NCBI GenBank assembly: GCA_021154885.1
Contig: JAJKHS010000055.1
Coordinates: 1,559-65,558, forward strand
Reading direction: 5' to 3'
Source of the DNA: Thermoanaerobaculum sp.
Lineage (GTDB): Bacteria; Acidobacteriota; Thermoanaerobaculia; Multivoradales; UBA5704
DNA length: 64,000 nucleotides
Shown: positions 1 through 64,000 of the stretch, piece by piece
Layout of the letters: each line of letters starts with the position of its first letter
How positions within the stretch are numbered: the first letter of the stretch is position 1
The notes under the pieces: generated by a model
What the model was told of the DNA's origin: nothing
The model's input: only the letters and a program-made list of their open reading frames with translations
The model's database searches: none
Made by a program: the position numbers and the translations under genes

Positions 1-709
1 GAAGCAACTCCTTGATGCCCTCTTGGAGGATGATCGTTTGTCCGCATCCGACCTTGACTCTGTCCTGAGGGAACTTGAGGAAGGTCAATATCTGGACTAC
101 AAGGATGGACGGATAACCCATAGGAGTTCCCTTCCATATGAACTGGAAGGTGCCAGCTCTGACTCACCCTCATGGCTTCTCCACAAGGTGCTAGCCTCGC
201 GGTGTACGCTGCTGGCCAGGATCGTCGATCTATCTGAAGCCGCGCATTTGCTTTTGGCTGAGCATCCTGTAGGGGCTGCGATCCTGGCGCGATCGGTTCT
301 AGAGACCACTTCCGTGCTCGTAAAGCTACAAGAAGTAATTTCAGAGTTTTCTCCTCAAGGCAAGGAGACCGAACTCGAAGAGGCAGTAGAAAAGTTGCTG
401 CTTGGAAGCCGACGCACAGGTACTACGGTGGAGGCTACTAATATTTTAAGTCAGATCGACCGTATGGTTAAATTGTTCAACGAGACGCAGTTGCGAGATA
501 TGTATGATGAGCTTAGCGAAATTTCTCATCCCAATGCAGCGGGCGTAATCGTGTCGTATGGCCGCTTGGATAAGGATGCTTCTTCTCTGAAGATTGGGAC
601 GGACGAATCTAATAGGCCAGCCGAAATCGCGGTTGTCGTGATTGCCATCGCACTTAGAATCAGTCTGCTGTCGGGGGCAAAAATTGACTCGGCCCTTCGA
701 CCGCTATGA
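1..709 (+). CDS. hypothetical protein, 5' end outside window (ORF open to position 1; track start is a TTG at 23); markedly lower GC than rest of window
   Basis: Open frame continues upstream to window edge; local GC visibly ~45-50% vs ~68% elsewhere; no recognisable motifs. Confidence 0.35.
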   Translation, partial: KQLLDALLEDDRLSASDLDSVLRELEEGQYLDYKDGRITHRSSLPYELEGASSDSPSWLLHKVLASRCTLLARIVDLSEAAHLLLAEHPVGAAILARSVLETTSVLVKLQEVISEFSPQGKETELEEAVEKLLLGSRRTGTTVEATNILSQIDRMVKLFNETQLRDMYDELSEISHPNAAGVIVSYGRLDKDASSLKIGTDESNRPAEIAVVVIAIALRISLLSGAKIDSALRPL

Positions 710-1009
710 GATGCCACTGGCGAGTCCGCGGGATGCGTATAACCCCGGGCCTGAGGACGGAAACCACATACTGCGCGGTTCCGCCGCTGAGGCCTTTGGC
801 GGAACGAACCCGCCACGGCCACAATCAATATTCCTGTGCACCTGAGAAGAGTTCAGGACCCGGCACAAACTCGGCGACTTGGGAAGCCAGACAGCTAACC
901 AGGGCCTCAACCGGACGGCACCGCTACGCGGCACCGCCGGTTAGGCCCGTCGCGTAACGTTCGGCGACGCCAAGGCGATGAGGTACTTGCAGCAGCCACA
1001 GGAGAAGAA

Positions 1010-1540
1010 ATGCGTTTCCTCTTCATTCTTTTAAGCCTTGCATTCCTCGCAGTTCCCTCGATGGCCGTCGACGACTGGGCAAGCTGCCAGAGTGCCCTTG
1101 AGAACGTCAAGTCACAGTCGTCTCGGGCTGTAGACGCCGCTTCGGAGGCCGAGAATGCGGCTGGGACGTTGAACGAAGCAAGGGACGACCTGCGCGACTG
1201 CAGAACCTATCCCGATGTCTACGACCTAATGGGCGACCATTGCAGATCGAAGCAGTGGGACGTCGATTCTGCGAAGAGCAGTCTAGACTCGGCCCAAGAG
1301 GAGGTTCAGTCACAGCTCCGCAGGCTCAGAAGCGCTCTCGCAGATGCCGCCTTTCAGTGCGAGTTCGACTTATCGGTACCGCAGCCGCTCAGCACCGCCC
1401 CTCGCCCGACCCAATGCGAGCGGCTACGCGCCCTCCGAGGACAGCTTAGCCAGCAGTTGATTTCGGACTACTGCAGGACGCTGATGTCTGTTGAACAATG
1501 CAAGGCCTGTCTGCGTTTTCCGGGCGAAAGCGACCACTGA
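1010..1540 (+). CDS. secreted Cys-rich hypothetical protein
   Basis: N-terminal signal peptide MRFLFILLSLAFLAVPSMA; 8 Cys; no recognisable domain. Confidence 0.4.
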   Translation: MRFLFILLSLAFLAVPSMAVDDWASCQSALENVKSQSSRAVDAASEAENAAGTLNEARDDLRDCRTYPDVYDLMGDHCRSKQWDVDSAKSSLDSAQEEVQSQLRRLRSALADAAFQCEFDLSVPQPLSTAPRPTQCERLRALRGQLSQQLISDYCRTLMSVEQCKACLRFPGESDH

Positions 1541-1549
1541 TTCCGAGGG

Positions 1550-2960
1550 AAGGCGGCCACCCATTCCAGGCTGAAGGCGGCCACTTTTTCCGGTTCGTCG
1601 GAATGGGTGGTCGGAATCGCCTGGAACAGGTGGTCGCCTTGGATCGGAATCCAGTCGACGGACAGCGTTGACGACTCGCGGTGGCTCTTAGCTCTGGCAT
1701 CCTGGCTCCCCTTCAACAGGGGAGCCAGATGCCAGCATGGAGAATCAGCGTGAGGAAGATACGAGAGATTTTGCGACTGTCCTCGGAGAGTCGCTTGAGC
1801 CGGCGCCAGATCGCCAGCTGTTGCGGGATCAGCAAGACGACGGTAGGAGAGTGCCTGGAGCGAGCCCGACGGATGGGTCTGGACTGGTCCACGGCGTTGG
1901 GGCTGAGCGACGAGGAGTTGGAGCGGCGGCTCTACCCGCCGGCGGTTCCGGTGCCGGTCTCGGAGCGTCCGCCGGTGGACTGGGGTGGGGTGCATACGGA
2001 GCTGAAGAAGAAGGGGGTGACGCTGCAGTTGCTGTGAGAGGAGTACCGCGAGAAGGAGCCTCGCGGCTATGGCTATAGCCGCTACTGCGAGCTGTACAGC
2101 CAGTGGCGGAGGCGGTCGGACCTGTCAATGCGCCAGGTGCACCGGGCCGGTGAGAAGCTGTTCGTCGACTACTGCGGGTCGACGATTCCGGTGACGGACG
2201 CCCCTAGCGGTGAAGTGCGCGCGGCGCAGATCTTCGTGGCGGTGTGGGGGGCGAGCAACTACACCTATGCGGAGGCGACGTGGAGCCAGGGACTTTCGGA
2301 CTGGATCGAGTCGCACGTGCGCGCCTTTGAGTTCGCCGGCGGCCTGCCGGAGATGGTGGTGCCGGACAACCTGAAGTCGGGGGTCAGCCGGCCGTGCCGG
2401 TACGAGCCGGAGCTGAACCCGACCTACCAGGAGCTGGCGATGCACTACGGGGTGGCGGTGATGCCGGCGCGGGTGCGAAGGCCGCGCGACAAGGCCAAGG
2501 TCGAGGTGGCGGTCCAGGTGGTGGAACGGTGGATTCTGGCGCGGCTGCGTCATCGGCGCTTCTTTTCGCTGGCCGAGCTGAACCAGGCCCTCGGCGAGCT
2601 GCTGGTGCGGTTGAACGAGCGGCCCTTCCATAAGCTGCCGGGCTCGCGTCGGTCGTTATTCGAGAGCTTGGAGCGACCGGTGCTGCGCGCGTTGCCTTCA
2701 CAGCGCTTTCTCTACGCGGAGTGGAAGAAGGCGCGGGTGGGAATCGACTACCACGTCGAGGTCGACGGCCACTAATACAGCGTGCCCTACCAGTCTGGTG
2801 AGCCAGCAACTGGACTTGCGGGTGACGGCCCAAACGGTGGAGTGCTTCACCCAGAGCCGGCGCGTCGCCAGCCACGTGCGCAGCTTTCGCCGGGGAGCCC
2901 ACACGACGCAGAGCGAGCACATGCCCCGAGCGCACCGCGGCCGCCAGCCTTTTCCAAGCG
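1550..2960 (+). mobile_element. IS21-family insertion sequence remnant (left-end repeat region + degraded istA; istB absent)
   Basis: Short direct repeats (aaggcggccac x2, ggtggtcg x2) just upstream of istA start resemble IS21 multi-repeat left end; istA homology stops near 2945; no istB ATPase follows. Confidence 0.6.
1729..2945 (+). pseudogene. istA: IS21 transposase IstA pseudogene: in-frame TGA (2035-2037, replaces conserved Trp in LLWEEYRE), TAA (2773-2775, replaces Tyr in HYYSVPYQ), +1 frameshift near 2794, 3' truncated
   Basis: N-terminal HTH (MPAWRISVRKIREILRL...TTVGECLERARRMGL), DDE core (KLFVDYCG...[10 protein letters not shown]), then YSVPYQ../SQQLDLRVTAQTVECF..HMPRAHR in shifted frame; classic IstA blocks interrupted as listed. 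Confidence 0.8.
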
Positions 2961-3245
2961 GCCCCCAGGATGAGCGATGCCTTTTTCAGGCCGGTCTGGA
3001 GATCACCTGCGGGAAGGGGATCGTAGCCCGCCCCAATCGCGCGGACGGCGGCGCGGCCGACTGGGATGCCCGGGTGGCCGATCTCCAGTTCCGCGACCGC
3101 TGCGAGTATGCGGTGGGACACGGCGTCTCCGTGGCCGCCGATCTGCCAGAGGACGGCGGACCGGTCACGACGGTACGGACGGCCTGGATTCCCTGCGCCG
3201 AGGTGCCCCGGGTGATCACGGGTCCGGCGGTAGGAATCACGAATA

Positions 3246-5743
3246 TGGAAGAGCTGGCCGGGCTGGAGAATCCCGAGGATCTCCGCCGGGCCCTGGAGCC
3301 GATTCCCGCCGCCTACGGCGCCTGGATCGCGGGGCGGCGCGAAATCGATCCCGGAAGCGATGCCAGCCGGCGAGCCACCCGCGACGAGCTGATGGACGAA
3401 GCCGGGCGGGCCTGCCGGCGCATCGGTGACGGCATCGATCTCCTCGCACGGAGCGCCGAGGTGCGCCACGCCTTCCGGCTGGCCAACCGGGCCATGGCAC
3501 TGTCGGCGCGGAAGCGCAGCCCGGAGCGCTACGCGGACGGCTCGGCGCCCCACTGGTTTCTGTTTCAGCTCGCTTTTCTCCTGCTCAACCTGCCGGCCCT
3601 GGACGATCCGCGCCGGGAGGACCGGGACGACGTGGAGCTGATCTTCTTTCCCACGGGTGGCGGCAAGACGGAGGCCTACCTGGGCGTCATCGCCTTCGTG
3701 CTATTGCTGCGCCGCATGCGGGGCCAGCAGCGGCCGGACGCCGGCCTCGGCGTGGCCGTCATGCTGCGCTACACCCTGCGGCTGCTGACGCTCGATCAGC
3801 TCTCTCGGGCGGCGACGCTGGTCTGCGCCCTGGAGGTTCTGCGGCGGGAGGACCCGGCCCGCCTGGGCACCGTGCGCTTCGCCGCCGGCCTCTGGGTGGG
3901 CGGAAGCGCCACGCCCAACAAGCTGGAGGATGCAAAGACGCAGATTCTCGACTACAAGAACAGCTCCTCGGCCCGGTTCCCGAGCCCCTTTCCCTTGACG
4001 GTCTGCCCCTGGTGCTCGGAGCCGCTGGGCCGGGACAGCCTGACCCTGGAGCCGCGCGAGACGCCGCGACAGGTGATCGTGGGCTGCGGCAATCACCTCT
4101 GCGACTTCGCTCCCGGCCGCTTCCCCGAGGGCCTGCCGGTGCTCTTCGTGGACGAGCAGATCTATCGCGAGCTGCCGGCGTTCCTGATCGCCACGGTGGA
4201 CAAGCTCGCCATGCTCCCCTGGCGCGGCGAGGTCGGGCTGCTCTTCGGCCGTGCCCTCGCCCGCGACGGCCGGAGTCTGTATGGACCGGTGGACGCCGCG
4301 CTCGGCATGATTCCGCGCAGCGCCCGGACGGCCCTTCCGGAGGGCCTCCTGCCGCCGGAGCTGATCGTGCAGGACGAGCTTCACCTCATCTCCGGCCCCC
4401 TCGGCACCATGACCGGCCTCTATGAAACGGCGGTGGAGGCGCTCTGCCTGCGCACGCTGGAGGACGGTACGGTGGTGCGGCCCAAGATTCTGGCTTCGAC
4501 CGCCACGGTGCGGCGGGCGCGGGAGCAGATCCTCTCCCTCTTCGGGCGCGACAGGACGGCGATCTTTCCGCCGCCCGGTGTGGACGACGGCGAGACCTGG
4601 TTCGCCCGCGTCGATCACGACTCGCCCGGCCGGCTCTACGTGGGGGTCGCCGCCACGGGCCGCGCCATGAAGGCCATTCTGCTGCGCGTCTACGTCGCGC
4701 TGCTCGCCGCCGCGAACGCGCTCTACGATCCCACGGGACCGGAGGACCAGACTTCGGACGCTTGGATGACCCTGGTGGGCTATTTCAACAGTCTGCGCGA
4801 GCTCGGAGGGATGCGGCGGCTGGTGGAGGACGAGGTCCGCACCCGCTGCGACAAGGCCGAGGACCGCCGGCCGGAGGGCTCGGCGGGGCCGAATCCCTGG
4901 TTCCGCGACCGCAAGGTGACGCCCGAGCCCCTGGAGCTGACGAGCCGCGAGGACGTGGGGAGCGTCAAGAGCGCCAAGGCCCGCCTTGCTCACCCCTTCC
5001 GCCATGCCGAGCACGTGGATGTCGTGCTGGCGAGCAACATGATCTCCGTCGGGCTGGACATCGACCGCCTGGGCCTGATGGTCGTCGCCGGGCAACCGAA
5101 GTCGACGAGCGAGTACATTCAGGCCTCCAGCCGGGTAGGCCGGCAACGCGACCGGCCGGGGCTGGTCGTCACCTGCTTCAATCTGCACAAGCCGCGCGAC
5201 CGCTCTCACTACGAGCGGTTTCCGGCGTATCACGAGAGCTTCTACCGCTTCGTGGAGGTGTCGAGCCTGACGCCGTTCTCGGGTCCGGCGCTCGACCGGG
5301 GCCTCGCCGGCACCCTGCTCGCCATGGCGCGGCAGAACGATCCCACGCTCACACCGTCCACCGCGGCCATGCACATCCGCGAGCACCTCGATCTGGCCGG
5401 CGAGGCGGTGCGCGGCCTGGCCGAGAGGGGCGCCAGCCAGCCCGGCCTCACGCCGGGGCAGAGCGATGCCGTGAGAGCCAACCTGACCCTGCGCGCTCAA
5501 GGCCTGGTGGACGCGTGGGAGCGGCTGGCGCAAATCGCGACGGAAGGCGGCTACCGGCGGGTCTACTCGCCGTGGGACCGTGGCAAGTCCGCGGCGGACC
5601 GCACGATGCTGCGCCAGGTGCTCGACCGGCCGGAGGACCAGGCGCCACCGGAGGCGAAGCTGTTCACGGCACCCACCTCCATGCGGGAGGTGGAGCCCTC
5701 CACGCACCTCTGGCTGCGCAGCCGGCTGGGAGGAAAAGGCTGA
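3246..5743 (+). CDS. SF2 DExH helicase with internal zinc ribbon; DISARM DrmA-like (start uncertain, may have lost N-terminus to the IS21 insertion)
   Basis: Motif I FFPTGGGKTEAYLG, Ia/Ib region, motif II VQDELHLISG (DELH), motif III KILASTATV, motif VI QASSRVGRQ; CPWC..x..CGNHLC zinc ribbon between Ia and II; stop TGA overlaps ATG of next gene (TGATG). Confidence 0.6.
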
Positions 5744-7632
5744 TGGCCGGGCGTCCGCCGCGCCGGGGAGGCCCCGGTAACTCCAAGCCCGTCGCCTACC
5801 AGAAGCCGGCTGGCACCGTGCGGCGCAGCCAGGTGGTGCGCACCAACGGTCCCGGCGCCATGATCGATCTCGTGGACCACGCCGTGATGGTCGGCGGGCT
5901 CGACTTCTGGCGCTACGCTCCGCAGGACATTACGGCGTGCACCTTGTCCGAGCCCCGGCTGCGGGACCGGCTGGAGCCGCGCTTCGTCGAGGCGGGCCGC
6001 CGCCTCGCGCAGGAAGGATGCTTCCGGCTGCCGCCCCTGGGGGAAGAAAAGAAGGCGACGCCGGACTCGGGGATCGAAGTCCTCGAGCTGCCCCGGTGGT
6101 TCGTCTGCCAGAACCCGGCGTGCCGCGCCCTCGTCCACGCCGATGGATTGGCTCAAAGAGGGTCGCGCTACCGTCATGAGTGCATCCGGCCGAAAGGCTC
6201 AGAATCCGTGCCGGTGCGCTTCGTGGCCACCTGCCGGAGGGGGCACGTCGAGGAGTTCCCCTGGGTCTGGTTCGCGCACCGCAACGTCGAGGCGGTCTGC
6301 CCGGCTCCCAGCCTCAAGCTCCAGGAGGGCGCGACCGGCGACTTCTCCGAGATCCTCGTGAAGTGCGCCTGCGGCGCCCAGGAGAGGCTCTCGACGGCGC
6401 TGATTCCCAACTCGCTGCCGCACTGCGAGGGACACCGGCCGTGGCTGGGCGAGGCGGGGCGCGAGAGCTGCGAGGAGAAGCACCTGCGGCTCTTGGTGCG
6501 CAGCGCCAGCAACGCCTACTTCGGCCAGGAGGTGAGCGCTCTTTCCATTCCCGAGCGAGGCCGCAAGCTGGAGGCCGCGGCGCGGCAGGTGTGGCACATC
6601 CTCCAGGTGGCCGACGCCGCAAGCCTGCCGGCGTTTCGCAGCATCCCCCAGGTGAAAGACGCCCTGGGCACGGCCTCGGACGCCGACGTGCTGGCCGTCA
6701 TCGAGCAGATCCGGATTGGGGGCACGCCCGTGCGGGAGCCGTTGCGCACGGCGGAGTATCGCCAGCTCGTCGCCGTGGAGCGCGAGACCCCGGGCGAGCT
6801 GCCACCGGACGGCGGCGACTTCTTCGCCCGGGAGGCGACACCGGACGGCGGACCGATTCCCAAGATCGCGCGCCTGGTCCTCATCCCCAAGCTGCGGGAC
6901 GTGCGGGTGCAGATCGGCTTCACGCGGCTGGAGCCGGTCATGCCGGACCTGGAGGGAGAGTTCGACCTGGCCGTGCAGTCGGCACCGCTCTCCCTCACTC
7001 AGGACTGGCTGCCGGCCAGCGAGGTGCGCGGCGAGGGAGTGTTCATTCAGCTCGACGAGAAGGCGGTCTGGGATTGGGAGCGGCGGCCCGAGGTGCAGGC
7101 CCGGGAGCGCGAGCTGGCGGCGGGCTACCGCGACTGGCTCTCGACGCTGACGGGAGACAAAGCGCCGCCGTTCCCGGGCGTGCGCTTCTATCTCCTCCAC
7201 TCGTTGTCGCACCTGCTGCTGACGGCGATCTCTCTGGAATGCGGTTATGCGGCGAGCGCCATCCGGGAACGCATCTACTGCTCGCGGGCCGATAGCGATA
7301 CGCCCATGGCGGCGATCCTCCTCTCCACGGGCAGCCCGGGAACCGAGGGCACCCTGGGCGGCCTCGTAGAGCAAGGCCGCAACCTGCGCCGGCATCTGAG
7401 GAGAGCCTTGCGGCTGGGAGAGCTCTGCTCCAACGATCCGGTCTGCGCCGGCCACTCGCCGCAGAACGATCACTCGGAGAGATTCCTCGAAGGCGCCGCC
7501 TGTCACGGCTGCCTGTTCGTCGCCGAATCCTCCTGCGAGCGCTTCAACCGCTACCTCGACCGCTCCCTCGTGGTGCCAACCCTGGGGCATCCGCCGGAGC
7601 TGGCTTTCTTCGAGCAGCGCGAGGGTTCTTAG
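5743..7632 (+). CDS. DUF1998-domain protein (DISARM DrmB-like), Cys/Zn-ribbon rich
   Basis: C-terminal block FYLLHSLSHLLL...CSNDPVCAGH...GAACHGCLFVAESSCERFNRYLDRSLVV matches the conserved Cys signature of DUF1998; N-terminal half has several CxxC/CxH pairs; translationally coupled to upstream helicase. Confidence 0.65.
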   Translation: MAGRPPRRGGPGNSKPVAYQKPAGTVRRSQVVRTNGPGAMIDLVDHAVMVGGLDFWRYAPQDITACTLSEPRLRDRLEPRFVEAGRRLAQEGCFRLPPLGEEKKATPDSGIEVLELPRWFVCQNPACRALVHADGLAQRGSRYRHECIRPKGSESVPVRFVATCRRGHVEEFPWVWFAHRNVEAVCPAPSLKLQEGATGDFSEILVKCACGAQERLSTALIPNSLPHCEGHRPWLGEAGRESCEEKHLRLLVRSASNAYFGQEVSALSIPERGRKLEAAARQVWHILQVADAASLPAFRSIPQVKDALGTASDADVLAVIEQIRIGGTPVREPLRTAEYRQLVAVERETPGELPPDGGDFFAREATPDGGPIPKIARLVLIPKLRDVRVQIGFTRLEPVMPDLEGEFDLAVQSAPLSLTQDWLPASEVRGEGVFIQLDEKAVWDWERRPEVQARERELAAGYRDWLSTLTGDKAPPFPGVRFYLLHSLSHLLLTAISLECGYAASAIRERIYCSRADSDTPMAAILLSTGSPGTEGTLGGLVEQGRNLRRHLRRALRLGELCSNDPVCAGHSPQNDHSERFLEGAACHGCLFVAESSCERFNRYLDRSLVVPTLGHPPELAFFEQREGS

Positions 7633-7741
7633 AGTCCTGTGAAGGAAGGCGACACAAGGCGGGGCTGAAGCCCGCCTACGTCGGACTTGTCCCCCAACCA
7701 CACGAGACGGCCCCAATTGCTCCCCAGAGCGTCCCCAGCGC

Positions 7742-7767
7742 AAAAAAGCGGGCAGGGCCGCCTTTTG
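7742..7767. terminator. putative bidirectional rho-independent terminator (A6-GC hairpin-T4; on minus strand hairpin followed by T6) serving DUF1998 gene and tRNA-Phe
   Basis: caaaaaagcgggcagggccgccttttgcc; short GC stem, weak. Confidence 0.3.
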
Positions 7768-7803
7768 CCTACCGCGCCAAACTATTGATTTTAGAGGGTT
7801 TAT

Positions 7804-7879
7804 TGGTGCCCAGGACCGGAATCGAACCAGTGACACCGTGATTTTCAGTCACGTGCTCTACCAACTGAGCTACCTGGGC
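7804..7879 (-). tRNA. tRNA-Phe (anticodon GAA)
   Basis: Reverse complement GCCCAGGTAGCTCAGTTGGTAGAGCACGTGACTGAAAATCACGGTGTCACTGGTTCGATTCCGGTCCTGGGCACCA folds as cloverleaf: 7-bp acceptor, D loop AGTTGGTA, anticodon loop CTGAAAA, T loop TTCGATT, discriminator A, encoded CCA. Confidence 0.92.
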
Positions 7880-8030
7880 ACAGGGAGCCTGGCGGCTCCG
7901 AGGGAGGGAGAGTATCCCAGAGGGGCGGGAGCGTAGTCAAGGGGAGAGGACTGAAGGCAGAACGGAGGCCGGCTAGGGCCGGCTTCCGCGGCCGGCGGGA
8001 CGCCGGCGGTCCCAGGGGAGGGGTGCGGAG

Positions 8031-8285
8031 TCACGGCGCGGGGCGGCGGGGCGGTCCCTTCTCCACCAGGGAGCGGAGGTGGCCCCCTTCCCCTTCTTTC
8101 AGCTCCAGGAGGCGGTGGCCGGCGCGCTCGCACCAGACGGGCATGTCCTCCCGGATGCCCGGGTCGTCCCCCAGGATCTCCAGGAGGTCCCCCGGCTGGA
8201 GCTTGCGCATCTCCCGCGCCGCCAAGAGGATCGGCAGGGGGCAGAGGGTGCCGGTGACGTCCAGGATGTGCCGGTTCGCAGGCAA
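8031..8285 (-). CDS. TusA/SirA-like sulfurtransferase (TTG start predicted; upstream track extension rejected)
   Basis: LDVTGTLCPLPIL motif (LDxxGLxCPxP) and DDPGIREDMPVWCERAGH typical of TusA family; GGGAGG RBS 8 nt before TTG. Confidence 0.5.
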   Translation of the reverse strand: MPANRHILDVTGTLCPLPILLAAREMRKLQPGDLLEILGDDPGIREDMPVWCERAGHRLLELKEGEGGHLRSLVEKGPPRRPAP

Positions 8286-8340
8286 GTGCGGGCCTCCCGC
8301 CCCAAGCGGGCGGTGCAAAGTGCCGCTAGAATAGGCGGAG

Positions 8341-9111
8341 ATGCACCCTAGATTATATACCCGGCTCGCAATAAGCCTGATCTTCCTCGGCGGCCCCCCT
8401 GCCTCCGCCTGGACGCCGGCCACCCAGGTGACCATCGCCCGCGAGGCCGCCCGACTCTCCCCTCCCGATCTCTATCGCCAGATCGACAAGCACCACCGCG
8501 CCTATGCGGAGGGGGTCAACGCCCCGTTCGCGGACACGGACGCCAGTCGCCACGCGAAGAACCCCGACGGCTCGGGCCGCCTCGATCGCGCCGCCTTCGA
8601 CGCCGTGGACGCCGCCATCCTGGCCATCCGCGGCCATCAGCCGTTCGACGAGATCGTCCGCCGCCTGGGGGTGGTCTCCCACTTCGTGGCCGACGCCAAC
8701 AATCCCCTCGCCTCTTCGGCCGCGGACCCCGACGAGGGGCGCTATTTTGCCGACTATCTCCGCTACGTGGAGACCGCCCAGCCCCGGTTCCCCCTGGTCT
8801 TCTATGGTCTCCAGCCAGCCGCGGACGGACGTGGCATCTCCTCCATCCTCGACGCCGCACTGCGCCGGGGACGCCAGCTCTACCCGATGATCGGCCGCGA
8901 GTACCGGCGGATCGGTTTCGGGTCGGCAGTCGGGGTGTTCGATGACCGCTCGACCGCCTTCGGGGTGGGCTCTATCGCCTTCAGCCACGCCGTGACGGAC
9001 GTCACCCTGGTGCTGCGCTATATTTGGCTCGCGGCGGGCGGCATCGACGATCGCGCCAATCTGCCGGCCGGCGGGACGCGGTTGACGGTGCTGCCCCGGA
9101 CGGCCCGCTAA
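8341..9111 (+). CDS. secreted hypothetical protein; possible zinc-dependent PLC / P1-nuclease-like fold (weak)
   Basis: Signal peptide ...LGGPPASA; mature N-terminal Trp; HFVADANNPL resembles H-x-x-x-D-x-x-x-P-L metal site of PLC/S1-P1 family; speculative. Confidence 0.4.
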   Translation: MHPRLYTRLAISLIFLGGPPASAWTPATQVTIAREAARLSPPDLYRQIDKHHRAYAEGVNAPFADTDASRHAKNPDGSGRLDRAAFDAVDAAILAIRGHQPFDEIVRRLGVVSHFVADANNPLASSAADPDEGRYFADYLRYVETAQPRFPLVFYGLQPAADGRGISSILDAALRRGRQLYPMIGREYRRIGFGSAVGVFDDRSTAFGVGSIAFSHAVTDVTLVLRYIWLAAGGIDDRANLPAGGTRLTVLPRTAR

Positions 9112-9140
9112 GCCCTCACCACCCGAAGGAGAGATCACGA

Positions 9141-10697
<1,557 letters not shown>

Positions 10698-10725
10698 GCC
10701 CTCACCCCTGTCCCCTCTCCCATCG

Positions 10726-10796
10726 CCCCCCCCGACCGGGAGAGGGGAACCCGGCTGAAGGGTTCTTGCCTTTCTCCCTCTTCTCCCGGTCGGGGG
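10726..10796. repeat. long GC-rich inverted repeat (16-20 bp stem, ~35 nt polypyrimidine loop) downstream of purH; terminator- or REP-like
   Basis: ccccccgaccgggaga (10727-10742) is exact reverse complement of tctcccggtcgggggg (10781-10796). Confidence 0.5.
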
Positions 10797-10893
10797 GAGT
10801 GCGGTGGGAGAAGAGGGCCGGGGTGATGAGGGTCTTGGTGGAAGCTTTCCCCTCCGCCCCCTGTTTGAAACGGACAGCATGGGAGACCCGACC

Positions 10894-11544
10894 ATGAAGC
10901 GAGCCATCCTTCTCCTTTCCACCCTCGGCCTCCTCGCGGGGGCGGGCCGGGCGGCGGCCCAGGAGGTCGATCCCTGGGCGGCGCTGAAGACGGTCCGCCA
11001 GAGCCTGGTGGATGCCGGGCCCACGGGCGCGAGCTTCGTCCAGACGTACATCCCGTCCGGGTTCTCGTCCGGCGAGAAGGAGTCGGGGAAGCTGGCCCTG
11101 GCCCTGCCCGACTGCCTGCGGTGGGACTACACGGCGCCCTATCCCAAGAGCTTCCTGATCTGCGGCGGCGTGCTCCACGCCTGGAACGAGGAGGACAAGA
11201 CCGGCCGCCGCTACCGGGTGGACCGCAAGAACGAGCCCGGGCTCGACCTGCTCCTCCTGGGAGTGGACGAGCTCAAGGAGCGCTACCGCGCCAAGGGCCA
11301 GACGGTGGCCGGCGGGAAAGTCGAGATCGCCCTCTCACCCAAGGAGGCCAAGGGGGACAAGGCGAAGACGGCGGAGCTGACGGACGCGACGCTGACCGTC
11401 GATCCCGCCACCAGGCGGGTGACCGGCATCGCCTACCACGACCGCGAGGGGAACCTGACCCGCTTCGACATCGCCGACTACCAGGACCTCCCCCGGCAGG
11501 GCCGCTTCACGCCGCCGGCGGGGATCAAGTGGGAGGAGCAGTAG
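10894..11544 (+). CDS. periplasmic LolA-like (outer-membrane lipoprotein carrier fold) protein
   Basis: Signal peptide MKRAILLLSTLGLLAGAGRAAA; SFVQTY (F-x-Q LolA motif); size ~216 aa. Confidence 0.55.
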   Translation: MKRAILLLSTLGLLAGAGRAAAQEVDPWAALKTVRQSLVDAGPTGASFVQTYIPSGFSSGEKESGKLALALPDCLRWDYTAPYPKSFLICGGVLHAWNEEDKTGRRYRVDRKNEPGLDLLLLGVDELKERYRAKGQTVAGGKVEIALSPKEAKGDKAKTAELTDATLTVDPATRRVTGIAYHDREGNLTRFDIADYQDLPRQGRFTPPAGIKWEEQ

Positions 11545-11552
11545 GCCCCGGG

Positions 11553-11558
11553 TATAAT
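11553..11558 (+). promoter_or_regulatory. candidate -10 element (TATAAT) 30 nt upstream of yajQ start
   Basis: gggtataatgcc in an otherwise GC-rich intergenic gap. Confidence 0.25.
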
Positions 11559-11587
11559 GCCCCAGCCGGACCAGCCGGGGAAAGATT

Positions 11588-12088
11588 ATGGCCGCCGCCG
11601 AGAACTCGTTCGACATCGTCTCCACCGTGGACCTCCAGGAGGTCCGCAACGCCGTGCAGCAGGCGGAGAAGGAGATCGCGAACCGCTATGACCTAAAGAA
11701 GGCGGCGGCGGTGCTGCGCTTGGAGGGGGAGGAGATCGTGCTGGAGGCCGCGGACGACTTCTCGGTCCAGCAGGCGCTCGACGTGCTGCAGTCGAAGCTG
11801 GTCAAGCGCAGCGTCAACCTCAAGTCGCTGCGCTATGGCAAGGTCGAGCCGGCGAGCGGCAGCCGCGCCCGGCAACGGATCACCCTGCAGCAGGGCATCC
11901 CCATCGAGACGGCCAAGAAGATCGTCGCCGAGATCAAGACCAGGAAGCTCAAGGTGCAAGCCGCCATCCAGGGGGACACGGTGCGCGTCTCCGGCAAGAA
12001 CCGCGACGACCTGCAGACGGTCATCGCGGCACTCAAGGCCCTGGACCTCGACATCCCCCTGACCTTTTCCAACTATCGCTCCCAGTGA
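11588..12088 (+). CDS. yajQ: YajQ-family (UPF0234) nucleotide/c-di-GMP-binding protein
   Basis: SFDIVSTVDLQEVRNAVQQAEKEIANRYD.. matches YajQ N-terminus; 166 aa. Confidence 0.8.
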   Translation: MAAAENSFDIVSTVDLQEVRNAVQQAEKEIANRYDLKKAAAVLRLEGEEIVLEAADDFSVQQALDVLQSKLVKRSVNLKSLRYGKVEPASGSRARQRITLQQGIPIETAKKIVAEIKTRKLKVQAAIQGDTVRVSGKNRDDLQTVIAALKALDLDIPLTFSNYRSQ

Positions 12089-12098
12089 AGAAGCCCGT

Positions 12099-12746
12099 AT
12101 GCCAATCCCAAGAAGGTTCCTGCCGGTCCTGCTCGCCCTGGCTTGCCTGTCCGCCGTGCCCGCAAGAGCGGCGCGCTACGAAGACGGCCAGCGCATCCAG
12201 GTCACCGGCGTCGTGCTCGACGCTCAGGGGCAGCCGCTCTCCGGCGTGCGGGTGGTGTTCGAGGGCAGCCGCACCTATTTCAGCCTCCGTGAGCTGCACC
12301 GGACGGCGGACAAGGACGTCCGGCGGGTGAGCGCCACCACCGACGCCGCGGGCCAGTACACCATCACCTGGCCCTGGGACAGCTACTTCAACCACTTCGA
12401 GGTGGCGGTCGGCGTGCCGGTGCGGGTCAAGACGGGCGAGCGGCTGGAGGAGCTGGCGCGCCAGGACGTCACCCGCCGGGTGCTCGCGGGCAGTCCGGCG
12501 GTGGTGGCCATGACGGTCGAGAACCGCCAGTTCATCGACCATCTCCGGGAGCTCCTGGCCTCGATCAAGACGGACGACCAGCGCCGGGTGTACGAGGAGA
12601 TGGGCAAGCCCGACCGGGTCCGCAACGTCCAGTATCCCGGCTACTTGGAGTCGTCCTGGTGGTACTTCGAGAGCGGCAAGGTCTACCGTTTCCGCGATGG
12701 GCGACTGGAGCAGGTGGTACCCTTCGATCCGGTGCGCGGCCTTTGA
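12099..12746 (+). CDS. secreted hypothetical protein with carboxypeptidase-regulatory-like beta domain
   Basis: Signal peptide; VTGVVLDAQGQPLSGVRVVF resembles CarbopepD_reg domain. Confidence 0.45.
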   Translation: MPIPRRFLPVLLALACLSAVPARAARYEDGQRIQVTGVVLDAQGQPLSGVRVVFEGSRTYFSLRELHRTADKDVRRVSATTDAAGQYTITWPWDSYFNHFEVAVGVPVRVKTGERLEELARQDVTRRVLAGSPAVVAMTVENRQFIDHLRELLASIKTDDQRRVYEEMGKPDRVRNVQYPGYLESSWWYFESGKVYRFRDGRLEQVVPFDPVRGL

Positions 12747-12775
12747 ACCCTCTCCGCAAGAAAAGGACCGGACCG

Positions 12776-13849
12776 GTGCCCGACCAACCCCTCGTCGACC
12801 CCCATCCCCACCCCCCGGAGACCGCGACCGCCCGCGCCGCGCTCGCGGCGGGGAGCCGTTCCGCCCTGGCCGGCCGCTTCATCGACCTGGTGGCGGACAA
12901 GCTGGTCGCCACCGAGGCCGTTTTCCGCCACCACCTCGACTCGGACGTCCCGTTCATCCACAAAGCCGGCGAGTACATCTCGCAGGGTGGCGGCAAGCGG
13001 GTGCGTCCGGCCCTGCTGCTGCTGGCCGCCCGCCTGCTGGGGCATGACCTGGGGAATGACGGCGACGAGGCCGTCACCTACGCCGCGGTGGTGGAGTTCA
13101 TCCACACGGCGACGCTGATTCACGACGACATCATCGACCACGCCACGCTGCGCCGCGGCCAGAGAACGCTCAACCATCTCTGGGGGAACAACCTCACGGT
13201 GCTGCTGGGCGACTGGATCTACACCAAGGCCATGCAGATGGCCCTCTCGCACGGCCAGATCGAGGTCATTCAGCGGCTCTGCCAGGCGACGCTCAAGATG
13301 ACGGAGGGCGAGCTCCTGGCCTTCCAGCGCCTGGGCGCCCCCGACCTGACGATCGAGGAGTACTTCGAGATCATCGACCGCAAGACGGCCCACCTCTTCG
13401 CGGCCGCCTGCTCGATCCCCAGCCTCATCCCGCCCCAGCGCCCCGAGGCCGGGCAGGTGCTCGCGCGCTACGGCCGCGCCCTGGGGATCTGCTTTCAGCT
13501 CGTGGACGACCTGCTTGACTTCACGGCCCGCGAGAGCGAGCTCGGCAAGGCCGTGCTCTCGGACTTGAAGGAGGGGAAGTTGACGCTCCCCCTGATCCTC
13601 CTCCTCCCCCGGGTCGACCGCGCCCAGCGGCGTCTGGTCGAGCAGGTGCTGGAGGACCGCAGCTTCTCCCGGGTCTCGGCGCAGCAGATCCTCGACCTGG
13701 TGCGCGCCGAGGGCACGCTGGAGGAGGTCACCGCCATGGCCGAGGAGTACGCGACCCAGGCGAAGCGCGAGCTAGAGTTCTTTCCGCCCGGCGACGCCCG
13801 AGAGGCGCTGGAGTTTGCCCCAGACTTCGTCCTCCACCGGCGTTCGTAG
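12776..13849 (+). CDS. polyprenyl diphosphate synthase (IspB-like; GTG start with AAAAGGA RBS)
   Basis: Both DDxxD motifs: LIHDDIIDHA and FQLVDDLLDF; GGKRVRP; ~357 aa. Confidence 0.8.
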   Translation: MPDQPLVDPHPHPPETATARAALAAGSRSALAGRFIDLVADKLVATEAVFRHHLDSDVPFIHKAGEYISQGGGKRVRPALLLLAARLLGHDLGNDGDEAVTYAAVVEFIHTATLIHDDIIDHATLRRGQRTLNHLWGNNLTVLLGDWIYTKAMQMALSHGQIEVIQRLCQATLKMTEGELLAFQRLGAPDLTIEEYFEIIDRKTAHLFAAACSIPSLIPPQRPEAGQVLARYGRALGICFQLVDDLLDFTARESELGKAVLSDLKEGKLTLPLILLLPRVDRAQRRLVEQVLEDRSFSRVSAQQILDLVRAEGTLEEVTAMAEEYATQAKRELEFFPPGDAREALEFAPDFVLHRRS

Positions 13850-14881
13850 CGGCGGCGGCTCGATCCCGAACACCCCCTTCTCCTCGCGGACCGGTACTGG
13901 CGGCACGGGCGCCGGCAGCATCGACAGCGACGCGGGCGGCACCAGCCCCAGGATCACGGCGTAGCGGAAACGGCGCGGGCGAGCGTCCATCCACTGGTGC
14001 CGGCCGGGCACGACGAGGATGGAGCCGCCGGGCTCGGAACGCAGCGGATCCGGCGGCTGGTCGCCGGTGAACAGCAGGGCCACTCCCAGCTTCGCGGACG
14101 GCGGCACCTCCACGGAGAGATAGCCGGTCACCTCGCGTCCCCAGTCATAGAGCACGGGCGAGCCCGGGGGCCGGCCGGTCGCGACGGGCAGGACGGGCGG
14201 GAGAGGAAAGGATGAGGCTGCCGGCACGGCCGCCTTGCTCAGAAAATCCAGTTCACCCAGCCCGCCGAAGAGAGGCTTGACGGGCCCCGGCCGCGGCCGG
14301 CCCCAGCGGCCCATGGGCGGATAGCCCCAGCAGTAGACCGGCGCGCCGCCGGTCAGGGGAAGCCACCCCCGTTCCAGACCCAACTCGTATTTCGGAAAGA
14401 TCCGCCAGCGGTCGTCCGTGCCCACCAGCGATCGGCCGGCGCCGTCCACCAGGCTGGCAAGGAGCCCGCCGGCGCCGCGGGAGCTGCGCAGCTCGACCAT
14501 CAGCCGGTTGGCCCCGGGGAGGAGGAGCGGTCCGACCTCATAGACGTCGAGGATCGCCCCGGGATGAAAGGCGCCGGCGCCGATCGTCCGGCCATTCAAG
14601 GTGAGGACGTACTCCTCGTCCGCCGTGATCAGGAGCCGCGCCTCAGCAGGCGGGGCCGCGACGTCGAAATCGCGAAGCACGTAGAAGGCCGTGGGCTGGT
14701 GATCGTCCCAGTTGACGTCCTTCCAGATCCACTGCGCGTCCTTCGTGGCCAGGGTGGCCCGCGCCCGCGCTCCCGGCAGCCCCCGCGCCGCAAGGGCAAG
14801 GATGAGAATGACGAGGGTGACGATCAGGGTGATGGCGCTCCAGCGGCGCCGGCGGATCGGCGGTCGAACGGCGGCGGACAC
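13772..14881 (-). CDS. hypothetical membrane-anchored protein; 3' end overlaps polyprenyl synthase by 78 bp (convergent)
   Basis: N-terminal TM helix ITLIVTLVILILALAA; GTG start, no clear RBS. Confidence 0.35.
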   Translation of the reverse strand: MSAAVRPPIRRRRWSAITLIVTLVILILALAARGLPGARARATLATKDAQWIWKDVNWDDHQPTAFYVLRDFDVAAPPAEARLLITADEEYVLTLNGRTIGAGAFHPGAILDVYEVGPLLLPGANRLMVELRSSRGAGGLLASLVDGAGRSLVGTDDRWRIFPKYELGLERGWLPLTGGAPVYCWGYPPMGRWGRPRPGPVKPLFGGLGELDFLSKAAVPAASSFPLPPVLPVATGRPPGSPVLYDWGREVTGYLSVEVPPSAKLGVALLFTGDQPPDPLRSEPGGSILVVPGRHQWMDARPRRFRYAVILGLVPPASLSMLPAPVPPVPVREEKGVFGIEPPPLRTPVEDEVWGKLQRLSGVAGRKEL

Positions 14882-14991
14882 GGAGGGGACTTTATACGAT
14901 CACGGGGCGGGACGACGACGGTGGAACGTGCACCGGATTTGCAGGACATCGCAGCCACCCCGGAGACGTCCTTCCGGACTGGGAGGTGCGG

Positions 14992-17900
14992 ATGGGTTTC
15001 CTCAGTTCCTTGTCACGCTGGCCGGTCCTCCAACAGATCCGCAAAGGCGACGTCCACGCCCTGAGGGAGACGGCCAGATCCCCTCGCAGCGAGCAGCTCA
15101 GGCCGCGGACCGAAGGGGCCGACCGGGTGGTCCAGTCCATCTGCCCTTACTGCGCGGTGGGCTGCGGTCAGCTCGTCTACGTCAAGGACGAGAAGATCCT
15201 GGATATCGAGGGCGACCCAGACTCCCCGATCTCCGAAGGCTGCCTCTGTCCCAAAGGAGCGGCCACGTTCCAGCTCGTCACCGGCTCGCACCGGGTGCAG
15301 AGAGTGCTCCATCGCCGGCCGCACGGCACGGAGTGGGAGGAGGTGCCTCTCGACTGGGCCCTGGAGCAGGTGGCCCAGCGGGTGAAGCGGACGCGCGAGG
15401 AGACCTGGGAGGAGACCACGAAGGAGGGTCGCCGCGTCCACCGCACGATGGGCATCGCCCATCTCGGCGGCGCGACCCTGGACAACGAGGAGAACTACCT
15501 CATCAAGAAGCTGTTCACGGCTCTGGGGATCGTCCAGGTCGAGAACCAGGCCCGGATATGACACAGCTCCACGGTCCCCGGTCTGGGGACCTCGTTCGGC
15601 CGCGGCGGCGCCACGACCTTCTTGCAAGACCTGCAATTTTCAGACTGCATCGTCATCCAGGGGTCCAACATGGCCGAGTGCCACCCCGTGGGGTTCCGCT
15701 GGGTGATGGCGGCAAAGAGCCGGGGGGCGAAGGTCATCCACGTCGATCCCCGCTTCACCCGCACCAGCGCCGTGGCGGACCTCCACGTGCCCATCCGCGC
15801 CGGCAGCGACATCGCGTTTCTCGGCGGCCTCATCCGCCACGTGATTGAAACCGAGCGGTACTTCCTGGAGTACGTCCTTCACTACACCAACGCTCCGGCG
15901 CTGATCTGCGAGGACTTCAAAGATACCGAGGACCTGGATGGCCTGTTCTCCGGCTGGAATGAGAAGGATGGCCAATACGATCCCGCCTCCTGGGCCTATG
16001 AGGGGACGGACGTCGGCCCCGCCGCCGGCAACCGGGAGCACTTCACCGGTCAGCCCTACTCGGAACGGGGCACCCAGAGCGGCGCCGAGCGCTTCGACTT
16101 CACCCTCCAGCATCCGCGGTGCGTCTTCCAGATCGTGAAGCGTCATTTCTCCCGCTACACGCCGGAGCTGGTGGAGGAGGTCTGCGGCGTCCCCAGGGAG
16201 CTCTTCCTCCAGGTGGCCGAAGCCGTCTGCGCCAATTCGGGGAGGGAGCGCACGACGGCGTTCTGCTACGCCGTGGGCTGGACCCAGCACTCGACGGGGG
16301 TGCAGTACATCCGCAGCGCGTCCATCCTCCAGCTCCTGCTGGGCAACGTCGGCCGGCCCGGGGGCGGCATCATGGCCCTGCGAGGCCACGCCTCCATCCA
16401 GGGCTCGACGGACATCCCGACCCTCTACGACATCCTGCCCGGCTATCTACCCATGCCGAAGGACAAGCACGACACGAGCTTCGAGCAGTACGTGAAGCTC
16501 AACGGCTCGCCCTCCGGCTGGTGGAGCGAGTTTCCCAAGTACGCCGTCTCCCTCCTCAAAGCCTGGTTCGGGGCGGCTGCCACGAAGGAGAACGGCTGGC
16601 GATTCGACGACCTCCCTCGCCTCTCGGGCGACCACTCGCACATGACGACGGTCTCCGCCATGGCCGACGGCGAGGTGAAGGGCTACTTCCTCATGGGCGA
16701 GAACCCCACGGTGGGCTCCATGCACGGCGCCCTCCACCGCAAGGCGATGCGCAAGCTTGACTGGCTGGTGGTGCGCGATTTCGCGTTGACAGAGTCGGCG
16801 GAGTTCTGGCGCGATGCGCCGGAGATCGAGCGCGGCGAGGTGCGGCCGGAGGACGTTCCCACCGAGGTCTTCTTCTTCCCGGCGGCCACCCACACAGAGA
16901 AGGACGGCTCGTTCACCAACACCCAGCGCCTGCTGCAATGGCATCACAAGGCCGTGGAGCCGCCGGGCGACTGCCGCAGCGAGCTGCACTTCACCTATCA
17001 CCTGGGCCGGCGCCTGAAGGAGCTCTACGCCGGCTCGATGGAACCGAGCGATCAGGGTCTCCTCACCCTCACCTGGGACTACCCCGTATCCGGCGAGAGC
17101 GAGGAGCCGTCGGCCGAGGCGGTGCTCCAGGAGATCAACGGCTTCCGGGTGGCGGACCGGCAGCCGGTGGGCCAGTTCACCGATCTCAAGGACGACGGCT
17201 CGACGGCCTGCGGCTGCTGGATCTACTGTGGCAGCTACGCGAAGGGGGTGAACCAGACAGCCCGGCGCAAGCCTGGGCGCGAGCAGCCGTGTGTGGCCCT
17301 CGAATGGGGGTGGGCGTGGCCGGCCAACCGGCACATGCTCTACAACCGCGCCTCTGCCGACCCCGAGGGGCGGCCGTGGTCCGAGCGCAAACGCTACGTC
17401 TGGTGGGACGAGGAGAAGAAGCATTGGACGGGCCACGACACGCCCGATTTCATTGCCGACCGGCCGCCATCGTACCGTCCGGGGAAGGACGCCAAGGGGA
17501 TCGACACCCTGGCCGGCGACAACCCTTTCGTCATGCAGGGCGACGGCCTGGGATGGCTCTACGCCCCCAGCGGCCTGGCGGACGGCCCCCTGCCCACTCA
17601 TTACGAGCCCCAGGAGGGGGTCGTCGAAAATTTTCTCTACGGCCAGCAGTGCAACCCGGGGAGGATGGAGTGGCTGCGGCGAGACAACCCCTACCACCGG
17701 CCGTGGGACGACCCCCGCTTCCCCTGCCTGATCACCACCTACCGGCTGACCGAGCACCACACGGCCGGGGGCATGTCGCGGTGGCTGACGTGGCTCTCGG
17801 AGCTGCAGCCGGAGATGTTCTGCGAGGTCTCGCCGCAGCTCGCTCGGGAGAAGGGGCTCACCAACGGCGGCTGGGCCACGATCACCACCGCCCGCGGCGA

Positions 17901-18255
17901 GATCGAGGCCCGGGTGCTGGTGACGGAGCGCATCCCGCCGCTCAGGATCAAGGGCCGGAGGATCCAGCAGATCGGCCTTCCCTACCATTGGGGTTCGAAG
18001 GGCCGGGTGCGGGGTGACGCCGCCAACGAGCTCATCTCCTTCGTGGCGGACCCCAACGTCTCCATCCAGGAGTCCAAGGCGCTGACCGGCGCCATCGAGG
18101 CCGGCCGCCGCAGCCGCGGCCGGCGGGTGGTGACCAGCGGTCCGCTCGTGCCCGCCTTGAGCTCCGGCGGCCACGAGCGGGACCTGCCCGTCGTGGGGCA
18201 CAAGCCCGTGGGTCCCCACGGCATCTCCGAATCGCGAACGCAAGAGGGGGATTGA
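14992..18255 (+). CDS. fdnG: formate dehydrogenase (N/O-type) alpha subunit, selenocysteine-containing (UGA Sec at 15559-15561)
   Basis: VENQARI-[TGA]-HSSTVPGLGTSFGRGGAT aligns with E. coli FdnG VDNQARV-U-HGPTVASLAPTFGRGAMT; CPYCAVGCG FeS motif; downstream AECHPVGFRW, DPRFTRTSAVAD, HYTNA, TQHSTGVQ, ALRGHASIQG etc.; two track ORFs 14986-15561 and 15622-18255 are one gene. Confidence 0.88.
15573..15591 (+). promoter_or_regulatory. bacterial SECIS hairpin 12 nt downstream of the Sec UGA
   Basis: GGTCCCC-ggtct-GGGGACC perfect 7-bp stem with G/U-containing loop, position matches E. coli fdhF/fdnG SECIS geometry. Confidence 0.6.
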
Positions 18256-18261
18256 TCGATC

Positions 18262-19053
18262 ATGGCAGCGGTCGGCTTCTTCACCGATACGACGATCTGC
18301 ATCGGCTGCAAGGCCTGCGAGGTGGCGTGCAAGGAGTGGAACCAGCTCCCGGACGACGGCCTCCGGTTCACCGGCATGTCCTACGACAACACCGCCGCGC
18401 TCGGCGCCTCCACCTGGCGGCACGTCTCCTTCATCGAGCGGCCGGTGCCGCTGACCGGCCAGGAGACGGGGCTGGGAGATTTCTCCTGGCTCCTCCAGTC
18501 CGATGTCTGCAAGCACTGCCACCGGGCAGGGTGCCTGGAGGCCTGCCCCACCGGGGCCATCATCCGCACCGAATTCGATTCCGTCTACGTGCAGCCGGAT
18601 ATCTGCAACGGCTGCGGCTATTGCGTGGTCTCCTGCCCCTTCGGCGTGATCGACCGGCGGGAGGACGACGGCCGGGCCTGGAAGTGCACCCTGTGCTACG
18701 ACCGGCTCAAGGGGGGAATGGAGCCGGCCTGCGCCAAGGCCTGCCCCACGGACTCCATCCAGTTCGGCGATCTCGACGAGCTGAAGGACCGAGCCCGGGG
18801 CCGCCTGGAGCGCCTCCACCGCCACGGCGTGACCGAGGCGTATCTTTATGGGGCGGACGCGGCCGGCCAGCCCGGGACCGAGGGGCTCAACGCCTTCTTC
18901 CTCCTGCTGGACAAGCCGGAGGTCTACAACCTGCCGCCGGACCCGGTGGCCCCCGCCATGGAGGCGAAACCGGCCTGGACTTCCATGGCCTTCGCCGTTC
19001 TGGGAATGGCGGCGGCAGCGGTGGGAGCGGTGCTGATGGGGAGAGAGTCATGA
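18262..19053 (+). CDS. fdnH: formate dehydrogenase iron-sulfur (4x[4Fe-4S]) beta subunit with C-terminal TM anchor
   Basis: CIGCKACEVACKEWN, CKHCHRAGCLEACPTGAI, CNGCGYCVVSCPFGV, CTLCYDRL...CAKACPT; collinear with E. coli FdnH. Confidence 0.85.
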   Translation: MAAVGFFTDTTICIGCKACEVACKEWNQLPDDGLRFTGMSYDNTAALGASTWRHVSFIERPVPLTGQETGLGDFSWLLQSDVCKHCHRAGCLEACPTGAIIRTEFDSVYVQPDICNGCGYCVVSCPFGVIDRREDDGRAWKCTLCYDRLKGGMEPACAKACPTDSIQFGDLDELKDRARGRLERLHRHGVTEAYLYGADAAGQPGTEGLNAFFLLLDKPEVYNLPPDPVAPAMEAKPAWTSMAFAVLGMAAAAVGAVLMGRES

Positions 19054-20012
19054 CCTTCGTCTGGCGCGACCTCCCGTCCCATTCGTTCTCAGAGGACGAG
19101 CCCACCTACTACGAGCGGCCGGTGCTCAAGGAGCCGGTGTGGATCTGGGCCGTCCCCCTCTACTTCTACGCCGGCGGCACGGCCGGGGCCGCGGCGGTGC
19201 TGGCGGCCACGGCTCAAGCCCTGGCGGGCGACGAGCTGCACGGCCTGGTCAGGACGTGCCGGTGGGTGGCGGCCGTGGGCGGCGCGGCCGGCTCGGCGCT
19301 GTTGATCCGCGACCTGGGGCGGCCGGAGCGCTTCCTCCACATGCTGCGGGTGATCCGCCCCACGTCGGCCATGAGCCTCGGCTCCTGGGTGCTGGCCGGG
19401 GCGGCCTCGGCCACTATGGGCTCGGCCCTCCTCTCGGACCACGGGGGCCTGCCCGGCCGGCTGGGCCACTTCGCCGGTTCCCTCGCCGGCCTCCTGGGCA
19501 TGCCCCTCGCGGGCTACACGGCGGTGCTCCTCGGCAACACCGCCGTGCCGGTGTGGAAGGCGACGCGGCGCAGCCTCCCCCACCTCTTCATCGGCAGCGC
19601 GGTCTCGGGAGCGGCCTCGCTGTTCGGGCTCCTCCCCGTGGACCTCTCCCCCCGGGAGGTGAGGATCGTCGAACGCTTCGGCATGATGGGCAAGGTGGCG
19701 GACCTTGCCGCCATGACGGTGGTCGAGCACGAGGCGGACCGGATCGAGCCCGTGGGGCGCCCCCTGCGCGAGGGAATTTCCGGGGCGCTGTGGACCGCCG
19801 CTCGGGTGCTCACCGGCGCCAGCCTCGCCCTCTCCCTCCTCTCCGGCCGCTCGCGGGCGAAGCGGGCCGCGGGCGGGCTCCTCGGCACGGCCGGCGCCCT
19901 CGCTCTCCGCTTCGCCATCTTCCACGCCGGCAAGGCCTCGGCCCGCGACCCCCGGGCCACGTTCCGCCAGCAGCGGCAGCCCCGGGAGGCCGAGGCGAAC
20001 CCACAGCGCTAG
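19050..20012 (+). CDS. NrfD/PsrC-family integral membrane quinone-interacting subunit (replaces cytochrome b FdnI); start ATG overlaps fdnH stop (ATGA)
   Basis: ~320 aa, 8+ predicted TM helices, Gly/Ala-rich polytopic profile typical of NrfD family; operon position. Confidence 0.65.
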   Translation: MTFVWRDLPSHSFSEDEPTYYERPVLKEPVWIWAVPLYFYAGGTAGAAAVLAATAQALAGDELHGLVRTCRWVAAVGGAAGSALLIRDLGRPERFLHMLRVIRPTSAMSLGSWVLAGAASATMGSALLSDHGGLPGRLGHFAGSLAGLLGMPLAGYTAVLLGNTAVPVWKATRRSLPHLFIGSAVSGAASLFGLLPVDLSPREVRIVERFGMMGKVADLAAMTVVEHEADRIEPVGRPLREGISGALWTAARVLTGASLALSLLSGRSRAKRAAGGLLGTAGALALRFAIFHAGKASARDPRATFRQQRQPREAEANPQR

Positions 20013-20182
20013 CGAAGTTCGTCTTCCCGGCTACTGCGCGTCACTCCCTTGTCACGCTTCGCCCGCCGCGTCACACCTAATCATTGAACCGGTTCTGAAA
20101 GCTGATGTTGGCGATCGTGGGCGCCGGCGAATCCGCCACACCCACATTGATATGTAACTGATCTTTTTGAGAGGAGAGAATC

Positions 20183-20533
20183 ATGCGCCTGACCCGTACC
20201 TTCACCGTCGTCGTGGTGGCCCTCGTCTTACTCATCGTCACCGTTCCCGCCGCGCAGGCCCGGTCCTTCGCAGCGCCACAGCCGGCCCTCCATTCCCTGG
20301 GAGGGAGCTGGCTGGGGGCCGCGGTGACCTGGCTGACCCGCCTCGCCGGGGTCGCGCCGCCGCCAACCAGCTTCCATTCGGTCGCGGCCAGCAGCACCGC
20401 GCCGCCTCCGACCGGTGGCGGATACGGCCTTGGCGGCGGTGGGATCGTGCCGATGACGGGGGCGTGCATCGATCCCAACGGCCTACCCGGCCACTTTATC
20501 ATCGGCCCCAATGGGATCTACTGCGGCCACTAG
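20183..20533 (+). CDS. small secreted protein A (signal peptide; W-rich amphipathic motif; Pro/Gly-rich; C-terminal CIDPNG...C)
   Basis: Strong RBS GAGAGGAGAGAATC-ATG; SP cleavage after AQA; paralogous to 22232-22558 (shared SWLxAAxxWL and G-x-CIDPxG...C). Confidence 0.5.
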   Translation: MRLTRTFTVVVVALVLLIVTVPAAQARSFAAPQPALHSLGGSWLGAAVTWLTRLAGVAPPPTSFHSVAASSTAPPPTGGGYGLGGGGIVPMTGACIDPNGLPGHFIIGPNGIYCGH

Positions 20534-20602
20534 CTCCGGCCGCAGTGGTCTGGGCTCTCGGTTGGTTTGAGCTGCTCTTTCATGTGCTAGGGAGGTATGA
20601 CC

Positions 20603-21988
20603 ATGTTCGAAGATCATCCGACTGTCGAGGATTTCACCGGCTTCCTGCAGGACGCCTCTCGACCGGGCCACGCCGCGCGCAACGCCAGAATCCTGCGTCA
20701 CCTCCTGGCCGAGTGTCCGGCCTGCCGTGGCGAGCTTCAGGCGATGGGGTGGCCGGCCCGCAGGCTGGAGCGGCTGGTCTACCTCCCTGGCGCCCAGAAC
20801 GGGCAGGCCGAACCCCAGGGCACCGGCGGCTTCAACTATGCAAACGCCTTTGCGAGGGCTGATCAGTCCGTCTCCGATCTCCTCATTGCGACTCCGCAGC
20901 CGGCGGTCCCGCCCAGTCAGCTCCTGGAGGAGCTGGACCGGACGGCTCGCGACCGGCAGGTCGCGCTGGTGGAGGAGGATGAACGGTTCGCCAGCCCCCG
21001 GTTGGTTCACTGTCTGATCGAGCGCAGCCACGAGGATCGCTACTCGGACCCCGACGCCATGCTGCACTGGGCGAGCGTAGCCCGCAGCATCGCGACCCGC
21101 TGCTCGCCCGAGACTCTGGGCAACGCCGCCAAGGTCGCGGACCTGAGGGCCCAGGCCTGGGGCCAGTATGGCAACGCGCTGCGCGTGGCCGGCCGGTTGC
21201 GGGAGGCCTCGGAGGCGATGATTACGGCTCAGGGCTACCGCGAGGGGGGAACGGGAGAGCCCGCCCTACACGCCAAGCTCGCGGAGCAGGTCGCATCGCT
21301 GCACACGTTTCAACGGCGTTTCGACGCCGCCATCGCCAGCCTCGAGGAAGCAGCGGAGATCTACCGCCAGCTCGGAGAGAGTCACGCGCTGGCGAGGACC
21401 CTGGTGCAACAGGCCATCGCCTCGCTCTACGCCGGCGACCCGGAGAGCGCGGTCCAGCTCCTGAACCAAGCGATCCCGCTCATCGATCACGAGGAAGATC
21501 CGCATCTCCTCCTCGCCGCCTGCCACAACCTGGTCCATTCCTACATCGAGCTCGACCGGCCCGAGCAGGCGCTGTCGATCTACTCCGAAACCCGGGAGCT
21601 GTACAAGGAGTTCAGTGACAGCCTCATTCAGCTCCGGTCCGGCTGGCAGGAGGGGCGAATCTTGCGTGACCTGGGTCATCTGAGGGCGGCTGAGATGGTG
21701 CTCATCCAGGCGCGCTCCGGTTTCATGGAGCGAGGGCTCATCTATGAAGTGGCCGTGGTGTCCCTCGACCTCGCGGCGCTCTATGTCAAGATGGGCGCCA
21801 TCGATGACGTGCGGCAGACCGTGGTCGAAGCCGTGCCCATCTTCCGTGCCCTGGGAGTAGACCGCGAGGCCCTCGCCTCCTTGCTTCAGCTTCAGCAGGT
21901 CGCGCACCAGGAACAGGAGGCCTTGGATCTCATTCGTTTCCTTAACGCGCGTATCGAGCCGTTCTCCCAGCGGAGACTGCTCCGATAG
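20603..21988 (+). CDS. cytoplasmic ZAS-like zinc-finger (HxxxCxxC) + TPR-repeat protein, paralog 1
   Basis: N-term MFEDHPTVEDFTGFL...ILRHLLAECPACRGEL (H-x3-C-x2-C as in zinc anti-sigma factors); C-terminal ~350 aa TPR-like helical repeats ending ASLLQLQQVAHQE. Confidence 0.55.
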   Translation: MFEDHPTVEDFTGFLQDASRPGHAARNARILRHLLAECPACRGELQAMGWPARRLERLVYLPGAQNGQAEPQGTGGFNYANAFARADQSVSDLLIATPQPAVPPSQLLEELDRTARDRQVALVEEDERFASPRLVHCLIERSHEDRYSDPDAMLHWASVARSIATRCSPETLGNAAKVADLRAQAWGQYGNALRVAGRLREASEAMITAQGYREGGTGEPALHAKLAEQVASLHTFQRRFDAAIASLEEAAEIYRQLGESHALARTLVQQAIASLYAGDPESAVQLLNQAIPLIDHEEDPHLLLAACHNLVHSYIELDRPEQALSIYSETRELYKEFSDSLIQLRSGWQEGRILRDLGHLRAAEMVLIQARSGFMERGLIYEVAVVSLDLAALYVKMGAIDDVRQTVVEAVPIFRALGVDREALASLLQLQQVAHQEQEALDLIRFLNARIEPFSQRRLLR

Positions 21989-22231
21989 CCTTGACCGCGA
22001 GGCCGGCCGGCTTGCAGCCGCCGGCCTCGCCCCCTTTGACGCCGGTGCGCGCCCCCGTCTCCATCCCCTCCCGACCGCTCTTCTGCGATGTCTCTTTCCC
22101 TGGCATCAGGCCTTGTCACGTTTGTCCGGGTCTGAACACCATCTTCTATAGAGAGACATATATTGAAGGTCGGAAATTCGCGAGTGGCAGGGCCTTTCGT
22201 CCTGCCTGGATCTCGCTGATTGGGAGGAAAG

Positions 22232-22558
22232 ATGGCCATGTATCGCAAGTCTCGTTCCCTCATTGCCCCTGTTGCCGCACTTTCGATCCTTCTCGTGCTA
22301 CCGATGACGGCCGGCGCCCGCGGGCTGAAGGCTCCGCATCCCACGATTGGGGTCGCGGAGAGCTGGCTGAATGCCGCGTTCGACTGGCTTCAGGGCGGCC
22401 TGTCCCACCATGGTCAGGGGAGCGGTCACCCTTCCACCGGAGCGTTGGCCAGCACTTGGGAGACGGCGGATCCTCCTCCCCCACCGCCCGCCAACAGACC
22501 GGGAGGATCGTGCATCGACCCTCAGGGCGATCGGCCGTGCATCGGGATCGGAGGTTAG
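22232..22558 (+). CDS. small secreted protein B (paralog of 20183-20533)
   Basis: SP ...LPMTAGA; VAESWLNAAFDWLQGGL; PPPPPPANRPGGSCIDPQGDRPCIGIGG. Confidence 0.5.
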   Translation: MAMYRKSRSLIAPVAALSILLVLPMTAGARGLKAPHPTIGVAESWLNAAFDWLQGGLSHHGQGSGHPSTGALASTWETADPPPPPPANRPGGSCIDPQGDRPCIGIGG

Positions 22559-22621
22559 GCGTCAGAGTCGAGCCGGCAGGTCTCTCGTCTTTTGATTTGT
22601 TCTGTCGCTGGGAGGTGCCCT

Positions 22622-24010
22622 ATGTTCGATCATCACCCGACTGCTCAAGATTTCGAGGGATTCCTGCGGAGCTCCTCCCGGCCGGCAGGCTCGACTCGTA
22701 ACCCACAGATCCTGCGTCATCTGCTTGCGGACTGCCCGGTCTGCCGGGTCAGTCTCGGCATCCTCGGCTGGAGTGAGCAGCGCCTGCGCCTCTTGACGCC
22801 GCGGGACGGCGACTCCTTCCGTGAGCAGATTTCGGAAGCCGCGATCAGGAACAGCTACGACTACGATCGTGCCTTTGCCGCGGTGGATCGCGCCGTGGCC
22901 GCCCTGCTGACCCAGGAGAGACCGGCGGAAATCTCGGCCGAAGCCTTGATGGCCGAGCTGCTCGCGTCGCCGGCAGATCGCCAGGCCGAGCTCGTGGCCG
23001 GGCAGGGCGACCGTTTCGGCTCCCCGCCGTTCGTTCGCCTGCTGATCGACCAGAGCCACACCGCCCGCTACCGGAACACGGAGGAGATGCTGCGCCTCTC
23101 CGGCCTGGCGCGGCTCGCCGCCACGGCCTGCTCTCCCGAGCAGGCCGGCAACGAGCTGCGGCTCGCCGATCTGCGAGCCCGGGCCTGGGGCCAGCACGGC
23201 AATGCCCTCCGCGTCTGCGGCAGGCCGCGGGAAGCCGAGGAGGCGTTCGCCACGGCGCAGGGCCACCGGCTCGCGGGGACCGGAGATCCGGCGTTGCGGG
23301 CCTGGCTCTTCGAGAAAATCACGCCGCTGTACATCTTCCGCGAGCGCTACGAAGAGGCCGTGGAGCTCTGCGAGCAGGCGGGCCAGATCTACCAGGACCT
23401 CGGGGAGCGACACCTGCAGGCCAGCACGCTCGTCCAGAAGGCCGTCGCCTGCGTGTACTCCGGGGAGACCGTGGGCGCGATCCGCACCCTCAACCAGGCC
23501 ATCCCGCTCATCGATCACGACGAGGATCCCCACCTCCTGCTGGCCGCCTGCCACAACCTCATCCGCTGCTACATCGACCTCGGCCGGCCGGATCAGGCGC
23601 TGTTGCTCTACTCCGAGACCCAGGACCTCTATCACGAGCTCGACGACACTCTCATCCTGTTGCGGGCTCTCTGGCAGGAGGGTCAACTGCTGCGCGATCT
23701 GGGCCACCTGCGGGCGGCGGAGACGGCCCTGCTGCGGGCGCGCAAGGGCTTCCTGGAGGAAAACCTGATCTACGAGGTGGCGCTGGTCTCCCTCGACCTT
23801 GCCTCGGTCTACGTCAAGCTCGGTCTGGTCGAGGACCTGAAGGCCACGGTCGCCACGGCCCTGCCCGTTTTCCAATCCTTGCAGGTAGAGCGCAAGACAA
23901 TCGCCTCGCTGCTCCAACTCCAGCAGGTCGCGGACCAGGAGTACCAGGCGCTGGAGCTGATCCGGGTCCTGAGCTCCCGCATCGAGCCCCTCGCCAAGCG
24001 CTCTTCCTGA
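22622..24010 (+). CDS. ZAS-like zinc-finger + TPR protein, paralog 2
   Basis: MFDHHPTAQDFEGFL...ILRHLLADCPVCRVSL; same architecture and C-terminal ASLLQLQQVADQE tail as paralog 1. Confidence 0.55.
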   Translation: MFDHHPTAQDFEGFLRSSSRPAGSTRNPQILRHLLADCPVCRVSLGILGWSEQRLRLLTPRDGDSFREQISEAAIRNSYDYDRAFAAVDRAVAALLTQERPAEISAEALMAELLASPADRQAELVAGQGDRFGSPPFVRLLIDQSHTARYRNTEEMLRLSGLARLAATACSPEQAGNELRLADLRARAWGQHGNALRVCGRPREAEEAFATAQGHRLAGTGDPALRAWLFEKITPLYIFRERYEEAVELCEQAGQIYQDLGERHLQASTLVQKAVACVYSGETVGAIRTLNQAIPLIDHDEDPHLLLAACHNLIRCYIDLGRPDQALLLYSETQDLYHELDDTLILLRALWQEGQLLRDLGHLRAAETALLRARKGFLEENLIYEVALVSLDLASVYVKLGLVEDLKATVATALPVFQSLQVERKTIASLLQLQQVADQEYQALELIRVLSSRIEPLAKRSS

Positions 24011-24018
24011 TCTCCGCT

Positions 24019-24052
24019 CCCGGGGCGATGCGGCTCATCGCACCGCCCCGGG
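24019..24052 (+). terminator. GC hairpin after paralog 2 (cccggggcg...cgccccggg, 9-bp stem)
   Basis: Inverted repeat immediately after stop; weak U tract (tctt). Confidence 0.3.
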
Positions 24053-24131
24053 TCTTCGGTCCTCCCTTCGAACCCTCCTCCATCACGGCAACCGCTGGAG
24101 TATCCTCTTAGATGAGGGTAAACCGTCTCCT

Positions 24132-25481
24132 TTGAGCCTGGAGAACGGGTGCACTGCCGTGGAATACCATCTCAGCGCTGAAGACTTCGAGCGTCTCCTC
24201 GGGCGCTGCCCGCAGCCGAGCCACGCTGAAAGCAACGCCCTTATCGTCCGTCACTTGCTTACAGACTGTCCGGCCTGCGGCCGGACGCTCCAGGAGCTGC
24301 GCGGCGGGCGCGCATTACTGTCCCGTCTCCTCGAGGTGCCGCTCCCCCAGGAGAATCCGGAGAGTCCGGCCTCCCAACCTTTCAACTACGATTGGGCCTT
24401 CGCCCGCGCCGAACGTACTTTCGCTGCCCTGCTCGCCCACGGCCGCCCTCCCGAGCACCTGCCCGAGCGTTTGGCGGAGCTGGCCAGCCTGCCGGAGAGA
24501 GAACAGTTGCGGCGAGTCGGCGCCAACGACCGTTTCGCCAATCCCGACCTCATCCACTGCCTGCTTGAACGCAGCCATGCGGCGCGCTACCAGAGCCCTA
24601 GGAAGACCTTGCACTTGGCTCATTTGGCGCGTGCGGCAGCGGAGGCGTGTACACCGGAGGCGGCCGGCGGTGTCGGATCGCTCGCGGATCTACGGGCGGA
24701 GACCTGCGGGGCCTTCGCCAACGCAGAGCGGATTTGCGGCAACTTGACGGAGGCGGAGAGATTTTTTGCTCTTGCTTTCCAGTTTCAGAAGGCCGGAACC
24801 GGCGCTCCGCGCCTACGCGCCCTCTTGCTGTCCCAACTCTCCTCACTACGCCTCTTTCAGCGACACTTCCAGGACACGATCAAGCTCGCCGAGAAGTCCG
24901 CGACGATTTACTGTGGGCTCGGTGAAGACCATCTCGTGGCAGGCGTCATGGTGCAGCAGGCCACTGCACTGCTTTACTGTGGAGATGTGGAGAGCGCGGT
25001 CGAGACCCTCCAGCGGGCGATTCCCGGGATCGACCGGAGCGAGGACCCCCGGCTGTTCTTGGCCGCCCAGCACAACCTTGCCCGCTGCTATATCGATCTC
25101 GATCGGCCCGAGGAAGCCCTTGCCGTACACTTCAATGCACGCGAGCTCTATCGAGAATGCCCGGACCCGCTGATCCTCCTGCGGGCGATCTGGCAGGAGG
25201 GACAACTCCTGCGGGAGATCGGCCACCTGCATAACGCGGAGGCCGCCTTGCTCCGCGCCCGGGAGGGATTCATGGAGCATCGATTGGCCTACGAAGCGGG
25301 ATCGGTCTCCCTCGACCTCGCAGAGGTATATTCGAAGCTCGGTCTCACCGCGAAGCTGCGGCAGACGATTGCGGAAGCGGTTCCGATCTTCCGCGCGCTC
25401 CAGGTGGATCGAGAGGTCGTCGCCTCTCTGCTCCGACTCCAGCAGGCCGCCTCAGAGGCGCCCGAGGAGAAGACCGGCTAG
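24132..25481 (+). CDS. ZAS-like zinc-finger + TPR protein, paralog 3 (no preceding peptide gene; start TTG 24132 or GTG 24159)
   Basis: VEYHLSAEDFERLL...IVRHLLTDCPACGRTL; C-term ASLLRLQQAASEAPEE. Confidence 0.5.
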   Translation: MSLENGCTAVEYHLSAEDFERLLGRCPQPSHAESNALIVRHLLTDCPACGRTLQELRGGRALLSRLLEVPLPQENPESPASQPFNYDWAFARAERTFAALLAHGRPPEHLPERLAELASLPEREQLRRVGANDRFANPDLIHCLLERSHAARYQSPRKTLHLAHLARAAAEACTPEAAGGVGSLADLRAETCGAFANAERICGNLTEAERFFALAFQFQKAGTGAPRLRALLLSQLSSLRLFQRHFQDTIKLAEKSATIYCGLGEDHLVAGVMVQQATALLYCGDVESAVETLQRAIPGIDRSEDPRLFLAAQHNLARCYIDLDRPEEALAVHFNARELYRECPDPLILLRAIWQEGQLLREIGHLHNAEAALLRAREGFMEHRLAYEAGSVSLDLAEVYSKLGLTAKLRQTIAEAVPIFRALQVDREVVASLLRLQQAASEAPEEKTG

Positions 25482-25520
25482 CGCAAAGGCGTCCTCGTGC
25501 GTCCTCCCCACTCGTACGAA

Positions 25521-25705
25521 CGCCCTCCCCAGTGGGGAGGCCTCTCTCCGCAGTGGGGACGCCCCTCGCCCCTAGGGGATGCCCCTCGCCCCTTATGGGG
25601 ATGCCCCTCGCCCCAGTGGGGACGGCCTCTCGCCCCAGTAGGGAGGCCCCTCTACCCAGTCGGGATGCCTCTCTCCCCAATGGGGAGGCCCCTCTTCCCC
25701 TCGCC
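25521..25705. repeat. tandem direct repeat array, ~8-9 units of 20-22 bp (consensus CCCAGTGGGGAGGCCCCTCGCC) in convergent intergenic gap
   Basis: Units read directly: cagtggggacgcccctcgcc / cctaggggatgcccctcgcc / ccttatggggatgcccctcgcc / ccagtggggacggcctctcgcc / ccagtagggaggcccctctacc / cagtcgggatgcctctctcc / ccaatggggaggcccctcttcc; unit length varies so not coding. Confidence 0.7.
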
Positions 25706-25733
25706 AAAGGCTCCGGCCCTGCTGGGGAGGGGC

Positions 25734-26123
25734 TCAGGTCCGGCTGCGCTCCTCTTTCCACAGCCGGCGCCGGGCGATGGCGTTCTTGACGACGCGCAGG
25801 CTCTGGTCGAACCGGCGATCGAGCGCCCGCTGACTCAGAGCCGCGGCGCCGGGCGCGGCCTTGTGCGCCCCGTTGCCCGGTACGGAAGCCCCGGGCTCGA
25901 AGCCGTACAGCCAAGCGAAAAAGTCCGGGGGCGTGGTGTTCAGCAGCGGAAGGACGTCGAGCACGTCCTCGAAGCTCAGCCGGTGTCGCCCGTCGAGCAG
26001 GTCCCGGAGCCGCCCCGGCTCCCAGCCGAGGTGCTGCTCCACCGACTCCAGAGGGATCCCGCTCTGGACGATCAGCTCGCGCAGCAAGCCGGCGATGCGT
26101 CGCTCTTCAGGATGTGTAGCCAT
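25734..26123 (-). CDS. XRE-family helix-turn-helix transcriptional regulator (start at internal ATG 26123 preferred)
   Basis: RRIAGLLRELIVQSGIPLESVEQHLGWEPGRLRDLLDGRHRLSFEDVLDVLPLL fits HTH_XRE pattern. Confidence 0.5.
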   Translation of the reverse strand: MATHPEERRIAGLLRELIVQSGIPLESVEQHLGWEPGRLRDLLDGRHRLSFEDVLDVLPLLNTTPPDFFAWLYGFEPGASVPGNGAHKAAPGAAALSQRALDRRFDQSLRVVKNAIARRRLWKEERSRT

Positions 26124-26247
26124 TGCTAAGTTCTTGCTTCCATCCATACTACCAGCAACTGCCCGGCGGAGCCAGAGGTGCGGACTCCCGGCGGCAAGCT
26201 TAACCCAACCCTTCGGCGCTTCAGGGTTCATGTAAAGTCCTCCCGGG

Positions 26248-26940
26248 ATGCGTCAGAACCTCTTCGCTCTTCCTCTGCGGGACACGGTCCACGGCCTCGA
26301 TCGCTGCCTCCATGCCGGCGTGCGCGGCCTGGCGCTGGCCGCCCTGGGCCTCGTGGCCGGCTGGTGGCTCTACGTCCCCCTGCATGAGCTCCTCCACGCC
26401 GCCGCCTGCCGGGCGGCGGGAGGCCGGGTGACTCGCCTGGAGATCGACGCGGCCTACGGCGGCGCCCTCCTGGCGCGCGTCTTCCCCTTCGTGGTGCCGG
26501 CGAGCGACTACGCCGGGCGCCTCTCGGGGTTCGACACCCGCGGCAGCGACCTGATCTACCTGGCGACCGACCTGGGGCCGTTCGTGCTGACGCTGTTCCC
26601 GGGGGTTTGGGCTCTGCGGCGGGCGGCGGCGGCCCGCCGGCCGCTCCTCTTTGGCGCGTCGCTCCCCTTCGCCCTCGCGCCCTTCCTGTCGCTCACCGGG
26701 GACGCCTACGAGATCGGCTCCATTCTGGTGACCCATCTCCCCCCCTGGGCGACGCCCGCCGTTCGCGGGCTGCTGCGGGGCGACGACCTGGGGAAGAGGG
26801 TTTCGGAGCTGGCGGCAGCGGCAGGCGCCCCCTGGGGGGGTGCCGCCCTGGCGGTGGCTGCCGGGGTGGTCTGGGCGTTCCTGACCTACGGGCTGGGGAG
26901 CGTCGTGGCGAGAAAGCTGGGAGCGCCGTCTCTCCATTAG
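26248..26940 (+). CDS. polytopic membrane protein with HExxH (HELLH) motif; DUF3267-like putative intramembrane zinc metallopeptidase
   Basis: VPLHELLHAAAC zinc-binding motif after first TM; ~230 aa hydrophobic. Confidence 0.45.
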   Translation: MRQNLFALPLRDTVHGLDRCLHAGVRGLALAALGLVAGWWLYVPLHELLHAAACRAAGGRVTRLEIDAAYGGALLARVFPFVVPASDYAGRLSGFDTRGSDLIYLATDLGPFVLTLFPGVWALRRAAAARRPLLFGASLPFALAPFLSLTGDAYEIGSILVTHLPPWATPAVRGLLRGDDLGKRVSELAAAAGAPWGGAALAVAAGVVWAFLTYGLGSVVARKLGAPSLH

Positions 26941-27968
26941 CCCGACAGCCGCTCCCAGTCGTTGTCGGGAGCGTCCGTGGCGATGGCGAGGCCGCCGTCC
27001 GAGCCGACGAAGATCGGGTCCTTCACCACCTTCACCTTGCCGCCGCCCACCGCCTGCAGCTCCTGCTCGAGGCGTTGCCCCAGGCCCCGGATGAGGCCCG
27101 TGCCGCCGGAGAGGACGACGTGGTTGCGCACCCGCTCCTGGTACTCGGGCTGCACGCGGGAGAGCAGGTCGAGCATGGACTCGGTCAGCGACGGCAGGAT
27201 GCTCTCGCAGGCCTGCTGCATCTCGCGGGTGATGTCGAGCTGGGTCGGCTTGCCGTTGACCGGGGCGGTGACGACGACCGGCGCCTTGGTGGTGCCCACG
27301 AAGCTCCCCTCCTCCTTCCAGTTGCGCACCATGTGGATGGAGAACCTGGCGTCCGGGTAGCGCTCGCGGGTGAGGCGCATGAGCTGGTCGTCGACGAAGT
27401 CGCCGGCCTGGGTGAGGGTGCGCTGGTCCTCCTCGGTGGGCAGGCGGCCGTTCATCACGCAGATGTCGGTGGTGCCGGCGCCGATGTCGATGATCATGGT
27501 GTGCAGCAGCTCTTCAAGACCATAGGCCACGGCGAAGGGCTCGGAGACGATCATCAGGCTGTCGACGGCGTCCTGGAGGGCCTTGCGCACCTGCTGCTTG
27601 TTGACCCGTAGCGCCTCGGCCGGAACGCCGACCACGGCGCGGACCTTCACGCCGTTCTTCGCCTCGCGATCGACGCCGACCAGCGACAGCAGGTGCCAGA
27701 GCAGCTCGCGCACGGCGGCCTCGTCCTTCTCCGAGCCGTCCTTGATCAGACCCTGCTCCAGGGGGCGGTGGAGGTCCAGCATGGAGCGGTTGTCCAAGGC
27801 CTCGCGGCCGACGAGGACGGGCTTCTTCAGGACCTTGCGAGCCACCATGTCCAGCGGCCAGCCGACGTAGCTCTCCACCACGTGGCGCTGGCCGTTGGAC
27901 GCCGAGATGGAGCTCCGCGACGTGCCCAGGTCGATCCCCACGTGGAGGACCTCTTTCTTCTCACTCAT
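26937..27968 (-). CDS. MamK-family actin-like filament protein
   Basis: GIDLGTSRSS, YVGWPLDMVA, HRPLEQGLI, VVGVPAEAL, IVSEPFAVAYGLE, IIDIGAGTTDICVM collinear with MamK motifs; RBS GAAAGGAAG; overlaps amidase stop by 8 nt. Confidence 0.75.
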   Translation of the reverse strand: MSEKKEVLHVGIDLGTSRSSISASNGQRHVVESYVGWPLDMVARKVLKKPVLVGREALDNRSMLDLHRPLEQGLIKDGSEKDEAAVRELLWHLLSLVGVDREAKNGVKVRAVVGVPAEALRVNKQQVRKALQDAVDSLMIVSEPFAVAYGLEELLHTMIIDIGAGTTDICVMNGRLPTEEDQRTLTQAGDFVDDQLMRLTRERYPDARFSIHMVRNWKEEGSFVGTTKAPVVVTAPVNGKPTQLDITREMQQACESILPSLTESMLDLLSRVQPEYQERVRNHVVLSGGTGLIRGLGQRLEQELQAVGGGKVKVVKDPIFVGSDGGLAIATDAPDNDWERLSG

Positions 27969-29061
27969 GGATCGGGCTTCCTTTCTCGCCGGCCACGGTC
28001 TCCGAAGCGCCCTCGCCGGCCTCCGCATAGGCGCGGATCCCCTTCGCCAGGGCTTCGGCGATGTACTGCCGGTACAACGGTTTGGTCAGCAGCCGGGCCT
28101 CGTCCGCGTTGGACAGGGAGGAGACCTCGGCCAGGATGGCGGGCATCTCGGTGGAGAGCAGCACGATGAAGGGGGCCGCCTTGACGCCCCGGTCCGCCAC
28201 CTCCGGGCTCAGCTTGCCCACGGACTGGAAGAGCGCGCCCTGCACCACCTCGGCCAGCTTGCGCGATTTGTCCTGTCGCACGCCGGCATAGATGCGGTCG
28301 AGGAGGTGGCGCATGTCGGCCATGGAGTAGCCGGACTCCCGGTTCTCCGCCGCCGCCAGCCGGGTCAGGTAGGGGTCGTCCGTGGGACCCAGATAATAGG
28401 TCTCGACCCCCCGCGAGCGGCGATTCTCGATCCAGTTGAGATGGATAGAAACGAAGATGTCGGCCCCCGCGCGATTGGCCAGCGCCCCCCGCTGCTCGAG
28501 GGAGACGTCCCGGTCGCTCTCGCGCGTCATCACCACCTGGAACTCCTGGTCCAGCAGGCGCTTCAGCCGCACGGCGATGTCGAGCGTCAGGTCCTTCTCC
28601 AGCACTCCCCGGGGAGTGCTGGTGCCGACGCTGGTGCCGCCGTGGCCGGCGTCGATGACGATCTTGCGCACGGCGAGGGGGAAGATCGCGGCGTCCACGG
28701 GCCGAGGGGCCGAAAGGCCGGCGAGCGCCGTCCCGTTCGCCGAAATCGCCGACGCCGCCAGGATGGGCTGTGGCGCTTTCGCCGGCACCTTCGCGGGACG
28801 CGGCGCGGCGGCGACGGCCGGGCGGGGCTCGGCCAGCGTCGAAAGCAGCCGCGAGGAGCCGAACAGGGCCAGGGAGAGCAGGGCGAGGGAGGCGAAGCGC
28901 AGGACCAGCCGCAGGGTATCGCGGCGGCGCAGGACGCGCGGCGGCCGGCCTTCGATCAGGTCGACGTTCTGCTGCACCAGGTCCCGGAGGAGCTGGCGCT
29001 TGATACGGTCCACGTTGGCCACGTACTTCACTTCGTCCCGGCGAATTTCAGGGGCATGCAT
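27961..29061 (-). CDS. N-acetylmuramoyl-L-alanine amidase (Amidase_3, AmiC-type) with N-terminal TM anchor and no AMIN domain
   Basis: KIVIDAGHGG...GTS...EKDLTLDIAVRLKRLL...VVMTRESDRDVSLEQRGALANRAGADIFVSIHLN; start ATG 29059-29061 in frame; track N-extension rejected. Confidence 0.78.
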   Translation of the reverse strand: MHAPEIRRDEVKYVANVDRIKRQLLRDLVQQNVDLIEGRPPRVLRRRDTLRLVLRFASLALLSLALFGSSRLLSTLAEPRPAVAAAPRPAKVPAKAPQPILAASAISANGTALAGLSAPRPVDAAIFPLAVRKIVIDAGHGGTSVGTSTPRGVLEKDLTLDIAVRLKRLLDQEFQVVMTRESDRDVSLEQRGALANRAGADIFVSIHLNWIENRRSRGVETYYLGPTDDPYLTRLAAAENRESGYSMADMRHLLDRIYAGVRQDKSRKLAEVVQGALFQSVGKLSPEVADRGVKAAPFIVLLSTEMPAILAEVSSLSNADEARLLTKPLYRQYIAEALAKGIRAYAEAGEGASETVAGEKGSPIHE

Positions 29062-29090
29062 TCTACTACAGGCGCGCCGGCTATCGCCGA

Positions 29091-30503
29091 TTACTGCTTC
29101 TGCAGGTGGATCCGCAGCCGGTTCTCCCCCTCCTCCACCCGCGTCACGGTCACCTTCGGACCGGCGAGGTCGAGGACGACGTGGAGCTCGTCGCCCGCAT
29201 GGAGACCGGTGCGCACCTGCAGCACTTCCGGGGTCCCCACCACCAGGCGGGCCGCCGGAGCGGGGCGCCTGATGCCGGAGATGCGGATCAGCTCGCGGGG
29301 CGGATTGCCGTCGATCCGCGTGCGGACGTAGCTCCCGGAGTGGATGGCGCCGTTGCCCCACAGGATGACGTCGGTGCCGCCGAAGGCCTTTTCGAAGGTG
29401 ATCTTTTCCACGCCCGTGGCCGCCGGTCCGTTGTCTTCGGGGATGGCGGGCACCGGCGCCGGCTTCTCGGATTGCGGCTTGGGACCGGGCCTGGGGCTCG
29501 CCGGCGTGGTCTGGGCGACGGGAGCGGGAGGCGCAGGAGTCGCTGCGGGAGGCGCGGGACGTACCGGGCTCACCTCGGTCTCCGGGCCGGCCGGCGCGCC
29601 CGCGGTATCGAGCGGGGGAGCCGACGCCGGCGTGGCGGCGGGCGAGGCCACGGGGAGGGCCGGCGTCCGCAGGCGCCCCGGCCGCCGGCGCACGGCGGGC
29701 GGAGATGCCTGGGCGACCTCGTTGCCGCCGCCCAGGCCCGCGAGGCCGAACAGCGTATCGCGGAACAGCCAGGCGCCCGCCGCCAGCCCCACCAGCACCG
29801 CCAGCAGGACCCACGGCAGGGCCCGGCGGGTCCGGGGTGGGGGCCCGCCGGCCAGGGTGGACGCGAAGAGCGGCGCCGCCGCGGGATCGTCGTCCACGGG
29901 AACGGGCGTGGCCTCCGGCTCCGGCCCGCCCGGAGGGAACCCGGGAAGGGGCTCCGCCGGCAGCGGCTCCCGCGCCTTCATCCAGTCGTCCCGGGACGGC
30001 TCATAGGGCGACGGATCGAAACCGCCTGGCTCTTCCGGCTCCTGCCTCGGGGACGGGAGCCAGGGAGCGGCGACGGCCGGAGGGGCCGCCACGGGCGGCG
30101 GGACCGGCACCGGATCCGAGGGACGCTGGGTGACGTCGAACGGCGTGCCCCCCTGCTGAATGTGGTGGTCGACGATGCGGTAGATCAGCTCCTTGCTTCC
30201 CAGGCTCAGCTCCAGGAAGCGGAGGCCCATGCCCGCCGGCCGCGCCGGACCCTCGTCCTCCGGCCGCACCCACACCACCTCGCCGCGCCCCTTGATCAGC
30301 TCGAAGCCGTCGCCCAGGCGGAACTCGAACTCGAGGACGGTGCCCGGCGGCTGCGGCGTACGGGTGCGGATGAACATCCCCCCGGGAGAGATGTTGGCGG
30401 AGAAGTCGCTCAGGAAACCGCTGAAGCGGTCGAACTTGAACTGGACGCGCGTCTCGAGGGGCACGCGTCGCGAATCGCGGGGGATATTGGAGTAGTCGAC
30501 CAT
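29091..30503 (-). CDS. PilZ (c-di-GMP-binding) domain - Pro-rich linker - TM - C-terminal AMIN domain protein
   Basis: N-term RDSRRVPLETRVQF...DFSANISPGGMF (RxxxR + D/NxSxGG PilZ signature); TM ALPWVLLAVLVGLAAGAWLF; C-term ...HAGDELHVVLDLAGPKVTVTRVEEGENRLRIHL resembles AMIN beta-sandwich repeat. Confidence 0.6.
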   Translation of the reverse strand: MVDYSNIPRDSRRVPLETRVQFKFDRFSGFLSDFSANISPGGMFIRTRTPQPPGTVLEFEFRLGDGFELIKGRGEVVWVRPEDEGPARPAGMGLRFLELSLGSKELIYRIVDHHIQQGGTPFDVTQRPSDPVPVPPPVAAPPAVAAPWLPSPRQEPEEPGGFDPSPYEPSRDDWMKAREPLPAEPLPGFPPGGPEPEATPVPVDDDPAAAPLFASTLAGGPPPRTRRALPWVLLAVLVGLAAGAWLFRDTLFGLAGLGGGNEVAQASPPAVRRRPGRLRTPALPVASPAATPASAPPLDTAGAPAGPETEVSPVRPAPPAATPAPPAPVAQTTPASPRPGPKPQSEKPAPVPAIPEDNGPAATGVEKITFEKAFGGTDVILWGNGAIHSGSYVRTRIDGNPPRELIRISGIRRPAPAARLVVGTPEVLQVRTGLHAGDELHVVLDLAGPKVTVTRVEEGENRLRIHLQKQ

Positions 30504-30596
30504 GGAGGACGCCGATCATAGCAGCATCGAAACGCGAGCCCTACACCGCTGGGAGGCCGCACGGGTTTATGGTAGAAAGGCGGCGGAGGCAACCCT

Positions 30597-31826
30597 ATGA
30601 GCACGACCGTGCTGGAAAACCAGGCCGCGACCACGGACCTGATCGCCCTCGAAGAGCGGTACGGAGCCCACAACTACCATCCTCTGGACGTCGTGGTGAG
30701 CCGCGCGGAAGGCGTCTGGGTCTGGGACGTCGAGGGCCGCAGATACCTCGATTTCCTCGCCGCCTACTCGGCGGTCAACCAGGGGCACTGCCACCCCGAG
30801 ATCCTGAAGGCGCTGGTAGAGCAGGCGCACCGCGTGACCCTCACCTCGCGGGCTTTCCGCAGCGATCAGCTCGGCCCCTTCTACCGGCAGGTCTGCGAGC
30901 TCACCGGCTTCCAGAAATTCCTGCCCATGAACACGGGCGCCGAGGCGGTGGAGACGGCCCTCAAGACCGCTCGCAAGTGGGCCTACAAGGTCAAGGGCGT
31001 GCCGGAAGGCAAGGCCGAGATCATCGCCTTCAACAACAACTTCCACGGCCGCACCATCACCATCGTCAGCTTCTCCACCGAAGCGGACTACCGCGACGGC
31101 TTCGGCCCCTTCACCCCCGGCTTCCGCGTCCTCCCCTACGGCGACGCCGACGCCGTGGAGAAGGCGATGCATGAGAACGTGGCGGCGGTGCTCGTCGAGC
31201 CCATCCAGGGCGAGGCGGGCATCGTCCTGCCGCCGGCCGGCTACCTCGGGCGGCTGCGGGAGATCACCCGGCGGCACGGCGCCCTGCTCATCGCCGACGA
31301 GATCCAATCCGGCCTCGGTCGCACCGGCAAGCTCTTCGCCTACCAGCACGAGGGCATCCGGCCCGACGTCGTGATCGTCGGCAAGGCTCTGTCGGGCGGC
31401 TTCTACCCGGTCTCCGGCATCCTCGCCGACGATCCGGTCATGGACGTCTTCAAGCCCGGCCAGCACGGCTCCACCTACGGCGGCAACCCCCTCGCCGTGG
31501 CCGTGGCCCAGGCCGCCCTGCGGGTGCTGGTCGAGGAGAGGATGGTGGAGAATTCCGCCGAGCTCGGCCCCTATTTCCTGGAGCGGCTGCGCCAGATCCA
31601 GTCGAGGCACGTCAAGGAGGTCCGCGGCCTGGGGCTTTGGATCGGCATCGAGCTGCACCGCGAGGCGGGGGGCGCCCGCCGCTTCTGCGAGGCGCTGCAG
31701 AAGGAAGGGCTGCTCTGCAAGGAGACGCACGACCATGTCATCCGCATCGCCCCCCCGCTGGTCATCAAGAAGGACGAGATCGACTGGGCGGTGGAGCGGC
31801 TGGAGAGGGTGCTGACGACGCTGTAA
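30597..31826 (+). CDS. rocD: ornithine--oxo-acid aminotransferase (class III PLP aminotransferase)
   Basis: [42 protein letters not shown]; 409 aa. Confidence 0.85.
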
Positions 31827-31842
31827 CGACAAGGAGACCGCG

Positions 31843-32712
31843 ATGAGACAACATGTCCTTCTGACCGTCCTGACCCTGGTCCTGATCCCTGCCGCCGTCC
31901 ATGCCGCGGACGCGAAGACGGACGCCGCGCGCATGGCCCAGGAGCACAAGCATGACAAGCCGGCGCCGACCCAGGCGGCCGTGCAGGAGCCGTCGCACCC
32001 GGTGTCGACCGAGGAGGTGACCTACGCCGAAGTGGGCGGCAAGCCGGCCCGCGGCTACCTGGCGGCCCCCAAGGAGGCCAAGGGAAACCTGCCGGGGCTG
32101 ATCGTCATCCACGAGTGGTGGGGATTGAACGACAACATCCGCGCCATGACCCGGCGCCTCGCGGGCGAGGGCTACCGGGCTCTGGCCGTCGACCTCTACG
32201 GCGGCGCTACGGCGACCAGTCCCGACGCGGCCATCAAGCTGATGAACGTCGTGCTGGCGGACACGGCGCCGGCGGCGGCGAACCTCAAGCAGGCCGTCAC
32301 CTACCTCAAGGCCAAGGGGGTGAAGAAGATCGGCGTCATCGGCTGGTGCTTCGGCGGCGGCTGGTCGCTTCAGACGGCCCTGCTGGCCCCCAGCGACATC
32401 GATGCCACGGTCATCTACTACGGGCACCTGGAGACCAATCAGGCCCGGCTGGCGACGCTCAAGTCGCCGGTGATCGGCTTCTTCGGTGCCATTGACAAGA
32501 GCCTCCCCCTCGACGATATCCATGCCTTCGAAAACGACCTCAAGAAGCTGGGCAAGCCGGTGGAAATCCACATCTATGAAGGCGCTCCTCACGCCTTCGC
32601 CAACCCCTCCGCCGCCGGCTTCTACCGCCCTGAGCCGGCCAAGGACTCCTGGCAGCGGACGACGGCCTTCCTCGCGAAGTACCTGAAGGGGAGCGACGTC
32701 AAGAAGGGGTGA
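31843..32712 (+). CDS. secreted dienelactone hydrolase-family protein
   Basis: Signal peptide; GLIVIHEWWGLND, GVIGWCFGGG (nucleophile elbow), HAF; 289 aa. Confidence 0.75.
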   Translation: MRQHVLLTVLTLVLIPAAVHAADAKTDAARMAQEHKHDKPAPTQAAVQEPSHPVSTEEVTYAEVGGKPARGYLAAPKEAKGNLPGLIVIHEWWGLNDNIRAMTRRLAGEGYRALAVDLYGGATATSPDAAIKLMNVVLADTAPAAANLKQAVTYLKAKGVKKIGVIGWCFGGGWSLQTALLAPSDIDATVIYYGHLETNQARLATLKSPVIGFFGAIDKSLPLDDIHAFENDLKKLGKPVEIHIYEGAPHAFANPSAAGFYRPEPAKDSWQRTTAFLAKYLKGSDVKKG

Positions 32713-32816
32713 GCGGCCGGCCGCTCAGGGCTTGCTTCAAAATACCTGGCGGGGAGTGACGAATCTCTCGCCCTCCCCGCCAGGAATTACTACGATCGTC
32801 TGCCTGAAAGTTCCGC

Positions 32817-33056
32817 TTAGCGACTCGGAGTGGGGGTCGGGGTGGCGGTGGTGTGCTTCTTGTGGTGGCGGCGGTGGTGGGTGGTCTTCTTCTTCGTGGT
32901 CGTGGTGGCCGGCTTGGTCGGAGCCGGGCTGGTCGACGGAGCCGGGGTCGTGGTCTGGGGAGCGGCGAACACGGCGGTCGAGAGAGCGAGGCAGAGGGTC
33001 GCGAAAAGAGCGGTCTTACGCACTGTAGGATTCTCCCTGATTGGACCGAAGATCAT
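32817..33056 (-). CDS. small secreted Thr/Pro-rich, His/Lys-rich protein (hypothetical)
   Basis: MIFGPIRENPTVRKTALFATLCLALSTAVFAAPQTTTPAPSTSPAPTKPATTTTKKKTTHHRRHHKKHTTATPTPTPSR; low complexity, uncertain. Confidence 0.3.
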   Translation of the reverse strand: MIFGPIRENPTVRKTALFATLCLALSTAVFAAPQTTTPAPSTSPAPTKPATTTTKKKTTHHRRHHKKHTTATPTPTPSR

Positions 33057-33157
33057 CTTCGTTCCGCGCCGTATGATAGTGCATTCCTTGGGCCAAGCAA
33101 GAGCCAGTCCTGAAAATCGCTCCGAGGAACAACAAGAGGGAGCAGGGGAGGACGACC

Positions 33158-33997
33158 CTACCGCCCCGCCGGCGGATGCGCCGGGACCGGGTCTTCGGTC
33201 TTCGCCGCGGCACGGTCCGGCTTCCAACTCTGGTGGGAGAGGCCGTCGAGGGTGTAGGGGACGAGCTCCTGGCGGGGGTACCAGTGCCGGCTGTGCTCGG
33301 CGAAGCGGTCCAGTTTGTGGTGCCAGCGGAAGTGGGAGACGACGATGGACTTGCCGTCCACCTGGATCCAGTTGCAGGTGTTGCTCTCCCGCTCGCCTCC
33401 CCGGCCGCGGTTGGAGGTCGTCGTCCCCGAGTGGAGGATGACGACGGGCGGCCGGCCCTTGGGGTAGAACTCCTCGGAGTTGCCGATGTAGGCCTGGTGG
33501 AGGTGTCCCGAGAGGATGAGATCCACCCCGTTGCTGGAGAACAGGTCGATGGCCTCATAGGCGTTGGCCAGCACCCGCTGGGTGCCGAAATTTGGCGGTG
33601 GGATCAGGTGGTGGTGAGCGACCACCACCTTGCAGACCTCGTCCGGCACGGATTTCAGGATCTGCTCCACCTCCAGCAGGCGGCGGAGGGTGATCCGGCC
33701 GTCCTTGAGCGTCCAGCCGAAGGCGGTGTTGATCCCCACCACCAGCATCTCGTCGTCGCGGTAGACCGGCTCGAGTTCCGGGCTGAAGTACTTCTTGTAG
33801 GTGCCGAAAGGGTCGAAGACCCGCTCCCAGACGCGGTAGAGAGGAACGTCGTGGTTGCCCGGCACCACCAGGCTGGGCACCGGGAAGCGGTTCACGAAGG
33901 CACGGGCCTGCTGGAACTGCTCGGGCTTGGCCCGCTGCGTCAGGTCGCCGGAGACGACGACGAAGTCGGGCCGGTAGCGGTCGATCAGCTCCAGCAC
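33158..33997 (-). CDS. metallophosphoesterase (calcineurin-like); annotated from internal GTG because conserved N-terminal motif lies behind an in-frame TAA (see findings)
   Basis: GDLTQRAKPEQF, VPGNHD, VVAHHHLIPPP, LSGHLHQ motifs; upstream in-frame ADKALRTILHISDVHFGPPH preceded by TAA at 34079-34081. Confidence 0.65.
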   Translation of the reverse strand: MLELIDRYRPDFVVVSGDLTQRAKPEQFQQARAFVNRFPVPSLVVPGNHDVPLYRVWERVFDPFGTYKKYFSPELEPVYRDDEMLVVGINTAFGWTLKDGRITLRRLLEVEQILKSVPDEVCKVVVAHHHLIPPPNFGTQRVLANAYEAIDLFSSNGVDLILSGHLHQAYIGNSEEFYPKGRPPVVILHSGTTTSNRGRGGERESNTCNWIQVDGKSIVVSHFRWHHKLDRFAEHSRHWYPRQELVPYTLDGLSHQSWKPDRAAAKTEDPVPAHPPAGR

Positions 33998-34086
33998 CCC
34001 CTCGGAGACCCGGGGCAGGTGCGGCGGTCCGAAGTGGACGTCGGAGATGTGCAGGATCGTGCGCAGGGCCTTGTCCGCTTATCCGA

Positions 34087-34326
34087 TCATCCGAGCTCCC
34101 GGCCCAGGATCTGATGGACGTTCGCCGAGACCTGGGCCGCCGCGAAGGTGGAGACGGCGGCGAGGATCTCGCGGCCGTGGCGGCGGCCCAGGAAGAAGCC
34201 GCCAAGCGCGGCCAGCGCCAGGGCCGGCAGCGGATAGTTCTCCACCAGCCGTTCCCAGTCCAGCTCTGCCGGCACGAGCTCGTCGACCAGCTCGTCGACG
34301 ACCGAATCCCGCTCTATGACTTCCAT
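34087..34326 (-). CDS. small hypothetical protein with one TM helix
   Basis: MEVIERDSVVDELVDELVPAELDWERLVENYPLPALALAALGGFFLGRR...; RBS AGAGGAGA. Confidence 0.4.
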   Translation of the reverse strand: MEVIERDSVVDELVDELVPAELDWERLVENYPLPALALAALGGFFLGRRHGREILAAVSTFAAAQVSANVHQILGRELG

Positions 34327-34396
34327 GCAGGTCTCCTCTAAAAAAGCAAGCAGACAACTTCTTCTGACAAGCCACTGAGGGCCAGGCGATGAGGGT

Positions 34397-34786
34397 CTAC
34401 TCGTCGTCCCGCCCACCCCGGCGGCTCAGCAGGCCGAGGAGGAAACCGACGCCGGCGGCGATGAGCACCGACTTACCCGGGTTGTCCCGCACGTAGAGGC
34501 TGACCTCCCGCGAGAGAGTGGTGGCCTGCGAGCTGACGCGACGGTAGCTCTTCTCGGCCTTCTTGGATACCTCGTCGTAGGTGTCCTTCGCCCGCTCCGC
34601 CCCGCGGCGGATCTCCTTCGAGGCGCGCTCGGCGCCCCGGCGGACGTCCTCGGAGACCTTCTTGTACCGGTCCTGGACGTTGTCGCCCAACTTCTGGAAC
34701 CGCTGACGCGCGGCATCCACGCCGTCGGAAATCGTCTCGTGTGCCGTTTCGGCAGTGTCTTTGAGCTCGGACTTGAGGTCGGCCAT
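34397..34786 (-). CDS. YqjD/ElaB-family (DUF883) membrane-anchored stress protein
   Basis: Charged helical N-region then C-terminal GKSVLIAAGVGFLLGLLSRR anchor; RBS GGAGG. Confidence 0.6.
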   Translation of the reverse strand: MADLKSELKDTAETAHETISDGVDAARQRFQKLGDNVQDRYKKVSEDVRRGAERASKEIRRGAERAKDTYDEVSKKAEKSYRRVSSQATTLSREVSLYVRDNPGKSVLIAAGVGFLLGLLSRRGGRDDE

Positions 34787-34924
34787 CGCTACCTCCATGA
34801 TCCCAGAAGGGATGGTGGGAAATTCAAAGGAATCTGCCGGCGTCCGGCAGGAGCAACTACAGACTACCTAGCAGAAATCGTGCCGCCCGAGCGGGATTTC
34901 CCCGGTGCTAGACTCGCACCCGAC

Positions 34925-36271
34925 ATGGTAGACGTCGAGACGTCAGGCGACCTGACCCTCGTCGGCCGGCCCAGCCGGCGCGACGAGGGGGGGCCGTCGC
35001 TGCTGGGCCGGCTCGCCCGCTACTTCCACCTCACCTTCCGCCAGTCCTACGAGGACTCGATCCTGCTCACGGCCTCGGCGCTGGCCTGGGTCACCGCCCT
35101 CTCGCTGGTGCCGCTGATGTCGGTCTTCTCCTTCATCGGTGCCCGCGTCTTCAGCCAGTACCCGCAGCGGACCCTGGAGGTCTTCGTCCAGATCGTCCCC
35201 TACTCCGACAAGAGCGTGGTCGACAAGATCGCCGAGTTCCTCGATCAGGCGGAGACCATCCGCGGCTTCGGCATCGTCATGTTCTTCGCTACGACCCTGC
35301 TGCTCTTCTCGACAATTGAAGAGTCGCTCAACAAGATCTGGAATGTCTCCAAGGGTCGGCCGCTGCGGATGCGGCTCCTCTCCTTCATCCTCCTCCTGTT
35401 CTGGGGGCCGCTGCTGCTGGGCGCGACCTTCTCGAGCCTCATCCTGCTGCGCCAGACGCCGGCCCTGCGCCTGCTCTTCGAGCGCTCGTTCCTGCTCAAC
35501 GTGGTCCCCTTCGCCGCCACCGTCGTCGGCCTGACGACCCTCTACTGGGTCGTCCCGTATACCCGCGTGCGGCTGCGCAACGCCCTCGCCGGCGGGCTGC
35601 TCGCCGGCATCCTGCTCGAGATCCTGCGCCAAGGCTTCGGCTCCTATGTCGAGGTGTTCCGCAACGTCAGCATCGTCTACGGCAGCTTCGCCTTCGCCCT
35701 GCTGTTCATGATCTCCCTCGAGCTGATGTGGACCATCATCCTGTTCGGCGGCGAGGCGGCCTACACGGCGCAGCACTTCTCGCTGCTGGCCCGGGGCCTG
35801 CACCGCCATCCGCCGGTGCAGGCGAGCTGGGTAGGGCTCGCGGCCCTCCTCCTCATCGCCCGGCGGTTCGCCCGGGGCGAAACGTCCCTCTCCCGTGACA
35901 CCCTGGCCGACCGGCTCTGTCTCACCAACGGCGAGTTGGAGCGCATCCTCCACCCGCTGGTCACCCAGGACCTCCTCAAGATCCACGGCAAGGACGAGTA
36001 CGGCCTGGCGACCGACCCGAGCGAGCTGGCCGTGGACCAGGTGCTGGCGGCCTACGACCACCGGGCGAAGCGGGGCGCGGAGCTGGCCGGTGGGGAGATC
36101 GAGCGGCGGCTGGACGAGATCATCGGCGACCTGGCCACGGTCCGGGGCGGGCACCTGGCCGGCCTCACCCTCACCGGCCTGCTGAACCGCTGCGAGGCGT
36201 GCGAGACGCCGCGCTTGCCGGGGGGAGCCCCCGCGGGTACAATACCGCCCTCCCGCACCGTGGGGCAGTAG
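34925..36271 (+). CDS. YihY/BrkB-family inner membrane protein with ~130-aa C-terminal cytoplasmic extension; stop lies inside tRNA-Ala 5' end
   Basis: TASALAWVTALSLVPLM..., 6 TM helices pattern of YihY family. Confidence 0.65.
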   Translation: MVDVETSGDLTLVGRPSRRDEGGPSLLGRLARYFHLTFRQSYEDSILLTASALAWVTALSLVPLMSVFSFIGARVFSQYPQRTLEVFVQIVPYSDKSVVDKIAEFLDQAETIRGFGIVMFFATTLLLFSTIEESLNKIWNVSKGRPLRMRLLSFILLLFWGPLLLGATFSSLILLRQTPALRLLFERSFLLNVVPFAATVVGLTTLYWVVPYTRVRLRNALAGGLLAGILLEILRQGFGSYVEVFRNVSIVYGSFAFALLFMISLELMWTIILFGGEAAYTAQHFSLLARGLHRHPPVQASWVGLAALLLIARRFARGETSLSRDTLADRLCLTNGELERILHPLVTQDLLKIHGKDEYGLATDPSELAVDQVLAAYDHRAKRGAELAGGEIERRLDEIIGDLATVRGGHLAGLTLTGLLNRCEACETPRLPGGAPAGTIPPSRTVGQ

Positions 36272-36337
36272 CTCAGCTGGGAGAGCACCACGTTCGCAAC
36301 GTGGGGGTCGAGGGTTCGAATCCCTTCTGCTCCACCA
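36262..36337 (+). tRNA. tRNA-Ala (anticodon CGC), G3:U70 identity pair present
   Basis: GGGGCAGTAGCTCAGCTGGGAGAGCACCACGTTCGCAACGTGGGGGTCGAGGGTTCGAATCCCTTCTGCTCCACCA; anticodon loop TTCGCAA; encoded CCA. Confidence 0.9.
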
Positions 36338-36614
36338 TTCACCTTTCCTTCCGGGGTCCGCTCTTGCCGTGGGCAGCGCCACGTCCCGGAGCCGCCAGCG
36401 CCGGGATCGCGTCTCCCTTGCATCAAATCGCGGTCTGCCGTTCCTTACCGCGCCCGGCCACGATCTCTCCGCCCCTGCTCCATCTTCGTAGCGAAGGCCG
36501 TCACTTTTCTGCGGCTTGGTTACGGCCCTTCACCATTTCTGGTCATCGCGCGTAACCTATTGATTACGTGGGACTTGGATTGCCCGGGAGGAAAAAAACC
36601 TCTATGATTCCGGC

Positions 36615-36992
36615 GTGGTCACGAAAGAGGACGTCGCCCAAACCCTGAAGCGCCTGCGAGGCGGCCGCACGAAGGCGCAGTGCGCGAGAGAGGCGGGAAT
36701 CAACGCCAATGCCTGGACTCACTACGAGAAGGCGAGGCGCATGCCCAACCCGGAGACCAGCATCCTGCTCGCCAAGGGGCTGGGGGTCACCCTCGCCAAG
36801 CTCGAAGAAGAGATCCTGGTGAGCCGCAACGAGCGGCTGCGCAAGGAGGAGAAAGCTCGGACCGCGGACGAGGCGCCGCGCGCCGCTGCCGACGATCCCT
36901 ATCAGCGCGCGGTCCGGGAGGGACTGGACATCGTCCACCGGGAGCTCGAAAAAATCCTCCTCCTCGCCAACCCGAACCGCGGCCGGTCCTGA
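36615..36992 (+). CDS. XRE-family HTH transcriptional regulator (start codon uncertain: GTG 36615, poor RBS spacing)
   Basis: TLKRLRGGRTKAQCAREAGINANAWTHYEKARRMPNPETSILLAKGLGVTL. Confidence 0.5.
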   Translation: MVTKEDVAQTLKRLRGGRTKAQCAREAGINANAWTHYEKARRMPNPETSILLAKGLGVTLAKLEEEILVSRNERLRKEEKARTADEAPRAAADDPYQRAVREGLDIVHRELEKILLLANPNRGRS

Positions 36993-37005
36993 GCCTCGGC
37001 ACGCC

Positions 37006-37458
37006 TCACGAGCCGGAGAGCCCACCCATCTTGGTCGCTCCCCACACGGAGACGATCGCGAGGCTGACGCCGAAGAAGAGCAGGACGCCGAAGAAGAGCG
37101 CCCGGCCCAGGCGCTGACGCCCCTCCGAGGCGAGCAGGGTGAGGCCGACGATGAACTCCAGCAGGCAGAGCACGGGCAGGAGGCCGAGGATCGCGCAGCC
37201 GCTCTGCTTGTGGGCGTGGGTGAACAGCCAGGCGAACAGTCCCACCAGGACGAGATCGATGACCGCCACCGTCACCGCCCCCGGCCAGGAGGGCGGATCG
37301 GGCGGCGGCTCCGTCCCCTGGAAGACACGGAGGGCCCGCTCGACCGCGGCGGGTTTGTGCCCGGCCTTCACCATCTGCGCCCGCAGCGCGTCCAGGGAAA
37401 AGCGGCCGGCGTTCTCCGCCAGGTAGGAGAGCAGAGCGTCGAGGTCGCGTCGCGACAT
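37006..37458 (-). CDS. hypothetical membrane protein (2-3 TM)
   Basis: MSRRDLDALLSYLAEN... then hydrophobic segments; track N-extension rejected as GC shadow. Confidence 0.4.
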   Translation of the reverse strand: MSRRDLDALLSYLAENAGRFSLDALRAQMVKAGHKPAAVERALRVFQGTEPPPDPPSWPGAVTVAVIDLVLVGLFAWLFTHAHKQSGCAILGLLPVLCLLEFIVGLTLLASEGRQRLGRALFFGVLLFFGVSLAIVSVWGATKMGGLSGS

Positions 37459-37659
37459 GGAGAGGAAGGATAGCTGAGGGACGGCCCCACCTATCGAGCC
37501 TCCTGTCCCGCCAGCTCCGGCCGGAGCGTCCTTATAGATAGGGGCGGGCGGACCGCGGTCAACCTCCGAAGGCCACCAAGGACAGGTACAATCTCCATTG
37601 CTGAGCTTCGATACGTCCCGCCGAGCCTCAGCCTTGCAGCGTCCCTCAAGGAGATCGAC

Positions 37660-40263
37660 ATGAGCCCCCGTTCCTCTCGCATTCCCCGACCGGCCCGCTT
37701 CGCGGCCGGCCTCCTCGCCTGTTTCACCCTGCTGCTTCTGCTCGCCATGCCAGCCCAGGCGGTCACCCCGCTCGGGGCCACCATCGTCGGCAGCAGCGTG
37801 CAGTTCGCCCTGTTCTCCGCCAACGCGACCCGCGTCGAGGTCTGGACCTTCGCGACCTCTACGGCCTCCACCCCCACGGCCAAGTACGCGCTCACCCAAA
37901 CCGACGTGCCCAACCACATCTGGACGGTCACCGTCTCCGGCCTCGGCGCCGGCACGCTCTATGGCTACCGGGTCTGGGGTCCCAACTGGACCTACAACGC
38001 GAGCTGGACGCCGGGGAGCAGCCTCGGCTTCGTCTCACACGTCGACGCCAACGGTAACCGCTTCAACCCCAACAAGCTGCTCACCGACCCCTACGCCAAA
38101 GCGGTGACCGGCGAGCCTCAGCGGGTGAGCGGCCACTACTCGACCGCCATCCTCGGCGGCACGGACACCTACGCCTATGTCGACAGCGCCGGGGCGATGC
38201 CCAAGTCGATCGTCGTCAGCGACACCTACTCCTGGGGAACCGAGGTCAAGCCGAACATCGCGATGAAGGACTCGGTCGCCTATGAGGTTCACCTGCGAGG
38301 GTTCACCAAGAACGACTCCAGCGTGACCGCCGCCTCGCGCGGCACCTACGACGGCTTCGGTTCCAAGGCCTCTTATTTCAAGACCCTGGGCGTCACCGCC
38401 GTCGAGCTGATGCCCATCCATGAGTATCCGCAGTTCGACGATCCCGTGGGCGGCGCCACTGCCGACCGCATCAACTACTGGGGCTACATGACCACCCAGT
38501 TCTTCGCCCCCAACCGCGAATACCTGTGCACCGACACGAATTCCTGCTCCTTCGTCGCGGGCGAGCAGGTCACCAAGTTCAAGGACATGGTCAAGGCTCT
38601 CCATGCCCAGGGGATCGAGGTGTGGCTCGACGTGGTCTTCAATCACACCTGGGAGGGCGGCGCCTGCTCGGGCAACGCGTTGCGCTATATCAACCTGCGG
38701 GGCATCGACAACGCCAGCTACTACACGCTGGCCGACGACAAGACCTGCTATTGGGATTCGACCGGCACCGGCAACAACCTGAACGCCAGCCGTACCGCGG
38801 TGCGCAACCTCATCGTCGACAGCCTTACCTACTGGGCGAACACCATGCACGTTGACGGCTTCCGCTTCGACCTCGCCTACGAGCTGGGCCGCGAGGGGAC
38901 CGACGGCCGGGTGTTCAACAACAACGCCACGACCCTGGTCTCGATCGCCCAGGCCGCCTCGAACAACGGGTTCAAGGTGATCGCCGAGCCGTGGGATACC
39001 TCCGGCTTCGGCGTCGGCCAGTTCCCCGCCGGCTGGTCCGAGTGGAATGGAAATTATCGCGACAACCTGCGGCAGTACGAGAAGGGGGACAACAGCCAGC
39101 TGGGCAACCTCGGCGCCTCGATCACCGGCACCTGGTCGGGATTCTCGACGCCGCCGGAGAGCGTCAACTTCGTTACCGCCCATGACGGCTTCACCTTGAA
39201 CGACCTCGTCTCCTACAACACCAAGCAGAACGGCACCGGCCCCTGCAACCCCACCGGTGCCGACGCAAGCAGCGGCAACGACACCAACCTCAGTTGGGAC
39301 AGCGGTGGCGACGAGGTGCTGCGCCGCCGGCAGATCCGCAACTTCGCCGCCCAGATGCTTCTCGACCACGGCGTGCCGATGCTCCTGGCCGGCGACGAAT
39401 TCCGCCGTACCCAGAGCGGCAACAACAACGGCTACATGGCCGACAACGCCTGCGGCTGGATCGACTGGAGCCTCCAGACCACCAACCAGAAGACCTACGA
39501 TTTTTTCCGCAAACTGCTCGCCTTCCGCAAGGCCCATCCCGGCCTGCGCCGCTCCGTGGCCGTGGCGGGGGCCGATCACGACGGCGACGGCTATAAAGAC
39601 CTCACCTGGCACGGCACCACGCCCGACATGCCGGACTGGAGCAGCACCTCCCACTCCCTGGCATGGCTGATCGACGGCTCGGCCGCCGAGACCGGGGGCC
39701 CGGCCGATGCGCCCGACCTCTACGTGGCCTCGAACGCCTATTTCGGAAACCTGACCTTCACCATCCCCACCGCTCCCAACAGCAAGTGCTGGTGGCTCGT
39801 GGCCGACACCGGCGACTGGGCCGAGGGGACGGGCAACGTCTATTACGATCCCACGGTCGCGGCCTGGAACTCCCAGCCGCTGCCGAGGATGGGCGGCACC
39901 ACCTATGGCGTCCAGGCCCGCTCGACGCTGGTCCTCGCGGCGCGGCCGTGCAACTCCTCGGAAGCCATCCGAGTCGACTTCACCGTCAACGGCTTCACCA
40001 CCGTATCGGGTCAGGACCTCTACGTGGTGGGGAGCGTTCCCGAGCTGGGCAACTGGGATACGACGAAGGCCATCAAGCTCAACTGGGTGAGCAGCAGCCA
40101 GTGGAGCGGCCCGGTCTTCTTCTTCGCCAGCAAGGGCGCGGCCATTCAGTACAAATATATTTGGAAGCAGGGCGCCACCACCACCTACGAGGGCAGCGCG
40201 AACCGCAACTACACGGTGCCGACTTCGGGCGCGGGCACTCGGAACGATACCTGGCAGCCGTAA
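37660..40263 (+). CDS. secreted GH13 debranching enzyme (isoamylase/GlgX-type) with N-terminal CBM48 and C-terminal CBM20 starch-binding domain
   Basis: Signal peptide; GYRVWGPNW, VYEVHLRGFT, VELMPIHEY, GIEVWLDVVFNHT, DGFRFDLA, IAEPWD; C-term ...VNGFTTVSGQDLYVVGSVPELGNWDTTKAIKLNWVSSSQWSG = CBM20. Confidence 0.82.
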   Translation: MSPRSSRIPRPARFAAGLLACFTLLLLLAMPAQAVTPLGATIVGSSVQFALFSANATRVEVWTFATSTASTPTAKYALTQTDVPNHIWTVTVSGLGAGTLYGYRVWGPNWTYNASWTPGSSLGFVSHVDANGNRFNPNKLLTDPYAKAVTGEPQRVSGHYSTAILGGTDTYAYVDSAGAMPKSIVVSDTYSWGTEVKPNIAMKDSVAYEVHLRGFTKNDSSVTAASRGTYDGFGSKASYFKTLGVTAVELMPIHEYPQFDDPVGGATADRINYWGYMTTQFFAPNREYLCTDTNSCSFVAGEQVTKFKDMVKALHAQGIEVWLDVVFNHTWEGGACSGNALRYINLRGIDNASYYTLADDKTCYWDSTGTGNNLNASRTAVRNLIVDSLTYWANTMHVDGFRFDLAYELGREGTDGRVFNNNATTLVSIAQAASNNGFKVIAEPWDTSGFGVGQFPAGWSEWNGNYRDNLRQYEKGDNSQLGNLGASITGTWSGFSTPPESVNFVTAHDGFTLNDLVSYNTKQNGTGPCNPTGADASSGNDTNLSWDSGGDEVLRRRQIRNFAAQMLLDHGVPMLLAGDEFRRTQSGNNNGYMADNACGWIDWSLQTTNQKTYDFFRKLLAFRKAHPGLRRSVAVAGADHDGDGYKDLTWHGTTPDMPDWSSTSHSLAWLIDGSAAETGGPADAPDLYVASNAYFGNLTFTIPTAPNSKCWWLVADTGDWAEGTGNVYYDPTVAAWNSQPLPRMGGTTYGVQARSTLVLAARPCNSSEAIRVDFTVNGFTTVSGQDLYVVGSVPELGNWDTTKAIKLNWVSSSQWSGPVFFFASKGAAIQYKYIWKQGATTTYEGSANRNYTVPTSGAGTRNDTWQP

Positions 40264-40297
40264 AGGATTGTTGAAGATTGAACCCGCTGCGGAAAGA

Positions 40298-41581
40298 TCA
40301 TCGCCGATCCAGAGCGATCTGCCCCTCTTTCAGAACGACGGCCGGCTGCTCGATCACCGCAATGTCTGCCAGCGGGTTCCCCTTTACCGCCACCAGGTCC
40401 GCGAAGTAGCCGGGGGCGATCCGCCCCAGCTCCTGGTCTTTGCGCAGGACGGCGGCGGCGGTGATCGTCGCCGCCCGCAGGGCCTGCGCCGGCGACATGC
40501 CGTAGGCCACCATCAGCTCCAGCTCGCGGGCGTTCTTGCCGTGGGCGAAGACGCCGACGTCGCTGCCATTGGCGAGGGTCACGCCCGACTTGAGGGCGCG
40601 GGCGAACATCTCGCGGGTCTCCTTGACGCGTTGCGGCTCGGGCTCGCCCGGCTTCCAGCCGGCGTAGCGGGAGACCGCCTCGGTAGCGGCGAGGGTGGGG
40701 ATCAGGGCGACCCCCTTCTGCTTCATCAGGGCGAGAAGCTCGTCGGTCACCGACGTGCCGTGCTCGATCGTCTTCACCCCGGCGAGCACGGCGCGGCGGA
40801 TCCCCTCCTCGGTGTAGGCATGGGCAGCGACGAGGAGCCCTGCGCTCCGCGCCTCGTCCACCGCGGCGGCCATCTCTTCCTGCGTCAAGGTGGGCGTCGT
40901 GATGCCCGGACGGCGGCGGTAGTCGGCGTAGACCTTGATCCAGTCGGCTCCGGCGGCGATCTGCTGGCGCACCGCCTTGCGCATCTCGACCGGGCCGTCC
41001 ACCACCTGCGCGCCTTTCGGAATGTCCCAGCGCGGATCGAACCCTGCAGGACCGTACGAGCCGGTGGCCACGATCGCGCGAGTGGCGGCGAGCACGCGCG
41101 GCCCCGGGATCATCCTCTGTGTGATCGCATCCCGCAGCGCCACGTCCGCGAATCCCGCCCCTTCGGTGCCAAGGTCACGCACGGTCGTGAACCCCGCCTC
41201 CAGGGTGGCCTTGGCGGCCACCACGGCGCGGATCGTCCGCAGCTCCAGCGGCTCCTTGAGCACCTGGTCGTCCCAGGGGGTCTCGTCGTAGGGATGGAGG
41301 AGGAGATGCGAATGCATCTCGATCAGGCCGGGGATCAGGGTCAGCCCCGCGAGGTCGATCTTCCGCGTTCCCGCCGGGGCCGGGAGCGTGCCCGTGGGGC
41401 CGACGTCGGTGATCCGGCCGTTTTCGATCAGCACGTCGCGCCCGTCGAGGAGGCGGTCGCCGGCGGGATCGAGGACTCGCGCACTGGTGAGCAGCAGAGG
41501 AGCGGGAGCCGGCGGCGCGGCCGGCGCGGCGAGAGCCGGCATGGATGCGAGCAGAAGCGCGAGGACCACGAGCCGTTTCAT
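40298..41581 (-). CDS. secreted metal-dependent amidohydrolase-family protein
   Basis: Signal peptide; IPGLIEMHSHLLLHP (HxH), ...VAAHAYTEEG..., ...TLANGSDVGVFAHG. Confidence 0.75.
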   Translation of the reverse strand: MKRLVVLALLLASMPALAAPAAPPAPAPLLLTSARVLDPAGDRLLDGRDVLIENGRITDVGPTGTLPAPAGTRKIDLAGLTLIPGLIEMHSHLLLHPYDETPWDDQVLKEPLELRTIRAVVAAKATLEAGFTTVRDLGTEGAGFADVALRDAITQRMIPGPRVLAATRAIVATGSYGPAGFDPRWDIPKGAQVVDGPVEMRKAVRQQIAAGADWIKVYADYRRRPGITTPTLTQEEMAAAVDEARSAGLLVAAHAYTEEGIRRAVLAGVKTIEHGTSVTDELLALMKQKGVALIPTLAATEAVSRYAGWKPGEPEPQRVKETREMFARALKSGVTLANGSDVGVFAHGKNARELELMVAYGMSPAQALRAATITAAAVLRKDQELGRIAPGYFADLVAVKGNPLADIAVIEQPAVVLKEGQIALDRR

Positions 41582-41591
41582 AGCCCCATCC

Positions 41592-41954
41592 TCACTCGTC
41601 CCGGTGCACGATCGCCGGCGAGAACGCCGGCAGACAGACCGCGATGTACTCCGCCCCGCCCGGCTCGGGGCTGCTGTAGCGCACCCACTCGCCCGGGACC
41701 GACACCACCGCCTGCCCCGCCCTGACGTCGAGGACGCCGCCCTCGTGCTCGACGCGCACCATGCCCTTGAGGATGACGGTGATCTCCTCGAACTCGGGGC
41801 GCTGGCCGGGCTCCTGCCAACCCTCCGGAGAAATCATGCGGGCGATGCTCACCCCGGCGTGGCCCGAATTCACGCGGCCGGCGTACTCCTCGATCTTCTT
41901 CGGCTTGTTGCCCGCCGCCGCGATGACGGTGGGCTGCTCGATCAGTCTCGGCAT
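41592..41954 (-). CDS. cupin-domain protein
   Basis: ~120 aa with GxxxxxGE...H-like beta-barrel pattern; weak. Confidence 0.45.
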   Translation of the reverse strand: MPRLIEQPTVIAAAGNKPKKIEEYAGRVNSGHAGVSIARMISPEGWQEPGQRPEFEEITVILKGMVRVEHEGGVLDVRAGQAVVSVPGEWVRYSSPEPGGAEYIAVCLPAFSPAIVHRDE

Positions 41955-42052
41955 CTCCCTCTCCTCTGAGGACTCCAATCTATCTCGCCGCGCGGAGAAC
42001 GCCAACCGGGCAGGCCCTTGCTATTTTCGTAGCACTCTGCTACTTTCGCAGC

Positions 42053-42442
42053 ATGAACGCCAGCGCCCAACTCGACTTGAGCCGCCGCGAGCGGCAGATC
42101 ATGGACGCGATCTACCGCCTGGGCAGCGCCACCGTTTCGGACGTGATCGTCGAGATGCCGGACCCGCCGAGCTACTCGGCCGTGCGGGCCATGATCGGCA
42201 AGCTCGAGTCCAAGGGCTATCTCGAGCACCGGCAGGAAGGCCCGCGCTATCTCTACCTCGCCACCGTCCCGCGCCAAGAGGCCCGCGAGTCGGCCCTCGC
42301 GCGGCTGGTGCGGACGTTCTTCGACGGCTCGACGGAAAAGGCGGTCACCGCTCTCCTCGGCATGTCGGCCGGGGAGATGAAGGACGAGGAGCTGGACCGT
42401 CTCTCCGCTTTGATCCAAGAGGCCAAGAAAGGGGAACAGTGA
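42053..42442 (+). CDS. blaI: BlaI/MecI/CopY-family transcriptional repressor
   Basis: LSRRERQIMDAIYRLGSATVSDVIVEMPDPPSYSAVRAMIGKLESKGYLEHRQEGPRYLY; stop overlaps next ATG. Confidence 0.8.
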   Translation: MNASAQLDLSRRERQIMDAIYRLGSATVSDVIVEMPDPPSYSAVRAMIGKLESKGYLEHRQEGPRYLYLATVPRQEARESALARLVRTFFDGSTEKAVTALLGMSAGEMKDEELDRLSALIQEAKKGEQ

Positions 42443-44718
42443 TGCTCGATCTCTGGCTTGCCACGCTCCTCGACTCGTCGCTCAAGGGGCTCCTCCTCTG
42501 CCTGGCCGCGGTAGCGGCGGCCCTCGCGTTGCGGCGCTCTTCCGCCGCCGCCCGGCACCTGGTGTGGCGCCTCGCCCTCGCCGGACTGCTCGCCCTCCCG
42601 GCATTGGCGGCTCTGCTCCCCTCCTGGCGTGTCCCCTTCCCGGTGTTCAAGGCAGCGGTGCCGGTGCCGGTAAGAATCGAAATGGCGCCGAGATCTCCTG
42701 TCCCGCCGGCACAATCCGCCGCTGTCATCGTCCCGGACCCGGTCCCCCCCACTCGCGTCACCCCAGAGCCGGAAACGCGGAATTGGACCGTCTCCTGGCA
42801 GGCGGCGGCGTTCGGGGTCTGGCTCGCCGGCTGCCTCGCCGTGCTGAGCTCCCTCGCCGTCGCTCTCCTGCGGGTGCGCTGGCAGAAGCGGCTCGCGCGA
42901 TCGATCCAGGACGAGGACTGGACCGGTCTCCTCGGTCAAGCTTGCACGGACCTGGACGTCCGGCGGCCGGTCGAGCTGGTCCAGGGCAACGCCCAGGCGA
43001 TGCCGATGACCTGGGGCTGGCGCCGGCCCGTGGTCCTGGTGCCGGCCGGGGCCGCGGCCTGGCCCGAGTCGAGGCGCCGGGCAGTGCTCCTCCACGAGCT
43101 CGCCCACGTGGCCCGCGGCGACTATGCGACGCAGATCGCGGCCGAGGTGGTGAGGGCCCTCTACTGGTTCAATCCCCTGGTCTGGACAGCCGCCCGCAAG
43201 CTGCGCCTCGAAAGCGAGCAGGCCTGCGACGACCAGGTGCTCACGGCCGGCGCCAAGGCGGCCGACTACGCCGGGGACCTGCTGGACATCGCCCGCTCGC
43301 TTCGCGCCGTCCGTGCCGCCGCCCCCGCCGGGCTCACCATGGCCCGTCCCTCGCAGCTCGCGGGACGCCTCCTCGCGGTGCTCGACGCCCGGCGTGATCG
43401 CCGCGGCATCTCCCGCCGCCTCGCCCTCCCCGCCTGGCTGGCGGCCGCCTGCGTGGTGATCCCCCTGGCTGCTCTGGCTCCGGCGGCAGAGCCGGTGGCC
43501 CCGGTGGTCCAGGCTCCCCCGGCTCCCGCGGCCCCGGCCGCCCGGAGAGCGGAGCCCGCGCGCCCCGCTCCTCCGGCCAGGCCGTCTGCACCGTCTGCTC
43601 CGTCGGCGCCGTCAGCTCCCGCGGCTCCGTCGGCCCCGGCCGGCAGGTCCACGCACCGGTCGATCTTCAGCAACAACGGCGACCAGACCTACGAGTGGTC
43701 ACAGAACGGCCACCGTGTGCGGATCCGCACGGACGGCAAATTCCAGCTCACCGACGACTGGACCGGCATCGCCCGCCTGGACCACGGCGCCGAGCTGCGG
43801 TTCGAGGAGAGCGACGGCCACACCGAGCGGCGGCTGGACGTCGAGCCGGGGAGCGACGGCCGCCCCGTCTACACCTGGAAGATGGACGGCAAGGAGCGCG
43901 CCTTCGACGCCGAGGGGAGGAAATGGCTGCAGGCCATGCTCCTCGACTTCGTCCGCGGCACCGGCTACGCCGCCGAGGAGCGGGTGGCCGCGATCCTGAA
44001 GCGCCAGGGGCCGGACGGCGTCCTCGCCGAGATCTCGCAGATTCCCAGCGACTACGTGAAGCGGCTCTACTTCGCGCAGCTCTTCGCCAACCGTGGCCTG
44101 GGATCGGACGTCATGGCGCGCGCCCTGCGGCAGGCGGGCCGCGAGATCCACTCGGACTACGACCTCGCCGAGACGCTCGTCGCCGCGGCCCGCTCGCAGG
44201 CGCTCGACGACGCTACGGTCCAGGCCTACAGCGAGGCGTCGCGGTCGATCCACTCCGACTACGATCAGCGGCGGGCCCTCTCCGAGCTCGTGGACAAAGC
44301 CCGGCTCAGCCCCGCGAGCCTCGCCGCGCTGCTGCGGGCGGCGCAGGGGATCGGCGCCAACTACGACCGCGCCGAGCTGCTGGTGAAGGTCGTTCACAAG
44401 GACGCGCTCGGCGACCCCGGAGTCCAGCATGCCTATGCCGAGGCCGCGGCCGGCATCGGCTCCGCCTACGACCGCCGGCGGGCCCTCTCGGCCGCCGTGG
44501 AGCGCGGCGACCTCTCACCGGAGGCTCTGCTCACGGTCCTCCACTCGGCTCGGGGGATCGATGCGGCCTATGACCGCGCCACCCTCCTGGTCGAGATCGC
44601 CCACCGGTATTCTCTTTCGGGCGCGGCGCGCGACACCTATCTCGAAGCTGCCCGCTCGATCGGCTCCGAGTACGATCGCAAACGGGCGGAGGACGCCCTG
44701 GGCCGGTCCGGCCGGTAG
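42442..44718 (+). CDS. blaR1: BlaR1-like M56 membrane metalloprotease signal transducer with unusual C-terminal domain of ~6 repeats (~36 aa, xSDYDxxRAL)
   Basis: LLHELAHVARGD (HExxH) in TM region; Pro/Ala/Ser-rich linker; repeats IHSDYDLAETLV / IHSDYDQRRALSELV / IGANYDRAELLV / IGSAYDRRRALSAAV / IDAAYDRATLLV / IGSEYDRKRAEDAL. Confidence 0.75.
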   Translation: MLDLWLATLLDSSLKGLLLCLAAVAAALALRRSSAAARHLVWRLALAGLLALPALAALLPSWRVPFPVFKAAVPVPVRIEMAPRSPVPPAQSAAVIVPDPVPPTRVTPEPETRNWTVSWQAAAFGVWLAGCLAVLSSLAVALLRVRWQKRLARSIQDEDWTGLLGQACTDLDVRRPVELVQGNAQAMPMTWGWRRPVVLVPAGAAAWPESRRRAVLLHELAHVARGDYATQIAAEVVRALYWFNPLVWTAARKLRLESEQACDDQVLTAGAKAADYAGDLLDIARSLRAVRAAAPAGLTMARPSQLAGRLLAVLDARRDRRGISRRLALPAWLAAACVVIPLAALAPAAEPVAPVVQAPPAPAAPAARRAEPARPAPPARPSAPSAPSAPSAPAAPSAPAGRSTHRSIFSNNGDQTYEWSQNGHRVRIRTDGKFQLTDDWTGIARLDHGAELRFEESDGHTERRLDVEPGSDGRPVYTWKMDGKERAFDAEGRKWLQAMLLDFVRGTGYAAEERVAAILKRQGPDGVLAEISQIPSDYVKRLYFAQLFANRGLGSDVMARALRQAGREIHSDYDLAETLVAAARSQALDDATVQAYSEASRSIHSDYDQRRALSELVDKARLSPASLAALLRAAQGIGANYDRAELLVKVVHKDALGDPGVQHAYAEAAAGIGSAYDRRRALSAAVERGDLSPEALLTVLHSARGIDAAYDRATLLVEIAHRYSLSGAARDTYLEAARSIGSEYDRKRAEDALGRSGR

Positions 44719-44721
44719 GGG

Positions 44722-46887
44722 TCAGTGCTTGACCAGCAGGCTCTTTCCGTCCAGGTTCGTCGTCGGCTTGACGCCGTAGAGGTCGAGGATAGTCGGCATC
44801 ACGTCGCCCATGTAGGCGCCGTTGGGGGCGTTCAGCTTGAAATTGGAGAAGAGGATGCCCTGGACCAGGGGCGGGTAGACCGAGCAGTGGTCGCCGCTCC
44901 AGACCTCGGTGTTGTTCTCGACGATCTCCTTGCCGACGCCGCCCAGGCTGTCCTGCCAGCCCACGCGGTAGCCCTCGTTGTTGGAGGGGATGAGGTCCGG
45001 GATCAGCACCGGATCGTAGACGCCGTCGTACGCCTCGTCGCGGGTGAAGACGTGGGCCACCGGGTGCTCGCCCGTCGCCGGGTCCACGAAGGCCTCGAGA
45101 CCCGCCTTGATCTGGGCCGTCACGGTCTTGTAGTCCTCGCCGGGCTTGACGATCCCCTTCGCCTCGCGGCCCACCTGGTTGACGTAGACCTGTCCGAGGC
45201 CCAGCGCGTAGGCCTTGGTCTTCGACCAGTCGACGTTGACGAAGAAGTTGCCCTTGTCGAAGAGGTCCTCCAGGTTCATCCGCTTGGCGTCCTGGCCGTT
45301 GAGGGTCATGAAACCGTTTTTCACCAGCCAGGTGTTGTAGTTCATGCCGCGCCGGAAGGAGGCGAAGCCGTGGTCGGAGAGGACCATGATCGCCGCGTCC
45401 GGCCGCTTCTGCATCGTCTCGCCCACGATCCTGTCCATGTCCTCGTAGGCCTGGAGGATCGAGCCCCCCCATTTCGCCGCCCCGTCCGCCGTGTAGAGGG
45501 GGTGCTTGGGATCGAAGAAGCGGAACATGATGTGCTGCACCCGGTCGGTGAACTCGAAGTAGTGGACGAGCACGTCCCAGTCGTCCTTGGCGAGAGCCCC
45601 GTTCAGGATCTCCTTGTCCTTGTCGACCGTCATCTTCACGTCGTCGAGGAAAGTCTGCTCGTCCGCCGTGCCGGTGTTCGGCGACCAGGTGTCGATCATC
45701 CAGCCCCGGGTCTTGAACAAGCCGTGCTCCCGGGTGAGGTCGTGGACGAAGCTCGCGGGCGTCGTGACGTCGAAGCCGGGCGGCAGGTGCTCGGGGTCGA
45801 AGTCGAGGGGCGAGAGGTAGAGCTTGATCTCCGGATCGAGCGAGAGCAGCTTGAACTTGCCGATCCCCTTGACCTTGAGGAGGGAGTTGAAAGGGAAAGT
45901 GAAACGAACCCAGTCGCTCCACTGGCCCGGCTTGAGAGTGAGGTCGTTGCCCGAGACCAGGATGCGCAGGCTCTGGCGGTCCGGGCTCACGGTCAGGGCC
46001 ATGGGGATCTTGACGTAATCGGTGGAGCCGTCCGGCTTGGGGAACAGCTCGTTGGGCACCTCCTTGATCTCGGTCTCGACGGTGCCCTTGTTGTCCACCA
46101 GCTCGACCACCTCGACGGAGAAATCGCCGCCCCCCTTGGGGGTGAAGAACAGCTCGGAAGTGAAGTAGAAGGGCTTGCCGATACGCGCCGAAAGGTCCGG
46201 CACGCCGAGGCCGGAGAGGAGCTCGCCGTGCTCGAAGGCTTTGGGCGGGAAGGTGACCGGAATGCGCATCACCCGTACCCGCTTGCCCGCCTGCCCGAGG
46301 AGCTTCCAGAAGGTGTCGCCGTGCTGGTTGTTGATGGCGATGGGCCGTGAAACGGGCAGCAGGCGGGCCGCCGCCATCCCCGCGCCAACCCCGGCCGCGA
46401 TCCCCAGGACCCCGGCGACCGCCGCCGCGACCGGCCAGCGGAGGCGGAAAAGCTTGAGGAGCAGCACGAGCAGCAACGCCACGGCCGCCGCCGCGATGAG
46501 GCCAATCCCCCAGCCGTTGTTCTTGCCGAAGAGGAAGGTCGCCCTCCCCTTCTCGGCGGCGGCGAAGTCGGGGCGGTAGGTCTTGGGATCGCGCTTCAGG
46601 AAGTCGAACACGCCGTGCCGGCCGGGGTTCAAGCCGGTGGAGAAGGTGGACCAGGAGACCGGCGTCTGCGACGGGATGGTGGGGCGCAGGGGGGAGAAGG
46701 TCCCTTGCGCGCGCAGCCTGGCGAGATTCGGCAGCTTGCCCTCGTCCATCCACCGCTGGGTCAGCTTGGCGTCCGCGCCGTCGAAGCCGAGGATGATGAG
46801 CTTCTTGGGTGGCTCGGCGGCCAGAGGCGCTGAGGCGAGCACCAGGAGCGCGAGTAGGGCGTGGGACAGGGAGCGGATCTTCGTCAT
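44722..46887 (-). CDS. alkaline-phosphatase-superfamily phosphodiesterase/nucleotide pyrophosphatase-like protein, secreted/membrane-anchored
   Basis: LIILGFDGAD, GRHGVFDF, VLSDHGF; signal peptide plus internal hydrophobic segment; start ATG 46885-46887. Confidence 0.65.
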   Translation of the reverse strand: MTKIRSLSHALLALLVLASAPLAAEPPKKLIILGFDGADAKLTQRWMDEGKLPNLARLRAQGTFSPLRPTIPSQTPVSWSTFSTGLNPGRHGVFDFLKRDPKTYRPDFAAAEKGRATFLFGKNNGWGIGLIAAAAVALLLVLLLKLFRLRWPVAAAVAGVLGIAAGVGAGMAAARLLPVSRPIAINNQHGDTFWKLLGQAGKRVRVMRIPVTFPPKAFEHGELLSGLGVPDLSARIGKPFYFTSELFFTPKGGGDFSVEVVELVDNKGTVETEIKEVPNELFPKPDGSTDYVKIPMALTVSPDRQSLRILVSGNDLTLKPGQWSDWVRFTFPFNSLLKVKGIGKFKLLSLDPEIKLYLSPLDFDPEHLPPGFDVTTPASFVHDLTREHGLFKTRGWMIDTWSPNTGTADEQTFLDDVKMTVDKDKEILNGALAKDDWDVLVHYFEFTDRVQHIMFRFFDPKHPLYTADGAAKWGGSILQAYEDMDRIVGETMQKRPDAAIMVLSDHGFASFRRGMNYNTWLVKNGFMTLNGQDAKRMNLEDLFDKGNFFVNVDWSKTKAYALGLGQVYVNQVGREAKGIVKPGEDYKTVTAQIKAGLEAFVDPATGEHPVAHVFTRDEAYDGVYDPVLIPDLIPSNNEGYRVGWQDSLGGVGKEIVENNTEVWSGDHCSVYPPLVQGILFSNFKLNAPNGAYMGDVMPTILDLYGVKPTTNLDGKSLLVKH

Positions 46888-46954
46888 ATCGGGACCGGGT
46901 TCCGGGTTAGTGTTGGCGGAGCTGTGCGAGCGGGGGATTCTAGCAAACCGGCGC

Positions 46955-48142
46955 TCAGGCACCTCGCCTGACGGTGACGACCGTGAAGCCGTCCGTTTCG
47001 ACTTCCAGATCCGGATTTCCATTGCGGGCCAGCATCCGCCGGACCAACCGGACGCCTCGGCCGAGTTGCTCGACGTAACCCAACTCGACGAGCCAGCGGG
47101 TGATGGTGGGATTTCGATAATCGGCATGACTCCCAAACTCGCCCTCGCTGGCGTGGCCAAAGGGACCACCGGGGTTCGAGCAGACGATCCGGTCGTCGAA
47201 CCATTCCACCCGGGCAGGCGCGTTCGTGCCCTCGTAAAGCCGGTGCTGGACGAGATTTCGCGCCAGCTCCCGGAGAGCCTCGAGGGGGTACTCGGGACGA
47301 TAAGGGGTCTTGATCCCCTCGACGGGCGCCGGAATGCTGGCGAGGTGTGCGCTGAGCTGAGCCCAGATCGCCTCCAGTTGGTCGGGCAGGGTGCCGGTGA
47401 TGGTTTTCCGCGCGGCGACCGGAGCATCCACCTCCGTCCCGCCATAGCGGACGAACTCGATCACGGCGCCCGGAAAGAACTCCTGAGGGTTCTGACCAAA
47501 CAGCAGGAGGGCGGCGGCATTGGGGATCCAGGTCTCGCCGATGGTACGCCCCAGGTCCTTCCGCGTGAGCCAGGCCTCCAGAGAGGGGAAGCTCTCGGAA
47601 TCGTGGTTACCCTCCCTCGCCGTTTCGTACATTACGCGTAAAGTGGACACGCGAAGATCTTCGAGCCTCGCCCCGTGAAAGGGCCGGTAGTCGAAGGGTT
47701 GGCGGCTTTCCGGGCGTCTCTCCCGCAGACGGAGGAGGTCGGCTTCCCGGGCGCGTTCCGTGACGGTCCCTCTCCGCACCCAGACCGTGCCGTCGACCGT
47801 GACGACAGGTGGTACGGGGTAGGGCTCAATGCGGACGACCAGGATGGTTCTACCGTCCCTCTGGATGGGCTCCATGCTGTAGGAGGGGGTGGGAACGAGC
47901 TTTACGGAGGAGAGGCGGTTGGCAAGCTTCTGCTGCATCTCGTCGAGATCGCCCTCTACACCGACCACCCGCCCATCATTGGCCAAACCAATAACGAGGA
48001 ACCCAGGACGCCGGCTGTCTCCAAGGTCGTTCGCCAAGGCGCCTGCGGCACGGAGAATGTCTCCCACGTCGGCCGCAGACTGTTTCCATTCCACGCGCTC
48101 GCTCTCTCCAGCGAGCGTATCCCTGAGATCTTCTGGTGTCAT
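46955..48142 (-). CDS. AlbA_2 (Schlafen-like) + divergent HATPase_c domain protein (COG2865-type putative DNA-binding regulator)
   Basis: RVEWKQSAADVGDILRAAGALANDLGDSRRPGFLVIGLANDGRVVGVEG (AlbA_2-like); C-terminal ...NPGGPFGHAS... Confidence 0.5.
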   Translation of the reverse strand: MTPEDLRDTLAGESERVEWKQSAADVGDILRAAGALANDLGDSRRPGFLVIGLANDGRVVGVEGDLDEMQQKLANRLSSVKLVPTPSYSMEPIQRDGRTILVVRIEPYPVPPVVTVDGTVWVRRGTVTERAREADLLRLRERRPESRQPFDYRPFHGARLEDLRVSTLRVMYETAREGNHDSESFPSLEAWLTRKDLGRTIGETWIPNAAALLLFGQNPQEFFPGAVIEFVRYGGTEVDAPVAARKTITGTLPDQLEAIWAQLSAHLASIPAPVEGIKTPYRPEYPLEALRELARNLVQHRLYEGTNAPARVEWFDDRIVCSNPGGPFGHASEGEFGSHADYRNPTITRWLVELGYVEQLGRGVRLVRRMLARNGNPDLEVETDGFTVVTVRRGA

Positions 48143-48267
48143 GATGTCGGGAGCTGGTTTCTGTTGGCGGCGGCCTGCTCCCTTCTACCACAGAATTTCT
48201 GGAGGCGGAGAGAGCAACCCTGCCCGTGCGAAGCGCGTATCCCTGAGAGAGACTCTGAGGTATAACG

Positions 48268-50568
48268 ATGAAGAGCCAACCTCAACTCCCTAGACTTGCC
48301 GTCGGCCTCGCCGTCGGCGCCCTGGTCTTCGCGACGGGGGTGACCCTGGCGCGGCAATGGCTGCCCGATTGGCAAGCCGATCGCCTCGCCCCGCAGGCGG
48401 TCTTCGTTCAGCGTTTCCAGGAGATGGCGCAGGCGGCGGGAATGCGGCTGGACCCCGGCGCTCCCCACGTCGCTTTCGCCAGACCCGACAAGGACCTGGA
48501 CCTGGACGACTCCGTCCTCGATGGGCTGAAGCCGGACAAGGCCGCTGACGTGGGGGTAGGGTTGCTCGTCGACGTAAGGCACCGCGGGAGGTGGCTGGAC
48601 CGCCATGACCGTCCCCGCGAGCTGATCGTCCACTTCTCCGCCTCCGGACACCCCCTGCTCCTCCAACTCGGGACGACGCAGGAGATGGTCACGAGCGCGA
48701 TGCGCAGGGAGGCGGCGCCCGCGCCCGAGTCGCAGGCCCGGCTCGCCCGCCTCCTCCTGCGCCCCGGGGAGAGCCTCGGCCCACCGAGACCGGGGGGAAT
48801 CAAAGGTGCCACGGCAGGATCGACCTACCCGGTCCAGGGGAGCCGGACGGCCCAGCAGATCGTCTCGACCTCTCTGCCGGGAGGTACCCTTCTCCTGCTC
48901 CGGCAACTCGTCGAGCCCGCGGGACAGAGAGCGAACGAAACCGCCGACATCATCGCCCAAGCGGTCCTCGCGGCGTTGCCCCTGGTCGCGGGGTGCGGCA
49001 CCGCCCTCGTCCTCTTCTTCGTCCTGCTCGGGCGCCGCCGGATCAGCCTCGTCGCCGGAGCCTGGCTGGGGACGATCCTCTTCGTGGCCGGGGCGGTGGC
49101 GGCCCTCCGCGGCGATCCGACCTGGGCGGGCCTGCTGAAGATCGTCGGCGCGCTCTTCGTCGCCTTCTGGGCATTCCTGGTCTGGTCGGTCGGCGAGTCG
49201 TACCTGCGCTCGGCGCAGCCGGGGCTGACCGTGGGCCTCGACGCCCTGCGCACCGGGCGGCTCGGTCCCCGGGGAGGCCGCGCGCTGGTGTGGGGCCTCG
49301 CCGCCGGCGCCGCACTGGCGGGGCTGCGGCTGGCCGCGGAAGCCGTCGCGGCACGCCTGCCCAACGCCTGGCCCAGGGGTGGGAGCCTGCGATTGCCGGT
49401 GTTCGACGTCCAGACCCCATTGCACGACGGCGTCATCCTCGCCGGCGGCGTGGCCCTCGCGATGGGGCTCGCCTGGCGGTTCGTGCCTGCGCGCTGGGGC
49501 GGGGCCGTTGCGGCACTCGCCGCCGGCCTGGCCATCCCCTTCGCGTCTCTCCACCCCGCCCCGTTCCAGGCGGTCGTCGGCGTGGCGGCTGCGGCCGTGC
49601 TCGTCTTCCTGATCCAGCGCGTCGGTCTTGCCGCCGGGCTCGCCGCCGCCCTCTGCACCTTCCTGCTCCAGGCCGCGGCCTTCTGTGCGCTCTATGCGGC
49701 CTGGCTCCCCGTCTCTCTGGCCGTGACGGCAGGCACGCCGGCCCTCCTCCTCGTCCTGGGCTTCGTCGGGCTCAGTCGCTCCGGGGAGCCAGAGATCGAG
49801 CAGCTCAAGCAGCCGGCGTTCATGAAGCGCATCGAGGAGGAGCGGCGGCTGAAATACGAGATGGACCTGCTCGCCCGCATGCAGGTGGGACTGCTGCCCA
49901 AGTCCGATCCCGAGATCGCAGGCTGGGACATCGCTGCCCGCTCGTTGCTGGCGACCGAGGCCGGGGGCGACCTCTACGATTTCATCGAGGACGATGAGGG
50001 CCACCTCTGGATCGCCGCCGGCGACGTGGCCGGACACGGCTACTCCTGCTCGATCGCTCAGGCCATGACGGTCGCCGCCCTCTCCAGCCTGGTCGCCGCC
50101 AGCCAGACCCCGGCCGGCGTGCTGCAGCGAGTGGACCGCGTCCTGCGCCGCAACACCCACCGCCACTTCACCACGCTCGCCCTGCTGCGCCTCGATCTGC
50201 GGACGGGTACAGGGCGCCTCGCCAACGCCGGCCATCCCTATGCCATGCTGAGCGCGGAGGGACAGGTTTCAGAGATCCCTCTGGCGGGCCTCCCCTTGGG
50301 CCAGGGTCCGAAACGCCAGTACGCCGACACGGCCCTGGAGATCCCGCCCGGCGCCGCCCTCGTCTTCTCCTCGGACGGCCTCTTCGAAGCCACCGACACC
50401 CGGGGAATCTCCTACGGCTACGATCGCCCGCGGGAGGTGCTCCAGGGCCTCGCCGGAAAATCCGCGCAGGAGATCCTCGAAGGGCTGCTGGCGGACTGGC
50501 GGCTCTACCGGGGCAGTGTCGAGCAGGAGGACGATACGACGGTGGTGGTGGTAAAGCGGGTCGGTTGA
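48268..50568 (+). CDS. polytopic membrane sensor with C-terminal PP2C/SpoIIE-type serine phosphatase domain
   Basis: ~10 TM helices then GGDLYDF...IAAGDVAGHGYSCSIAQAMT...VFSSDGLFEA...DDTTVVVVKRV. Confidence 0.72.
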   Translation: MKSQPQLPRLAVGLAVGALVFATGVTLARQWLPDWQADRLAPQAVFVQRFQEMAQAAGMRLDPGAPHVAFARPDKDLDLDDSVLDGLKPDKAADVGVGLLVDVRHRGRWLDRHDRPRELIVHFSASGHPLLLQLGTTQEMVTSAMRREAAPAPESQARLARLLLRPGESLGPPRPGGIKGATAGSTYPVQGSRTAQQIVSTSLPGGTLLLLRQLVEPAGQRANETADIIAQAVLAALPLVAGCGTALVLFFVLLGRRRISLVAGAWLGTILFVAGAVAALRGDPTWAGLLKIVGALFVAFWAFLVWSVGESYLRSAQPGLTVGLDALRTGRLGPRGGRALVWGLAAGAALAGLRLAAEAVAARLPNAWPRGGSLRLPVFDVQTPLHDGVILAGGVALAMGLAWRFVPARWGGAVAALAAGLAIPFASLHPAPFQAVVGVAAAAVLVFLIQRVGLAAGLAAALCTFLLQAAAFCALYAAWLPVSLAVTAGTPALLLVLGFVGLSRSGEPEIEQLKQPAFMKRIEEERRLKYEMDLLARMQVGLLPKSDPEIAGWDIAARSLLATEAGGDLYDFIEDDEGHLWIAAGDVAGHGYSCSIAQAMTVAALSSLVAASQTPAGVLQRVDRVLRRNTHRHFTTLALLRLDLRTGTGRLANAGHPYAMLSAEGQVSEIPLAGLPLGQGPKRQYADTALEIPPGAALVFSSDGLFEATDTRGISYGYDRPREVLQGLAGKSAQEILEGLLADWRLYRGSVEQEDDTTVVVVKRVG

Positions 50569-50585
50569 TGAAAGAGAGACAAAAT

Positions 50586-50747
50586 TCAAAAACTCCGCAA
50601 GCCATCACTGAAAACACCCTGTCTGGCGACGAGATCATTGTAGGTCTCGATCGCTTCTCGATTCTCCTCCAGCCAGAGCTCACGCTTCCTTTTCCGAATT
50701 TCCTCGGCCAAGTCGTCCCTGCGGGTTGCGGAAGGATTGATACGCAT
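50586..50747 (-). CDS. CcdA-family antitoxin C-terminal (toxin-binding) fragment, 53 aa, orphan; not in supplied ORF track (below length cutoff)
   Basis: Hand translation MRINPSATRRDDLAEEIRKRKRELWLEENREAIETYNDLVARQGVFSDGLRSF*; pattern R-x-R-x-E-x-W-x-x-EN-x-E...G-x-F-x-D-x-x-R-x-F matches CcdA C-terminus (F-plasmid RAERWKAENQEGMAEVARFIEMNGSFADENRDW); region GC ~45%. Confidence 0.5.
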   Translation of the reverse strand: MRINPSATRRDDLAEEIRKRKRELWLEENREAIETYNDLVARQGVFSDGLRSF

Positions 50748-50752
50748 AAACT

Positions 50753-52522
50753 TTACATCAGCCGCAGATCCCGCTTGATCTCGTTGATCCGCGCCTGGAC
50801 CGCCCCACGGTCCAGGGTGCGGAAGCGCTCCGGCAGCAGCTCGCGGCTGGTGCTTTCAAGGACGGCGCAGAGGATTTGCATCTCCCGTTCCCGCGAGTTG
50901 GCCGGCGGGATGAAGTCGCTGAAGGCCTTCTGCAGATGCTCGGCCTTCACTTCGGAGGAGTCGGCCGCCTCGGCCTCCAGGGTGGCCCGCACCAGCACGG
51001 CTTCGAGGTCCGAGCCGGAGAGGCCCAGGTACTGGTCCTCCGTCGCCACGCTGGAAATAGAGGTCACCGCGGTCTTCAAGCCCAGCTTCTTCAGCATCAC
51101 GCGGTAGATCTCGTCGTACTCGGCCGCCGTCTCCGGGTAGAAGAGGGGAATGTGCTCCTCGGCCCGCCCCTGGCGCTTGAGGTCGATGGGCAGCAGGTCC
51201 GGCCGGGCGGTGATGAGGAACCAGAGGATCCGGCCGCGGTATTGGGTGTCGCCCATGAAGGCGGCGATCTGCGCGAAGACGCGGTTCTGGGTGCCGGAGT
51301 CCCCGGACTGATCGCGATTGCCGAGCGCGGCGTCGGCCTCGTCCACCACCACGCCCACCGGGGTGAGCGAGGCGAGGATCTTCAGGATCCGCTCCAGGTT
51401 GGATTCGGTGGCGCCCACCCACATGGAGCGGAAGTTCTTCAGCTTCACGCACGGGAAGCCGATCTCGTTGGCGAAGCACTCGACGAGGAACGTCTTGGCG
51501 CTCCCCACCGGGCCGCAGATCAGATAGCCCATGGGCACCGCGGCCGGGTTCCCCCGGGCGATGGCCCGGGCGGCGCGGCGCAGACGGTCCTTGACCGCCG
51601 GCATGCCCGCCACCATCGAGAGGTCGAACTTCGGCTCCACGTACTCCAGCAGGCCGAGCCCCTCGGTCTCGATGACCTCCTTTTTCATCGCCCGCACCCG
51701 CTCGCGGGTGAGGTGGTCGCCGTTGGCGTCGGCACCCTCCAGGAGCTGCCCGATCTGCACCCGGGTCATGCCGGCGGTCAGCTCGGCGAGCCGCTGGGGC
51801 GGCAGGTCCGACTTGCTTGCGTACCACTCGGGGAAGCGCACGGCCTGGAGATAGGTGAGCCGCTCGCCCGGGTCGGGACGGACGATCTCGATCTCCCGCG
51901 TCGAATGGGAGCGCACCAGCTTGGGGTCCAGCTCGGCCAGGCTCTCCGTCACCATCACGATGACGACGTTCTTGGCCAGCAGCACCGGGTCCTGCGACCA
52001 CTTGCGGAGATAGACCAGCACAGCCCGGTCCTCCGGCGTGCGGTAGGCCACCTCGGCGGCGGGGACGATCGTCTCGGCGAAGGGCAGCAGGAGCGCCACC
52101 GGCCGCGCCGGCTGGCAGGAGGCGCACTGGAGATAGTAGGAGTCGAGCAGGGCGAAGCAGTTGGGCGCGTCGCGGGGCAGGCCGTCCGCCCAGCCCGTGC
52201 CATGTACGGCGTCGTAGCCCTTCACGAAGCCCTGGAAGTGGTTGCGCGCCGCGGGCGTGGCAAAGCCCAGGCCCTCGGCGCGATTGTAGGTGACGATGGA
52301 CGGCCAGCCGGCGAAGAGCTGCTGGACCAGAAAGTCATCGAGCGACAGGAAGCGCAGCCCGGCCGAGCCGCGCACCGGCACCAGGTCGGCCGGCACGCCG
52401 TGGATGACGAAGGTGTTCGCCTGCTTCGCGGTGATGGCCCGCACCAGCTCCGACGCCCAAGGCGGGAGCGAGTCCAGGAAGACCGGCGGCGAGACAGCGG
52501 CGGTTTCAGGCATCGCAGGCAC
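50753..52522 (-). CDS. classical AAA+ ATPase (Vps4/katanin/CDC48-type single AAA domain with large N-terminal region)
   Basis: Walker [23 protein letters not shown], Walker [10 protein letters not shown], arginine finger region ...[17 protein letters not shown]. Confidence 0.8.
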
Positions 52523-52534
52523 CCGCGGACATCC

Positions 52535-53296
52535 CTAGCCGGCGTCCGGCAGCTTCTGCGGCGCCGCCGCCTGGCCCGTGGCCTGGGTGGGGAACGGCGC
52601 GGCCTCGCGGGTGGCGTCCGGCTTCTTGAGACCCATCTCCACCTCGAACTCCGAGAGCACGCTCTGGGCCTGGAGCTGCCGGGCCTTGCGCTCGTTCTTG
52701 ATGCGGTCGACGTCGAGCCCGCCGGTGGCCACCTCGACGGCGGCCTTGGCCTCGGCGGAGCGCTGCCGGATCTCGTCCAGGTACTTGTCGTTGGTGGCGG
52801 CGGTGCCGTAGGTGTCGAGCTCGGCGATGGCCGAGGCGGCGCTCCGGAGCGCCGAGGCGTTCTTCGACTCGGTGATCGCCTTGCGGCTCTCCTCCATCTT
52901 CTGCCGCAGCTTCTGCTTAATGTCCTCCACCGTGATCTGGGCGTTCTCGAAGGCCTTGCTGGCCGCCGTGAGCTGGTCGGTGGTGGTCTGCAGCTCCTGG
53001 CGCACCTGCTGCAGGCTCGAGGCGTCGTCCTCGGCGAGGCGGCGGGACTCGGGGCTCCCCTCGGTGAGGGCGGCCTTGATCGAGTTGACGAGCTGCTTCT
53101 CCCGGCTCTCCAGGGCCTGCTTGCCCTGCTCCAGGCGGATGACGGTGGCACGGGTGGTGATCAGGATCTGGTTCAGCTTGGGCAGAGTGTTGCGCATCTC
53201 CTCGATCGACTCCTGGAGCATGACCTCCGGGTCCTCGGCGAAGGAGATGAAGTAGCCGATCCACGACTTGATGACTCGGGCGAGGCGGTCGAACAT
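52535..53296 (-). CDS. pspA: PspA/IM30/Vipp1-family (bacterial ESCRT-III-like) protein
   Basis: MFDRLARVIKSWIGYFISFAEDPEVMLQESIEEMRNTLPKLNQ... collinear with PspA N-terminus; long coiled-coil. Confidence 0.8.
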   Translation of the reverse strand: MFDRLARVIKSWIGYFISFAEDPEVMLQESIEEMRNTLPKLNQILITTRATVIRLEQGKQALESREKQLVNSIKAALTEGSPESRRLAEDDASSLQQVRQELQTTTDQLTAASKAFENAQITVEDIKQKLRQKMEESRKAITESKNASALRSAASAIAELDTYGTAATNDKYLDEIRQRSAEAKAAVEVATGGLDVDRIKNERKARQLQAQSVLSEFEVEMGLKKPDATREAAPFPTQATGQAAAPQKLPDAG

Positions 53297-53358
53297 GGCG
53301 ATCTCTCCTGGGATGGGCCCGCGGCATCTCCGCGCCATGGCGGCGCGGGCGGCCAGCC

Positions 53359-54087
53359 CTATTTCGGGTGCGCCTCCGGCGCGGCAGGGGCCGCCGGGCG
53401 GGGCGATTCCGCGGTCGTGATGGGGTTCGCCTCGACGAACGGGTTGACGGCGTCGTACAGCTTGCGCTCCTCGGCGCGCTTGATCACCAGCCAGCGGGAG
53501 AGCTTGGCCTGCTCCGCCTCCAGGGCGATGCGGTTGGCCTCCATCTTCTCCCGGTTGCGGCGGGTGACCTCGTCGATCTCCGCCTGGAGCTGGGCGTTGT
53601 CCTTGTCGAGCTGATCGGAGCGGGAGGCCAGCTTGTTGCGCAGGAACTCCTCGAACTTGTCCAGCGCCTGGTCGCGCCGCACGGCGTCCTGGACGATGTC
53701 GGTGACCGGCACCGGCCCGGAGGGATTCATGTTGAGGAACCCGGTGAGGGCCGCCGCCTTGGCCCGGGCGTCGAGCGAGGCGAAGCCCGGCGAGGCGAAG
53801 ATCTCCAGCACCTTGCTGGCGGTGTAGCCGTGGGGCGGGTCCGTCACCCCGGCGGCCCGGTAGATGGCCGCGAAGTCGGGAACGTCGTCGCCGCTCTCGC
53901 CGTCCCCGGCGGGCAGCTTGGCCGCGTCGATGGCCGGCGGCGCGGGGAGCGTGCCGAGCAGGTCCCGGATGTCGGCGGGCGGCCCCGGAGGCGACGGCGG
54001 GCTCGCCGGCGGCGGCATGGCGGCGGCGCTCTCCTCCGGCGACACCTCCACGAGCTTCATCTTGCTGAGCACTTCCTTGAGACCCAT
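53359..54087 (-). CDS. Pro-rich N-terminus + coiled-coil hypothetical protein, first gene of PspA/AAA operon
   Basis: No domain recognised; coiled-coil heptads in C-half (DKDNAQLQAEIDEVTRRNREKMEANRIALEAEQAKL). Confidence 0.45.
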   Translation of the reverse strand: MGLKEVLSKMKLVEVSPEESAAAMPPPASPPSPPGPPADIRDLLGTLPAPPAIDAAKLPAGDGESGDDVPDFAAIYRAAGVTDPPHGYTASKVLEIFASPGFASLDARAKAAALTGFLNMNPSGPVPVTDIVQDAVRRDQALDKFEEFLRNKLASRSDQLDKDNAQLQAEIDEVTRRNREKMEANRIALEAEQAKLSRWLVIKRAEERKLYDAVNPFVEANPITTAESPRPAAPAAPEAHPK

Positions 54088-54400
54088 GGCGGTTTCCCTC
54101 GGGCTGAAAATCGAAGCCTATGGCCGGGGGCAGGGGGTGTCAAGGAGCGCTCGCATATCCCGGATACCGGCGGCGCAGGAGGGGCAGGGGCACGAGGTTC
54201 GAAAGCGGCACCAGCGATCCGGCGAGCGGGTTGAGATCGGCCATCTCCCGCGGCGTCAGCGGCCGGATCGACAGCACCCGCCGTTGCGGACGCGCCGTCT
54301 GGGGATCGCAACCACGCTCCAGGAATGCCGCCAGGAGCCAGCGGCCGAGGGTACGGCGAGCCGCGTTCACGGAGGGATTGTACTCCGCGGAGAAAGCCGG

Positions 54401-54481
54401 AGACAGGGACAGCAGGGACTCCAGGGACTTCAGGGACGAAGCTCCTGCCTCGTGTCTCTGGAGTCCCTGCTGTCCCTGTCT
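54401..54481. repeat. palindromic heptad element, copy A: four CAGGGAC heptads (9-bp register) - 33-nt spacer - four GTCCCTG heptads; arms are a perfect 24-bp inverted repeat
   Basis: agacagggacagcagggactccag (54401-54424) vs ctggagtccctgctgtccctgtct (54458-54481), exact reverse complements; 42 nt upstream of MarR start. Confidence 0.75.
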
Positions 54482-54522
54482 GGCCCCTTGCCTTCACTCC
54501 GTCATCCCTGTATGATTCACCC

Positions 54523-54960
54523 ATGAACGAAATTCCCGCAGCCGTCTGCCCCACCTCCCTCGCCTTCCAGATGCTGGGCGCGGCGCACGAGGTGGAGGCG
54601 CGGCTGGAGAGCGCGCTGGACCGCATCGGCCTGTCGGTGGCGAAGTTCGGCGTCCTTTCCAAGCTCGTGGAGGCCGGCGAGCCTCTGGCCCTGGGGTCCC
54701 TCGCGGAGCGCTCGTGCTGTGTGCGATCGAACATGACCCAGCTCGTGGACCGCCTGGAGGCCGACCGCCTCGTGGAGCGGATCAACGATCCCAGCGACCG
54801 CCGCTCCGTGCGCGCCGCCTTGACGCCCGCCGGCCGCGAGCGCCACGCCGAGGGTGCGCACATCGTCGAGGAGGCAGGACGCGCGGTCTTCGCCAGCCTG
54901 GACGACGGCGAGCGCGCCACCCTGCAGCGCGTCCTCGCACAACTGGGGAGGAGTCCCTGA
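54523..54960 (+). CDS. MarR-family transcriptional regulator
   Basis: LSVAKFGVLSKLVEAGEPLALGSLAERSCCVRSNMTQLVDRLEADRLVERINDPSDRRSVRAALTPAGRE. Confidence 0.8.
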   Translation: MNEIPAAVCPTSLAFQMLGAAHEVEARLESALDRIGLSVAKFGVLSKLVEAGEPLALGSLAERSCCVRSNMTQLVDRLEADRLVERINDPSDRRSVRAALTPAGRERHAEGAHIVEEAGRAVFASLDDGERATLQRVLAQLGRSP

Positions 54961-55040
54961 CCTCTTTTTTTGGCCCTATTGTTCAGTCATGCACTTTTGA
55001 TGGACAAACCTTTCTTAGATGAACGACAGAGGAGACACCC

Positions 55041-56159
55041 ATGACCGAATCTCATGAGCACCCACATCACCCGATATTGACCCCTGTTCAGCTCGGCCCC
55101 TACACGCTGCGCAACCGGATGGTGATGGCGCCCATGACGCGCAGCCGGGCCGGCGAGGGATTGGCGCCGACGCCCATCGCGGCTACCTACTACGCCCAGC
55201 GGGCCTCGGCGGGCCTCATCGTCACCGAGGGCTCGCAGGTCTCGCCCCAGGGCGTGGGCTATCCGAACACGCCAGGCATCCACTCCGACGCCCAGGTGGA
55301 GGGGTGGAAGCGGGTGACCGCGGCCGTGCACGAGCAGGGCGGGCGGATCTTCCTCCAGCTCTGGCATGTGGGGCGGGTCTCCCATCCCTCGTTCCAGCCG
55401 GAGGGCGCGCTGCCGGTGGCGCCCTCCGCCATCGCGGCCGAGGGGACGGTGCGCAGCGCCGACGGCCCCCAGCCGTTCGTCGCGCCGCGGGCCCTGGAGC
55501 TCGCCGAGATCCCCGGCGTCGTCGCGCAGTTCGCCCACGGCGCCCGGAGTGCCCTGGAGGCCGGCTTCGACGGCGTGGAGATCCACGGCGCCAACGGCTA
55601 CCTGATCGACCAGTTCCTGCGCGACGGCACCAACCACCGCACCGACGCCTATGGCGGGCCGGTGGAGAACCGGGTCCGCTTCCTCGTCGAGGTCGTCGAA
55701 GCGGTGGTAGGCGTCTGGGGCGCGGACCGCGTGGGGGTCCGCTTCTCGCCCACGGGAACCTTCAACAGCATGTCCGACTCAGACCCGGTGGCGACCTTCG
55801 GTCACGCCGCCCAGGCGCTCGATCGCTTCGGTCTCGCCTACCTGCACGTCGTCGAGCCTTCCAGCGGCCGCTTCGCCGTGCCGGGAGCGCCCGCCGTGGC
55901 CCAGGCGATGCGGGAGCGTTTCCACGGCGCCTTCATCCTGAACGGCGGCTTCGACCTCGCGACCGCCGACGCCGCCATCGCCGCGGGACAGGCGGACCTC
56001 ATCTCCTTCGGCCAGCTCTTCCTGGCCAACCCGGACCTCCCCGAGCGCTTCGCCGAGGGAGCGCCGCTCAACGCGCCCGACTTCGCCACCTTCTACACCG
56101 GCGGCGAGAAGGGCTACGTCGACTACCCAGCGCGGGACGCGGTGGCTGCGGCAGTGTAA
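55041..56159 (+). CDS. Old-Yellow-Enzyme-family NADH:flavin oxidoreductase (NemA-like ene-reductase)
   Basis: VMAPMTRSRA, AQRASAGLIVTEG, FLQLWHVGR, GFDGVEIHGANGYLIDQFL, RVGVRFSP. Confidence 0.85.
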   Translation: MTESHEHPHHPILTPVQLGPYTLRNRMVMAPMTRSRAGEGLAPTPIAATYYAQRASAGLIVTEGSQVSPQGVGYPNTPGIHSDAQVEGWKRVTAAVHEQGGRIFLQLWHVGRVSHPSFQPEGALPVAPSAIAAEGTVRSADGPQPFVAPRALELAEIPGVVAQFAHGARSALEAGFDGVEIHGANGYLIDQFLRDGTNHRTDAYGGPVENRVRFLVEVVEAVVGVWGADRVGVRFSPTGTFNSMSDSDPVATFGHAAQALDRFGLAYLHVVEPSSGRFAVPGAPAVAQAMRERFHGAFILNGGFDLATADAAIAAGQADLISFGQLFLANPDLPERFAEGAPLNAPDFATFYTGGEKGYVDYPARDAVAAAV

Positions 56160-56204
56160 GAGGGGGTCTGAAAAGTCTCGACAGCGGCACCGATAGCGCC
56201 CGGG

Positions 56205-56470
56205 ATTGGACGACCCTGCTGCAAAACTCGCGAGGCCTGGTACGGCCTCGCGAAGCCTGCTGCGGAGCTCGCGAGGCCCGGTCCACGCCTCGCGAGCCCT
56301 CTACGAGATTTCGTGAGTTTTGCAGCAGGCCTCGCGAGCCCAGTACAGGGCTCGGGAACTTTGCAGCACGCCTCGCGAGCCTTGTAACAAGTCTCGCGAG
56401 TTTCGCAACAGGGCTCCCGATCTTCGCGGCAGGGCTCGCAATCCCTCCACCGGGATTCGCGAGCTCAGCG
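56205..56470. repeat. tandem direct repeat array, ~12 units on a strict ~21-bp register, each carrying the palindromic octamer CTCGCGAG (or 1-mismatch variants), in convergent intergenic gap
   Basis: CTCGCGAG-like starts at 56227, 56247, 56268, 56289, 56331, 56351, 56372, 56393, 56435, 56456 (intervals 20/21/21/42/20/21/21/42/21). Confidence 0.65.
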
Positions 56471-57958
56471 CCCCCCTTCCAGCCCCTCGTTCACGAACAC
56501 CACCACCTTCTGCCGCGGACGCAGCACGTACTCCCGCCGGCGGTACCGCTCCTTCAGAGCCATCAGCAACTGGTCCTCCATGTCCCCCTCGACGATGAGG
56601 ACGTCGGCGTCCGCGTCGTCCGGGACGTCCTGGCTGTACTCCATGTCCTTCACGTCGTGGAAGTACCAGGGGAGTGGCCAGGCGTGGTGGCCCACCATGA
56701 GGAGGGAGGGAGTCTCGCCCGGCGGTATCCGGCCGAGGACGCTCCGCACCTGGACGAGGAGGTCCTTCACGTCGCGGTCCGTGGGGACGTAGACCAGCGC
56801 CAGGGAGTCGTCGTCGTAGCGCAGGAAGGAGACCTGGATGGAGCGCCAGGCCCCCCAGCCCAGCCCCAGCGCGAAGAGCGCCACGAGCCCCGCACTGACG
56901 GCCCGCGACCAGGGTCTCGCGAACGCCTCCCGGAAGAGCACGCCCCCCGCGACCGCCGCCGGCAGCACGAGGTTGAGGTCCAGCCAGGGGGTCTTGTAGC
57001 GCAGCAGGGAGTAGGCCGCGAGCTCGCCGCCGGCCCAGAGGGCGCAGAAGGTGCCGAAGGCGTCCCGCCGGCGGATCGCCAGCCAGCCGCCGGCCACGGC
57101 GCAGGCCACCGTCACGGTCTCGAACCCGAGGAGCAGGCGGGGGAAGTAGTGCCAGGGCTTCGCGTGCTCCGCCCCCGCGATCCCCTTGTTGGCCCACAGG
57201 AAGAAGGTGCGGACGGAATCCGCGAGCCCATTCGGGTTGGTGAAGAAGGACGTATAGAGAAAGACGTAGGGGACGGCGAATGCCACCGCCGCCCAGATCA
57301 CCGCCTCCAGGGCCGGCCGCCCCAGCAGCGCGCCCAGCCTGGGCCGGCCGTACGCCCAGACCCGGGCCAGGACGGCGGCGATCGCCAGCACGGCCAGCGT
57401 CAGGACGTAGGTCTCCTTGATGGTGGCCAGCAGACCGAGGCAGAGGGCGGCGAGGACCAGGTCCCGCTGCCGCCGGGTCTCCAGGTAGAGCAGGCCCGCC
57501 ACCACCAGCGCCAGGGTGAAGAAGACCAGACAGGTCTCGTGGATCAGGTCGCGGCCATAGGAGACGAGAGAGGGGGAGAGGGCGAGCATCCACGCCGCGG
57601 CCGTCACCCCCGCCACCTCCAGCCGGCGCCGCAGGGGGAGGAGCAGCGGCACCATCGCCGAGGAGAGGAGGGCGATGGGCACCCGCAGGGCGAGGTCCCC
57701 CACGCCCGTCACGGCGGCGAAGGGGACCCCGAAGTAGAAGAGGAAGGGGCCGTGGAACTTGTCGGGGTCGTAGCTGAACTGGTAGCCGTTCAGGATCTTG
57801 TACAGGAACCAGGCGTTGACCCCCTCGTCATGGTGGAGAGGGCGATCCCCCAGCGCGAACAGACGGAAGGCCAGGGCGGCGGCGAACGCCACCCAGAAGG
57901 GCAGCCACCGGACCGTCAGCACTTCGCGAAAGCTCGACCTCGTCTCCGGCGCCGCCAC
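56465..57958 (-). CDS. polytopic membrane glycosyltransferase of the ArnT/PMT (GT39/GT83-like, TIGR03663-type) family
   Basis: FRLFALGDRPLHHDEGVNAWF near N-terminus (DE/HHDE motif of PMT_2 family); 11+ TM helices; C-terminal soluble domain. Confidence 0.55.
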   Translation of the reverse strand: MAAPETRSSFREVLTVRWLPFWVAFAAALAFRLFALGDRPLHHDEGVNAWFLYKILNGYQFSYDPDKFHGPFLFYFGVPFAAVTGVGDLALRVPIALLSSAMVPLLLPLRRRLEVAGVTAAAWMLALSPSLVSYGRDLIHETCLVFFTLALVVAGLLYLETRRQRDLVLAALCLGLLATIKETYVLTLAVLAIAAVLARVWAYGRPRLGALLGRPALEAVIWAAVAFAVPYVFLYTSFFTNPNGLADSVRTFFLWANKGIAGAEHAKPWHYFPRLLLGFETVTVACAVAGGWLAIRRRDAFGTFCALWAGGELAAYSLLRYKTPWLDLNLVLPAAVAGGVLFREAFARPWSRAVSAGLVALFALGLGWGAWRSIQVSFLRYDDDSLALVYVPTDRDVKDLLVQVRSVLGRIPPGETPSLLMVGHHAWPLPWYFHDVKDMEYSQDVPDDADADVLIVEGDMEDQLLMALKERYRRREYVLRPRQKVVVFVNEGLEGGR

Positions 57959-58003
57959 GGCGTTCGCGCTCGCTCCTCACCTGCAAAAAGGGGATCAATT
58001 GGA

Positions 58004-58474
58004 TCAAATATGACAGGTCGCCAGCCCGCGCTTCTCCAGATACTGCTGATGGTATTCCTCGGCCCGCCAGAAATCGGCGGCCGGCTCGATCTGCGTCACG
58101 ATGGGCCGCTTGAAGCGCCCGCTCTTCTCCAGCCGCTCCTTGGACGCGCGGGCCGCGGCCTCCTGGTCGGGTGACTCGAAGAAGATCGCGGACCGGTACT
58201 GCCGGCCCACGTCCGGCCCCTGCCGGTTGAGCGCCGTCGGATCGTGATTCTCCCAGAACACGTTCAGCAGGTCGTCGTAGGAGGTCACGGCGGGATCGTA
58301 CTCCACCCGCACCACCTCGGCGTGGCCCGTGGTGTCGGTGCAGACGTCATGATAGGTGGGGTTCTTGACATGCCCGCCGGCGTAGCCCACCGCCGTCGAC
58401 TTGACCCCATTCACCCGGCGGAACGCCGTCTCAACTCCCCAGAAGCAACCCGCTCCGAACATGGCGTTGGCCAT
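58004..58474 (-). CDS. msrA: peptide methionine-S-sulfoxide reductase MsrA
   Basis: [10 protein letters not shown] active-site motif; 156 aa. Confidence 0.88.
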
Positions 58475-58556
58475 TTGGAAATCCTCCTTTGGATGGAATC
58501 CGGGGGCGGACCTCCCCCGTCCGTCCTCTTAGAACAGGTGCGCTCGCGGGGATGTT

Positions 58557-59462
58557 TCAAGCCGGCTCGCCCTCGAACGGCTCCATGTGGACCAAGACCC
58601 CGAGCACTGTGGGCACCGCGGCCTGGATGGCGCTCTTGACCTTGCCGCTGACGACATGGGCGTCGTGGAGCGACATGGCGGGATCGGCCTGGACGTGAAT
58701 GTCCACGAACAGGCCCAGGCCGGCCCGCCGCACTTTGAGCTTCTCCGTGGCCGCCACCTCCGGAACCGACATCGCGGCGGCGGCGATGCGCTCCACCACC
58801 TCGCCCTCGGGGCTGCGGTCCATCAGGTCGCCGACGGCCGGCCGCAGGATGCGGACGCCGTTGAAGAGGATCACCGCCGCCGCGGCTAGGGCCGCCCAGT
58901 CGTCCGCCGAGGCCCACCTCGGGCCGCCGACCAGGGCGATGCCGATGCCGATGGCGGCCGCCGCCGAGGTCAGGGCGTCGCTGCGGTGGTGCCAGGCGTC
59001 TCCCTTGACGGCCGTGCTCTCCACTTCGGCCCCCACCTTGAAGACGCGGCGGAAGAGGACCTCCTTGACGGCGATGACCGCCAGGAGGACCGCCAGCGTG
59101 AACGGCGCCGGCGAGTGGTGGGGGATGCGGATCTCCCGCACGGCTTCGATCGAGATGCCACTGGCGGCCCCGACGAGCATGAGGCCCACCACTACCGCGG
59201 CCAGGGCCTCGGCCTTGCCGTAGCCGAAGGGGTACTGCTCGTCGGCCGAGCGGGCCGAGATCCGCAGGCCGCTCCAGACGATGAAGGAGGAAAAGACGTC
59301 GACCAGCGACTCCACGGCGTCGGCCACCAGGGCGTAGGAGTTGCCCAGCACACCGGCCAGGAACTTGATCAGGGCCAGGCTGGCGTTGACCAGCAGCCCC
59401 GACTGGGCCGCCCGGGCCCCCCGCTCCGCCCGTTCGCGGATCACCTCCTCCCCGATCTGCAT
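58557..59462 (-). CDS. cation diffusion facilitator (CDF) family metal efflux transporter
   Basis: 6 TM N-domain with ...ALVADAVESLVDV..., HHRSDALTS..., C-terminal cytoplasmic domain; start ATG 59460-59462. Confidence 0.8.
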   Translation of the reverse strand: MQIGEEVIRERAERGARAAQSGLLVNASLALIKFLAGVLGNSYALVADAVESLVDVFSSFIVWSGLRISARSADEQYPFGYGKAEALAAVVVGLMLVGAASGISIEAVREIRIPHHSPAPFTLAVLLAVIAVKEVLFRRVFKVGAEVESTAVKGDAWHHRSDALTSAAAAIGIGIALVGGPRWASADDWAALAAAAVILFNGVRILRPAVGDLMDRSPEGEVVERIAAAAMSVPEVAATEKLKVRRAGLGLFVDIHVQADPAMSLHDAHVVSGKVKSAIQAAVPTVLGVLVHMEPFEGEPA

Positions 59463-59491
59463 GAGGGGATAGGTTACCGCAGCGGCGAGAT

Positions 59492-59603
59492 GGACGGCAG
59501 GGACTTCAGGGACGACAGGAACTTCAAGGACGCGAAGAATGTCGCCAAGACGGATCTTCTTCGTCTCTTGTCCTATTGTCCCTGTTGTCCCTGCCGTCCC
59601 TGG
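59492..59603. repeat. palindromic heptad element, copy B (degenerate): ggCAGGGACttCAGGGACgaCAGGaACttCAaGGACg ... cGTCtCTtgTCCtatTGTCCCTGttGTCCCTGccGTCCCTGg; 30 nt upstream of CDF transporter start
   Basis: Same CAGGGACnn x4 / GTCCCTGnn x4 architecture and shared core cagggacttcagggacga as copy A; inner gaagaa...ttcttc IR. Confidence 0.65.
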
Positions 59604-59620
59604 CCGCGCCCATGCTCCGT

Positions 59621-60700
59621 CTACGGGCAGGTCGCGAAGGCGCTGCTGTCGGTCACCGCGGGAGCGGGCGGACCGGCGTAGTTGAAGTAGACCTTGTTCT
59701 GAAACGCCTTGGTGTCGAAGACTTCCATGCGGTAGAAGCGATCGGTCGTGGCCGCGGAGTAGATCCAGTAGCGGCTGTTCAGGGAGCAGGCGTTGATCGC
59801 CTTGACCATCACCTCCCAGTTGTCCGAGCTGAAGAACCAGAAGACGCCCGAGTTGGGGCCGGCAAAGACCACGTGCGCGGTGCCGTCGCTGGGACCCGGC
59901 GTGGTCGCGGTGCGAAAAGTCGTGGTGATGAGGAACCGGCCCTGCAGACAGAGCTGGTTCACGGTGCTCCCCGAGCACGGGGGGCCGGCCGGGAAGTTCA
60001 GATACCCGACGCCCGAGCCGGTCAGGACGCCGTTGTGCCCGCCCACCACGTCGTTGGCCGTGGCCTGGAGAGACCAGACCGCCACCAGCCCGGGCTGGGC
60101 CGTGTTGATGGGCACGTTGATGGTGCTGCGGATCTGGTCCTGGGTGCGGGCCACGTTCCACAACCGCACTTCGTTGATGGCGCCGTGCGGCGTGTGATTC
60201 GGGTATTTGACGTCGCTGCCGATTTGCAGCGGATCCCCGGTGGCCGGCAGAGAGCCGGTGTCGGAGACGCTGAGGACGACCTCGCCGTTGATGTAGTGCT
60301 TGCGGGTGACGCCATCGTAGACCACCGCGAAATGAGTCCATTGACCCGCCGGAAGGGTCCCTCCATCCTTGAGGCTGGCGGTGCCCTTGAGGTAGGACCT
60401 CAAAGTCGTGCCGCAGATGCCGACCCACCAGGCCTGCTGGTAGTTCTTGCCGACGATGTTGCTGCAGCCCCCGAGATCGGTGACGTTGACCCAGCCTTCG
60501 AGGGTGAAAGCGCTCACGGGGTTGAGCGCCGCGACACTCGGAACGTTGACGTAGCCGTTCGCCGGCCCGGTGAGGGTCAGCCAGGCATTGAACGGCTGGG
60601 CCTGGGCCGCCGGGGCGAGCCACAGGGCGAACGCGAACACCGCCAGCCAGATGGCGGGGAGCCGCCGCCTTCCTGAACTGAGAATTTCACTCATCGCCAA
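59621..60700 (-). CDS. secreted LamG/concanavalin-A-like lectin-fold protein
   Basis: Signal peptide (possible RRRL Tat-like); AFTLEGWVNVTD, GKNYQQAWWVGI, HFAVVYDG, YINGEVV, LQIGSD, INEVRLWNVARTQDQI = LamG_3 pattern. Confidence 0.6.
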   Translation of the reverse strand: MAMSEILSSGRRRLPAIWLAVFAFALWLAPAAQAQPFNAWLTLTGPANGYVNVPSVAALNPVSAFTLEGWVNVTDLGGCSNIVGKNYQQAWWVGICGTTLRSYLKGTASLKDGGTLPAGQWTHFAVVYDGVTRKHYINGEVVLSVSDTGSLPATGDPLQIGSDVKYPNHTPHGAINEVRLWNVARTQDQIRSTINVPINTAQPGLVAVWSLQATANDVVGGHNGVLTGSGVGYLNFPAGPPCSGSTVNQLCLQGRFLITTTFRTATTPGPSDGTAHVVFAGPNSGVFWFFSSDNWEVMVKAINACSLNSRYWIYSAATTDRFYRMEVFDTKAFQNKVYFNYAGPPAPAVTDSSAFATCP

Positions 60701-60791
60701 ACCTCCTTTAACGATGGACGAGTCGGGAAACCTATAGCAGTTCTTTGATCTTACACCCTCACCCTCTTGGGCGTGAGCCCTGAAGGTTTCG

Positions 60792-62108
60792 TTACACCCG
60801 GGCCGGCGCGGTGGAGGTGCCGCGGTAGACCGCGAGGTAGGCCTCCAGGGTCTCGAGAGCCAGGCGGTCGGCGGGGCTGTTGACCACTTGGACGCCGCCG
60901 CGGCGCAGGTGGCGGGCCAGCCGGCGGTTGGCGAGCTGCATCTCCAGACTCGCCACCTGGGCGAAAGCCTGGGCCGGAGTGGCGGGCGGGGTGGACGCCA
61001 GCTCCCGCAGCTCGGGGTCCTCCAGGTTCACCAGCAGCGCCCGGTGGCGGCGTCCGAGGCGCAGTAGCGACTCGCGCAGCAGCTCGGCCGCCGCGAGGTC
61101 GACCACCGAGGTCAGGAGCACGGCGGTGGCGCTGCGCGATTCGACCTCGAAGACCGCCTCGGCGGCGAGGTCATAGGCCGGCTCGGCGAGCTGGGCCTCG
61201 ACATCGTAGAGGGCCGCGTAGGCGAGGCCCACGCCACGGCCGCCGGAGCGCACCCGCACGGTGCGCAGGACGCGGTCCGCGAAGGCCACGAGGGTCACCT
61301 GGTCGCCGCGGGCCGCGGCCACGCGGGTGAGGGCCAGGGTGGCCGCCACGGCGTAATCGAGCTTGCTGCGCCGGCCGTCCATGGAAGCCATGGCGCGGGC
61401 GCAGTCGAGAAGGACGACGAGGCGGGCGCTGCGCTCCCAGGTCTCCTCGCGCGTCACCAGGCGACCGTGGCGAGCGGTCGCCTTCCAGTGGATCTTGGCC
61501 AGCGGATCGCCCGGCAGGTACTCGCGCAGGGCATAGGGCTCGGTGCCGACGCCGTGCAGGCGCAGGGGGATCTGCCCCATGCGCCGGCGCTGGGCGAGGG
61601 CCAGGAGCTGCCCCACCTTCCCCTCCCAGCGCACCTGCGGGTAGACGCGGACGGCCTGCCCCGGCAGCAGCTCGCGCTGCGCCCAGGCGAGCTGCCACGG
61701 CCCCAGGACGCGGGCGGTCAGCGGCCCGGTCGTGTGCTCGCCCCGGCGGCGGGGGGTGAGCGTGTACGTCCAGCGGACCTCGCTTGGGCCCCGGAGCGTG
61801 AGGAGCCGGCGCAGGGGCGAGTCCGCCACCCCGGGGTGCAGGCCCTCGCGCAGCAGCGCCGTCAATGAGCCGGCTGTCGAGGCCACGCGGACCTCCACCT
61901 CGCCGGGAGCCCCCTGCACCAGCAGGGGCGGCCAGCGCCGCGCCGCCGTCAGGGGCGTGGCCGCGGCCCGCCGCCAGTCCGCCAGGGCCGCCACGGCCAC
62001 CAGCACGTCCAGGGCCATCGCCGTCCAGGCCAGGCGCGCGTCGAGGAACGACGCGACGAGCAGCAGGGTGATCAGACCCAGGAGCTGGAAGGTGCGAGCG
62101 GCGGGCAC
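60792..62108 (-). CDS. DUF58-domain protein (MoxR partner)
   Basis: [38 protein letters not shown]; N-terminal TM helices. Confidence 0.75.
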
Positions 62109-62132
62109 GGCGGTCTCAGCAGGGACGAGGCC

Positions 62133-63118
<986 letters not shown>

Positions 63119-63122
<4 letters not shown>

Positions 63123-63883
63123 GGTGCGGTCTCCCGTTCGTTCTCAGATCCCAGGCCCTGGCGCCGCCGCGCCACCTCCCGTGCCAGGGCCACCAGGCCG
63201 CGGGCATCCGCGACCTCGGCCCGGCCGTCGAAATCGGCGGGAAGGTCGAATTTACGGTCCAGCTCGCGGACGCGTGCGAGGAGCCGCCGCGCCGCTTCCC
63301 GGTGGTGCCCCAGCCGGTGGTGGATCGCCCCCAGCCCGAGCAGGAAGGCGCCCGCCGAGCCGGTGACCACCGGCGGTGGACTCCAGGCCGGGCCGAAGGG
63401 GCGCGCCAGCGTCAGCACCGCGGCGAGGTAGAGCACGGCGAGGTGGAGGAGGATGAGGTCCAGGGTACGGCCGAGGGCCGCCGTCTCCACCGGCGACGGG
63501 CCGGCCAGGCCGTGATGATACTCGTCGAAGGTCCAGTCGTCCCCCAGCCGGCGGCGCAGGGTCTCCAGCAGATCGGCGTTGCCGGCATTCCCCAGCCGGG
63601 CGTTGGCGAAGGCGTCGGCCGGCACGAACCAGATCGTCCCCCGGCGGTGGGAGAGGGCGGCCACCAGCGGCTCGCCGCCCGGGCCCTGGTAGAGCGTCGG
63701 GGCCAGCTTCGGGACCGCTGGCGCCCAGCGCGGGGCCCAGACGCGCACCGGCTCCCCGGGCCCCGCCAATCCCGGGGCCGGGCGGAGGTCCCACTCCTCG
63801 CGGGTTTGCTGCCGCCAGCGCAGGGGATTGAGCGTCGTCTTCCGCACTTCGTGAAGGGACAGCCCCAGGCCCTTCAGCGTCAC
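63119..63883 (-). CDS. hypothetical protein upstream of MoxR (possibly DUF4350-like); may be 5'-incomplete within window, upstream frame continues toward 64000
   Basis: ATGA overlap with moxR start; TM helix [18 protein letters not shown]; no firm domain call. Confidence 0.35.
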
Positions 63884-64000
63884 GATCTCGGCGGGGTTCT
63901 CCAGGTCACCCGAGTAGGCCAGGACGAGGCTGCCGCCCCGCCGCAGGTGCGCCTCCAGCGGTTCGCCGGCGCTCGCGGCCAGGCCCTGCTGCCAGGGGAA

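What the first reader, a model, noticed from the sequence alone, without database searches (positions are those of the whole stretch)
3246..7632. Coupled SF2 helicase + DUF1998 gene pair (DISARM DrmA/DrmB-like core) with no nuclease or methylase, wedged between a dead IS21 and tRNA-Phe
Seen in sequence: an ~830-aa DExH helicase (motifs I PTGGGKTEAYL, II DELH, III SAT, VI QASSRVGRQ, plus a CPWC/CGNHLC zinc ribbon inserted in the RecA1 domain) whose stop overlaps (TGATG) the start of a 629-aa protein carrying the four-Cys DUF1998 signature (CSNDPVC...ACHGCLF...SCERFN). Established: helicase+DUF1998 as adjacent genes is the conserved core (drmA-drmB) of DISARM, where it is always accompanied by a PLD nuclease (drmC) and a DNA methyltransferase; DUF1998 also occurs fused in Druantia DruE and in MrfA/Lhr repair helicases. 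Here nothing resembling drmC or a methylase follows: the next feature 170 bp downstream is tRNA-Phe (a classic island integration site), and the upstream side is a multiply-mutated IS21 istA remnant next to a low-GC patch. Inference: either a minimal two-gene helicase-DUF1998 defence module that works without a cognate methylase (undescribed as such), or a DISARM operon gutted by IS activity. The helicase N-terminus (2946-3245 has open frame but no start) may itself have been clipped by the IS.
Basis: partly seen in the sequence, partly recalled or inferred. Interest (0 to 1): 0.75.

Follow-up and report, generated by a model that had tools for sequence, protein, structure and literature searches.

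The report
Truncated remnant of a DISARM defence operon
The gene pair is a real DISARM DrmA/DrmB pair, but it is what remains of an ordinary four-gene class 1 DISARM anti-phage operon after a deletion, running from inside a dead IS21 element, removed the SNF2 helicase gene, the methylase gene and the first ~189 codons of drmA.

Summary
Window 2939-5743 encodes DrmA and 5743-7632 encodes DrmB. NCBIfam DISARM_DrmAS scores 1008 bits and DrmB_fam 523 bits. PDB 7S9V chains A and B match at 8.5e-167 and 5.5e-92.

DrmA is incomplete. It matches only positions 210-1165 of the 1165-position model. All five relatives tested by blastn lose homology at the same base, 2938/2939. There drmA joins codon 403 of a decayed IS21 istA, which carries two nonsense codons and one frameshift.

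A relative 94% identical in DNA (L001) and seven more distant ones all carry a full-length drmA and an upstream drmMI of about 1,325 aa (one 866). Seven drmA genes are intact at 1117-1148 aa; L001's has a 1-nt deletion. drmD was seen in four relatives. drmC follows drmB in only one of seven, so its absence here is normal for this clade.

No DrmD, DrmMI or DrmC homologue exists anywhere in the 64 kb. The lost DrmA segment includes the counterpart of the Serratia autoinhibitory trigger loop and about 100 residues of the adjoining domain.

The remaining 4.7 kb has no stop or frameshift and shows no relaxed constraint. I read that as a recent deletion, but retained function is not excluded. This is a degraded copy of a known system and of low interest.

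The parts
1..709 (+). Context: 3' part of a low-GC ORF that runs off the window start. It has only a weak DUF5677 similarity, below the Pfam cutoff, and no PADLOC hit.
1010..1540 (+). Context: 176-aa Cys-rich ORF with a signal-peptide-like N-terminus (my reading of the sequence), in the low-GC patch. Its last ~9 codons and its stop lie inside the IS21 left end, so the IS appears to have inserted into its 3' end.
1512..1728 (+). IS21-family left end (TGCGTTTTCC...) with subterminal GAAGGCGRCCAC repeats. One repeat unit of ~26 bp is missing relative to intact copies L011-L013.
   Evidence: alignment with three intact IS copies
1729..2938 (+). istA' pseudogene: codons 1-403 of a 518-codon IstA, 92% identical to intact P0121. 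It carries TGG>TGA at 2035-2037, TAC>TAA at 2773-2775 and a 1-nt insertion near 2796. The last ~115 codons, istB and the right end are missing. Branch substitutions are 17 S / 20 N, against 21 S / 9 N for the intact sister.
2937..2939 (.). Deletion junction: istA '...EHMPRAHR' joined to drmA 'GRQPFPSGPQDERC...'. There is about 2 bp (CG) of microhomology. Homology to all five relatives tested by blastn begins here.
2939..5743 (+). drmA', 934 codons plus stop. It is equivalent to residues ~190-1122 of the full-length short-form DrmA and to ~335-1325 of Serratia DrmA. All helicase motifs, the RecA1 zinc-binding cysteines and the C-terminal 'SMREVEP' segment aligned to Serratia V1296 are retained. 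The N-terminal segment, the trigger-loop counterpart and about 100 residues of the next domain are missing.
2798..2938 (+). In-frame istA-derived leader of the 981-codon chimeric ORF, with GTG 2798 as its first possible start. No SD-like sequence lies upstream.
3245..3247 (+). First in-frame ATG within DrmA sequence. It is an internal Met of the native protein. A weak AGGA lies 8-11 nt upstream. Starting here would give 832 aa.
5743..7632 (+). drmB, full length (629 aa). DrmB_fam covers positions 2-604 of 604, and MZB/DUF1998 covers residues 488-591. The start overlaps the drmA stop by 1 nt, and a GGGAGGA Shine-Dalgarno sequence lies upstream. There is no rate acceleration relative to 10 sister sequences.
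7633..7803 (.). 171-bp spacer. It holds a GC-rich hairpin (~7657-7677) after drmB and a stem plus T-run on the minus strand (~7741-7770) that looks like the tRNA-Phe terminator. There is no coding remnant. Homology to relatives' DISARM loci ends at ~7613.
   Evidence: direct reading of the sequence
7804..7879 (-). tRNA-Phe(GAA), with its 3' end facing drmB. A sigma-70-like promoter lies at 7940-7911. Housekeeping genes (TusA, PurH, LolA, YajQ) follow on the other side.

Best explanation
This is the 3' remnant of a class 1 DISARM operon of the drmC-less type found in Acidobacteriota (drmD - drmMI - drmA - drmB).

Inferred history:
1. An IS21-family element sat upstream, inserted in low-GC island DNA, and decayed.
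2. An illegitimate deletion followed, with about 2 bp of microhomology.
3. That deletion removed the 3' quarter of istA, istB, drmD, drmMI and the first ~189 codons of drmA. By comparison with L001 this is at least ~10 kb.
4. The two broken genes were joined in frame.

What the parent system does is established for Serratia class 1 DISARM. DrmMI marks host DNA. DrmA-DrmB is an SF2 helicase complex that loads on ssDNA with a 5' overhang once its autoinhibitory trigger loop is displaced. DrmD and the methylases enhance defence.

The remnant lacks the methylase, the SNF2 partner, the native promoter and start codon of drmA, the trigger-loop counterpart and part of the adjoining domain. I infer that it no longer provides DISARM-type immunity and is a young pseudo-operon that has not yet accumulated disabling mutations.

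Shown: the identity of the genes, the truncation, the breakpoint, the loss of the partner genes, and the intact architecture in relatives. Inferred: the order of events, the size of the deletion and the loss of function.
For: - Identity. NCBIfam DISARM_DrmAS (equivalog) scores 1008 bits but covers only profile positions 210-1165 of 1165. DrmB_fam scores 523 bits over 2-604 of 604. PADLOC DrmA gives 1e-252 and DrmB 1.5e-71. PDB 7s9v_A gives 8.5e-167 and 7s9v_B 5.5e-92.
- Breakpoint. L001 is 94% identical in DNA to window 2938-5903 and unrelated upstream of that. L007-L010 also start matching at 2938/2939.
- What is missing. L001 upstream carries the rest of drmA (189 codons). It also carries DrmMI (PADLOC 1257 bits) and DrmD (NCBIfam equivalog 679 bits, above the cutoff of 610; PADLOC 644 bits).
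- Relatives. All eight have a full-length drmA: seven intact at 1117-1148 aa, and L001's ~1122 codons carrying a 1-nt deletion. All eight have an upstream drmMI: seven of 1323-1375 aa, and L010's is 866 aa.
- Wider family. In the 1.84-billion-protein library, the top 150 DrmA representatives are mostly 1050-1350 aa. Their match starts at residue ~170-300.
- No DrmD, DrmMI or DrmC is found anywhere in the window.
- The IS remnant is decayed.
- The junction is reproduced in independent assemblies.
- No sigma-70-like promoter was found on the + strand between 1500 and 8000.
- Mapping. The breakpoint corresponds to Serratia DrmA residue 334/335, so the counterpart of the trigger loop (176-232) is lost (PMC9142583).
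Against: - The 4.7 kb of drmA'-drmB contains no stop or frameshift. The adjacent 1.2-kb istA' has three such lesions.
- Substitutions on the window's own drmA branch are mostly synonymous (27 S / 9 N). That is no worse than the L001 branch (35 S / 16 N).
- DrmB shows no acceleration.
- These points fit a recent deletion, but they fit continued purifying selection equally well.
- In Serratia, DrmABC without methylases still protected against phage M13, and loss of the methylases caused no autoimmunity (bioRxiv 10.1101/2021.12.28.474362).
- The retained part keeps the catalytic motifs and the C-terminal region that wraps DrmB.
- A possible internal start (ATG 3245 with a weak SD) exists.
- Expression was not tested, and the promoter scan covers only sigma-70-type consensus sites.
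Confidence: 0.85

Rival explanations
1. The truncated pair is retained by selection as a methylase-independent two-gene helicase module. DrmA', translated from GTG 2798, ATG 2921 or ATG 3245 on read-through transcription from the IS, still binds DrmB and acts on invading DNA. Because it lacks the trigger-loop counterpart, it would do so without the normal DNA-structure filter.
For: - The two ORFs total 4.7 kb with no lesion, next to a 1.2-kb IS remnant with three.
- The window-branch ratio is 27 S / 9 N for drmA', against 17 S / 20 N for istA'.
- DrmB shows no rate acceleration.
- All helicase motifs, the zinc-binding cysteines, the V1296-equivalent segment and the DrmB-wrapping C-terminus are retained.
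- Serratia DrmA lacking the trigger loop still co-purifies with DrmB and binds DNA more tightly (PMC9142583).
- DrmABC alone protects against M13, and methylase loss is not autoimmune.
Against: - The cut is not at a domain boundary. It removes about 100 residues of the domain that follows the loop and leaves the rest of that domain.
- The native start, RBS and promoter are gone, and no sigma-70-like promoter was found.
- No coherent natural short DrmA class exists among 150 representatives.
- None of eight relatives has a drmAB-only locus.
- The S/N pattern is equally expected if the deletion is recent. My rough bound is that a neutral phase of up to ~10% of the branch would be undetectable.
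- The IS may have died long before the deletion.
Confidence: 0.12
2. The junction is an assembly or binning chimera, and the organism really has an intact operon.
For: The window comes from a metagenome-assembled genome, and IS elements often cause misassemblies.
Against: One NCBI contig and four independently assembled Logan runs are 100% identical. One spans 1052-7861 and another spans 2914-8017, covering the junction through to the tRNA. The junction lies inside unique sequence of both genes, not at an IS end.
Confidence: 0.01
3. The pair is a housekeeping MrfAB/YprA-type DNA-repair helicase, not a defence remnant.
For: It shares the YprA-family SF2 core and the MZB/DUF1998 domain.
Against: - The best matches are the DISARM-specific equivalog and subfamily models and Serratia DrmA/DrmB.
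- The DUF1998 protein is a separate gene, which is the DISARM hallmark (bioRxiv 10.1101/2025.09.15.676423).
- Relatives sit with drmMI and drmD in different genomic contexts, next to toxin-antitoxin, TIR and integrase genes.
- No MrfB-like exonuclease gene is present.
Confidence: 0.01

Closest known systems
Class 1 DISARM (Serratia sp. SCBI drmD-drmMI-drmA-drmB-drmC plus drmMII; DrmAB structures PDB 7S9V/7S9W)
   Same: DrmA' aligns to Serratia DrmA 368-1303 (E=8.5e-167), with helicase motifs I, II, III and VI and the RecA1 cysteine pairs conserved. DrmB aligns end to end (E=5.5e-92). The two genes overlap and are translationally coupled. Close relatives have the class 1 partners DrmD and DrmMI.
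   Different: The family here is the short DrmA form (NCBIfam DrmAS, ~1120 aa). It begins at about Serratia residue 130, so it lacks most of the Serratia N-terminal region, called EVE-like by Bell et al. 2025. The closest clade has no drmC. This copy has also lost drmD, drmMI and DrmA residues 1-189, including the trigger-loop counterpart.
Class 2 DISARM (Bacillus paralicheniformis drmE-drmA-drmB-drmC-drmMII)
   Same: It shares the DrmA/DrmB core.
   Different: NCBIfam assigns this DrmA to the DrmAS equivalog. Relatives carry an adenine-type Eco57I/MmeI-like DrmMI and an SNF2 DrmD, not a C5 methylase or DrmE.
MrfAB / YprA repair helicases, and Druantia DruE and ARMADA ArmC (other YprA-family members)
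   Same: They share the SF2 YprA-type core and the zinc-binding MZB/DUF1998 module.
   Different: In those families the OB-CON-DUF1998 array is normally fused to the helicase. Here it is a separate gene, as in DISARM. Model scores place this pair in DISARM.

Membership tests
DISARM class 1 (complete system) | DrmA helicase, full length | tested here: not met
   NF038325 DISARM_DrmAS scores 1008 bits (cutoff 950), so family identity is met. Only profile positions 210-1165 of 1165 are covered, and 187-193 N-terminal residues present in relatives are absent.
DISARM class 1 (complete system) | DrmB (DUF1998/MZB protein) adjacent to drmA | tested here: met
   NF038324 DrmB_fam scores 523 bits over 2-604 of 604. 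PF09369 gives 1.3e-8. 7s9v_B gives 5.5e-92. Its start overlaps the drmA stop.
DISARM class 1 (complete system) | DrmMI N6-adenine methyltransferase in the operon | tested here: not met
   tblastn with DrmMI from L001 and L016 finds nothing in the 64-kb window. It is present upstream of drmA in all 8 relatives.
DISARM class 1 (complete system) | DrmD SNF2-like helicase in the operon | tested here: not met
   tblastn with DrmD from L001 and L016 finds nothing in the window. It is present in L001, L009, L010 and L016.
DISARM class 1 (complete system) | DrmC PLD nuclease after drmB (reported as dispensable) | tested here: not met
   The 171-bp spacer leads straight to tRNA-Phe, and there is no tblastn hit to L016 DrmC. 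It is also absent after drmB in 6 of 7 relatives, so this is not diagnostic of decay.
DISARM class 1 (complete system) | Anti-phage or anti-plasmid activity and host methylation | not testable with these tools
   This needs expression and plaque or conjugation assays, plus methylome sequencing.
MrfAB / YprA repair module | Helicase fused to OB-CON-DUF1998, with a MrfB exonuclease partner and a conserved housekeeping context | tested here: not met
   The DUF1998 protein is a separate gene, no exonuclease gene is present, and relatives lie in variable defence-island contexts.
IS21 family element (intact) | Complete istA and istB between two terminal repeats | tested here: not met
   Only the left end and 403 of 518 istA codons remain, with two nonsense codons and one frameshift. 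There is no istB.

The most novel reading that the evidence does not exclude
The orphan drmA'-drmB pair has been kept by selection after the loss of drmD and drmMI. It would work as a minimal, methylation-independent helicase module without a trigger loop. That would show that the YprA-type core of DISARM can be exapted on its own.
Probability: 0.1. Interest if true: 0.5.

Novelty: already known. Interest (0 to 1): 0.15.

Why it matters
It matters mainly as a correction. A helicase+DUF1998 pair without a methylase should not be counted as a new minimal defence system, nor as a complete DISARM. Here it is a deletion remnant.

It is also a clean, base-resolved example of how a defence operon is dismantled in the wild. 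One illegitimate deletion removed the modification gene, the SNF2 gene and the regulatory N-terminus of the effector helicase together.

The comparison also shows that the Acidobacteriota clade of class 1 DISARM normally lacks drmC. Annotators should not take a missing drmC as a sign of decay.

If the remnant proved to be expressed and active, it would be a natural experiment on DrmAB without its trigger loop and methylase. I consider that unlikely.

Tried and rejected
- Natural short DrmA class. PADLOC model PDLC02575 is only 837 positions long and starts matching almost at the internal Met. That raised the idea of a natural ~830-aa DrmA. I rejected it. In the exhaustive search, 6914 proteins matched. 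The short proteins among the top 150 start at scattered positions and look like gene fragments. The bulk are 1050-1350 aa with about 200 or more residues before the breakpoint.
- Assembly chimera. Rejected, because five assemblies are identical.
- Comparative scans. The genome-contig scan gave only one locus, L001. Two metagenome-contig scans found nothing. One used the tRNA-flank DNA pattern and one used DrmA' protein. I therefore could not find an empty site or an intact operon next to tRNA-Phe, and could not define the island's far end.
- Low-GC ORFs. A search of the relatives for homologues of the ORFs at 1-1540 found nothing. PADLOC also found nothing for them.
- Promoters. The scan found no + strand site upstream of drmA'. 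This is weak evidence, because only the sigma-70 consensus is covered.
- Dating the deletion from the IS decay. This was inconclusive, because the IS may have died before the deletion.
- Structure prediction was not run. It would not tell whether a truncated domain is stable.


Full report
**1. What is in the sequence**

The window has about 70% GC, except for a 55-58% GC patch at 1-1500. The helicase frame is open from 2798 to 5743, 981 codons. The next gene runs 5743-7632 (629 aa), and its ATG shares one base with the helicase TGA. tRNA-Phe(GAA) lies at 7804-7879 on the minus strand. The stated start of 3246 is one base off. The ATG is at 3245-3247 and is an internal methionine of the native protein.

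**2. Identity of the two genes**

- The helicase matches NCBIfam NF038325 'DISARM system helicase DrmA' (DrmAS, equivalog) at 1008 bits, above the cutoff of 950. Only profile positions 210-1165 of 1165 are covered.
- The second protein matches NF038324 DrmB_fam at 523 bits over positions 2-604 of 604. It also matches Pfam MZB/DUF1998.
- PADLOC gives DrmA at 1e-252 and DrmB at 1.5e-71.
- The only solved structures that match are Serratia DrmA and DrmB (7S9V/7S9W), at 8.5e-167 and 5.5e-92.

The DrmA/DrmB call is therefore correct, and the helicase lacks its N-terminus.

**3. The breakpoint**

The first 47 codons of the 981-codon ORF are IS21 IstA sequence (weak Mu-transpos_C_2 hit). They align with intact IstA proteins.

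A Thermoanaerobaculia MAG contig, L001, is 94% identical in DNA to window 2938-5903 and unrelated before that point. Four more distant relatives (L007-L010, 76-82% DNA identity) also begin to match at 2938/2939 and stop at about 7613. The join reads istA '...EHMPRAHR' then drmA 'GRQPFPSGPQDERC...', with about 2 bp of shared sequence.

Relatives have 187-193 DrmA residues before this point.

The join is real. One NCBI contig and four independently assembled sequencing runs are 100% identical to the window, and one spans 1052-7861.

**4. What was lost**

In L001 the region upstream of the breakpoint holds four things:
- the remaining 189 codons of drmA;
- a 737-bp repeat-rich spacer;
- a 1323-aa DrmMI (PADLOC PDLC02643, 1257 bits);
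- small ORFs and a DrmD (NCBIfam equivalog, 679 bits; PADLOC, 644 bits).

I examined eight relatives in all:

| Locus | DrmB identity to window | Architecture seen |
|---|---|---|
| L001 | contig ends inside drmB (drmA DNA 94%) | drmD - drmMI - drmA (1-nt deletion) - drmB (cut) |
| L007-L010 | 78-82% | drmMI (~1325-1333 aa; 866 aa in L010) - drmA (1117-1127 aa) - drmB; SNF2 drmD visible in L009 and L010 |
| L014, L015 | 74%, 65% | drmMI - inserted genes - drmA (1140, 1148 aa) - drmB |
| L016 | 65% | drmD - drmMI - drmA - drmB - drmC (PLDc_2, 254 aa) |

L016 is the only one of the seven with visible downstream sequence in which a PLD gene follows drmB. tblastn with DrmD, DrmMI and DrmC from L001 and L016 finds nothing in the 64-kb window. 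The other large ORFs of the window are ordinary metabolic genes.

The absence of drmC is therefore normal for this clade. The absence of drmD, drmMI and the drmA 5' end is the result of a deletion. By comparison with L001 that deletion is at least ~10 kb, plus about 1.2 kb of IS21.

**5. The IS21 remnant**

Alignment with three intact copies (L011-L013) places the left end at about 1512. It also shows one missing subterminal repeat unit. The remnant holds 403 of 518 istA codons and carries TGG>TGA, TAC>TAA and a 1-nt insertion. There is no istB.

On its own branch the remnant has 17 synonymous and 20 non-synonymous changes. The intact sister copy has 21 and 9. The remnant has therefore been evolving with relaxed constraint.

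The IS end supplies the last codons of the low-GC ORF 1010-1540, so the IS inserted into island DNA and not into DISARM itself. Both partners of the join are cut internally. This is therefore an illegitimate deletion, not a simple insertion or recombination between two IS copies.

**6. Which part of DrmA is missing**

I aligned a full-length relative with Serratia DrmA.
- The short form starts at about Serratia residue 136.
- Its acidic, low-complexity stretch (about residues 45-90) falls on the Serratia trigger loop (176-232).
- The breakpoint 'LFLVN|G' corresponds to Serratia residues 334/335.

Bravo et al. (PMC9142583) showed three things relevant here:
- The loop autoinhibits DrmAB and restricts binding to ssDNA and 5' overhangs.
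- The main DrmB contacts come from the DrmA C-terminus and from DUF1998.

Bell et al. (bioRxiv 10.1101/2025.09.15.676423) describe the order EVE-like domain, trigger loop, jelly roll, NTR strand, helical domain, RecA1 with two zinc modules, RecA2, C-terminal helical domain.

The remnant therefore lacks the N-terminal segment, the loop counterpart and about 100 residues of the jelly-roll region. It keeps the motor, the zinc modules, the 'SMREVEP' segment equivalent to V1296 and the DrmB-wrapping tail. The cut falls inside a domain, not at a domain boundary.

**7. Dead or alive?**

For function:
- There is no stop or frameshift in 4.7 kb.
- drmA' has 27 synonymous and 9 non-synonymous changes on the window branch. 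The L001 branch has 35 and 16.
- DrmB shows no acceleration against ten sisters.
- In Serratia, DrmABC without methylases protects against M13, and methylase loss causes no autoimmunity.

Against function:
- The promoter, start codon and RBS of drmA are lost, and no sigma-70-like site was found.
- The cut is inside a domain.
- There is no coherent class of naturally short DrmA among the top 150 of 6914 homologues.
- None of eight relatives has a drmAB-only locus.

The substitution pattern cannot separate 'recent deletion' from 'selection'. By my rough estimate, a neutral phase of up to about 10% of the branch would be invisible and would be expected to produce at most about one disabling lesion. 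The contrast with the decayed IS is suggestive only, because the IS may have died before the deletion.

I commit to a recent, non-functional remnant. The remnant origin is close to certain. Loss of function I put at about 0.75-0.8.

**8. Context**

The tRNA-Phe 3' end faces drmB, and core genes (TusA, PurH, LolA, YajQ) follow on the other side. The DISARM remnant, the IS and the low-GC DNA therefore lie on the island side of the tRNA. The far end of the island is beyond the window. No tRNA lies within 10 kb of DISARM in five relatives scanned (L001, L007-L010), and their flanking genes all differ. The locus is thus a variable-island element, not a syntenic core gene pair.

**9. Verdict**

This is a degraded copy of a known system, so novelty is 'already known' and interest is low.

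Noticed in passing
L001:8493-9220: In the closest relative, the drmMI-drmA spacer is 737 bp, against 38-65 bp in L007 and L009. It holds 5.5 tandem copies of a 42-bp unit (8506-8736), followed by shorter 21-bp repeats and a long GC-rich palindromic stretch (~8940-9130). It looks like an inserted repeat or MITE-like element. Its function is unknown.
   Followed up: partly
L001:11419 (= window 4574): The otherwise intact drmA of the closest relative has a 1-nt deletion in a CCC run, which splits it into two ORFs (9158-11515 and 11425-12588). This is either a real frameshift, meaning DISARM is decaying in that lineage too, or an assembly error. The window copy is intact at this site.
   Followed up: partly
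L007:690-2480; L008:4928-6002; L014:4408-6513; L015:547-6484: The interval just upstream of drmA, or just upstream of drmMI in L007, repeatedly holds unrelated inserted genes. L007 has a DUF4276 + AAA_15/21 pair, which I recognise from memory as PARIS-like. L008 has an ArgR-like gene. L014 has a PemK toxin and DUF3368. L015 has a 1014-aa TIR protein. Toxin-antitoxin pairs follow drmB in L014 and L015. DISARM operons in this clade seem to act as landing pads for other defence genes.
   Followed up: no
window:1010-1540: This is a 176-aa Cys-rich ORF with a signal-peptide-like start, in the low-GC patch. Its last ~9 codons and its stop come from the IS21 left end, so the IS insertion replaced its native C-terminus. 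It has no Pfam or PADLOC hit.
   Followed up: partly
window:1512-1600: The IS21 left end lacks one subterminal repeat unit of ~26 bp that is present in three intact relatives (L011-L013). This is a further sign of decay of the element.
   Followed up: yes
window:1-709: This low-GC ORF runs off the window start. It has only a sub-threshold DUF5677 similarity (E=8.6e-4, 19.9 bits against a cutoff of 27.1). The public NCBI contig ends 367 bp inside the window, so the rest of the island is not available.
   Followed up: no

Follow-up and report, generated by a model that had tools for sequence, protein, structure and literature searches.

The locus at positions 20183-25481 of the window (the whole 64-kb stretch of DNA analysed) most likely represents an undescribed branch of a sigma/anti-sigma regulatory network and is not a proven peptide quorum-sensing system. 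Its host is an uncultured soil acidobacterium, and the window has a match in an Acidobacteria MAG (GCA_019509815.1). As stated in a preliminary description based on the same DNA, the locus consists of two cassettes of a small gene followed by a TPR gene, small1-TPR1 and small2-TPR2, and a third TPR gene without a small gene, TPR3. All five ORFs are present on the forward strand. The small1 gene (20183..20533) encodes a 116-aa protein predicted to be exported and is preceded by a strong ribosome binding site (GAGAGGAGAGAATC 5' of the ATG). TPR1 (20603..21988) is a 461-aa protein in the NCBI annotation; its ORF opens at 20597 and the likely start is 20603 (MFEDHPT), 7 nt 3' of GGGAGGT. The small1 paralog small2 (22238..22558, about 106 aa, predicted exported) lies in an ORF opening at 22220, with ATG 22232 or 22238 as the likely start; the gene is absent from the calls of the NCBI record and was called in a Logan assembly. 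TPR2 (22622..24010), a 462-aa paralog of TPR1, has its likely ATG at 22622 after GGGAGGT, within an ORF opening at 22592. TPR3 (24132..25481) has an uncertain start codon and lacks a TGTCMCG motif of its own. The two small genes are separated from their TPR genes by 69 and 63 nt, and no hairpin was apparent in either gap when read by eye.

Comparison of 24 loci from Thermoanaerobaculia genomes, with TPR1 orthologs 55-89% identical, showed that the order small-TPR-small-TPR(-TPR) is kept in 23 of them, an arrangement far beyond chance; TPR3 is found in only part of these loci. Coincidental adjacency, an option initially left open, can therefore be set aside, because the pairing is kept in 23 of 23 orthologous loci and each pair stands behind its own promoter-like motif.

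TPR1, TPR2 and TPR3 share 47-53% pairwise identity over their full length. An AlphaFold2 model of TPR1 (pLDDT 89) shows an N-terminal ZAS-like four-helix region, containing H5, H33, C38 and C41, followed by a TPR superhelix, and the protein is predicted to be cytoplasmic. We propose an N-terminal domain of about 60 residues, putatively zinc-holding, and a superhelix of eight to nine repeats. The description of the N-terminus as ZAS-like thus holds, though the H-x3-C-x2-C signature first reported does not: the actual putative zinc motif is H-x27-H-x4-C-x2-C (H5; H33-x4-C38-x2-C41). The suggested check against Pfam zf-HC2 gave no match for the full-length window proteins at E<=1 and none for the N-terminal fragment of TPR1 at E<=10, while 4 of 30 N-terminal fragments were matched (best E 0.0075). 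None of the anti-sigma models in Pfam and NCBIfam was reached by any window protein. When the PDB sequences were searched with an N-terminal profile, the zinc anti-sigma domains of DdvA (E 0.63) and RslA (E 0.8) were two of the top three matches, both aligning HL-xC..C with a one-residue gap. Similarity of this domain to anti-sigma domains is thus weak at the sequence level. Across the TPR proteins and their sigma-coupled paralogs described below, C38 and C41 are invariant, and H5, P6, R32 and H33 are shared by 90% or more of the sequences. In TPR1-3 and all of their orthologs, the putative zinc ligands and the surrounding RHLL..C..C helix show little or no variation, which argues for a retained function of the N-terminal domain.

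A second conserved locus type occurs in Thermoanaerobaculia; in all 7 loci of this type that were examined, TPR paralogs are coupled to ECF sigma genes. These paralogs are 28-35% identical to the window-type TPR proteins, have a matching H..H-x4-C-x2-C N-terminus, and their genes begin inside or right at the ends of the sigma genes, with overlaps of 8, 4 or 1 nt. The sigma genes of one such locus (L024) match Pfam Sigma70_r2/r4 and those of another (L029) match NCBIfam TIGR02937 above its cut-off. In at least two cases a single genome holds both locus types, namely on chromosome OY969112.1 (L025 and L029) and in GCA_035940855.1 (L021 and L032). Sigma loci also encode a related small protein with a signal peptide, a Trp helix and a C-terminal (R)IDPxG, the latter sometimes present in two or three copies. 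The absence of an adjacent ECF sigma gene at the window locus was confirmed for the whole 64 kb, where no ORF matches the lineage sigma profile at E<=0.1, and no main-type locus contains a sigma gene. Nevertheless, the view that anti-sigma function is not obvious underrated the case: such a function is likelier than first allowed, because paralogs of about 30% identity are translationally coupled to ECF sigma genes in all seven sigma loci examined. Homologs next to ECF sigma genes had been named as a sign of ordinary anti-sigma paralogs; they do adjoin such genes, yet a small IDPxG protein is encoded there too, and the small proteins therefore appear to be part of the sigma/anti-sigma network and not an alternative to it.

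The shared upstream motif noticed earlier is real: CTTGTCACG lies 5' of both small genes, at 20047-55 and 22111-19. It belongs to a two-block promoter-like element on the forward strand, at 20050..20076 in cassette 1 (TGTCACGCTT ... CACAC; about 107-133 nt 5' of the small1 ATG) and at 22114..22139 in cassette 2 (TGTCACGTTT ... AACAC). The two-block form is TGTCMCG-N15/16-ACAC, and the aligned consensus of the 24 loci is TGTCMCG(G/C)TTC-N10/11-G(T/C)ACAC(T/C). TGTCMCGBTT-N10-16-ACAC has 2 matches in 64 kb where 0.00 are expected. TGTCMCGBTT has exactly two copies per main-type locus, one ahead of each small gene, and no further copy in the window; a rearranged, divergent locus (L022) has four copies, some directly 5' of TPR genes. 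No sigma-70-type promoter was detected in 19900-26300. Judged by sequence, the two-block motif does not look like a sigma-70 promoter, and its first block is similar to the -35 element of ECF41, although the blocks could be an activator or repressor site instead of -35/-10 elements. At the second locus type, the sigma genes have sigma-70-like TGGACA-N17-TAnnnT promoters, and the small gene has TGTCC-N17-GTAAC upstream, the same architecture as in the window. The exact window motif was not found in sigma loci, so one sigma need not read both. Just 3' of the cassette-1 motif lies an invariant 10-bp palindrome, GAACCGGTTC (20086..20095), a candidate operator or leader element, present once in the window (0.09 expected) and once per main-type locus at a fixed relative position, the single copy of L022 being elsewhere.

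Based on these observations, we hypothesize that two or perhaps three transcription units make up the locus and that they belong to a regulatory network found specifically in Thermoanaerobaculia. From its dedicated, non-sigma-70-like promoter, each unit would express first the small protein, for Sec export, and next the soluble anti-sigma-like protein. Through their N-terminal domain, TPR1-3 would bind and keep inactive at least one of three paralogous ECF sigmas from the second locus, where two other TPR paralogs are translationally coupled to sigma genes and sigma2, which has no anti-sigma gene of its own, is usually followed by the gene for the related small secreted protein. Freed sigma would transcribe the small-protein/TPR operons; the small proteins would be exported as an envelope-directed output, and the additional anti-sigma made would close a negative feedback loop. 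The TPR superhelix may act as the input domain, with the small protein itself as a conceivable ligand. We give this full proposal, in which the TPR proteins are soluble ZAS-like anti-sigmas co-transcribed with exported small proteins from ECF-type promoters, an even chance of being correct; gene content, homology, conservation, the sigma coupling of the paralogs, the specificity of the promoter motif and the fold come from the analysis itself, and sigma binding by TPR1-3, the ECF dependence of the promoters, export, disulfide formation and the feedback logic are the parts that we infer. It gives no explanation for the strict 5' placing of a secreted protein gene before each anti-sigma paralog.

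Regulation may also have no part in the pairing. The small proteins would then be effectors (envelope or antimicrobial), and the TPR proteins would have an unrelated role as scaffolds or immunity/assembly factors, with a decayed anti-sigma-like N-terminus; the genes would be adjacent only because of shared transcription. The lack of a nearby sigma gene and of any anti-sigma model match fits this reading, as does the finding that type C sigma-locus TPR paralogs no longer have the His and first Cys ligands, an example of decay of this domain. We nevertheless regard it as improbable, given the near-invariant ligands and helix, the co-occurrence of both locus types in genomes and the promoter architecture common to their small genes.

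The two small proteins are homologous, as first described (BLASTP E 2e-8), and a common family profile matches small1 (E 5e-51) and small2 (E 5e-32). In small1, a signal peptide ending at AQA|R is followed by a W-x6-W amphipathic helix (SWLGAAVTWL), a Pro/Gly/Thr linker and a C-terminal C-I-D-P-N-G...C loop; small2 has a signal peptide to AGA|R, SWLNAAFDWL and GSCIDPQGDRPC. We propose a general plan, read from the sequences, of an N-terminal W-x6-W helix, a variable linker and a putative C-terminal disulfide loop C-I-D-P-x-G-x(n)-C, in which the x position and loop length differ among orthologs. The mature proteins, predicted to be 70-85 aa, are probably exported and disulfide-bonded. No Pfam family was matched by small1, and NCBIfam gave a single sub-threshold match (CtaJ, E 0.038, 14 bits, cut-off 43). 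Over 44 genes, the invariant CIDPxG is encoded by synonymous alternatives (TGC or TGT, GAT or GAC, any of the four Pro and any of the four Gly codons), thus the small ORFs are real genes.

These features bear on the peptide signalling analogy drawn in the preliminary description. RRNPP-type signalling grafted onto sigma control would require that the small protein is exported and cut, perhaps by the HExxH protease encoded nearby, and that a C-IDPxG-C fragment is re-imported, binds the groove of its cognate TPR protein and alters its hold on sigma, the two cassettes forming two signal/receptor pairs. Similar to the RRNPP receptors Rap, NprR, PlcR and PrgX, the window TPR proteins have a cytoplasmic superhelix of comparable size, strictly paired with a small signal-peptide gene in one operon. 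The conserved unit of the small proteins is C-terminal, as in Phr/NprX-type pro-peptides, and its tandem repetition in sigma-locus homologs recalls multi-copy pheromone precursors; the variable x and loop length could encode specificity. Polar TPR residues H308, N309, W348, D389 and R421 are also invariant in both clades. However, the fold likeness is generic for TPR_12-type repeats: in Foldseek searches, the peptide-binding eukaryotic LGN/Pins ranked top, ahead of every RRNPP member, and Rap and NprR came further down (E 1e-5 to 1e-4). The window TPR proteins have an anti-sigma-like zinc domain instead of an HTH or phosphatase output domain, their host phylum is the Gram-negative Acidobacteriota, and the genes called within 10 kb include no Opp-type importer. 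In length, the small proteins are about double the precursors of RRNPP peptides, and their best-conserved motifs, the Trp helix and C-terminal disulfide loop, are common to both cassettes, contrary to pair specificity. The small1 distances correlate no better with TPR1 than with TPR2 over 12 genomes, with no cognate-specific signal in this test. Neither TPR3 nor the sigma-coupled paralogs come with their own small gene, and a periplasmic disulfide loop would need re-import into the cytoplasm, presumably resulting in its reduction. The analogy is thus unsupported, and we consider such signalling unlikely.

Alternatively, the TPR protein might bind the unexported small pre-protein in the cytoplasm in a chaperone-like manner, export then freeing or occupying it and so setting sigma activity. 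This logic is known from FlgM/sigma-28 and ExsE/ExsC. It would explain the pairing of a cytoplasmic with an exported protein without re-import, and one mRNA with 63-69-nt spacing would permit co-translation. TPR proteins include secretion chaperones, and faint NCBIfam matches to LcrH/SycD (E 0.02) and Btc22 (E 0.026) were found, but these are far under the cut-offs. The signal peptides resemble the ordinary Sec/AxA type, for which dedicated chaperones are unusual, and no secretion-system genes lie nearby. We regard this arrangement as highly doubtful.

For the favoured sigma/anti-sigma network, the closest known relatives are class I ZAS anti-sigmas (RsrA, ChrR, RslA and the DdvA N-terminal domain). 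Both groups have a short N-terminal helical domain with a distal His and a proximal His...Cys-x2-Cys cluster at a helix junction, and paralogs of the window proteins are encoded directly after, and overlapping, ECF sigma genes; DdvA and RslA are also the weak profile matches. The window proteins differ in their H-x4-C-x2-C spacing, the lack of a significant zf-HC2 match, their predicted solubility with a large cytoplasmic superhelix, and a small secreted-protein gene at the usual place of the sigma gene. In DdvA, the TPR region lies in the periplasm and is joined to a CHAT domain (PMC11506125). For ECF41, the promoter defined by experiment is TGTCACA-n16-CGTC (PMC3426412). The upstream block of the window motif, TGTCAC(G/A), is nearly identical, the spacer is about 15-16 nt, and in both cases a two-block motif precedes a single neighbouring target operon; the downstream block differs, being (T)ACAC or GTAAC in this lineage and CGTC in ECF41. 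At 171-200 aa as called in L029-L034 (for sigma1 of L024 there is only an uncurated ORF of 261 aa), the lineage sigma factors are too short for the long C-terminal regulatory extension of ECF41; the only ECF model that they pass is the general TIGR02937. A further parallel is SigF/NrsF-MrpX, an ECF sigma/anti-sigma pair with a small regulon centred on its main output, a small periplasmic protein (PMC4436054). However, NrsF is a membrane anti-sigma and MrpX is Met-rich, whereas the window small protein shares an operon with a soluble anti-sigma paralog and has two Trp, two Cys and IDPxG. ECF42 sigmas carry a C-terminal TPR extension on the sigma itself and have no anti-sigma (PMC7826278); TPR repeats there also regulate an ECF sigma in the cytoplasm, but in the window they are on a separate ZAS-like protein.

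Downstream of TPR3, an XRE-type HTH protein is encoded on the reverse strand (25734..26231; Pfam HTH_31 E 1.5e-5, 25.6 bits, cut-off 27) and a polytopic membrane protein with an HELLH motif, a putative intramembrane metalloprotease, on the forward strand (26248..26940). The latter has weak matches only (Peptidase_M50B E 0.004, DUF3267 E 0.097, daptide_HExxH E 0.018). For both proteins, the Pfam matches lie beneath the curated cut-offs. The genes are syntenic with the cassettes in 22 and 21 of 24 loci, respectively. Both are present as first described, but their proposed link to the cassettes amounts to conserved synteny; this link and the RRNPP analogy are the parts of the earlier interpretation that found no support, while the pairing, the ZAS-like N-terminus and the missing adjacent sigma gene stood.

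A GC-rich hairpin after TPR1 (21999..22028, forward strand) probably marks where transcription unit 1 ends, and other loci retain an equivalent GGCGCCGGC...GCCGGCGCC hairpin. The window copy was missed by the terminator scan because it lacks a T-run. The hairpin noted earlier before TPR3 was also found by direct reading of the TPR2/TPR3 interval (24019..24052, forward strand); it has no T-run and was not flagged by the scan. Finally, the small2 leader contains a stem-loop (22179..22217, forward strand; CGCGAG ... CTCGC) about 15 nt 5' of the ribosome binding site. It has no Rfam match, and RNAalifold gave no consensus for a MAFFT alignment of the small2 leaders. A stable hairpin is nevertheless present at this place in nearly all 23 orthologous leaders (median z -2.5), built from differing sequences such as CGCGAG/CTCGC and CCGCGG/CCGCG.

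All ORFs named in the preliminary description are present in the window, which matches contig JAEKLO010000003.1 of the Acidobacteria MAG GCA_019509815.1 at NCBI, and the closest relatives are Thermoanaerobaculia MAGs throughout. Cassette 1 consists of small1 (20183-20533, 116 aa), encoding one of two paralogous exported small proteins, and TPR1, encoding one of three paralogous zinc-motif/TPR proteins, with an ORF from 20597 and a start in the NCBI record at 20603 (MFEDHPT), 7 nt after GGGAGGT. In cassette 2, the small2 ORF opens at 22220, contains ATGs at 22232 and 22238, both after GGGAGGAAAG, ends at 22558 and lacks a gene call in the NCBI record, while the TPR2 ORF runs from 22592 to 24010 with its likely start at 22622 after GGGAGGT. 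TPR3 follows at 24132-25481 and its start position is uncertain. TPR1, TPR2 and TPR3 are 47-53% identical to one another over their full length and small1 and small2 are homologous (BLASTP E 2e-8). Searches of Pfam and NCBIfam matched the window TPR proteins to generic TPR families only (TPR_12 and others), and database annotation of the family is limited to 'tetratricopeptide repeat protein' or 'hypothetical'.

A genome scan restricted to one genome per species yielded 24 loci, 23 of which show the order small, TPR, small, TPR. Their TPR1 orthologs are 55-89% identical to window TPR1, and a third TPR gene, frameshift-split in some cases, is found in about 10 of the 23. The adjacency of small and TPR genes first noticed in the window is thus general, a small signal-peptide gene being located beside a TPR gene in 23/23 loci, and the initially considered option of coincidental adjacency is dismissed because the pairing is conserved across 23 of 24 loci. 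The small proteins have diverged about twice as much as the TPR proteins (mean pairwise distance of about 0.6 vs 0.36). In two of the related loci (L006, 13428-14811 and L007, 11912-14712), the second and/or third TPR paralog is broken into a pair of ORFs that overlap or adjoin. Frameshifts, pseudogenes or assembly errors may lie behind this split, which would suggest that the number of paralogs is in flux.

The small proteins of main-type loci, defined by the gene order seen in the window, are about 100-116 aa long, and both their helix and their putative disulfide loop are conserved. Behind a Sec-type signal peptide with a terminal A-x-A and a subsequent Arg come an amphipathic helix with a W-x6-W motif, a linker of variable length and composition and, towards the C-terminus, (P-M-T-)G-S-C-I-D-P-x-G with another Cys that closes the segment. 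Codons of the invariant Cys, Asp, Pro and Gly residues vary synonymously across 44 small genes, which shows that the small ORFs are protein-coding genes under purifying selection. A profile of the small family retrieved only 163 proteins at E<=0.001 among 1.84 billion cluster representatives, almost all of them stand-alone proteins of about 90-115 aa. The best 150 of these matches contain C[ILV][DG]PxG in 128 cases, a second Cys, mostly 5-11 residues further on, in 125, exactly two Cys in the mature part in 139 and W-x6-W in 130. No Pfam family was matched by the small proteins and NCBIfam yielded a single sub-threshold match. Assignments as a lipoprotein (no lipobox Cys), a type IV pilin-like protein (the signal peptide is of the ordinary AxA type) or a degenerate sigma gene (no similarity) were rejected.

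The upstream motif CTTGTCACG, previously noted as shared by both small genes, was confirmed before each of them and proved to be the central part of a more extended element. In 64 kb, TGTCMCGBTT with ACAC 10-16 nt further on occurs twice (20050 and 22114) vs 0.00 expected, and every main-type locus contains exactly two TGTCMCGBTT copies, each located about 110-135 nt 5' of a small gene. The rearranged locus L022 has four copies, one before each small gene and one directly before each of two TPR genes, and as the element there also directly precedes TPR genes, this distribution argues for a putative promoter serving all genes of the family. In cassette 1 the element takes the form TGTCMCG(G/C)TTC-N10/11-G(T/C)ACAC(T/C) and in cassette 2 TGTCMCGTTT(T/G)-N11-(C/A)ACACC. 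A promoter scan of 19900-26300 returned no sigma-70-type promoter, and a sigma-54 promoter was rejected upon direct reading, TGTCAC lacking the GG of TGGCAC. ECF sigma factors typically recognize two conserved blocks, -35 and -10, about 16-17 nt apart, which differ from sigma-70 promoters and precede target genes linked to the sigma factor. Experimentally defined ECF41 promoters carry a TGTCACA -35 block and a 16-nt spacer (PMC3426412). An ECF-type reading of the window motif therefore has precedent in its similar -35 block and spacer; the -10 blocks are unlike, and a C-terminal extension of the ECF41 type would not fit into the short sigma factors of this lineage.

A hairpin after TPR1 is kept across loci, so the two cassettes are probably separate transcription units. 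The terminator scan gave one site only, inside TPR3, which is not meaningful, and 19900-26300 has no Rfam match. The small-to-TPR spacers measure 63-69 nt, with no hairpin apparent from reading the unfolded sequence. Just 3' of the cassette-1 motif lies a perfect 10-bp palindrome, GAACCGGTTC (20086-20095), of which cassette 2 has no copy. It is invariant and found once per main-type locus at a constant relative position, the L022 copy being located elsewhere. The palindrome may be an operator for a dimeric regulator, with the neighboring XRE protein as a possible binder; relaxed copies near the XRE gene revealed nothing notable. The small2 leader contains a stem-loop (22179-22217) about 15 nt before the RBS, with a median z of -2.5 across leaders in single-sequence folding, for which Rfam has no match. 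Its stem sequences vary by genome (CGCGAG/CTCGC vs CCGCGG/CCGCG) and the leader 5' of it (TAGAGACGTATCCATTGAGGGTCGTAATTT) is also strongly conserved. RNAalifold returned no pairs for this leader, where MAFFT left the variable hairpin unaligned, and the small1 leader, with the crop used, gave no folding signal (median z -0.3).

BLASTP and HMM searches with the sigma factors of the lineage found no ECF sigma gene in the window ORFs or main-type loci, in line with the initial observation that none is adjacent. The sole distant match of the genome scan, L024 (31% identity), is organized differently: its TPR gene overlaps the end of an ECF sigma gene, beginning 8 nt ahead of the sigma stop codon, and behind it lie two more sigma paralogs and an ORF for a small protein with a signal peptide. 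Pfam assigns Sigma70_r2 and r4 to the sigma ORFs. A protein search with the L024 TPR protein uncovered a second large subfamily confined to Thermoanaerobaculia, and six more loci with an L024-like layout (L029-L034) were obtained. A search for a cognate sigma factor, as proposed in the preliminary description, thus returned nothing beside the cassettes and, in 7/7 second-type loci, TPR paralogs about 30% identical to the window proteins that are coupled to sigma genes through overlapping sigma stop and TPR start codons. Generally, sigma1 overlaps TPR-A, followed by a partnerless sigma2, usually a small protein gene (73-100 aa), sigma3 overlapping or abutting TPR-B and often an additional TPR-C. 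The three sigma factors of L029 score above the cut-off of the NCBIfam ECF superfamily model TIGR02937, with no specific NCBIfam sigma subfamily model passed. Both locus types occur together in two genomes, with L025 and L029 on chromosome OY969112.1 and L021 and L032 in GCA_035940855.1.

The small proteins of sigma loci lack the Cys pair and otherwise resemble those of the window in design: behind a signal peptide come a helix that contains Trp (AAWLRGLL, PLWMLLSDLL, SLWGLLLGV) and, at the C-terminus, (R)IDPxG, present three times in L024 and twice in L032. The repeats form a tandem array of two or three copies of K(L/V)G(V/A/S)RID(D/P)(N/D)G, a unit of 11 residues. Their HMM scores against the window small family are not significant, and homology between the two groups is plausible based on these shared features. 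Their genes are preceded by TGTCC-N17-GTAAC, an architecture as in the window, and the sigma genes by a sigma-70-like CTGGACA-N17-TAnnnT. The exact window motif (GTCACG, TGTCMCGBTT) has no consistent match in the sigma loci, only the relaxed TGTCC-N17-GTAAC architecture being common. Sigma1 is 88-97% identical among the six loci L029-L034, and its overlapping TPR partner only about 52-66% in four loci compared. In the TPR-C paralogs, such as the one at 12552-13913 of L030, both His33 and Cys38 have disappeared (RSLLAAWRICR).

Zinc-binding anti-sigma (ZAS) factors are recognized by an H-x3-C-x2-C signature and a fourth His or Cys ligand about 24-26 residues upstream, as in RsrA (C11-H37-x3-C41-x2-C44) and ChrR (H6-H31-x3-C35-x2-C38). 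Their anti-sigma domain is a helical bundle that wraps around sigma regions 2 and 4, and their genes are adjacent to an ECF sigma gene and co-transcribed with it. The ligand arrangement of the window family closely parallels that of ZAS proteins, except that His and Cys are spaced one residue further apart: the motif, initially given as H-x3-C-x2-C, is RHLLAECPAC, or H-x4-C-x2-C, and together with the His of MFEDHPT the full ligand set is H5-x27-H33-x4-C38-x2-C41. In an alignment of 95 sequences from both clades, C38 and C41 are invariant and H5, P6, R32, H33, L34 and L35 are each conserved in at least 90%. The profile searches suggested at the outset recovered TPR families, all generic, and no zf-HC2 domain: zf-HC2 (PF13490) and other anti-sigma profiles had no match in the full-length window proteins at Pfam E<=1, nor did zf-HC2 match the TPR1 N-terminal fragment even at E<=10. 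Among 30 N-terminal fragments of the family, zf-HC2 was the commonest sub-threshold Pfam match (4/30, best E 0.0075). A PDB search using a profile of the N-terminal 100 residues placed the zinc anti-sigma domains of DdvA (E 0.63) and RslA (E 0.8) within the top three, neither being significant, and both alignments need a gap of exactly one residue. In the AF2 model of TPR1 (pLDDT 89), four short helices (8-16, 24-35, 39-47 and 52-59) precede a disordered loop (61-75) and an all-helical repeat superhelix extending to residue 456. Sequence and fold searches of the N-terminus hence point weakly towards ZAS factors. As both motif and profile tests fail, TPR1-3 are not classified as ZAS members; the function best supported, based on the coupling of their paralogs to sigma genes, is that they work like soluble anti-sigma factors. 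A purely structural or effector role in which the anti-sigma domain has decayed is improbable, being disfavored by the invariant zinc ligands of TPR1-3.

In the most likely model, all functional steps of which we infer, TPR1-3 would be soluble anti-sigma paralogs sequestering one or more of sigma1-3. Free sigma factor would transcribe the small-TPR operons from ECF-type promoters, the exported small proteins would represent an envelope-directed output and the co-produced TPR proteins would re-capture sigma, resulting in negative feedback. Gene bookkeeping fits this model. Sigma2 is the only sigma factor without a coupled anti-sigma gene and usually has a small gene following it, and TPR1-3, for their part, resemble anti-sigma genes and lack a sigma gene, with a small gene upstream in each cassette and none for TPR3. 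On this basis, sigma2 may pair with TPR1-3. A precedent for a small exported protein as the main ECF output is the SigF/NrsF-MrpX system, an ECF pair with a regulon centred on a small periplasmic protein (PMC4436054). The sequestration model leaves unexplained what signal is sensed by the TPR superhelix and why secreted genes are placed so strictly before anti-sigma paralogs.

The most interesting alternative is RRNPP-like signalling, which would constitute a new route from peptide to sigma factor. RRNPP receptors are cytoplasmic proteins of TPR repeats with a groove in which an oligopeptide binds, and RRNPP pro-peptides are matured to a signal of 5-10 residues that is re-imported by Opp. As in RRNPP systems, a signal-peptide gene adjoins the TPR gene (23/23 loci) and the two are paired in an operon; further, the conserved unit of the small proteins is C-terminal and, in sigma loci, tandemly repeated, with variable loop residues. 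The TPR superhelix of TPR1, confirmed by profile matches and the AF2 model, is similar to superhelices that bind peptides. Its best structural matches are the eukaryotic LGN/Pins proteins (E ~2e-7), with Rap and NprR ranked behind them at E 1e-5 to 1e-4, a likeness that is generic for TPR_12-type repeats and does not single out RRNPP receptors. Unlike the latter, the window family carries a zinc-motif domain at its N-terminus in place of an HTH or phosphatase output domain; Pfam and NCBIfam revealed no HTH, Rap-type phosphatase/three-helix or other output domain. The small proteins also differ from RRNPP pro-peptides in their size of about 100-116 aa and their conserved helix and disulfide-loop modules, and the disulfide loop would have to re-enter the cytoplasm. 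Also against this reading, no importer is found nearby, Opp genes being absent among the called genes within 10 kb of the cassettes, the conserved motifs are common to both cassettes, and TPR3 and the sigma-coupled paralogs have no small gene. In addition, a mirror-tree style distance correlation, a weak test across 12 genomes, was not higher between small proteins and their own TPR partners than between non-adjacent pairs, giving no cognate-specific signal. We therefore regard RRNPP-like signalling as rather unlikely, and it is slightly more doubtful still that the zinc-motif/TPR proteins specifically act inside the cell as receptors of the secreted small proteins encoded with them, or of the disulfide-loop C-termini of these. 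If they did, this would be peptide signalling in Thermoanaerobaculia with an anti-sigma factor as receptor and three ECF sigma factors as output, an RRNPP-like logic of independent Gram-negative origin in which sigma control replaces the HTH or phosphatase. A secretion-coupled switch would make re-import unnecessary; it is backed by faint chaperone matches only and seems quite improbable.

ECF sigma/anti-sigma pairs count among the principal signalling devices of bacteria. To our knowledge, few soluble anti-sigma factors have been described, and their mode of signal sensing has been worked out in only a handful of cases. In the ECF reclassification of Casas-Pastor et al., soluble anti-sigma factors were predicted in only 10 ECF groups and others were probably missed (PMC7826278). 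We found no published description of a soluble zinc-motif/TPR anti-sigma factor, or of a link to small secreted proteins, in the literature. The present system is a variant of the known sigma/anti-sigma theme, with functional steps that are predicted throughout. Under the sequestration model, the family would extend the known anti-sigma factors by a cytoplasmic type whose input domain is a large TPR superhelix, present in five or six paralogs per genome vs three sigma paralogs and linked to an exported small-protein family of its own. Should the small proteins prove to be ligands, extracellular peptides would reach ECF sigma factors by a new route; should they be outputs, this little-studied, uncultured lineage from soil would offer a compact case of feedback among several sigma factors. 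In both cases, the three sigma paralogs and the three variants of the promoter yield a set of predicted sigma-promoter pairs open to direct testing.

Synteny with the cassettes extends to the genes for the XRE-type protein, a HELLH membrane protein, a MamK-like actin, Amidase_3 and a PilZ protein in 17-22/24 loci, and to the upstream formate dehydrogenase genes in only 8/24. The downstream synteny may reflect a functional link, and the HELLH protein is a possible processing protease. No support beyond synteny was found for linking the downstream genes to the cassettes, and these genomes are broadly syntenic anyway (cf. the sigma loci). The XRE-type HTH gene and the polytopic HELLH protein gene (25734-26940) are kept beside the cassettes in 21-22/24 loci, the latter protein showing faint similarity only, to intramembrane metalloproteases of the M50B, DUF3267 and daptide types. 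The actin-like protein (26937-28028, minus strand) matches the NCBIfam MamK subfamily at E 7e-114 (380 bits, cut-off 400) and BeeR at 2e2 bits. Its gene adjoins those for a cell-wall amidase of the Amidase_3 family and a protein with a PilZ domain (neighbors at 27961-29814 and 29091-30503, both minus strand), a trio kept in 17-18/24 related loci; the host is a non-magnetotactic acidobacterium. Upstream, the alpha subunit of a molybdopterin formate dehydrogenase (14992-18255, plus strand) is encoded in one frame with a single in-frame TGA at 15559 (QARI-TGA-HSSTVPG), which resembles the classical selenocysteine position. The NCBI record has it as one 1087-aa gene and it is split in two in a related genome. 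Next come the genes for an Fe-S subunit (18262-19053) and an NrfD-type subunit (about 19050-20012).

Follow-up and report, generated by a model that had tools for sequence, protein, structure and literature searches.

A MamK-like actin gene paired with a membrane-anchored peptidoglycan amidase, and joined in one clade by a PilZ–AMIN-fold gene, in Thermoanaerobaculia

Cytoplasmic actin-family filaments are known to work together with bitopic adaptors, following the logic of FtsA–FtsN and MreB–RodZ, and in B. subtilis the actin homologue MreBH governs where the wall hydrolase LytE acts. AMIN domains, in turn, are known to target proteins to septa or poles. Among the relatives of the magnetosome actin MamK, saltatorellin from Saltatorellota (bioRxiv 10.1101/817700) and BeeR from Verrucomicrobiota (PMC11929497) are found in non-magnetotactic bacteria and have an unknown cellular role; neither paper mentions an amidase, and the BeeR paper contains no discussion of operons or genomic context. 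Our searches of the literature for MamK/amidase/PilZ, for PilZ with AMIN, and for MamK with Acidobacteria found no description of a system that combines these elements, in agreement with a preliminary description of the locus reported here, which had been aware of no account of its architecture.

The locus lies in a 64-kb stretch of DNA (hereafter, the window) from a metagenome-assembled genome (MAG) of Thermoanaerobaculia (Acidobacteriota), a common and almost uncultured lineage of soils and sediments. Three minus-strand open reading frames, found where the preliminary description had placed them, encode a PilZ–TM–AMIN-fold protein (gene 1), an Amidase_3 enzyme (gene 2) and a MamK-like actin (gene 3) and form a predicted tight operon (Table 1), in which the actin gene shares its first 8 nt with the end of the amidase gene, including the stop codon. 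The divergent intergenic region upstream of gene 1 is presumed to be the operon promoter, although this is only inferred, as no sigma-70 consensus was found upstream of the operon; a scan of the operon for promoters and terminators returned nothing. Downstream lie a convergent gene for an HExxH-like membrane protein and TPR and HTH genes, which are syntenic among close relatives.

Table 1. Features of the three-gene locus; positions are those of the window.
Feature	Position	Strand	Basis
Gene 3, MamK-like actin homologue, 343 aa	26937..27968	-	Profile searches, alignments
Gene 2, membrane-anchored Amidase_3 peptidoglycan amidase (predicted), 353 aa from GTG 29022	27961..29022	-	
Amidase_3 catalytic domain	28033..28662	-	Pfam; aligns with AmiA 8c2o, AmiC 4bin, AmiB 3ne8
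Regulatory insertion of ~39 aa, homologous to the blocking and interaction helices of AmiA/B/C	28273..28389	-	Alignment
Amidase TM anchor (predicted), residues 37-55	28858..28914	-	Hydropathy
Conserved N-terminal helix of the amidase, predicted cytoplasmic (ANVDRIKRQLLRDLVQQNVDLIE)	28951..29019	-	Motif HMM
Gene 1, bitopic PilZ–linker–TM–linker–AMIN-fold protein (predicted), 470 aa	29091..30503	-	Profile searches, motifs, hydropathy
C-terminal AMIN-fold domain, residues 360-470, predicted periplasmic	29094..29426	-	
Single TM helix of gene 1 (predicted), residues 229-247	29763..29819	-	Hydropathy
PilZ domain, residues 9-111, predicted cytoplasmic	30171..30479	-	Pfam, TIGR02266, motifs
Divergent intergenic region, 93 bp, between the PilZ gene and a rocD-like aminotransferase gene	30504..30596	-	ORF layout, upstream sequence

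The assignment of gene 3 to the MamK family held up. Its closest solved relative is MamK from Magnetospirillum AMB-1 (5ljw), to which it aligns in full (40% identity across 334 residues, 272 bits), and the NCBIfam MamK model (NF040964) is by far its best-scoring family, at 380.3 bits, a narrow miss of the cut-off of 400. The nucleotide-hydrolysis (ATPase) residues E143 and D161 are shared with MamK (5ljw/5jyg) and are invariant in our alignment. In contrast to MamK, however, the invariant neighbour of gene 3 is a peptidoglycan amidase, its host belongs to a non-magnetotactic lineage of Acidobacteria, and neither the window nor the related loci with examined neighbours contain magnetosome (mam) genes. 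BeeR is much more distant from gene 3 (200 bits where NCBIfam requires 530, and 128 bits to the structure 8r2n), and it carries a disordered N-terminal extension that gene 3 lacks. The start of gene 3 is likely the ATG at 27968, which is preceded by GAAAGGAAG. Long proteins with a C-terminal MamK-like domain, retrieved in a Rosetta-stone check, have N-terminal extensions in which no Pfam domain was found.

As for gene 2, the preliminary description proposed an AMIN-less Amidase_3 enzyme with a cytoplasmic tail and a TM anchor, and this agrees with the Pfam match to the catalytic domain (E 7.5e-47), the absence of a Pfam AMIN domain and the hydropathy profile. The zinc ligands (the His of GHGG, the Glu of EKD and the His of SIH) are invariant, and the protein shares with E. 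coli AmiA, AmiB and AmiC the Amidase_3 fold, the zinc His/Glu/His, the latch Glu and the hydrophobic interaction helix, while scoring below the cut-offs of the NCBIfam equivalogs (91 vs 400 bits for AmiA, 90 vs 700 for AmiC, 89 vs 532 for AmiB and 114 vs 222 for CwlD). Its regulatory insertion aligns throughout with AmiA 8c2o and is spanned by single stretches aligned to AmiB 3ne8 and AmiC 4bin; it is skipped in 5emi, and the stretches aligned to 4rn7 and 1jwq end before reaching it. E226 corresponds to Glu167, the zinc latch of AmiA, and L240, L241, I244, Y245 and V248 correspond to AmiA L184, L185, V188, L189 and L192. Both the latch Glu and the hydrophobic face of the helix are invariant in the homologues and match those of the published mechanism of AmiA autoinhibition (PMC10268282), although the fifth resting-state ligand, Asp135 in AmiA, is replaced by Asn. 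The enzyme is thus predicted from sequence alignment to keep the autoinhibitory regulatory domain of AmiA/B/C, and, rather than an AmiC-type amidase deprived of its AMIN domain, as had been suggested, it is closer to AmiA. Given that this domain is retained, the amidase probably continues to depend on a LytM-type activator, the gene for which would lie elsewhere; in contrast to the E. coli enzymes and their LytM activators (FtsEX–EnvC, NlpD), the operon contains no activator gene. The contribution of the operon is more plausibly to position the enzyme than to gate it.

The N-terminus of the amidase sets it apart from AmiA/B/C, which are exported and soluble, as gene 2 instead has an apparently uncleaved, N-in TM anchor and a cytoplasmic helix. 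The open frame extends up to 29814, its upper stretch overlapping gene 1, and NCBI places the start at ATG 29061 (366 aa), but since the homologues begin at MANVDR, the GTG at 29022 (353 aa) is the likely start. From there, a conserved 35-aa segment, predicted to be cytoplasmic, precedes the TM helix, which follows RVLRRRD and has five K/R in its N-flank. The motif xNVDRIKRQLLRDLVxxNVDL was matched by an HMM in 74 of 84 amidase frames, including those of PilZ-less loci; of the ten frames missed, eight are cut short by the end of their contig, and the other two (L081 and L084) present a degenerate form by eye. This motif is better conserved among homologues than the TM segment and the linker, and residues 2-24 are predicted to be helical in an AF2 model of the full amidase built with 35 homologues, which has low confidence (mean pLDDT of 51) and was taken for secondary-structure hints only. 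The hydrophobic segment could also be read as a Tat signal, but homologues preserve the preceding helix and not the twin arginines, and the segment is therefore better regarded as an anchor. The amidase is, then, a predicted type-II (N-in) membrane protein with a short, strongly conserved, charged cytoplasmic helix, and the N-terminal motif is the likeliest link to the actin and our candidate contact.

The product of gene 1 is identical (100%) to a protein (P0121) annotated as ‘TIGR02266 family protein [Acidobacteria bacterium]’. Its N-terminal domain is confirmed as PilZ, with matches above the cut-offs to both PF07238 (E 3.4e-14, 53.5 bits against 22.5) and TIGR02266 (88.6 bits against 68.7), and it is a predicted c-di-GMP receptor in which the two binding motifs, RxxxR (R9DSRR13) and (D/N)xSxxG (N37ISPGG42), are intact and at least 95% conserved in 120 homologues. 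The single TM helix has a hydropathy maximum of 2.17, with RTR on its N-side and no K/R on its C-side, consistent with the positive-inside rule, and both linkers are around 26-28% proline. The C-terminal domain had been described as AMIN-like, and this is only partly sustained: its best structural match is the AMIN fold of AmiC, but the isolated 111 aa fall below the Pfam AMIN (PF11741) GA threshold (14.2 bits, E 0.047, against 20.5), the full-length protein has no Pfam AMIN match, none of the 120 homologues has a precomputed one, and a profile of the domain against PDB sequences gave no AMIN, only chance matches. Thus, the domain is an AMIN beta-sandwich fold by structure only, below the Pfam threshold, and its location is periplasmic by inference from the predicted topology (N-in, one TM). 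Whereas AmiB and AmiC carry AMIN at their own N-terminus, here the AMIN fold is found on a separate PilZ protein. By analogy, gene 1 may be compared with FtsN and RodZ, as it appears to combine a cytoplasmic element, one TM, a proline-rich spacer and, at the C-terminus, a wall-binding or beta-rich domain; however, the proteins are unrelated in sequence, PilZ forms the cytoplasmic part and an AMIN fold stands in place of SPOR.

A scan for the actin, built on a seven-sequence alignment, showed the module to be widespread in Thermoanaerobaculia. Across 80 species-level genomes, all of them MAGs, the gene immediately upstream of the actin is the amidase at all loci whose contig extends that far, and the pair is still present at 54% actin identity. 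The arrangement recurs in dozens of species-level genomes, far beyond chance. In 27 of 78 loci the stop of the amidase gene overlaps the start of the actin gene, and in 71 the two lie at most 30 nt apart, a spacing from which the two genes are predicted to be translationally coupled. Since the flanks of the pair vary between clades, this linkage seems to be selected rather than residual synteny; upstream of PilZ-less loci, for instance, there are unrelated divergent genes, and no further conserved partners were found upstream or downstream across loci. The PilZ–AMIN gene behaves differently: the triplet is kept in 42 of 43 close loci but in only 5 of 17 distant ones, so that its conservation, which the preliminary description had made a test of its proposal, holds among close relatives, while conservation reaches deeper for the amidase–actin pair. 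Even a close relative, L007, has no PilZ–AMIN gene at the locus, and this gene must therefore be dispensable or encoded elsewhere. In an unbootstrapped NJ tree, the PilZ–AMIN-positive loci form one large derived clade, and basal pairs lack the gene while their amidases are already AMIN-less. For these two reasons, the PilZ–AMIN gene looks to have been added to an ancestral AMIN-less pair, a conclusion that depends on that tree, and the earlier proposal that an AMIN domain was split off from the amidase onto a c-di-GMP receptor is disfavored.

The reading that we prefer, and that we regard as evenly balanced between right and wrong, is that of a lineage-specific envelope module of Thermoanaerobaculia in which a periplasmic amidase is linked through the inner membrane to a cytoplasmic filament of MamK-family actin. 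The N-terminal helix of the amidase would bind the filament, which would set the position of the enzyme in the envelope, most probably where the cell divides or at new poles, so that daughter cells can separate, while catalysis would still be switched on by a LytM-type activator encoded elsewhere. In the derived clade, which includes this window, a second bitopic protein would have joined the pair, its periplasmic AMIN-fold domain binding (septal) peptidoglycan and its cytoplasmic PilZ domain tying the position or dynamics of the assembly to the c-di-GMP level. The full version, in which the filament is a track or scaffold that captures the TM amidase by its helix and dictates where the wall is cut, with the PilZ–AMIN adaptor coupling c-di-GMP and septal wall state, is tentative and rather unlikely to be correct as a whole. 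Given that no LytM, FtsEX, Mre or Fts genes were found within the 64-kb window, the role in division is a guess by analogy.

Three other explanations have to be weighed. The filament could be an MreB-like scaffold of the lateral wall and the amidase a space-making hydrolase for growth and shape rather than septum splitting, which would fit the annotation of gene 3 in source databases as ‘rod shape-determining protein MreB’, its Pfam MreB_Mbl match (E 3.9e-23), the lack of any mreB in the window and the MreBH–LytE precedent, even if LytE, unlike gene 2, is a secreted NlpC/P60 endopeptidase with no TM tether and does not share an operon with mreBH. We nevertheless find it improbable, as the similarity to MreB is weak (58 bits to 1jce against 272 to MamK) and far below the NCBIfam MreB cut-offs (75.9 vs 293 and 62 vs 366 bits), the regulatory domain of the amidase is typical of division amidases, AMIN domains are known for septal or polar targeting, and no mreCD, rodA or pbp2 lies next to the operon. 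It is also quite unlikely, in our view, that the operon is a lineage-specific accident in which a housekeeping amidase, an unrelated actin and a PilZ signaling protein are co-transcribed without physical coupling; the absence of the accessory PilZ–AMIN gene from basal clades and L007 and the unrelated functions of the flanking genes would agree with it, but the pair is kept with overlapping or nearly abutting codons down to 54% actin identity, with all flanks replaced, and the conservation throughout of a cytoplasmic motif in an enzyme of the periplasm is difficult to account for unless it has a partner in the cytoplasm. Finally, a polar landmark, in which the PilZ–AMIN protein marks septal or new-pole peptidoglycan as the AMIN of PilQ does and anchored MamK-like filaments position other cargo while the amidase remodels the wall locally, for example for a trans-envelope machine, has little likelihood, as genes for pili, secretins, chemoreceptors or magnetosomes are absent next to the operon, both in this window and in those related loci whose neighbours were examined, and the invariant partner of the actin, also in clades without PilZ–AMIN, is the amidase, which is thus the most economical cargo.

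The amidase–actin module that we favor suggests an undescribed way to steer cell-wall cleavage from inside the cell. MamK relatives outside magnetosomes, such as BeeR and saltatorellin, are without a known job, and here one clade of them is obligately paired, at the genetic level, with an enzyme whose biochemical activity is known, so that the amidase–actin pairing offers a directly testable hypothesis. If true, this would be the first amidase positioned by a cytomotive filament and would give the MamK family a defined function outside magnetosomes, and it could hint at the role of MamK-type actins before magnetosomes. It would also represent the first case of a PilZ receptor and a peptidoglycan-binding AMIN fold in one protein, leading from c-di-GMP to wall remodeling, and a new solution to the spatial confinement of dangerous wall hydrolases by bacteria, in which the proposed tether, a TM link to a cytoplasmic actin, would be layered on the known LytM-type activation switch.

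Domain identities, topology signals and conserved motifs are clear in the products of this operon, and the linkage between its amidase and actin genes is tight and selected. The preliminary description had proposed three minus-strand genes, and all of them are confirmed as open reading frames, the most likely start of the MamK-like actin gene (gene 3) overlapping the stop of the amidase gene (gene 2) by 8 nt. The open frame of gene 2 reaches 29814, its upstream portion overlapping gene 1, which encodes the PilZ–AMIN-fold protein; given that amidase homologues begin with MANVDR, we placed its start at the GTG. The window belongs to a Thermoanaerobaculia (Acidobacteriota) MAG; the database proteins P0121 and P0391, both encoded on a contig of 179,609 bp, are 100% identical to the products of genes 1 and 2, respectively.

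Features of the operon, its surroundings and related loci (window positions unless a locus is named)
Feature	Positions	Strand	Remarks
Gene 1	29091-30503	minus	470 aa
Gene 2, amidase	start GTG 29022	minus	353 aa; NCBI alternative ATG 29061, 366 aa
Gene 3, MamK-like actin	likely start ATG 27968	minus	Shine-Dalgarno GAAAGGAAG in front
rocD-like aminotransferase gene	30597-31826	plus	divergent flank of operon
Membrane-protein gene	26248-26940	plus	convergent flank of operon; 230 aa
Three TPR_12 genes	20597-21988, 22592-24010, 24132-25481	plus	about 450-470 aa
HTH_31 gene	25734-26231	minus	adjoins TPR_12 genes
PspA/IM30-family and AAA ATPase genes	50753-53338	minus	directly adjacent
Start of window, low GC in first 2 kb	1-2775		integrase-core (rve) gene 2128-2775
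DUF520/YajQ-family gene	11588-12088	plus	E 4e-62
L007, related locus	3721-4680, 4912-5970		close relative; PilZ–AMIN gene missing here
L087, related locus	1-4507		chemotaxis cluster with P0249
C-terminal MamK-like fusions (P0250, P0253, P0255-P0260, P0264-P0268; L088)	L088 692-3031		523-1232 aa

Of at least 581 confirmed matches in a scan with the actin alignment, restricted to one genome per species, 80 loci were returned, with actin identities of 66-90%. Wherever upstream DNA was present in this set, tblastn found an Amidase_3 gene immediately upstream of the actin; the amidase stop and the actin start overlap in 27 of 78 loci and lie no more than 30 nt apart in 71 of 78. Co-transcription without any contact between the three proteins is one possible reading of the operon, but we consider it improbable.

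Gene 1 is less constant. Among loci with at least 2.2 kb of upstream sequence, 42 of 43 at 79% actin identity or more carry the PilZ–AMIN gene (the exception being locus L007), but only 5 of 17 at 60-79% do, so the triplet suggested by the preliminary description is conserved among close relatives and mostly not beyond them. In PilZ-less loci the amidase is preceded instead by a divergent gene, which is unrelated between clades, and an actin representative at 54% identity has an overlapping upstream Amidase_3 gene without a PilZ gene. In a crude neighbor-joining tree of the actins, which carries no support values, the PilZ-less loci are basal and the PilZ–AMIN-positive loci form one derived clade, with L007 nested within it. 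Since the basal amidases have Amidase_3 as their sole domain and the PilZ–AMIN clade is derived in this tree, the evidence indicates that the ancestral unit was an AMIN-less amidase plus an actin, which later gained the PilZ–AMIN gene; the earlier idea that the targeting domain had been split off from the amidase is thus disfavoured. At L007, the actin is 90% identical, the PilZ–AMIN gene is missing from the locus and the upstream ORF looks RdgC-like by eye; the accessory gene was either lost or relocated. In two other related loci, L030 and L064, the PilZ part lies in a different reading frame or ORF from the AMIN-like part, probably owing to frameshift errors in long-read MAGs.

Gene 2 encodes an Amidase_3 enzyme (E 7.5e-47) with a cytoplasmic tail and membrane anchor, as had been proposed: a charged helix motif at residues 2-24 (ANVDRIKRQLLRDLVQQNVDLIE) precedes a basic stretch, after which comes a TM helix (37-55). 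An HMM of this N-terminal motif, whose conservation exceeds that of the TM segment and that of the linker, matched 74 of 84 amidase frames, PilZ-less loci included; 8 of the 10 misses are frames truncated at a contig end, and the remaining two, from loci L081 and L084, have a degenerate motif visible by eye. A Tat signal was rejected because the twin arginines are not conserved in homologues. The AF2 model of the full-length protein is poor (pLDDT 51).

The catalytic domain contains an insertion of about 39 aa, which HMMER aligned through with AmiA (8c2o); single stretches cover it in AmiB (3ne8) and AmiC (4bin). The alignment to Nostoc AmiC2 (5emi) skips it, and those to 4rn7 and 1jwq end before it. 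In AmiA, Glu167 is the zinc latch on a blocking helix, and the hydrophobic face of the interaction helix (L184, L185, V188, L189, L192) docks into the LytM groove of EnvC (PMC10268282). E226 of gene 2 aligns with Glu167, and L240, L241, I244, Y245 and V248 align with the five interaction-helix residues; all are invariant or nearly so among 35 homologues. This conservation makes it probable that the enzyme is autoinhibited and depends on an activator. Neither the operon nor the 64-kb window contains a LytM gene.

The PilZ assignment of gene 1 is well founded (residues 9-111, Pfam E 3.4e-14; TIGR02266, 88.6 bits, cut-off 68.7). Its two motifs for binding c-di-GMP, R9xxxR13 and N37xSxxG42, show conservation of 95% or more across 120 homologues. 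Proline-rich linkers (26-28% Pro) lie on both sides of a single TM helix (229-247) with positive-inside flanks. The C-terminal domain had been described as AMIN-like; it reached Pfam AMIN only as an isolated domain and below threshold (E 0.047, 14.2 bits, GA 20.5), none of the 120 homologues has a precomputed AMIN match, and a profile of 29 homologues of the domain matched no solved AMIN sequence. We call it a divergent AMIN-fold domain, not AMIN by sequence, and its predicted topology is periplasmic. Proteins of the DUF520/YajQ family have been reported to bind nucleotides or c-di-GMP, and the member in the window is the sole other candidate c-di-GMP-related gene that we saw there.

Gene 3 scores 380 bits against NCBIfam MamK (cut-off 400) and 272 bits against AMB-1 MamK (40% identity), compared with 128 for BeeR and 58 for MreB, which agrees with its placement in the MamK family. 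Relatives at 50% identity or below occur in other gene contexts. For instance, at L087 the MamK-like gene P0249 (43% identity) lies inside a chemotaxis cluster (CheA/CheW, CheC, CheD, actin, unknown gene, CheC/CheX), a context that points to a further role of the family outside magnetosomes. Long proteins with a C-terminal MamK-like domain are 40-46% identical to gene 3, and no Pfam domain was found in their N-terminal extensions of 190-900 aa.

As for the surroundings, the convergent flanking gene overlaps the end of the actin gene by 4 nt and has a homologue at the equivalent position in 30 related loci; its multi-TM product has no Pfam match but carries a HExxH-like motif (LHELLHAAAC) that is conserved, and it may be a membrane metalloprotease that has escaped annotation. 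The TPR_12 proteins are paralogous, the second and third sharing an N-terminal HLLxDCxxC motif, and together with the HTH_31 gene they accompany the operon in related loci, which looks like synteny among close relatives. The PspA/IM30 and AAA ATPase genes could act together in membrane remodelling or stress. A mobile element or an insertion probably accounts for the start of the window (GC 0.58 in the first 2 kb versus about 0.69), where the integrase-core gene is followed by a 981-aa helicase-domain protein.

The genes and layout of the preliminary description thus stand, while its interpretation, a c-di-GMP-gated and actin-positioned amidase, is supported in part. We class the operon as a putative system in which the cytoskeleton or an adaptor guides a division-type amidase, with a MamK-family actin as its basis. 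The cytoplasmic N-terminal helix of the amidase would bind the MamK-like filament as a tether, so that the filament positions the enzyme, while its activation would still depend on a LytM factor. Through the PilZ–AMIN protein, the assembly could be coupled to septal peptidoglycan outside and to c-di-GMP inside. The regulatory domain, which is of the division type, and the AMIN partner would make the division site or new pole the likeliest location. A module for the lateral wall or cell shape seems doubtful by comparison, and we attach similarly little weight to a polar landmark or a module for other cargo.

FtsA–FtsN, MreB–RodZ and MreBH–LytE are analogous systems. The closest are MamK itself, its non-magnetosome relatives saltatorellin and BeeR, and AmiA/B/C–LytM (PMC10268282). 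Full-text searches of open-access papers and preprints found none that links a MamK-like actin with an amidase or describes a PilZ–AMIN protein, in line with the earlier impression that this architecture had not been described. The main value of the operon is that it makes the role of non-magnetosome MamK relatives experimentally simple to approach.

Follow-up and report, generated by a model that had tools for sequence, protein, structure and literature searches.

In 2021, PspA and Vipp1 were shown to be homologues of ESCRT-III, and it was left open whether any ATPase fills the role of Vps4 in bacteria (PMC8281802); according to a 2025 review, a Vps4-like ATPase appears to be absent in bacteria (PMC7619361). 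A locus with a pspA gene next to a gene for an AAA ATPase, found in the 64,000-nucleotide stretch of DNA from an uncultured Acidobacteriota bacterium analyzed here (the window), raises the question of what kind of motor this ATPase is, and whether it could remodel PspA polymers. An earlier note on the window had read the locus as an operon of PspA, a coiled-coil protein and a Vps4-like ATPase.

Three tightly packed genes encode p242, PspA and an AAA ATPase

The three collinear minus-strand genes of the earlier note are indeed present, tightly packed in the order p242, pspA and AAA ATPase (Table 1), with intergenic spacers of 62 nt and 21 nt and with Shine-Dalgarno-like sequences ahead of p242 and pspA. 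Considering that each of the three proteins has hundreds to thousands of conserved homologues, the trio consists of genuine genes rather than chance open reading frames of GC-rich DNA, and we predict from the sequence that the three genes form an operon. While the pspA open reading frame could formally begin at 53338, ATG 53296 (MFDRL...) is most likely its start, since an AGGAGA Shine-Dalgarno sequence lies 7 nt upstream and the position agrees with the starts of homologues. Read from ATG 52513, the ATPase has 586 aa, instead of the 589 aa given before, and is 100% identical to a database protein of the same 586 aa (P0001) whose source is a MAG assigned to Acidobacteria/Thermoanaerobaculia. 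On one flank the trio is bordered by a gene pair, MarR and Oxidored_FMN (OYE), that the earlier note had correctly recognized, and on the opposite flank by the gene for a membrane-anchored SpoIIE/PP2C phosphatase.

Reading the upstream region by eye, we noticed a putative promoter element, TTGACA-N17-TAGGCT, with 27 nt between its -10-like hexamer and the ATG of p242. The element is kept in three related loci (L002, L003 and L085), in one of which (L085) the gene upstream differs. Our sigma-70 consensus scan, which requires at least 4/6 matches in the -10 hexamer, does not report this element, and scanning for sigma-70 promoters and terminators gave none above shuffled expectation.

Table 1. 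Positions of genes, domains and motifs of the p242-pspA-ATPase locus in the window.
Feature	Position	Strand	Basis or remark
Promoter-like element TTGACA-N17-TAGGCT	54115..54143	-	read by eye; putative function
p242, 242-aa accessory protein	53359..54087	-	ORF list
PspA/IM30 (ESCRT-III superfamily), 253 aa from ATG 53296	52535..53296	-	PF04012, PDB alignment, Shine-Dalgarno
Tandem AAA ATPase, 586 aa: degenerate D1, active D2, conserved C-terminal extension	50753..52513	-	
ATPase D1 (aa 1-295), degenerate AAA domain	51629..52513	-	
ATPase D2 (aa 296-540), intact classical AAA module and lid	50894..51628	-	PF00004
Walker A GPVGSAKT, clade-specific variant of GPVGTGKT	51491..51514	-	
Pore loop 1 M-W-V-G (aromatic-hydrophobic-Gly)	51413..51424	-	
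Walker B VVVDEAD	51332..51352	-	
Second region of homology arginines R-Q-G-R, Cdc48/FtsH-type R-x-G-R spacing	51164..51175	-	
Conserved C-terminal extension after lid, including stop codon	50753..50893	-	consensus L..AV.E.TS..LLP..YR

The ATPase combines a degenerate AAA domain with an intact, Cdc48/FtsH-like one

The third open reading frame matches the AAA family (PF00004) with E=6.3e-22, together with a weak match to AAA_lid_3 (Pfam), and the classical AAA module reported for it earlier is intact. This module is not the only one, since the N-terminal region of ~295 aa, previously taken for a ~300-aa extension in front of a single module, is a degenerate second AAA domain, so that the protein carries two cassettes. 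The first of these, D1, lacks the P-loop lysine and the Walker B Asp: where Walker A would be expected the sequence reads HGVPAD, and the Walker B DE is replaced by FAE. D2, on the other hand, aligns collinearly with the D2 domain of Cdc48, its lid being free of insertions, and the Walker A lysine, the Walker B DE with E392, the MWVG pore loop with W365 and the R-x-G-R arginines do not vary within the clade. The position of the canonical sensor-1 Asn is occupied by Ala (A436) in the window ATPase and by Ala, Cys or Ser in the close relatives scanned; together with GSAKT (S338, A339) instead of GTGKT in Walker A, this replacement suggests that ATP turnover may be slow or altered. The C-terminal extension is kept across 41 distant family members, in which P561 is nearly invariant.

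For the affinity of the ATPase, we compared HMM bit scores and the ranking of PDB matches. Among the NCBIfam models, CDC48 (71.9 bits), FtsH (67.5) and PAN (60.6) all outscore CdvC (36.2), and the best 60 PDB sequence matches are all of Cdc48/p97 type, with no Vps4 among them. Pfam searches gave neither Vps4_C (PF09336) nor, at E<=0.1, MIT (PF04212), the domain that the earlier note had proposed to look for in the N-terminal region, which has an AAA fold. Judged by these matches, the ATPase is Cdc48/FtsH-like rather than Vps4-like, and the earlier label has to be given up. Cdc48-like does not mean a member of the Cdc48/p97/VAT family, as the CDC48 score of 71.9 bits lies far below the cut-off of TIGR01243 (802.65) and there is no Pfam match to CDC48_N or CDC48_2. 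Nor does the protein belong to the PspF type, given that Pfam and NCBIfam show no Sigma54_activat or HTH match. We also considered an anti-phage defence ATPase and rejected it: the PADLOC models gave only generic AAA-level matches (IetA, 34.7 bits; TRIP13, 33.2 bits), and none of them matched p242.

A PspA/IM30 protein and a large unannotated coiled-coil family

The middle open reading frame had been assigned to PspA/IM30 with an N-terminus collinear with PspA, and this is borne out. It matches PF04012 (PspA_IM30) over aa 15-228 of the ORF with E=5.4e-18 and 65.8 bits, exceeding the gathering score of 33.9, and the protein (MFDRLARVIKSW...AEDPE) is collinear from residue 1 with Vipp1 (sll0617; LFDRLGRVVRAN...AEDPE; 7o3w; E=1e-6). 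It also aligns from residue 1 with solved PspA chains in the PDB, so that the N-terminal helix alpha0 as well as collinearity with solved PspA/Vipp1 are in place. A conserved "EMG" stretch near the C-terminus was considered as a MIM-like recognition site for the ATPase and rejected, because its counterpart in the alignment is the general ELAALK motif of Vipp1, so that it is not specific to the PspA-ATPase system. No element equivalent to MIT-MIM recognition was identified.

The additional coiled-coil partner, p242, was rightly described as unannotated; we define it here as a distinct, unannotated family with at least 2,700 members. Between a conserved 14-aa motif (MGLKEVLSKMKLVE) at the N-terminus and an NPITT motif at the C-terminus, p242 shows a Pro-rich disordered linker (the Pro-rich stretch lies at about aa 22-37), a small helical domain at aa ~70-120 and a helix of 93 residues predicted for aa 128-220, in agreement with the Pro-rich, coiled-coil character noted before. 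Apart from the small helical domain and the long helix, no fold is recognizable, and searches of PDB sequences and folds returned generic coiled coils only. The possibility that p242 is a divergent PspA or Snf7 was rejected (hhalign probability of 1.8% against PspA), and we detected no relation to CdvA, PspA or Snf7; against the membrane-anchored coiled-coil protein described below, the hhalign probability is 21%. In all scanned loci that carry p242 (26/26), it lies directly upstream of pspA.

Linkage of the ATPase to pspA is conserved across two phyla

A genome scan for relatives of the ATPase, based on a 15-sequence alignment, confirmed at least 596 relatives. Of the 53 related loci in genomes that offer 5 kb or more of sequence upstream, 42 have pspA ahead of the ATPase on the same strand; the one exception is an over-extended ATPase ORF call that overlaps pspA. 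The earlier note had counted two outcomes against its own reading, namely clustering of the AAA domain with proteasomal or FtsH-type ATPases and a lack of linkage to pspA; the former describes the Cdc48/FtsH/proteasomal affinity reported above, whereas the linkage is clearly there.

The linked loci come from several Acidobacteriota classes and from Balneolaceae, and fall into four gene arrangements in two phyla. In Thermoanaerobaculia the order is p242-pspA-ATPase or p242-pspA-TMcc-ATPase, where TMcc is a membrane-anchored coiled-coil protein of ~295 aa; in Terriglobia and Bryobacteraceae it is p242-pspA-PBP/OmpA-permease-ABC-TMcc-ATPase, and in Balneolaceae pspA-short pspA-TMcc-ECH-CorC-ATPase. 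Gracilimonas mengyeensis DSM 21985 (L044) and Fodinibius sediminis DSM 21194 (L027) are cultured bacteria that carry the longer operon. In most linked loci, TMcc separates pspA and the ATPase, in some cases joined by an ABC transporter/OmpA set. It is TMcc, and not PspA, that mostly stands immediately upstream of the ATPase, and TMcc could be the primary client of the ATPase. The window shows the most reduced arrangement in the scan, with three genes and neither a transporter nor a membrane-anchored partner, and neither the TMcc gene nor the transporter was found anywhere in its 64 kb. The same trio occurs in L085, where the flanking genes differ from those of the window, and in a complete 8.8-Mb genome.

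In orthologues from Myxococcota (43-46% identity), the ATPase gene adjoins a Ser/Thr kinase-PEGA gene and ABC/FtsX genes. No pspA lies within 6 kb of the orthologues in Myxococcota, Rhodothermales, Spirochaetales and some Bacteroidia, which indicates that the association of the motor with PspA is not obligate.

Relation to known systems

The pairing as such is already known from comparative genomics. Ravi, Anantharaman, Aravind, Gennaro et al. (mSystems 2024; PMC11237479) described a gene dyad of PspA and an "inactive classical AAA + classical AAA" protein, as well as an extended operon, with examples in Clostridium (AEY64320/AEY64321) and Cand. Handelsmanbacteria (OGG56892), and proposed ATP-dependent membrane remodelling for this dyad. 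As in the window, their PspA_IM30 gene is co-directional with that of a ~580-aa AAA protein with a degenerate N-terminal and an intact C-terminal domain, and their extended order (PspA-PBP/OmpA-permease-ABC-TM protein-ATPase) is exactly matched in Terriglobia relatives (L030, L043); the equivalence of our ATPase family with their examples rests on this identical architecture and gene order. Unlike their operon, the window lacks both the transporter and the TM protein; a further difference is its partner p242, the family defined above, and Walker A is the clade-specific GSAKT. The TM coiled-coil protein is described as "Snf7-like" (PMC11237479); for TMcc, we found no Pfam match, no PDB sequence match and no hhalign match to PspA that would reflect such a nature. 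The earlier note had described pspA-adjacent ATPases as Vps4-like and as proposed remodelers of PspA polymers; polymer or membrane remodelling has indeed been proposed, while the ATPase is called "distinct" from VPS4, and the archaeal-derived bacterial VPS4-like genes in the same work pair with TPR+6TM proteins (PMC11237479). Our literature search found no experimental test of the PspA-tandem AAA pairing or of any family member.

The locus resembles Vps4 and CdvC systems in that the gene for an ESCRT-III-superfamily polymer adjoins that of an AAA ATPase of the classical clade whose pore loop is aromatic, and its order of a non-ESCRT coiled-coil protein, an ESCRT-III-like protein and an ATPase parallels crenarchaeal cdvA-cdvB-cdvC. 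The ATPase itself differs in lacking MIT and Vps4_C, in having a second AAA domain, and in its R-x-G-R spacing. Its tandem AAA rings are like those of Cdc48/p97/VAT, and the sequence of D2 comes closest to the D2 of Cdc48, down to the SMW[VFY]G pore loop, whereas it lacks the N-terminal double-psi-barrel domain for substrates and adaptors, has only 586 aa and carries a unique conserved C-terminal extension. The catalytically dead D1 is reminiscent of Pex1/Pex6, in which D1 is inactive. In the phage-shock system of E. coli, an AAA+ protein, PspF, is likewise genetically linked to PspA; PspF, however, binds enhancers for sigma-54, carries an HTH and is regulated by PspA, unlike the window ATPase, which is of the classical unfoldase clade and has neither a sigma-54 interaction domain nor an HTH.

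A possible minimal module for membrane maintenance

We tentatively favor, at a little less than even probability, the reading that the p242-pspA-ATPase operon is a minimal bacterial ESCRT-III-like module for membrane maintenance, in which the ATPase remodels PspA polymers. PspA would polymerise on the stressed inner membrane, and the ATPase would form a hexamer with a structural, degenerate D1 ring and an active D2 ring, whose W-V-G pore loops may pull on PspA subunits as substrate, threading them so that the polymer is disassembled, recycled or remodelled. The job of Vps4 for ESCRT-III would then be done by a Cdc48/FtsH-derived motor that has no MIT domain, while p242 may be an accessory factor, either as an adaptor that links PspA to the ATPase or as a recruiter or regulator of PspA assembly. 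It is conceivable, if doubtful, that the compact trio is a self-sufficient bacterial counterpart of archaeal CdvABC, with p242 recruiting or nucleating PspA at the membrane and the Cdc48-derived ATPase recycling the polymer.

Rather unlikely, in our estimation, is a role of the ATPase as a general membrane-proximal unfoldase or extractase, for which TMcc, transporter components or damaged membrane proteins would be the clients and PspA and p242 parallel stress effectors. Such a role would fit the fact that TMcc directly precedes or co-clusters with the ATPase in 42 loci, the PBP-OmpA/permease/ABC set that Terriglobia-type loci add beside it, and the orthologues of Myxococcota and other groups that have no pspA nearby; yet the clade of the window has lost TMcc and the transporter and still keeps pspA abutting the ATPase, and the p242-pspA-ATPase trio moves as a unit into new contexts. 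The GSAKT variant, the loss of the sensor-1 Asn (Ala here; Ala, Cys or Ser in close relatives) and the inactivity of one of the two AAA domains could also mean that the ATPase hydrolyses ATP weakly or not at all and serves as a scaffold or regulator, which would bind PspA or p242 stoichiometrically and keep PspA assembly-incompetent instead of acting as a processive motor. In E. coli, the binding of PspF and PspA has this effect on PspA. We nevertheless regard this role as improbable: the Walker A Lys, the Walker B DE, the pore-loop aromatic and both SRH arginines are strictly conserved over hundreds of sequences, which points to selection for catalysis and threading. A similar P-loop, G-x-A-K-S, serves ATP hydrolysis in MCM proteins, and the PspF-type sigma-54 interaction domain and HTH are absent from the ATPase. 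COG-style source names such as "SpoVK/Ycf46/Vps4 family" and the weak CdvC match of 36 bits would suggest a true Vps4/CdvC orthologue of archaeal origin with MIT-MIM recognition, an explanation that we very nearly discount: the protein has neither MIT nor Vps4_C and shows an AAA fold in its N-terminal region, the CDC48, FtsH and PAN scores are ~2x that of CdvC with Cdc48/p97-type proteins filling the best 60 PDB matches, and the archaeal-derived bacterial VPS4-like genes of Ravi et al. are a different family.

As the smallest version in the scan, the locus offers with its three genes a clean system for in-vitro reconstitution, and through it p242 is defined as a large family without annotation, always found upstream of pspA in the loci examined. 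Because the motor is Cdc48/FtsH-like, a functional parallel with ESCRT-III/Vps4 would be a convergent recruitment of an AAA unfoldase. If the reading as a CdvABC counterpart were true, bacterial ESCRT-III systems would have their "missing" ATPase in the tandem AAA protein, an independently evolved functional equivalent of Vps4, and p242 would be a new class of ESCRT-III adaptor.

Gene organization of the trio

Three co-directional minus-strand ORFs lie where an earlier note had placed them (Table). In Pfam the middle ORF matched PspA_IM30 above the gathering score (E = 5.4e-18), residues 334-459 of the third matched the classical AAA family (E = 6.3e-22), and the first, p242, matched no family; NCBIfam agreed. 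PspA could be aligned to solved Vipp1 and PspA chains from residue 1, as the collinearity proposed for its N-terminus implies. Its start is most likely the ATG at 53296 (MFDRL...), because an AGGAGA box lies 7 nt upstream and homologues start there. For the ATPase the start is the ATG at 52513; the resulting 586 aa are 100% identical to a database entry from an Acidobacteria/Thermoanaerobaculia MAG, and the spacers in the trio are 62 nt and 21 nt. An antisense ORF across the ATPase, pspA and part of p242 most likely arises from the ~70% GC content rather than being a gene.

Upstream of p242 lies a promoter-like element whose -10-like hexamer ends 27 nt before the p242 ATG. The block CCTTGACACCCC...GGCCATAGGCTT is kept in three related loci (L002, L003 and L085), in L085 although the gene upstream differs there. 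L007-L009 carry GCAAC-N17-CGTA at this position, which in sequence resembles an ECF-sigma-type promoter. One flank of the trio holds a divergent MarR and Oxidored_FMN pair, the MarR/OYE pair of the earlier note. Downstream, a convergent gene encodes a phosphatase with a long N-terminal hydrophobic stretch and a C-terminal SpoIIE/PP2C domain; this neighbor also occurs in L001 and is absent beside the trio in L085.

Table. Features in the window and at related loci (L-numbers).
Feature	Position	Strand	Remark
p242 ORF	53359-54087	-	242 aa
pspA ORF as called	52535-53338	-	267 aa
ATPase ORF as called	50753-52522	-	589 aa
Walker A GPVGSAKT	51491-51514	-	Ala replaces Gly before Lys
Sensor-1 ITARPD	51197-51214	-	Ala at canonical Asn
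TTGACA-N17-TAGGCT	54115-54143	-	promoter-like
SpoIIE/PP2C phosphatase	48268-50568	+	766 aa, membrane-anchored
Schlafen AlbA_2 + HATPase_c_4 protein	46955-48142	-	395 aa; putative nucleic-acid-binding regulator, unrelated to trio
Antisense ORF	50876-53614	+	912 aa; across ATPase, pspA, part of p242
TMcc examples	L012:5103-5984, L030:5105-5998, L044:2856-3740		
PspA C-half paralogue	L044:2395-2859, L038:2284-2742, L053:2348-2767		
Kinase-PEGA / ABC-FtsX loci	L076:3246-5879, L052:3117-5918, L070:3898-5931		Myxococcota
Divergent pspA	L018:5045-5923		

The ATPase is a tandem AAA protein

The earlier note saw a single AAA module behind an N-terminal region, in which a MIT-like domain was to be sought. 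We find two AAA domains, D1 (N-terminal) and D2 (C-terminal), and no MIT hit in Pfam. The N-region alone gave a weak, collinear match to Cdc48 D1 that begins at Walker B, takes in the second region of homology and extends to the lid. Profiles of the N-half and C-half, built from 41 diverse family members, aligned with each other over 165 columns (90% probability, E = 1.4e-6), with the Walker B strand, sensor-1 strand and lid all in register. Because the N-region matches AAA profiles but has HGVPAD in place of the P-loop lysine motif and FAE where the Walker B DE is expected, we read the protein as a tandem of a degenerate D1 and an active D2, lacking a separate N-terminal domain for substrate binding.

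D2 retains Walker A, Walker B (VVVDEAD), an aromatic pore loop (MWVG) and the R-x-G-R arginines. Among curated HMMs it is nearest to CDC48 (71.9 bits), FtsH (67.5) and PAN (60.6), with CdvC much further off (36.2), which contradicts the label "Vps4-like"; the best 60 of 204 PDB sequence matches are all Cdc48/p97/VAT/Afg2/NVL/Rix7-type. Together with the lack of MIT, Vps4_C, CDC48_N, sigma-54 and HTH matches in Pfam and NCBIfam, these scores indicate that the ATPase is not Vps4, Cdc48 proper or PspF, and that it belongs to a family of its own. Members are typically 555-610 aa, and the N-domain falls into 874 clusters at 50% identity in a 1.84-billion-protein library; some members (database proteins P0254, P0255 and others, 485-526 aa) bear the source name "SpoVK/Ycf46/Vps4". 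GSAKT for the usual GTGKT is invariant in Thermoanaerobaculia and, among the relatives compared, occurs outside them only in two Solibacteraceae. At sensor-1, the scanned close relatives carry Ala, Cys or Ser (T[ACS]RPD) in place of the canonical Asn, which more distant members keep (TNRPD).

Conservation of the linkage to pspA

One genome per species was scanned, which gave at least 596 ATPase relatives; the 80 closest of their loci went into ORF calling and iterative HMM searches, with Pfam run on representatives. Upstream sequence of 5 kb or more was available at 53 loci, and in 42 of these a full-length pspA lies upstream on the same strand, so that the pspA-AAA partnership and its conservation, as claimed earlier, stand. 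Window-like Thermoanaerobaculia have p242-pspA-ATPase (type a). Other Thermoanaerobaculia and Vicinamibacteria (type b) add TMcc, a ~293-295-aa protein with a membrane segment at its N-terminus and a long coiled coil; 42 related loci have it between pspA and the ATPase. Type c (Terriglobia, Bryobacteraceae, Acidobacteriaceae) reads p242-pspA-PBP/OmpA-BPD permease-ABC ATPase-TMcc-ATPase and matches, gene for gene, the Handelsmanbacteria operon of Ravi et al. (PMC11237479). TMcc is presumably their "SIG+TM+Snf7" protein; Pfam, PDB sequence search and hhalign gave no support for its likeness to Snf7. In Balneolaceae (Bacteroidota; type d) the order is thymidine phosphorylase-pspA-PspA C-half paralogue-TMcc-enoyl-CoA hydratase-CNNM/CorC-ATPase, where the 140-155-aa paralogue directly after pspA is equivalent to the C-half alone (hhalign 98%, E = 4e-14). 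The pspA of a Holophagales-labelled MAG (L018) shows a sudden divergence over its C-terminal half, as a frameshift or an assembly error could cause.

At 11 loci (Myxococcota, Rhodothermales, Spirochaetales and one Bacteroidia MAG) no pspA was found within 6 kb of the ATPase. In Myxococcota a large Ser/Thr kinase with PEGA domains and ABC/FtsX-type genes lie upstream, and the motor seems to have taken on another partner set there. TMcc, the PBP/OmpA protein, the permease and the ABC ATPase have no homologue anywhere in the 64-kb window, whose trio is the most reduced form among the arrangements found. The trio recurs in L085, where the flanks differ wholly, with NRPS on the upstream side and PrsW on the downstream side, and also in a complete genome of 8.8 Mb. 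This argues for a mobile functional unit and against a neighborhood that is merely inherited.

p242 lies directly upstream of pspA in all 26 scanned loci that have it, as well as in L082-L083 and L085. Single-sequence search gave 695 homologues and profile search at least 2,721, all "hypothetical" or with a spurious coiled-coil name and none with a Pfam domain. Its AF2 model (mean pLDDT 77.5, >90 at aa 140-220) has a Pro-rich, disordered stretch over the first 65 residues, where the N-terminal 14-mer is conserved; this is followed by a small domain of four helices (aa 70-120) and a single helix of 93 residues.

Possible mechanism and significance

The reading with the best support, to which we give slightly less than an even chance, is that the ATPase would act as a hexameric unfoldase in which the D1 ring is structural and the D2 ring active. 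By threading subunits of PspA, its presumed substrate, it would take apart or remodel the PspA polymers, and p242 would serve as an accessory factor or adaptor. Among the main rivals, TMcc or other membrane proteins may be the true client, PspA being merely co-expressed; TMcc adjoins the ATPase in most loci and ATPase orthologues exist without pspA. Alternatively, the ATPase could be a slow or non-hydrolyzing regulator owing to its GSAKT and sensor-1 variants, while its being a true Vps4 orthologue is contradicted by the domain tests.

Liu et al. 2021 (PMC8281802) left open the existence of an equivalent ATPase for PspA/Vipp1, and according to a 2025 review (PMC7619361) bacteria appear to lack a Vps4-like ATPase. 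Ravi et al. proposed ATP-dependent membrane remodelling, likened to Snf7/VPS4; their truly VPS4-like genes, transferred from archaea to bacteria, pair with TPR-6TM proteins and form a family different from the PspA-linked tandem-AAA ATPase. Our literature search found no experimental study of the latter, and the trio is a minimal new example of a PspA plus tandem-AAA system hitherto known computationally. Should the degenerate-D1 architecture be common to both, the cyanobacterial/plastid Ycf46 AAA protein could be a candidate partner of Vipp1. For the question whether the ESCRT-III polymers of bacteria are served by a dedicated AAA remodeller, the trio is a compact test case.
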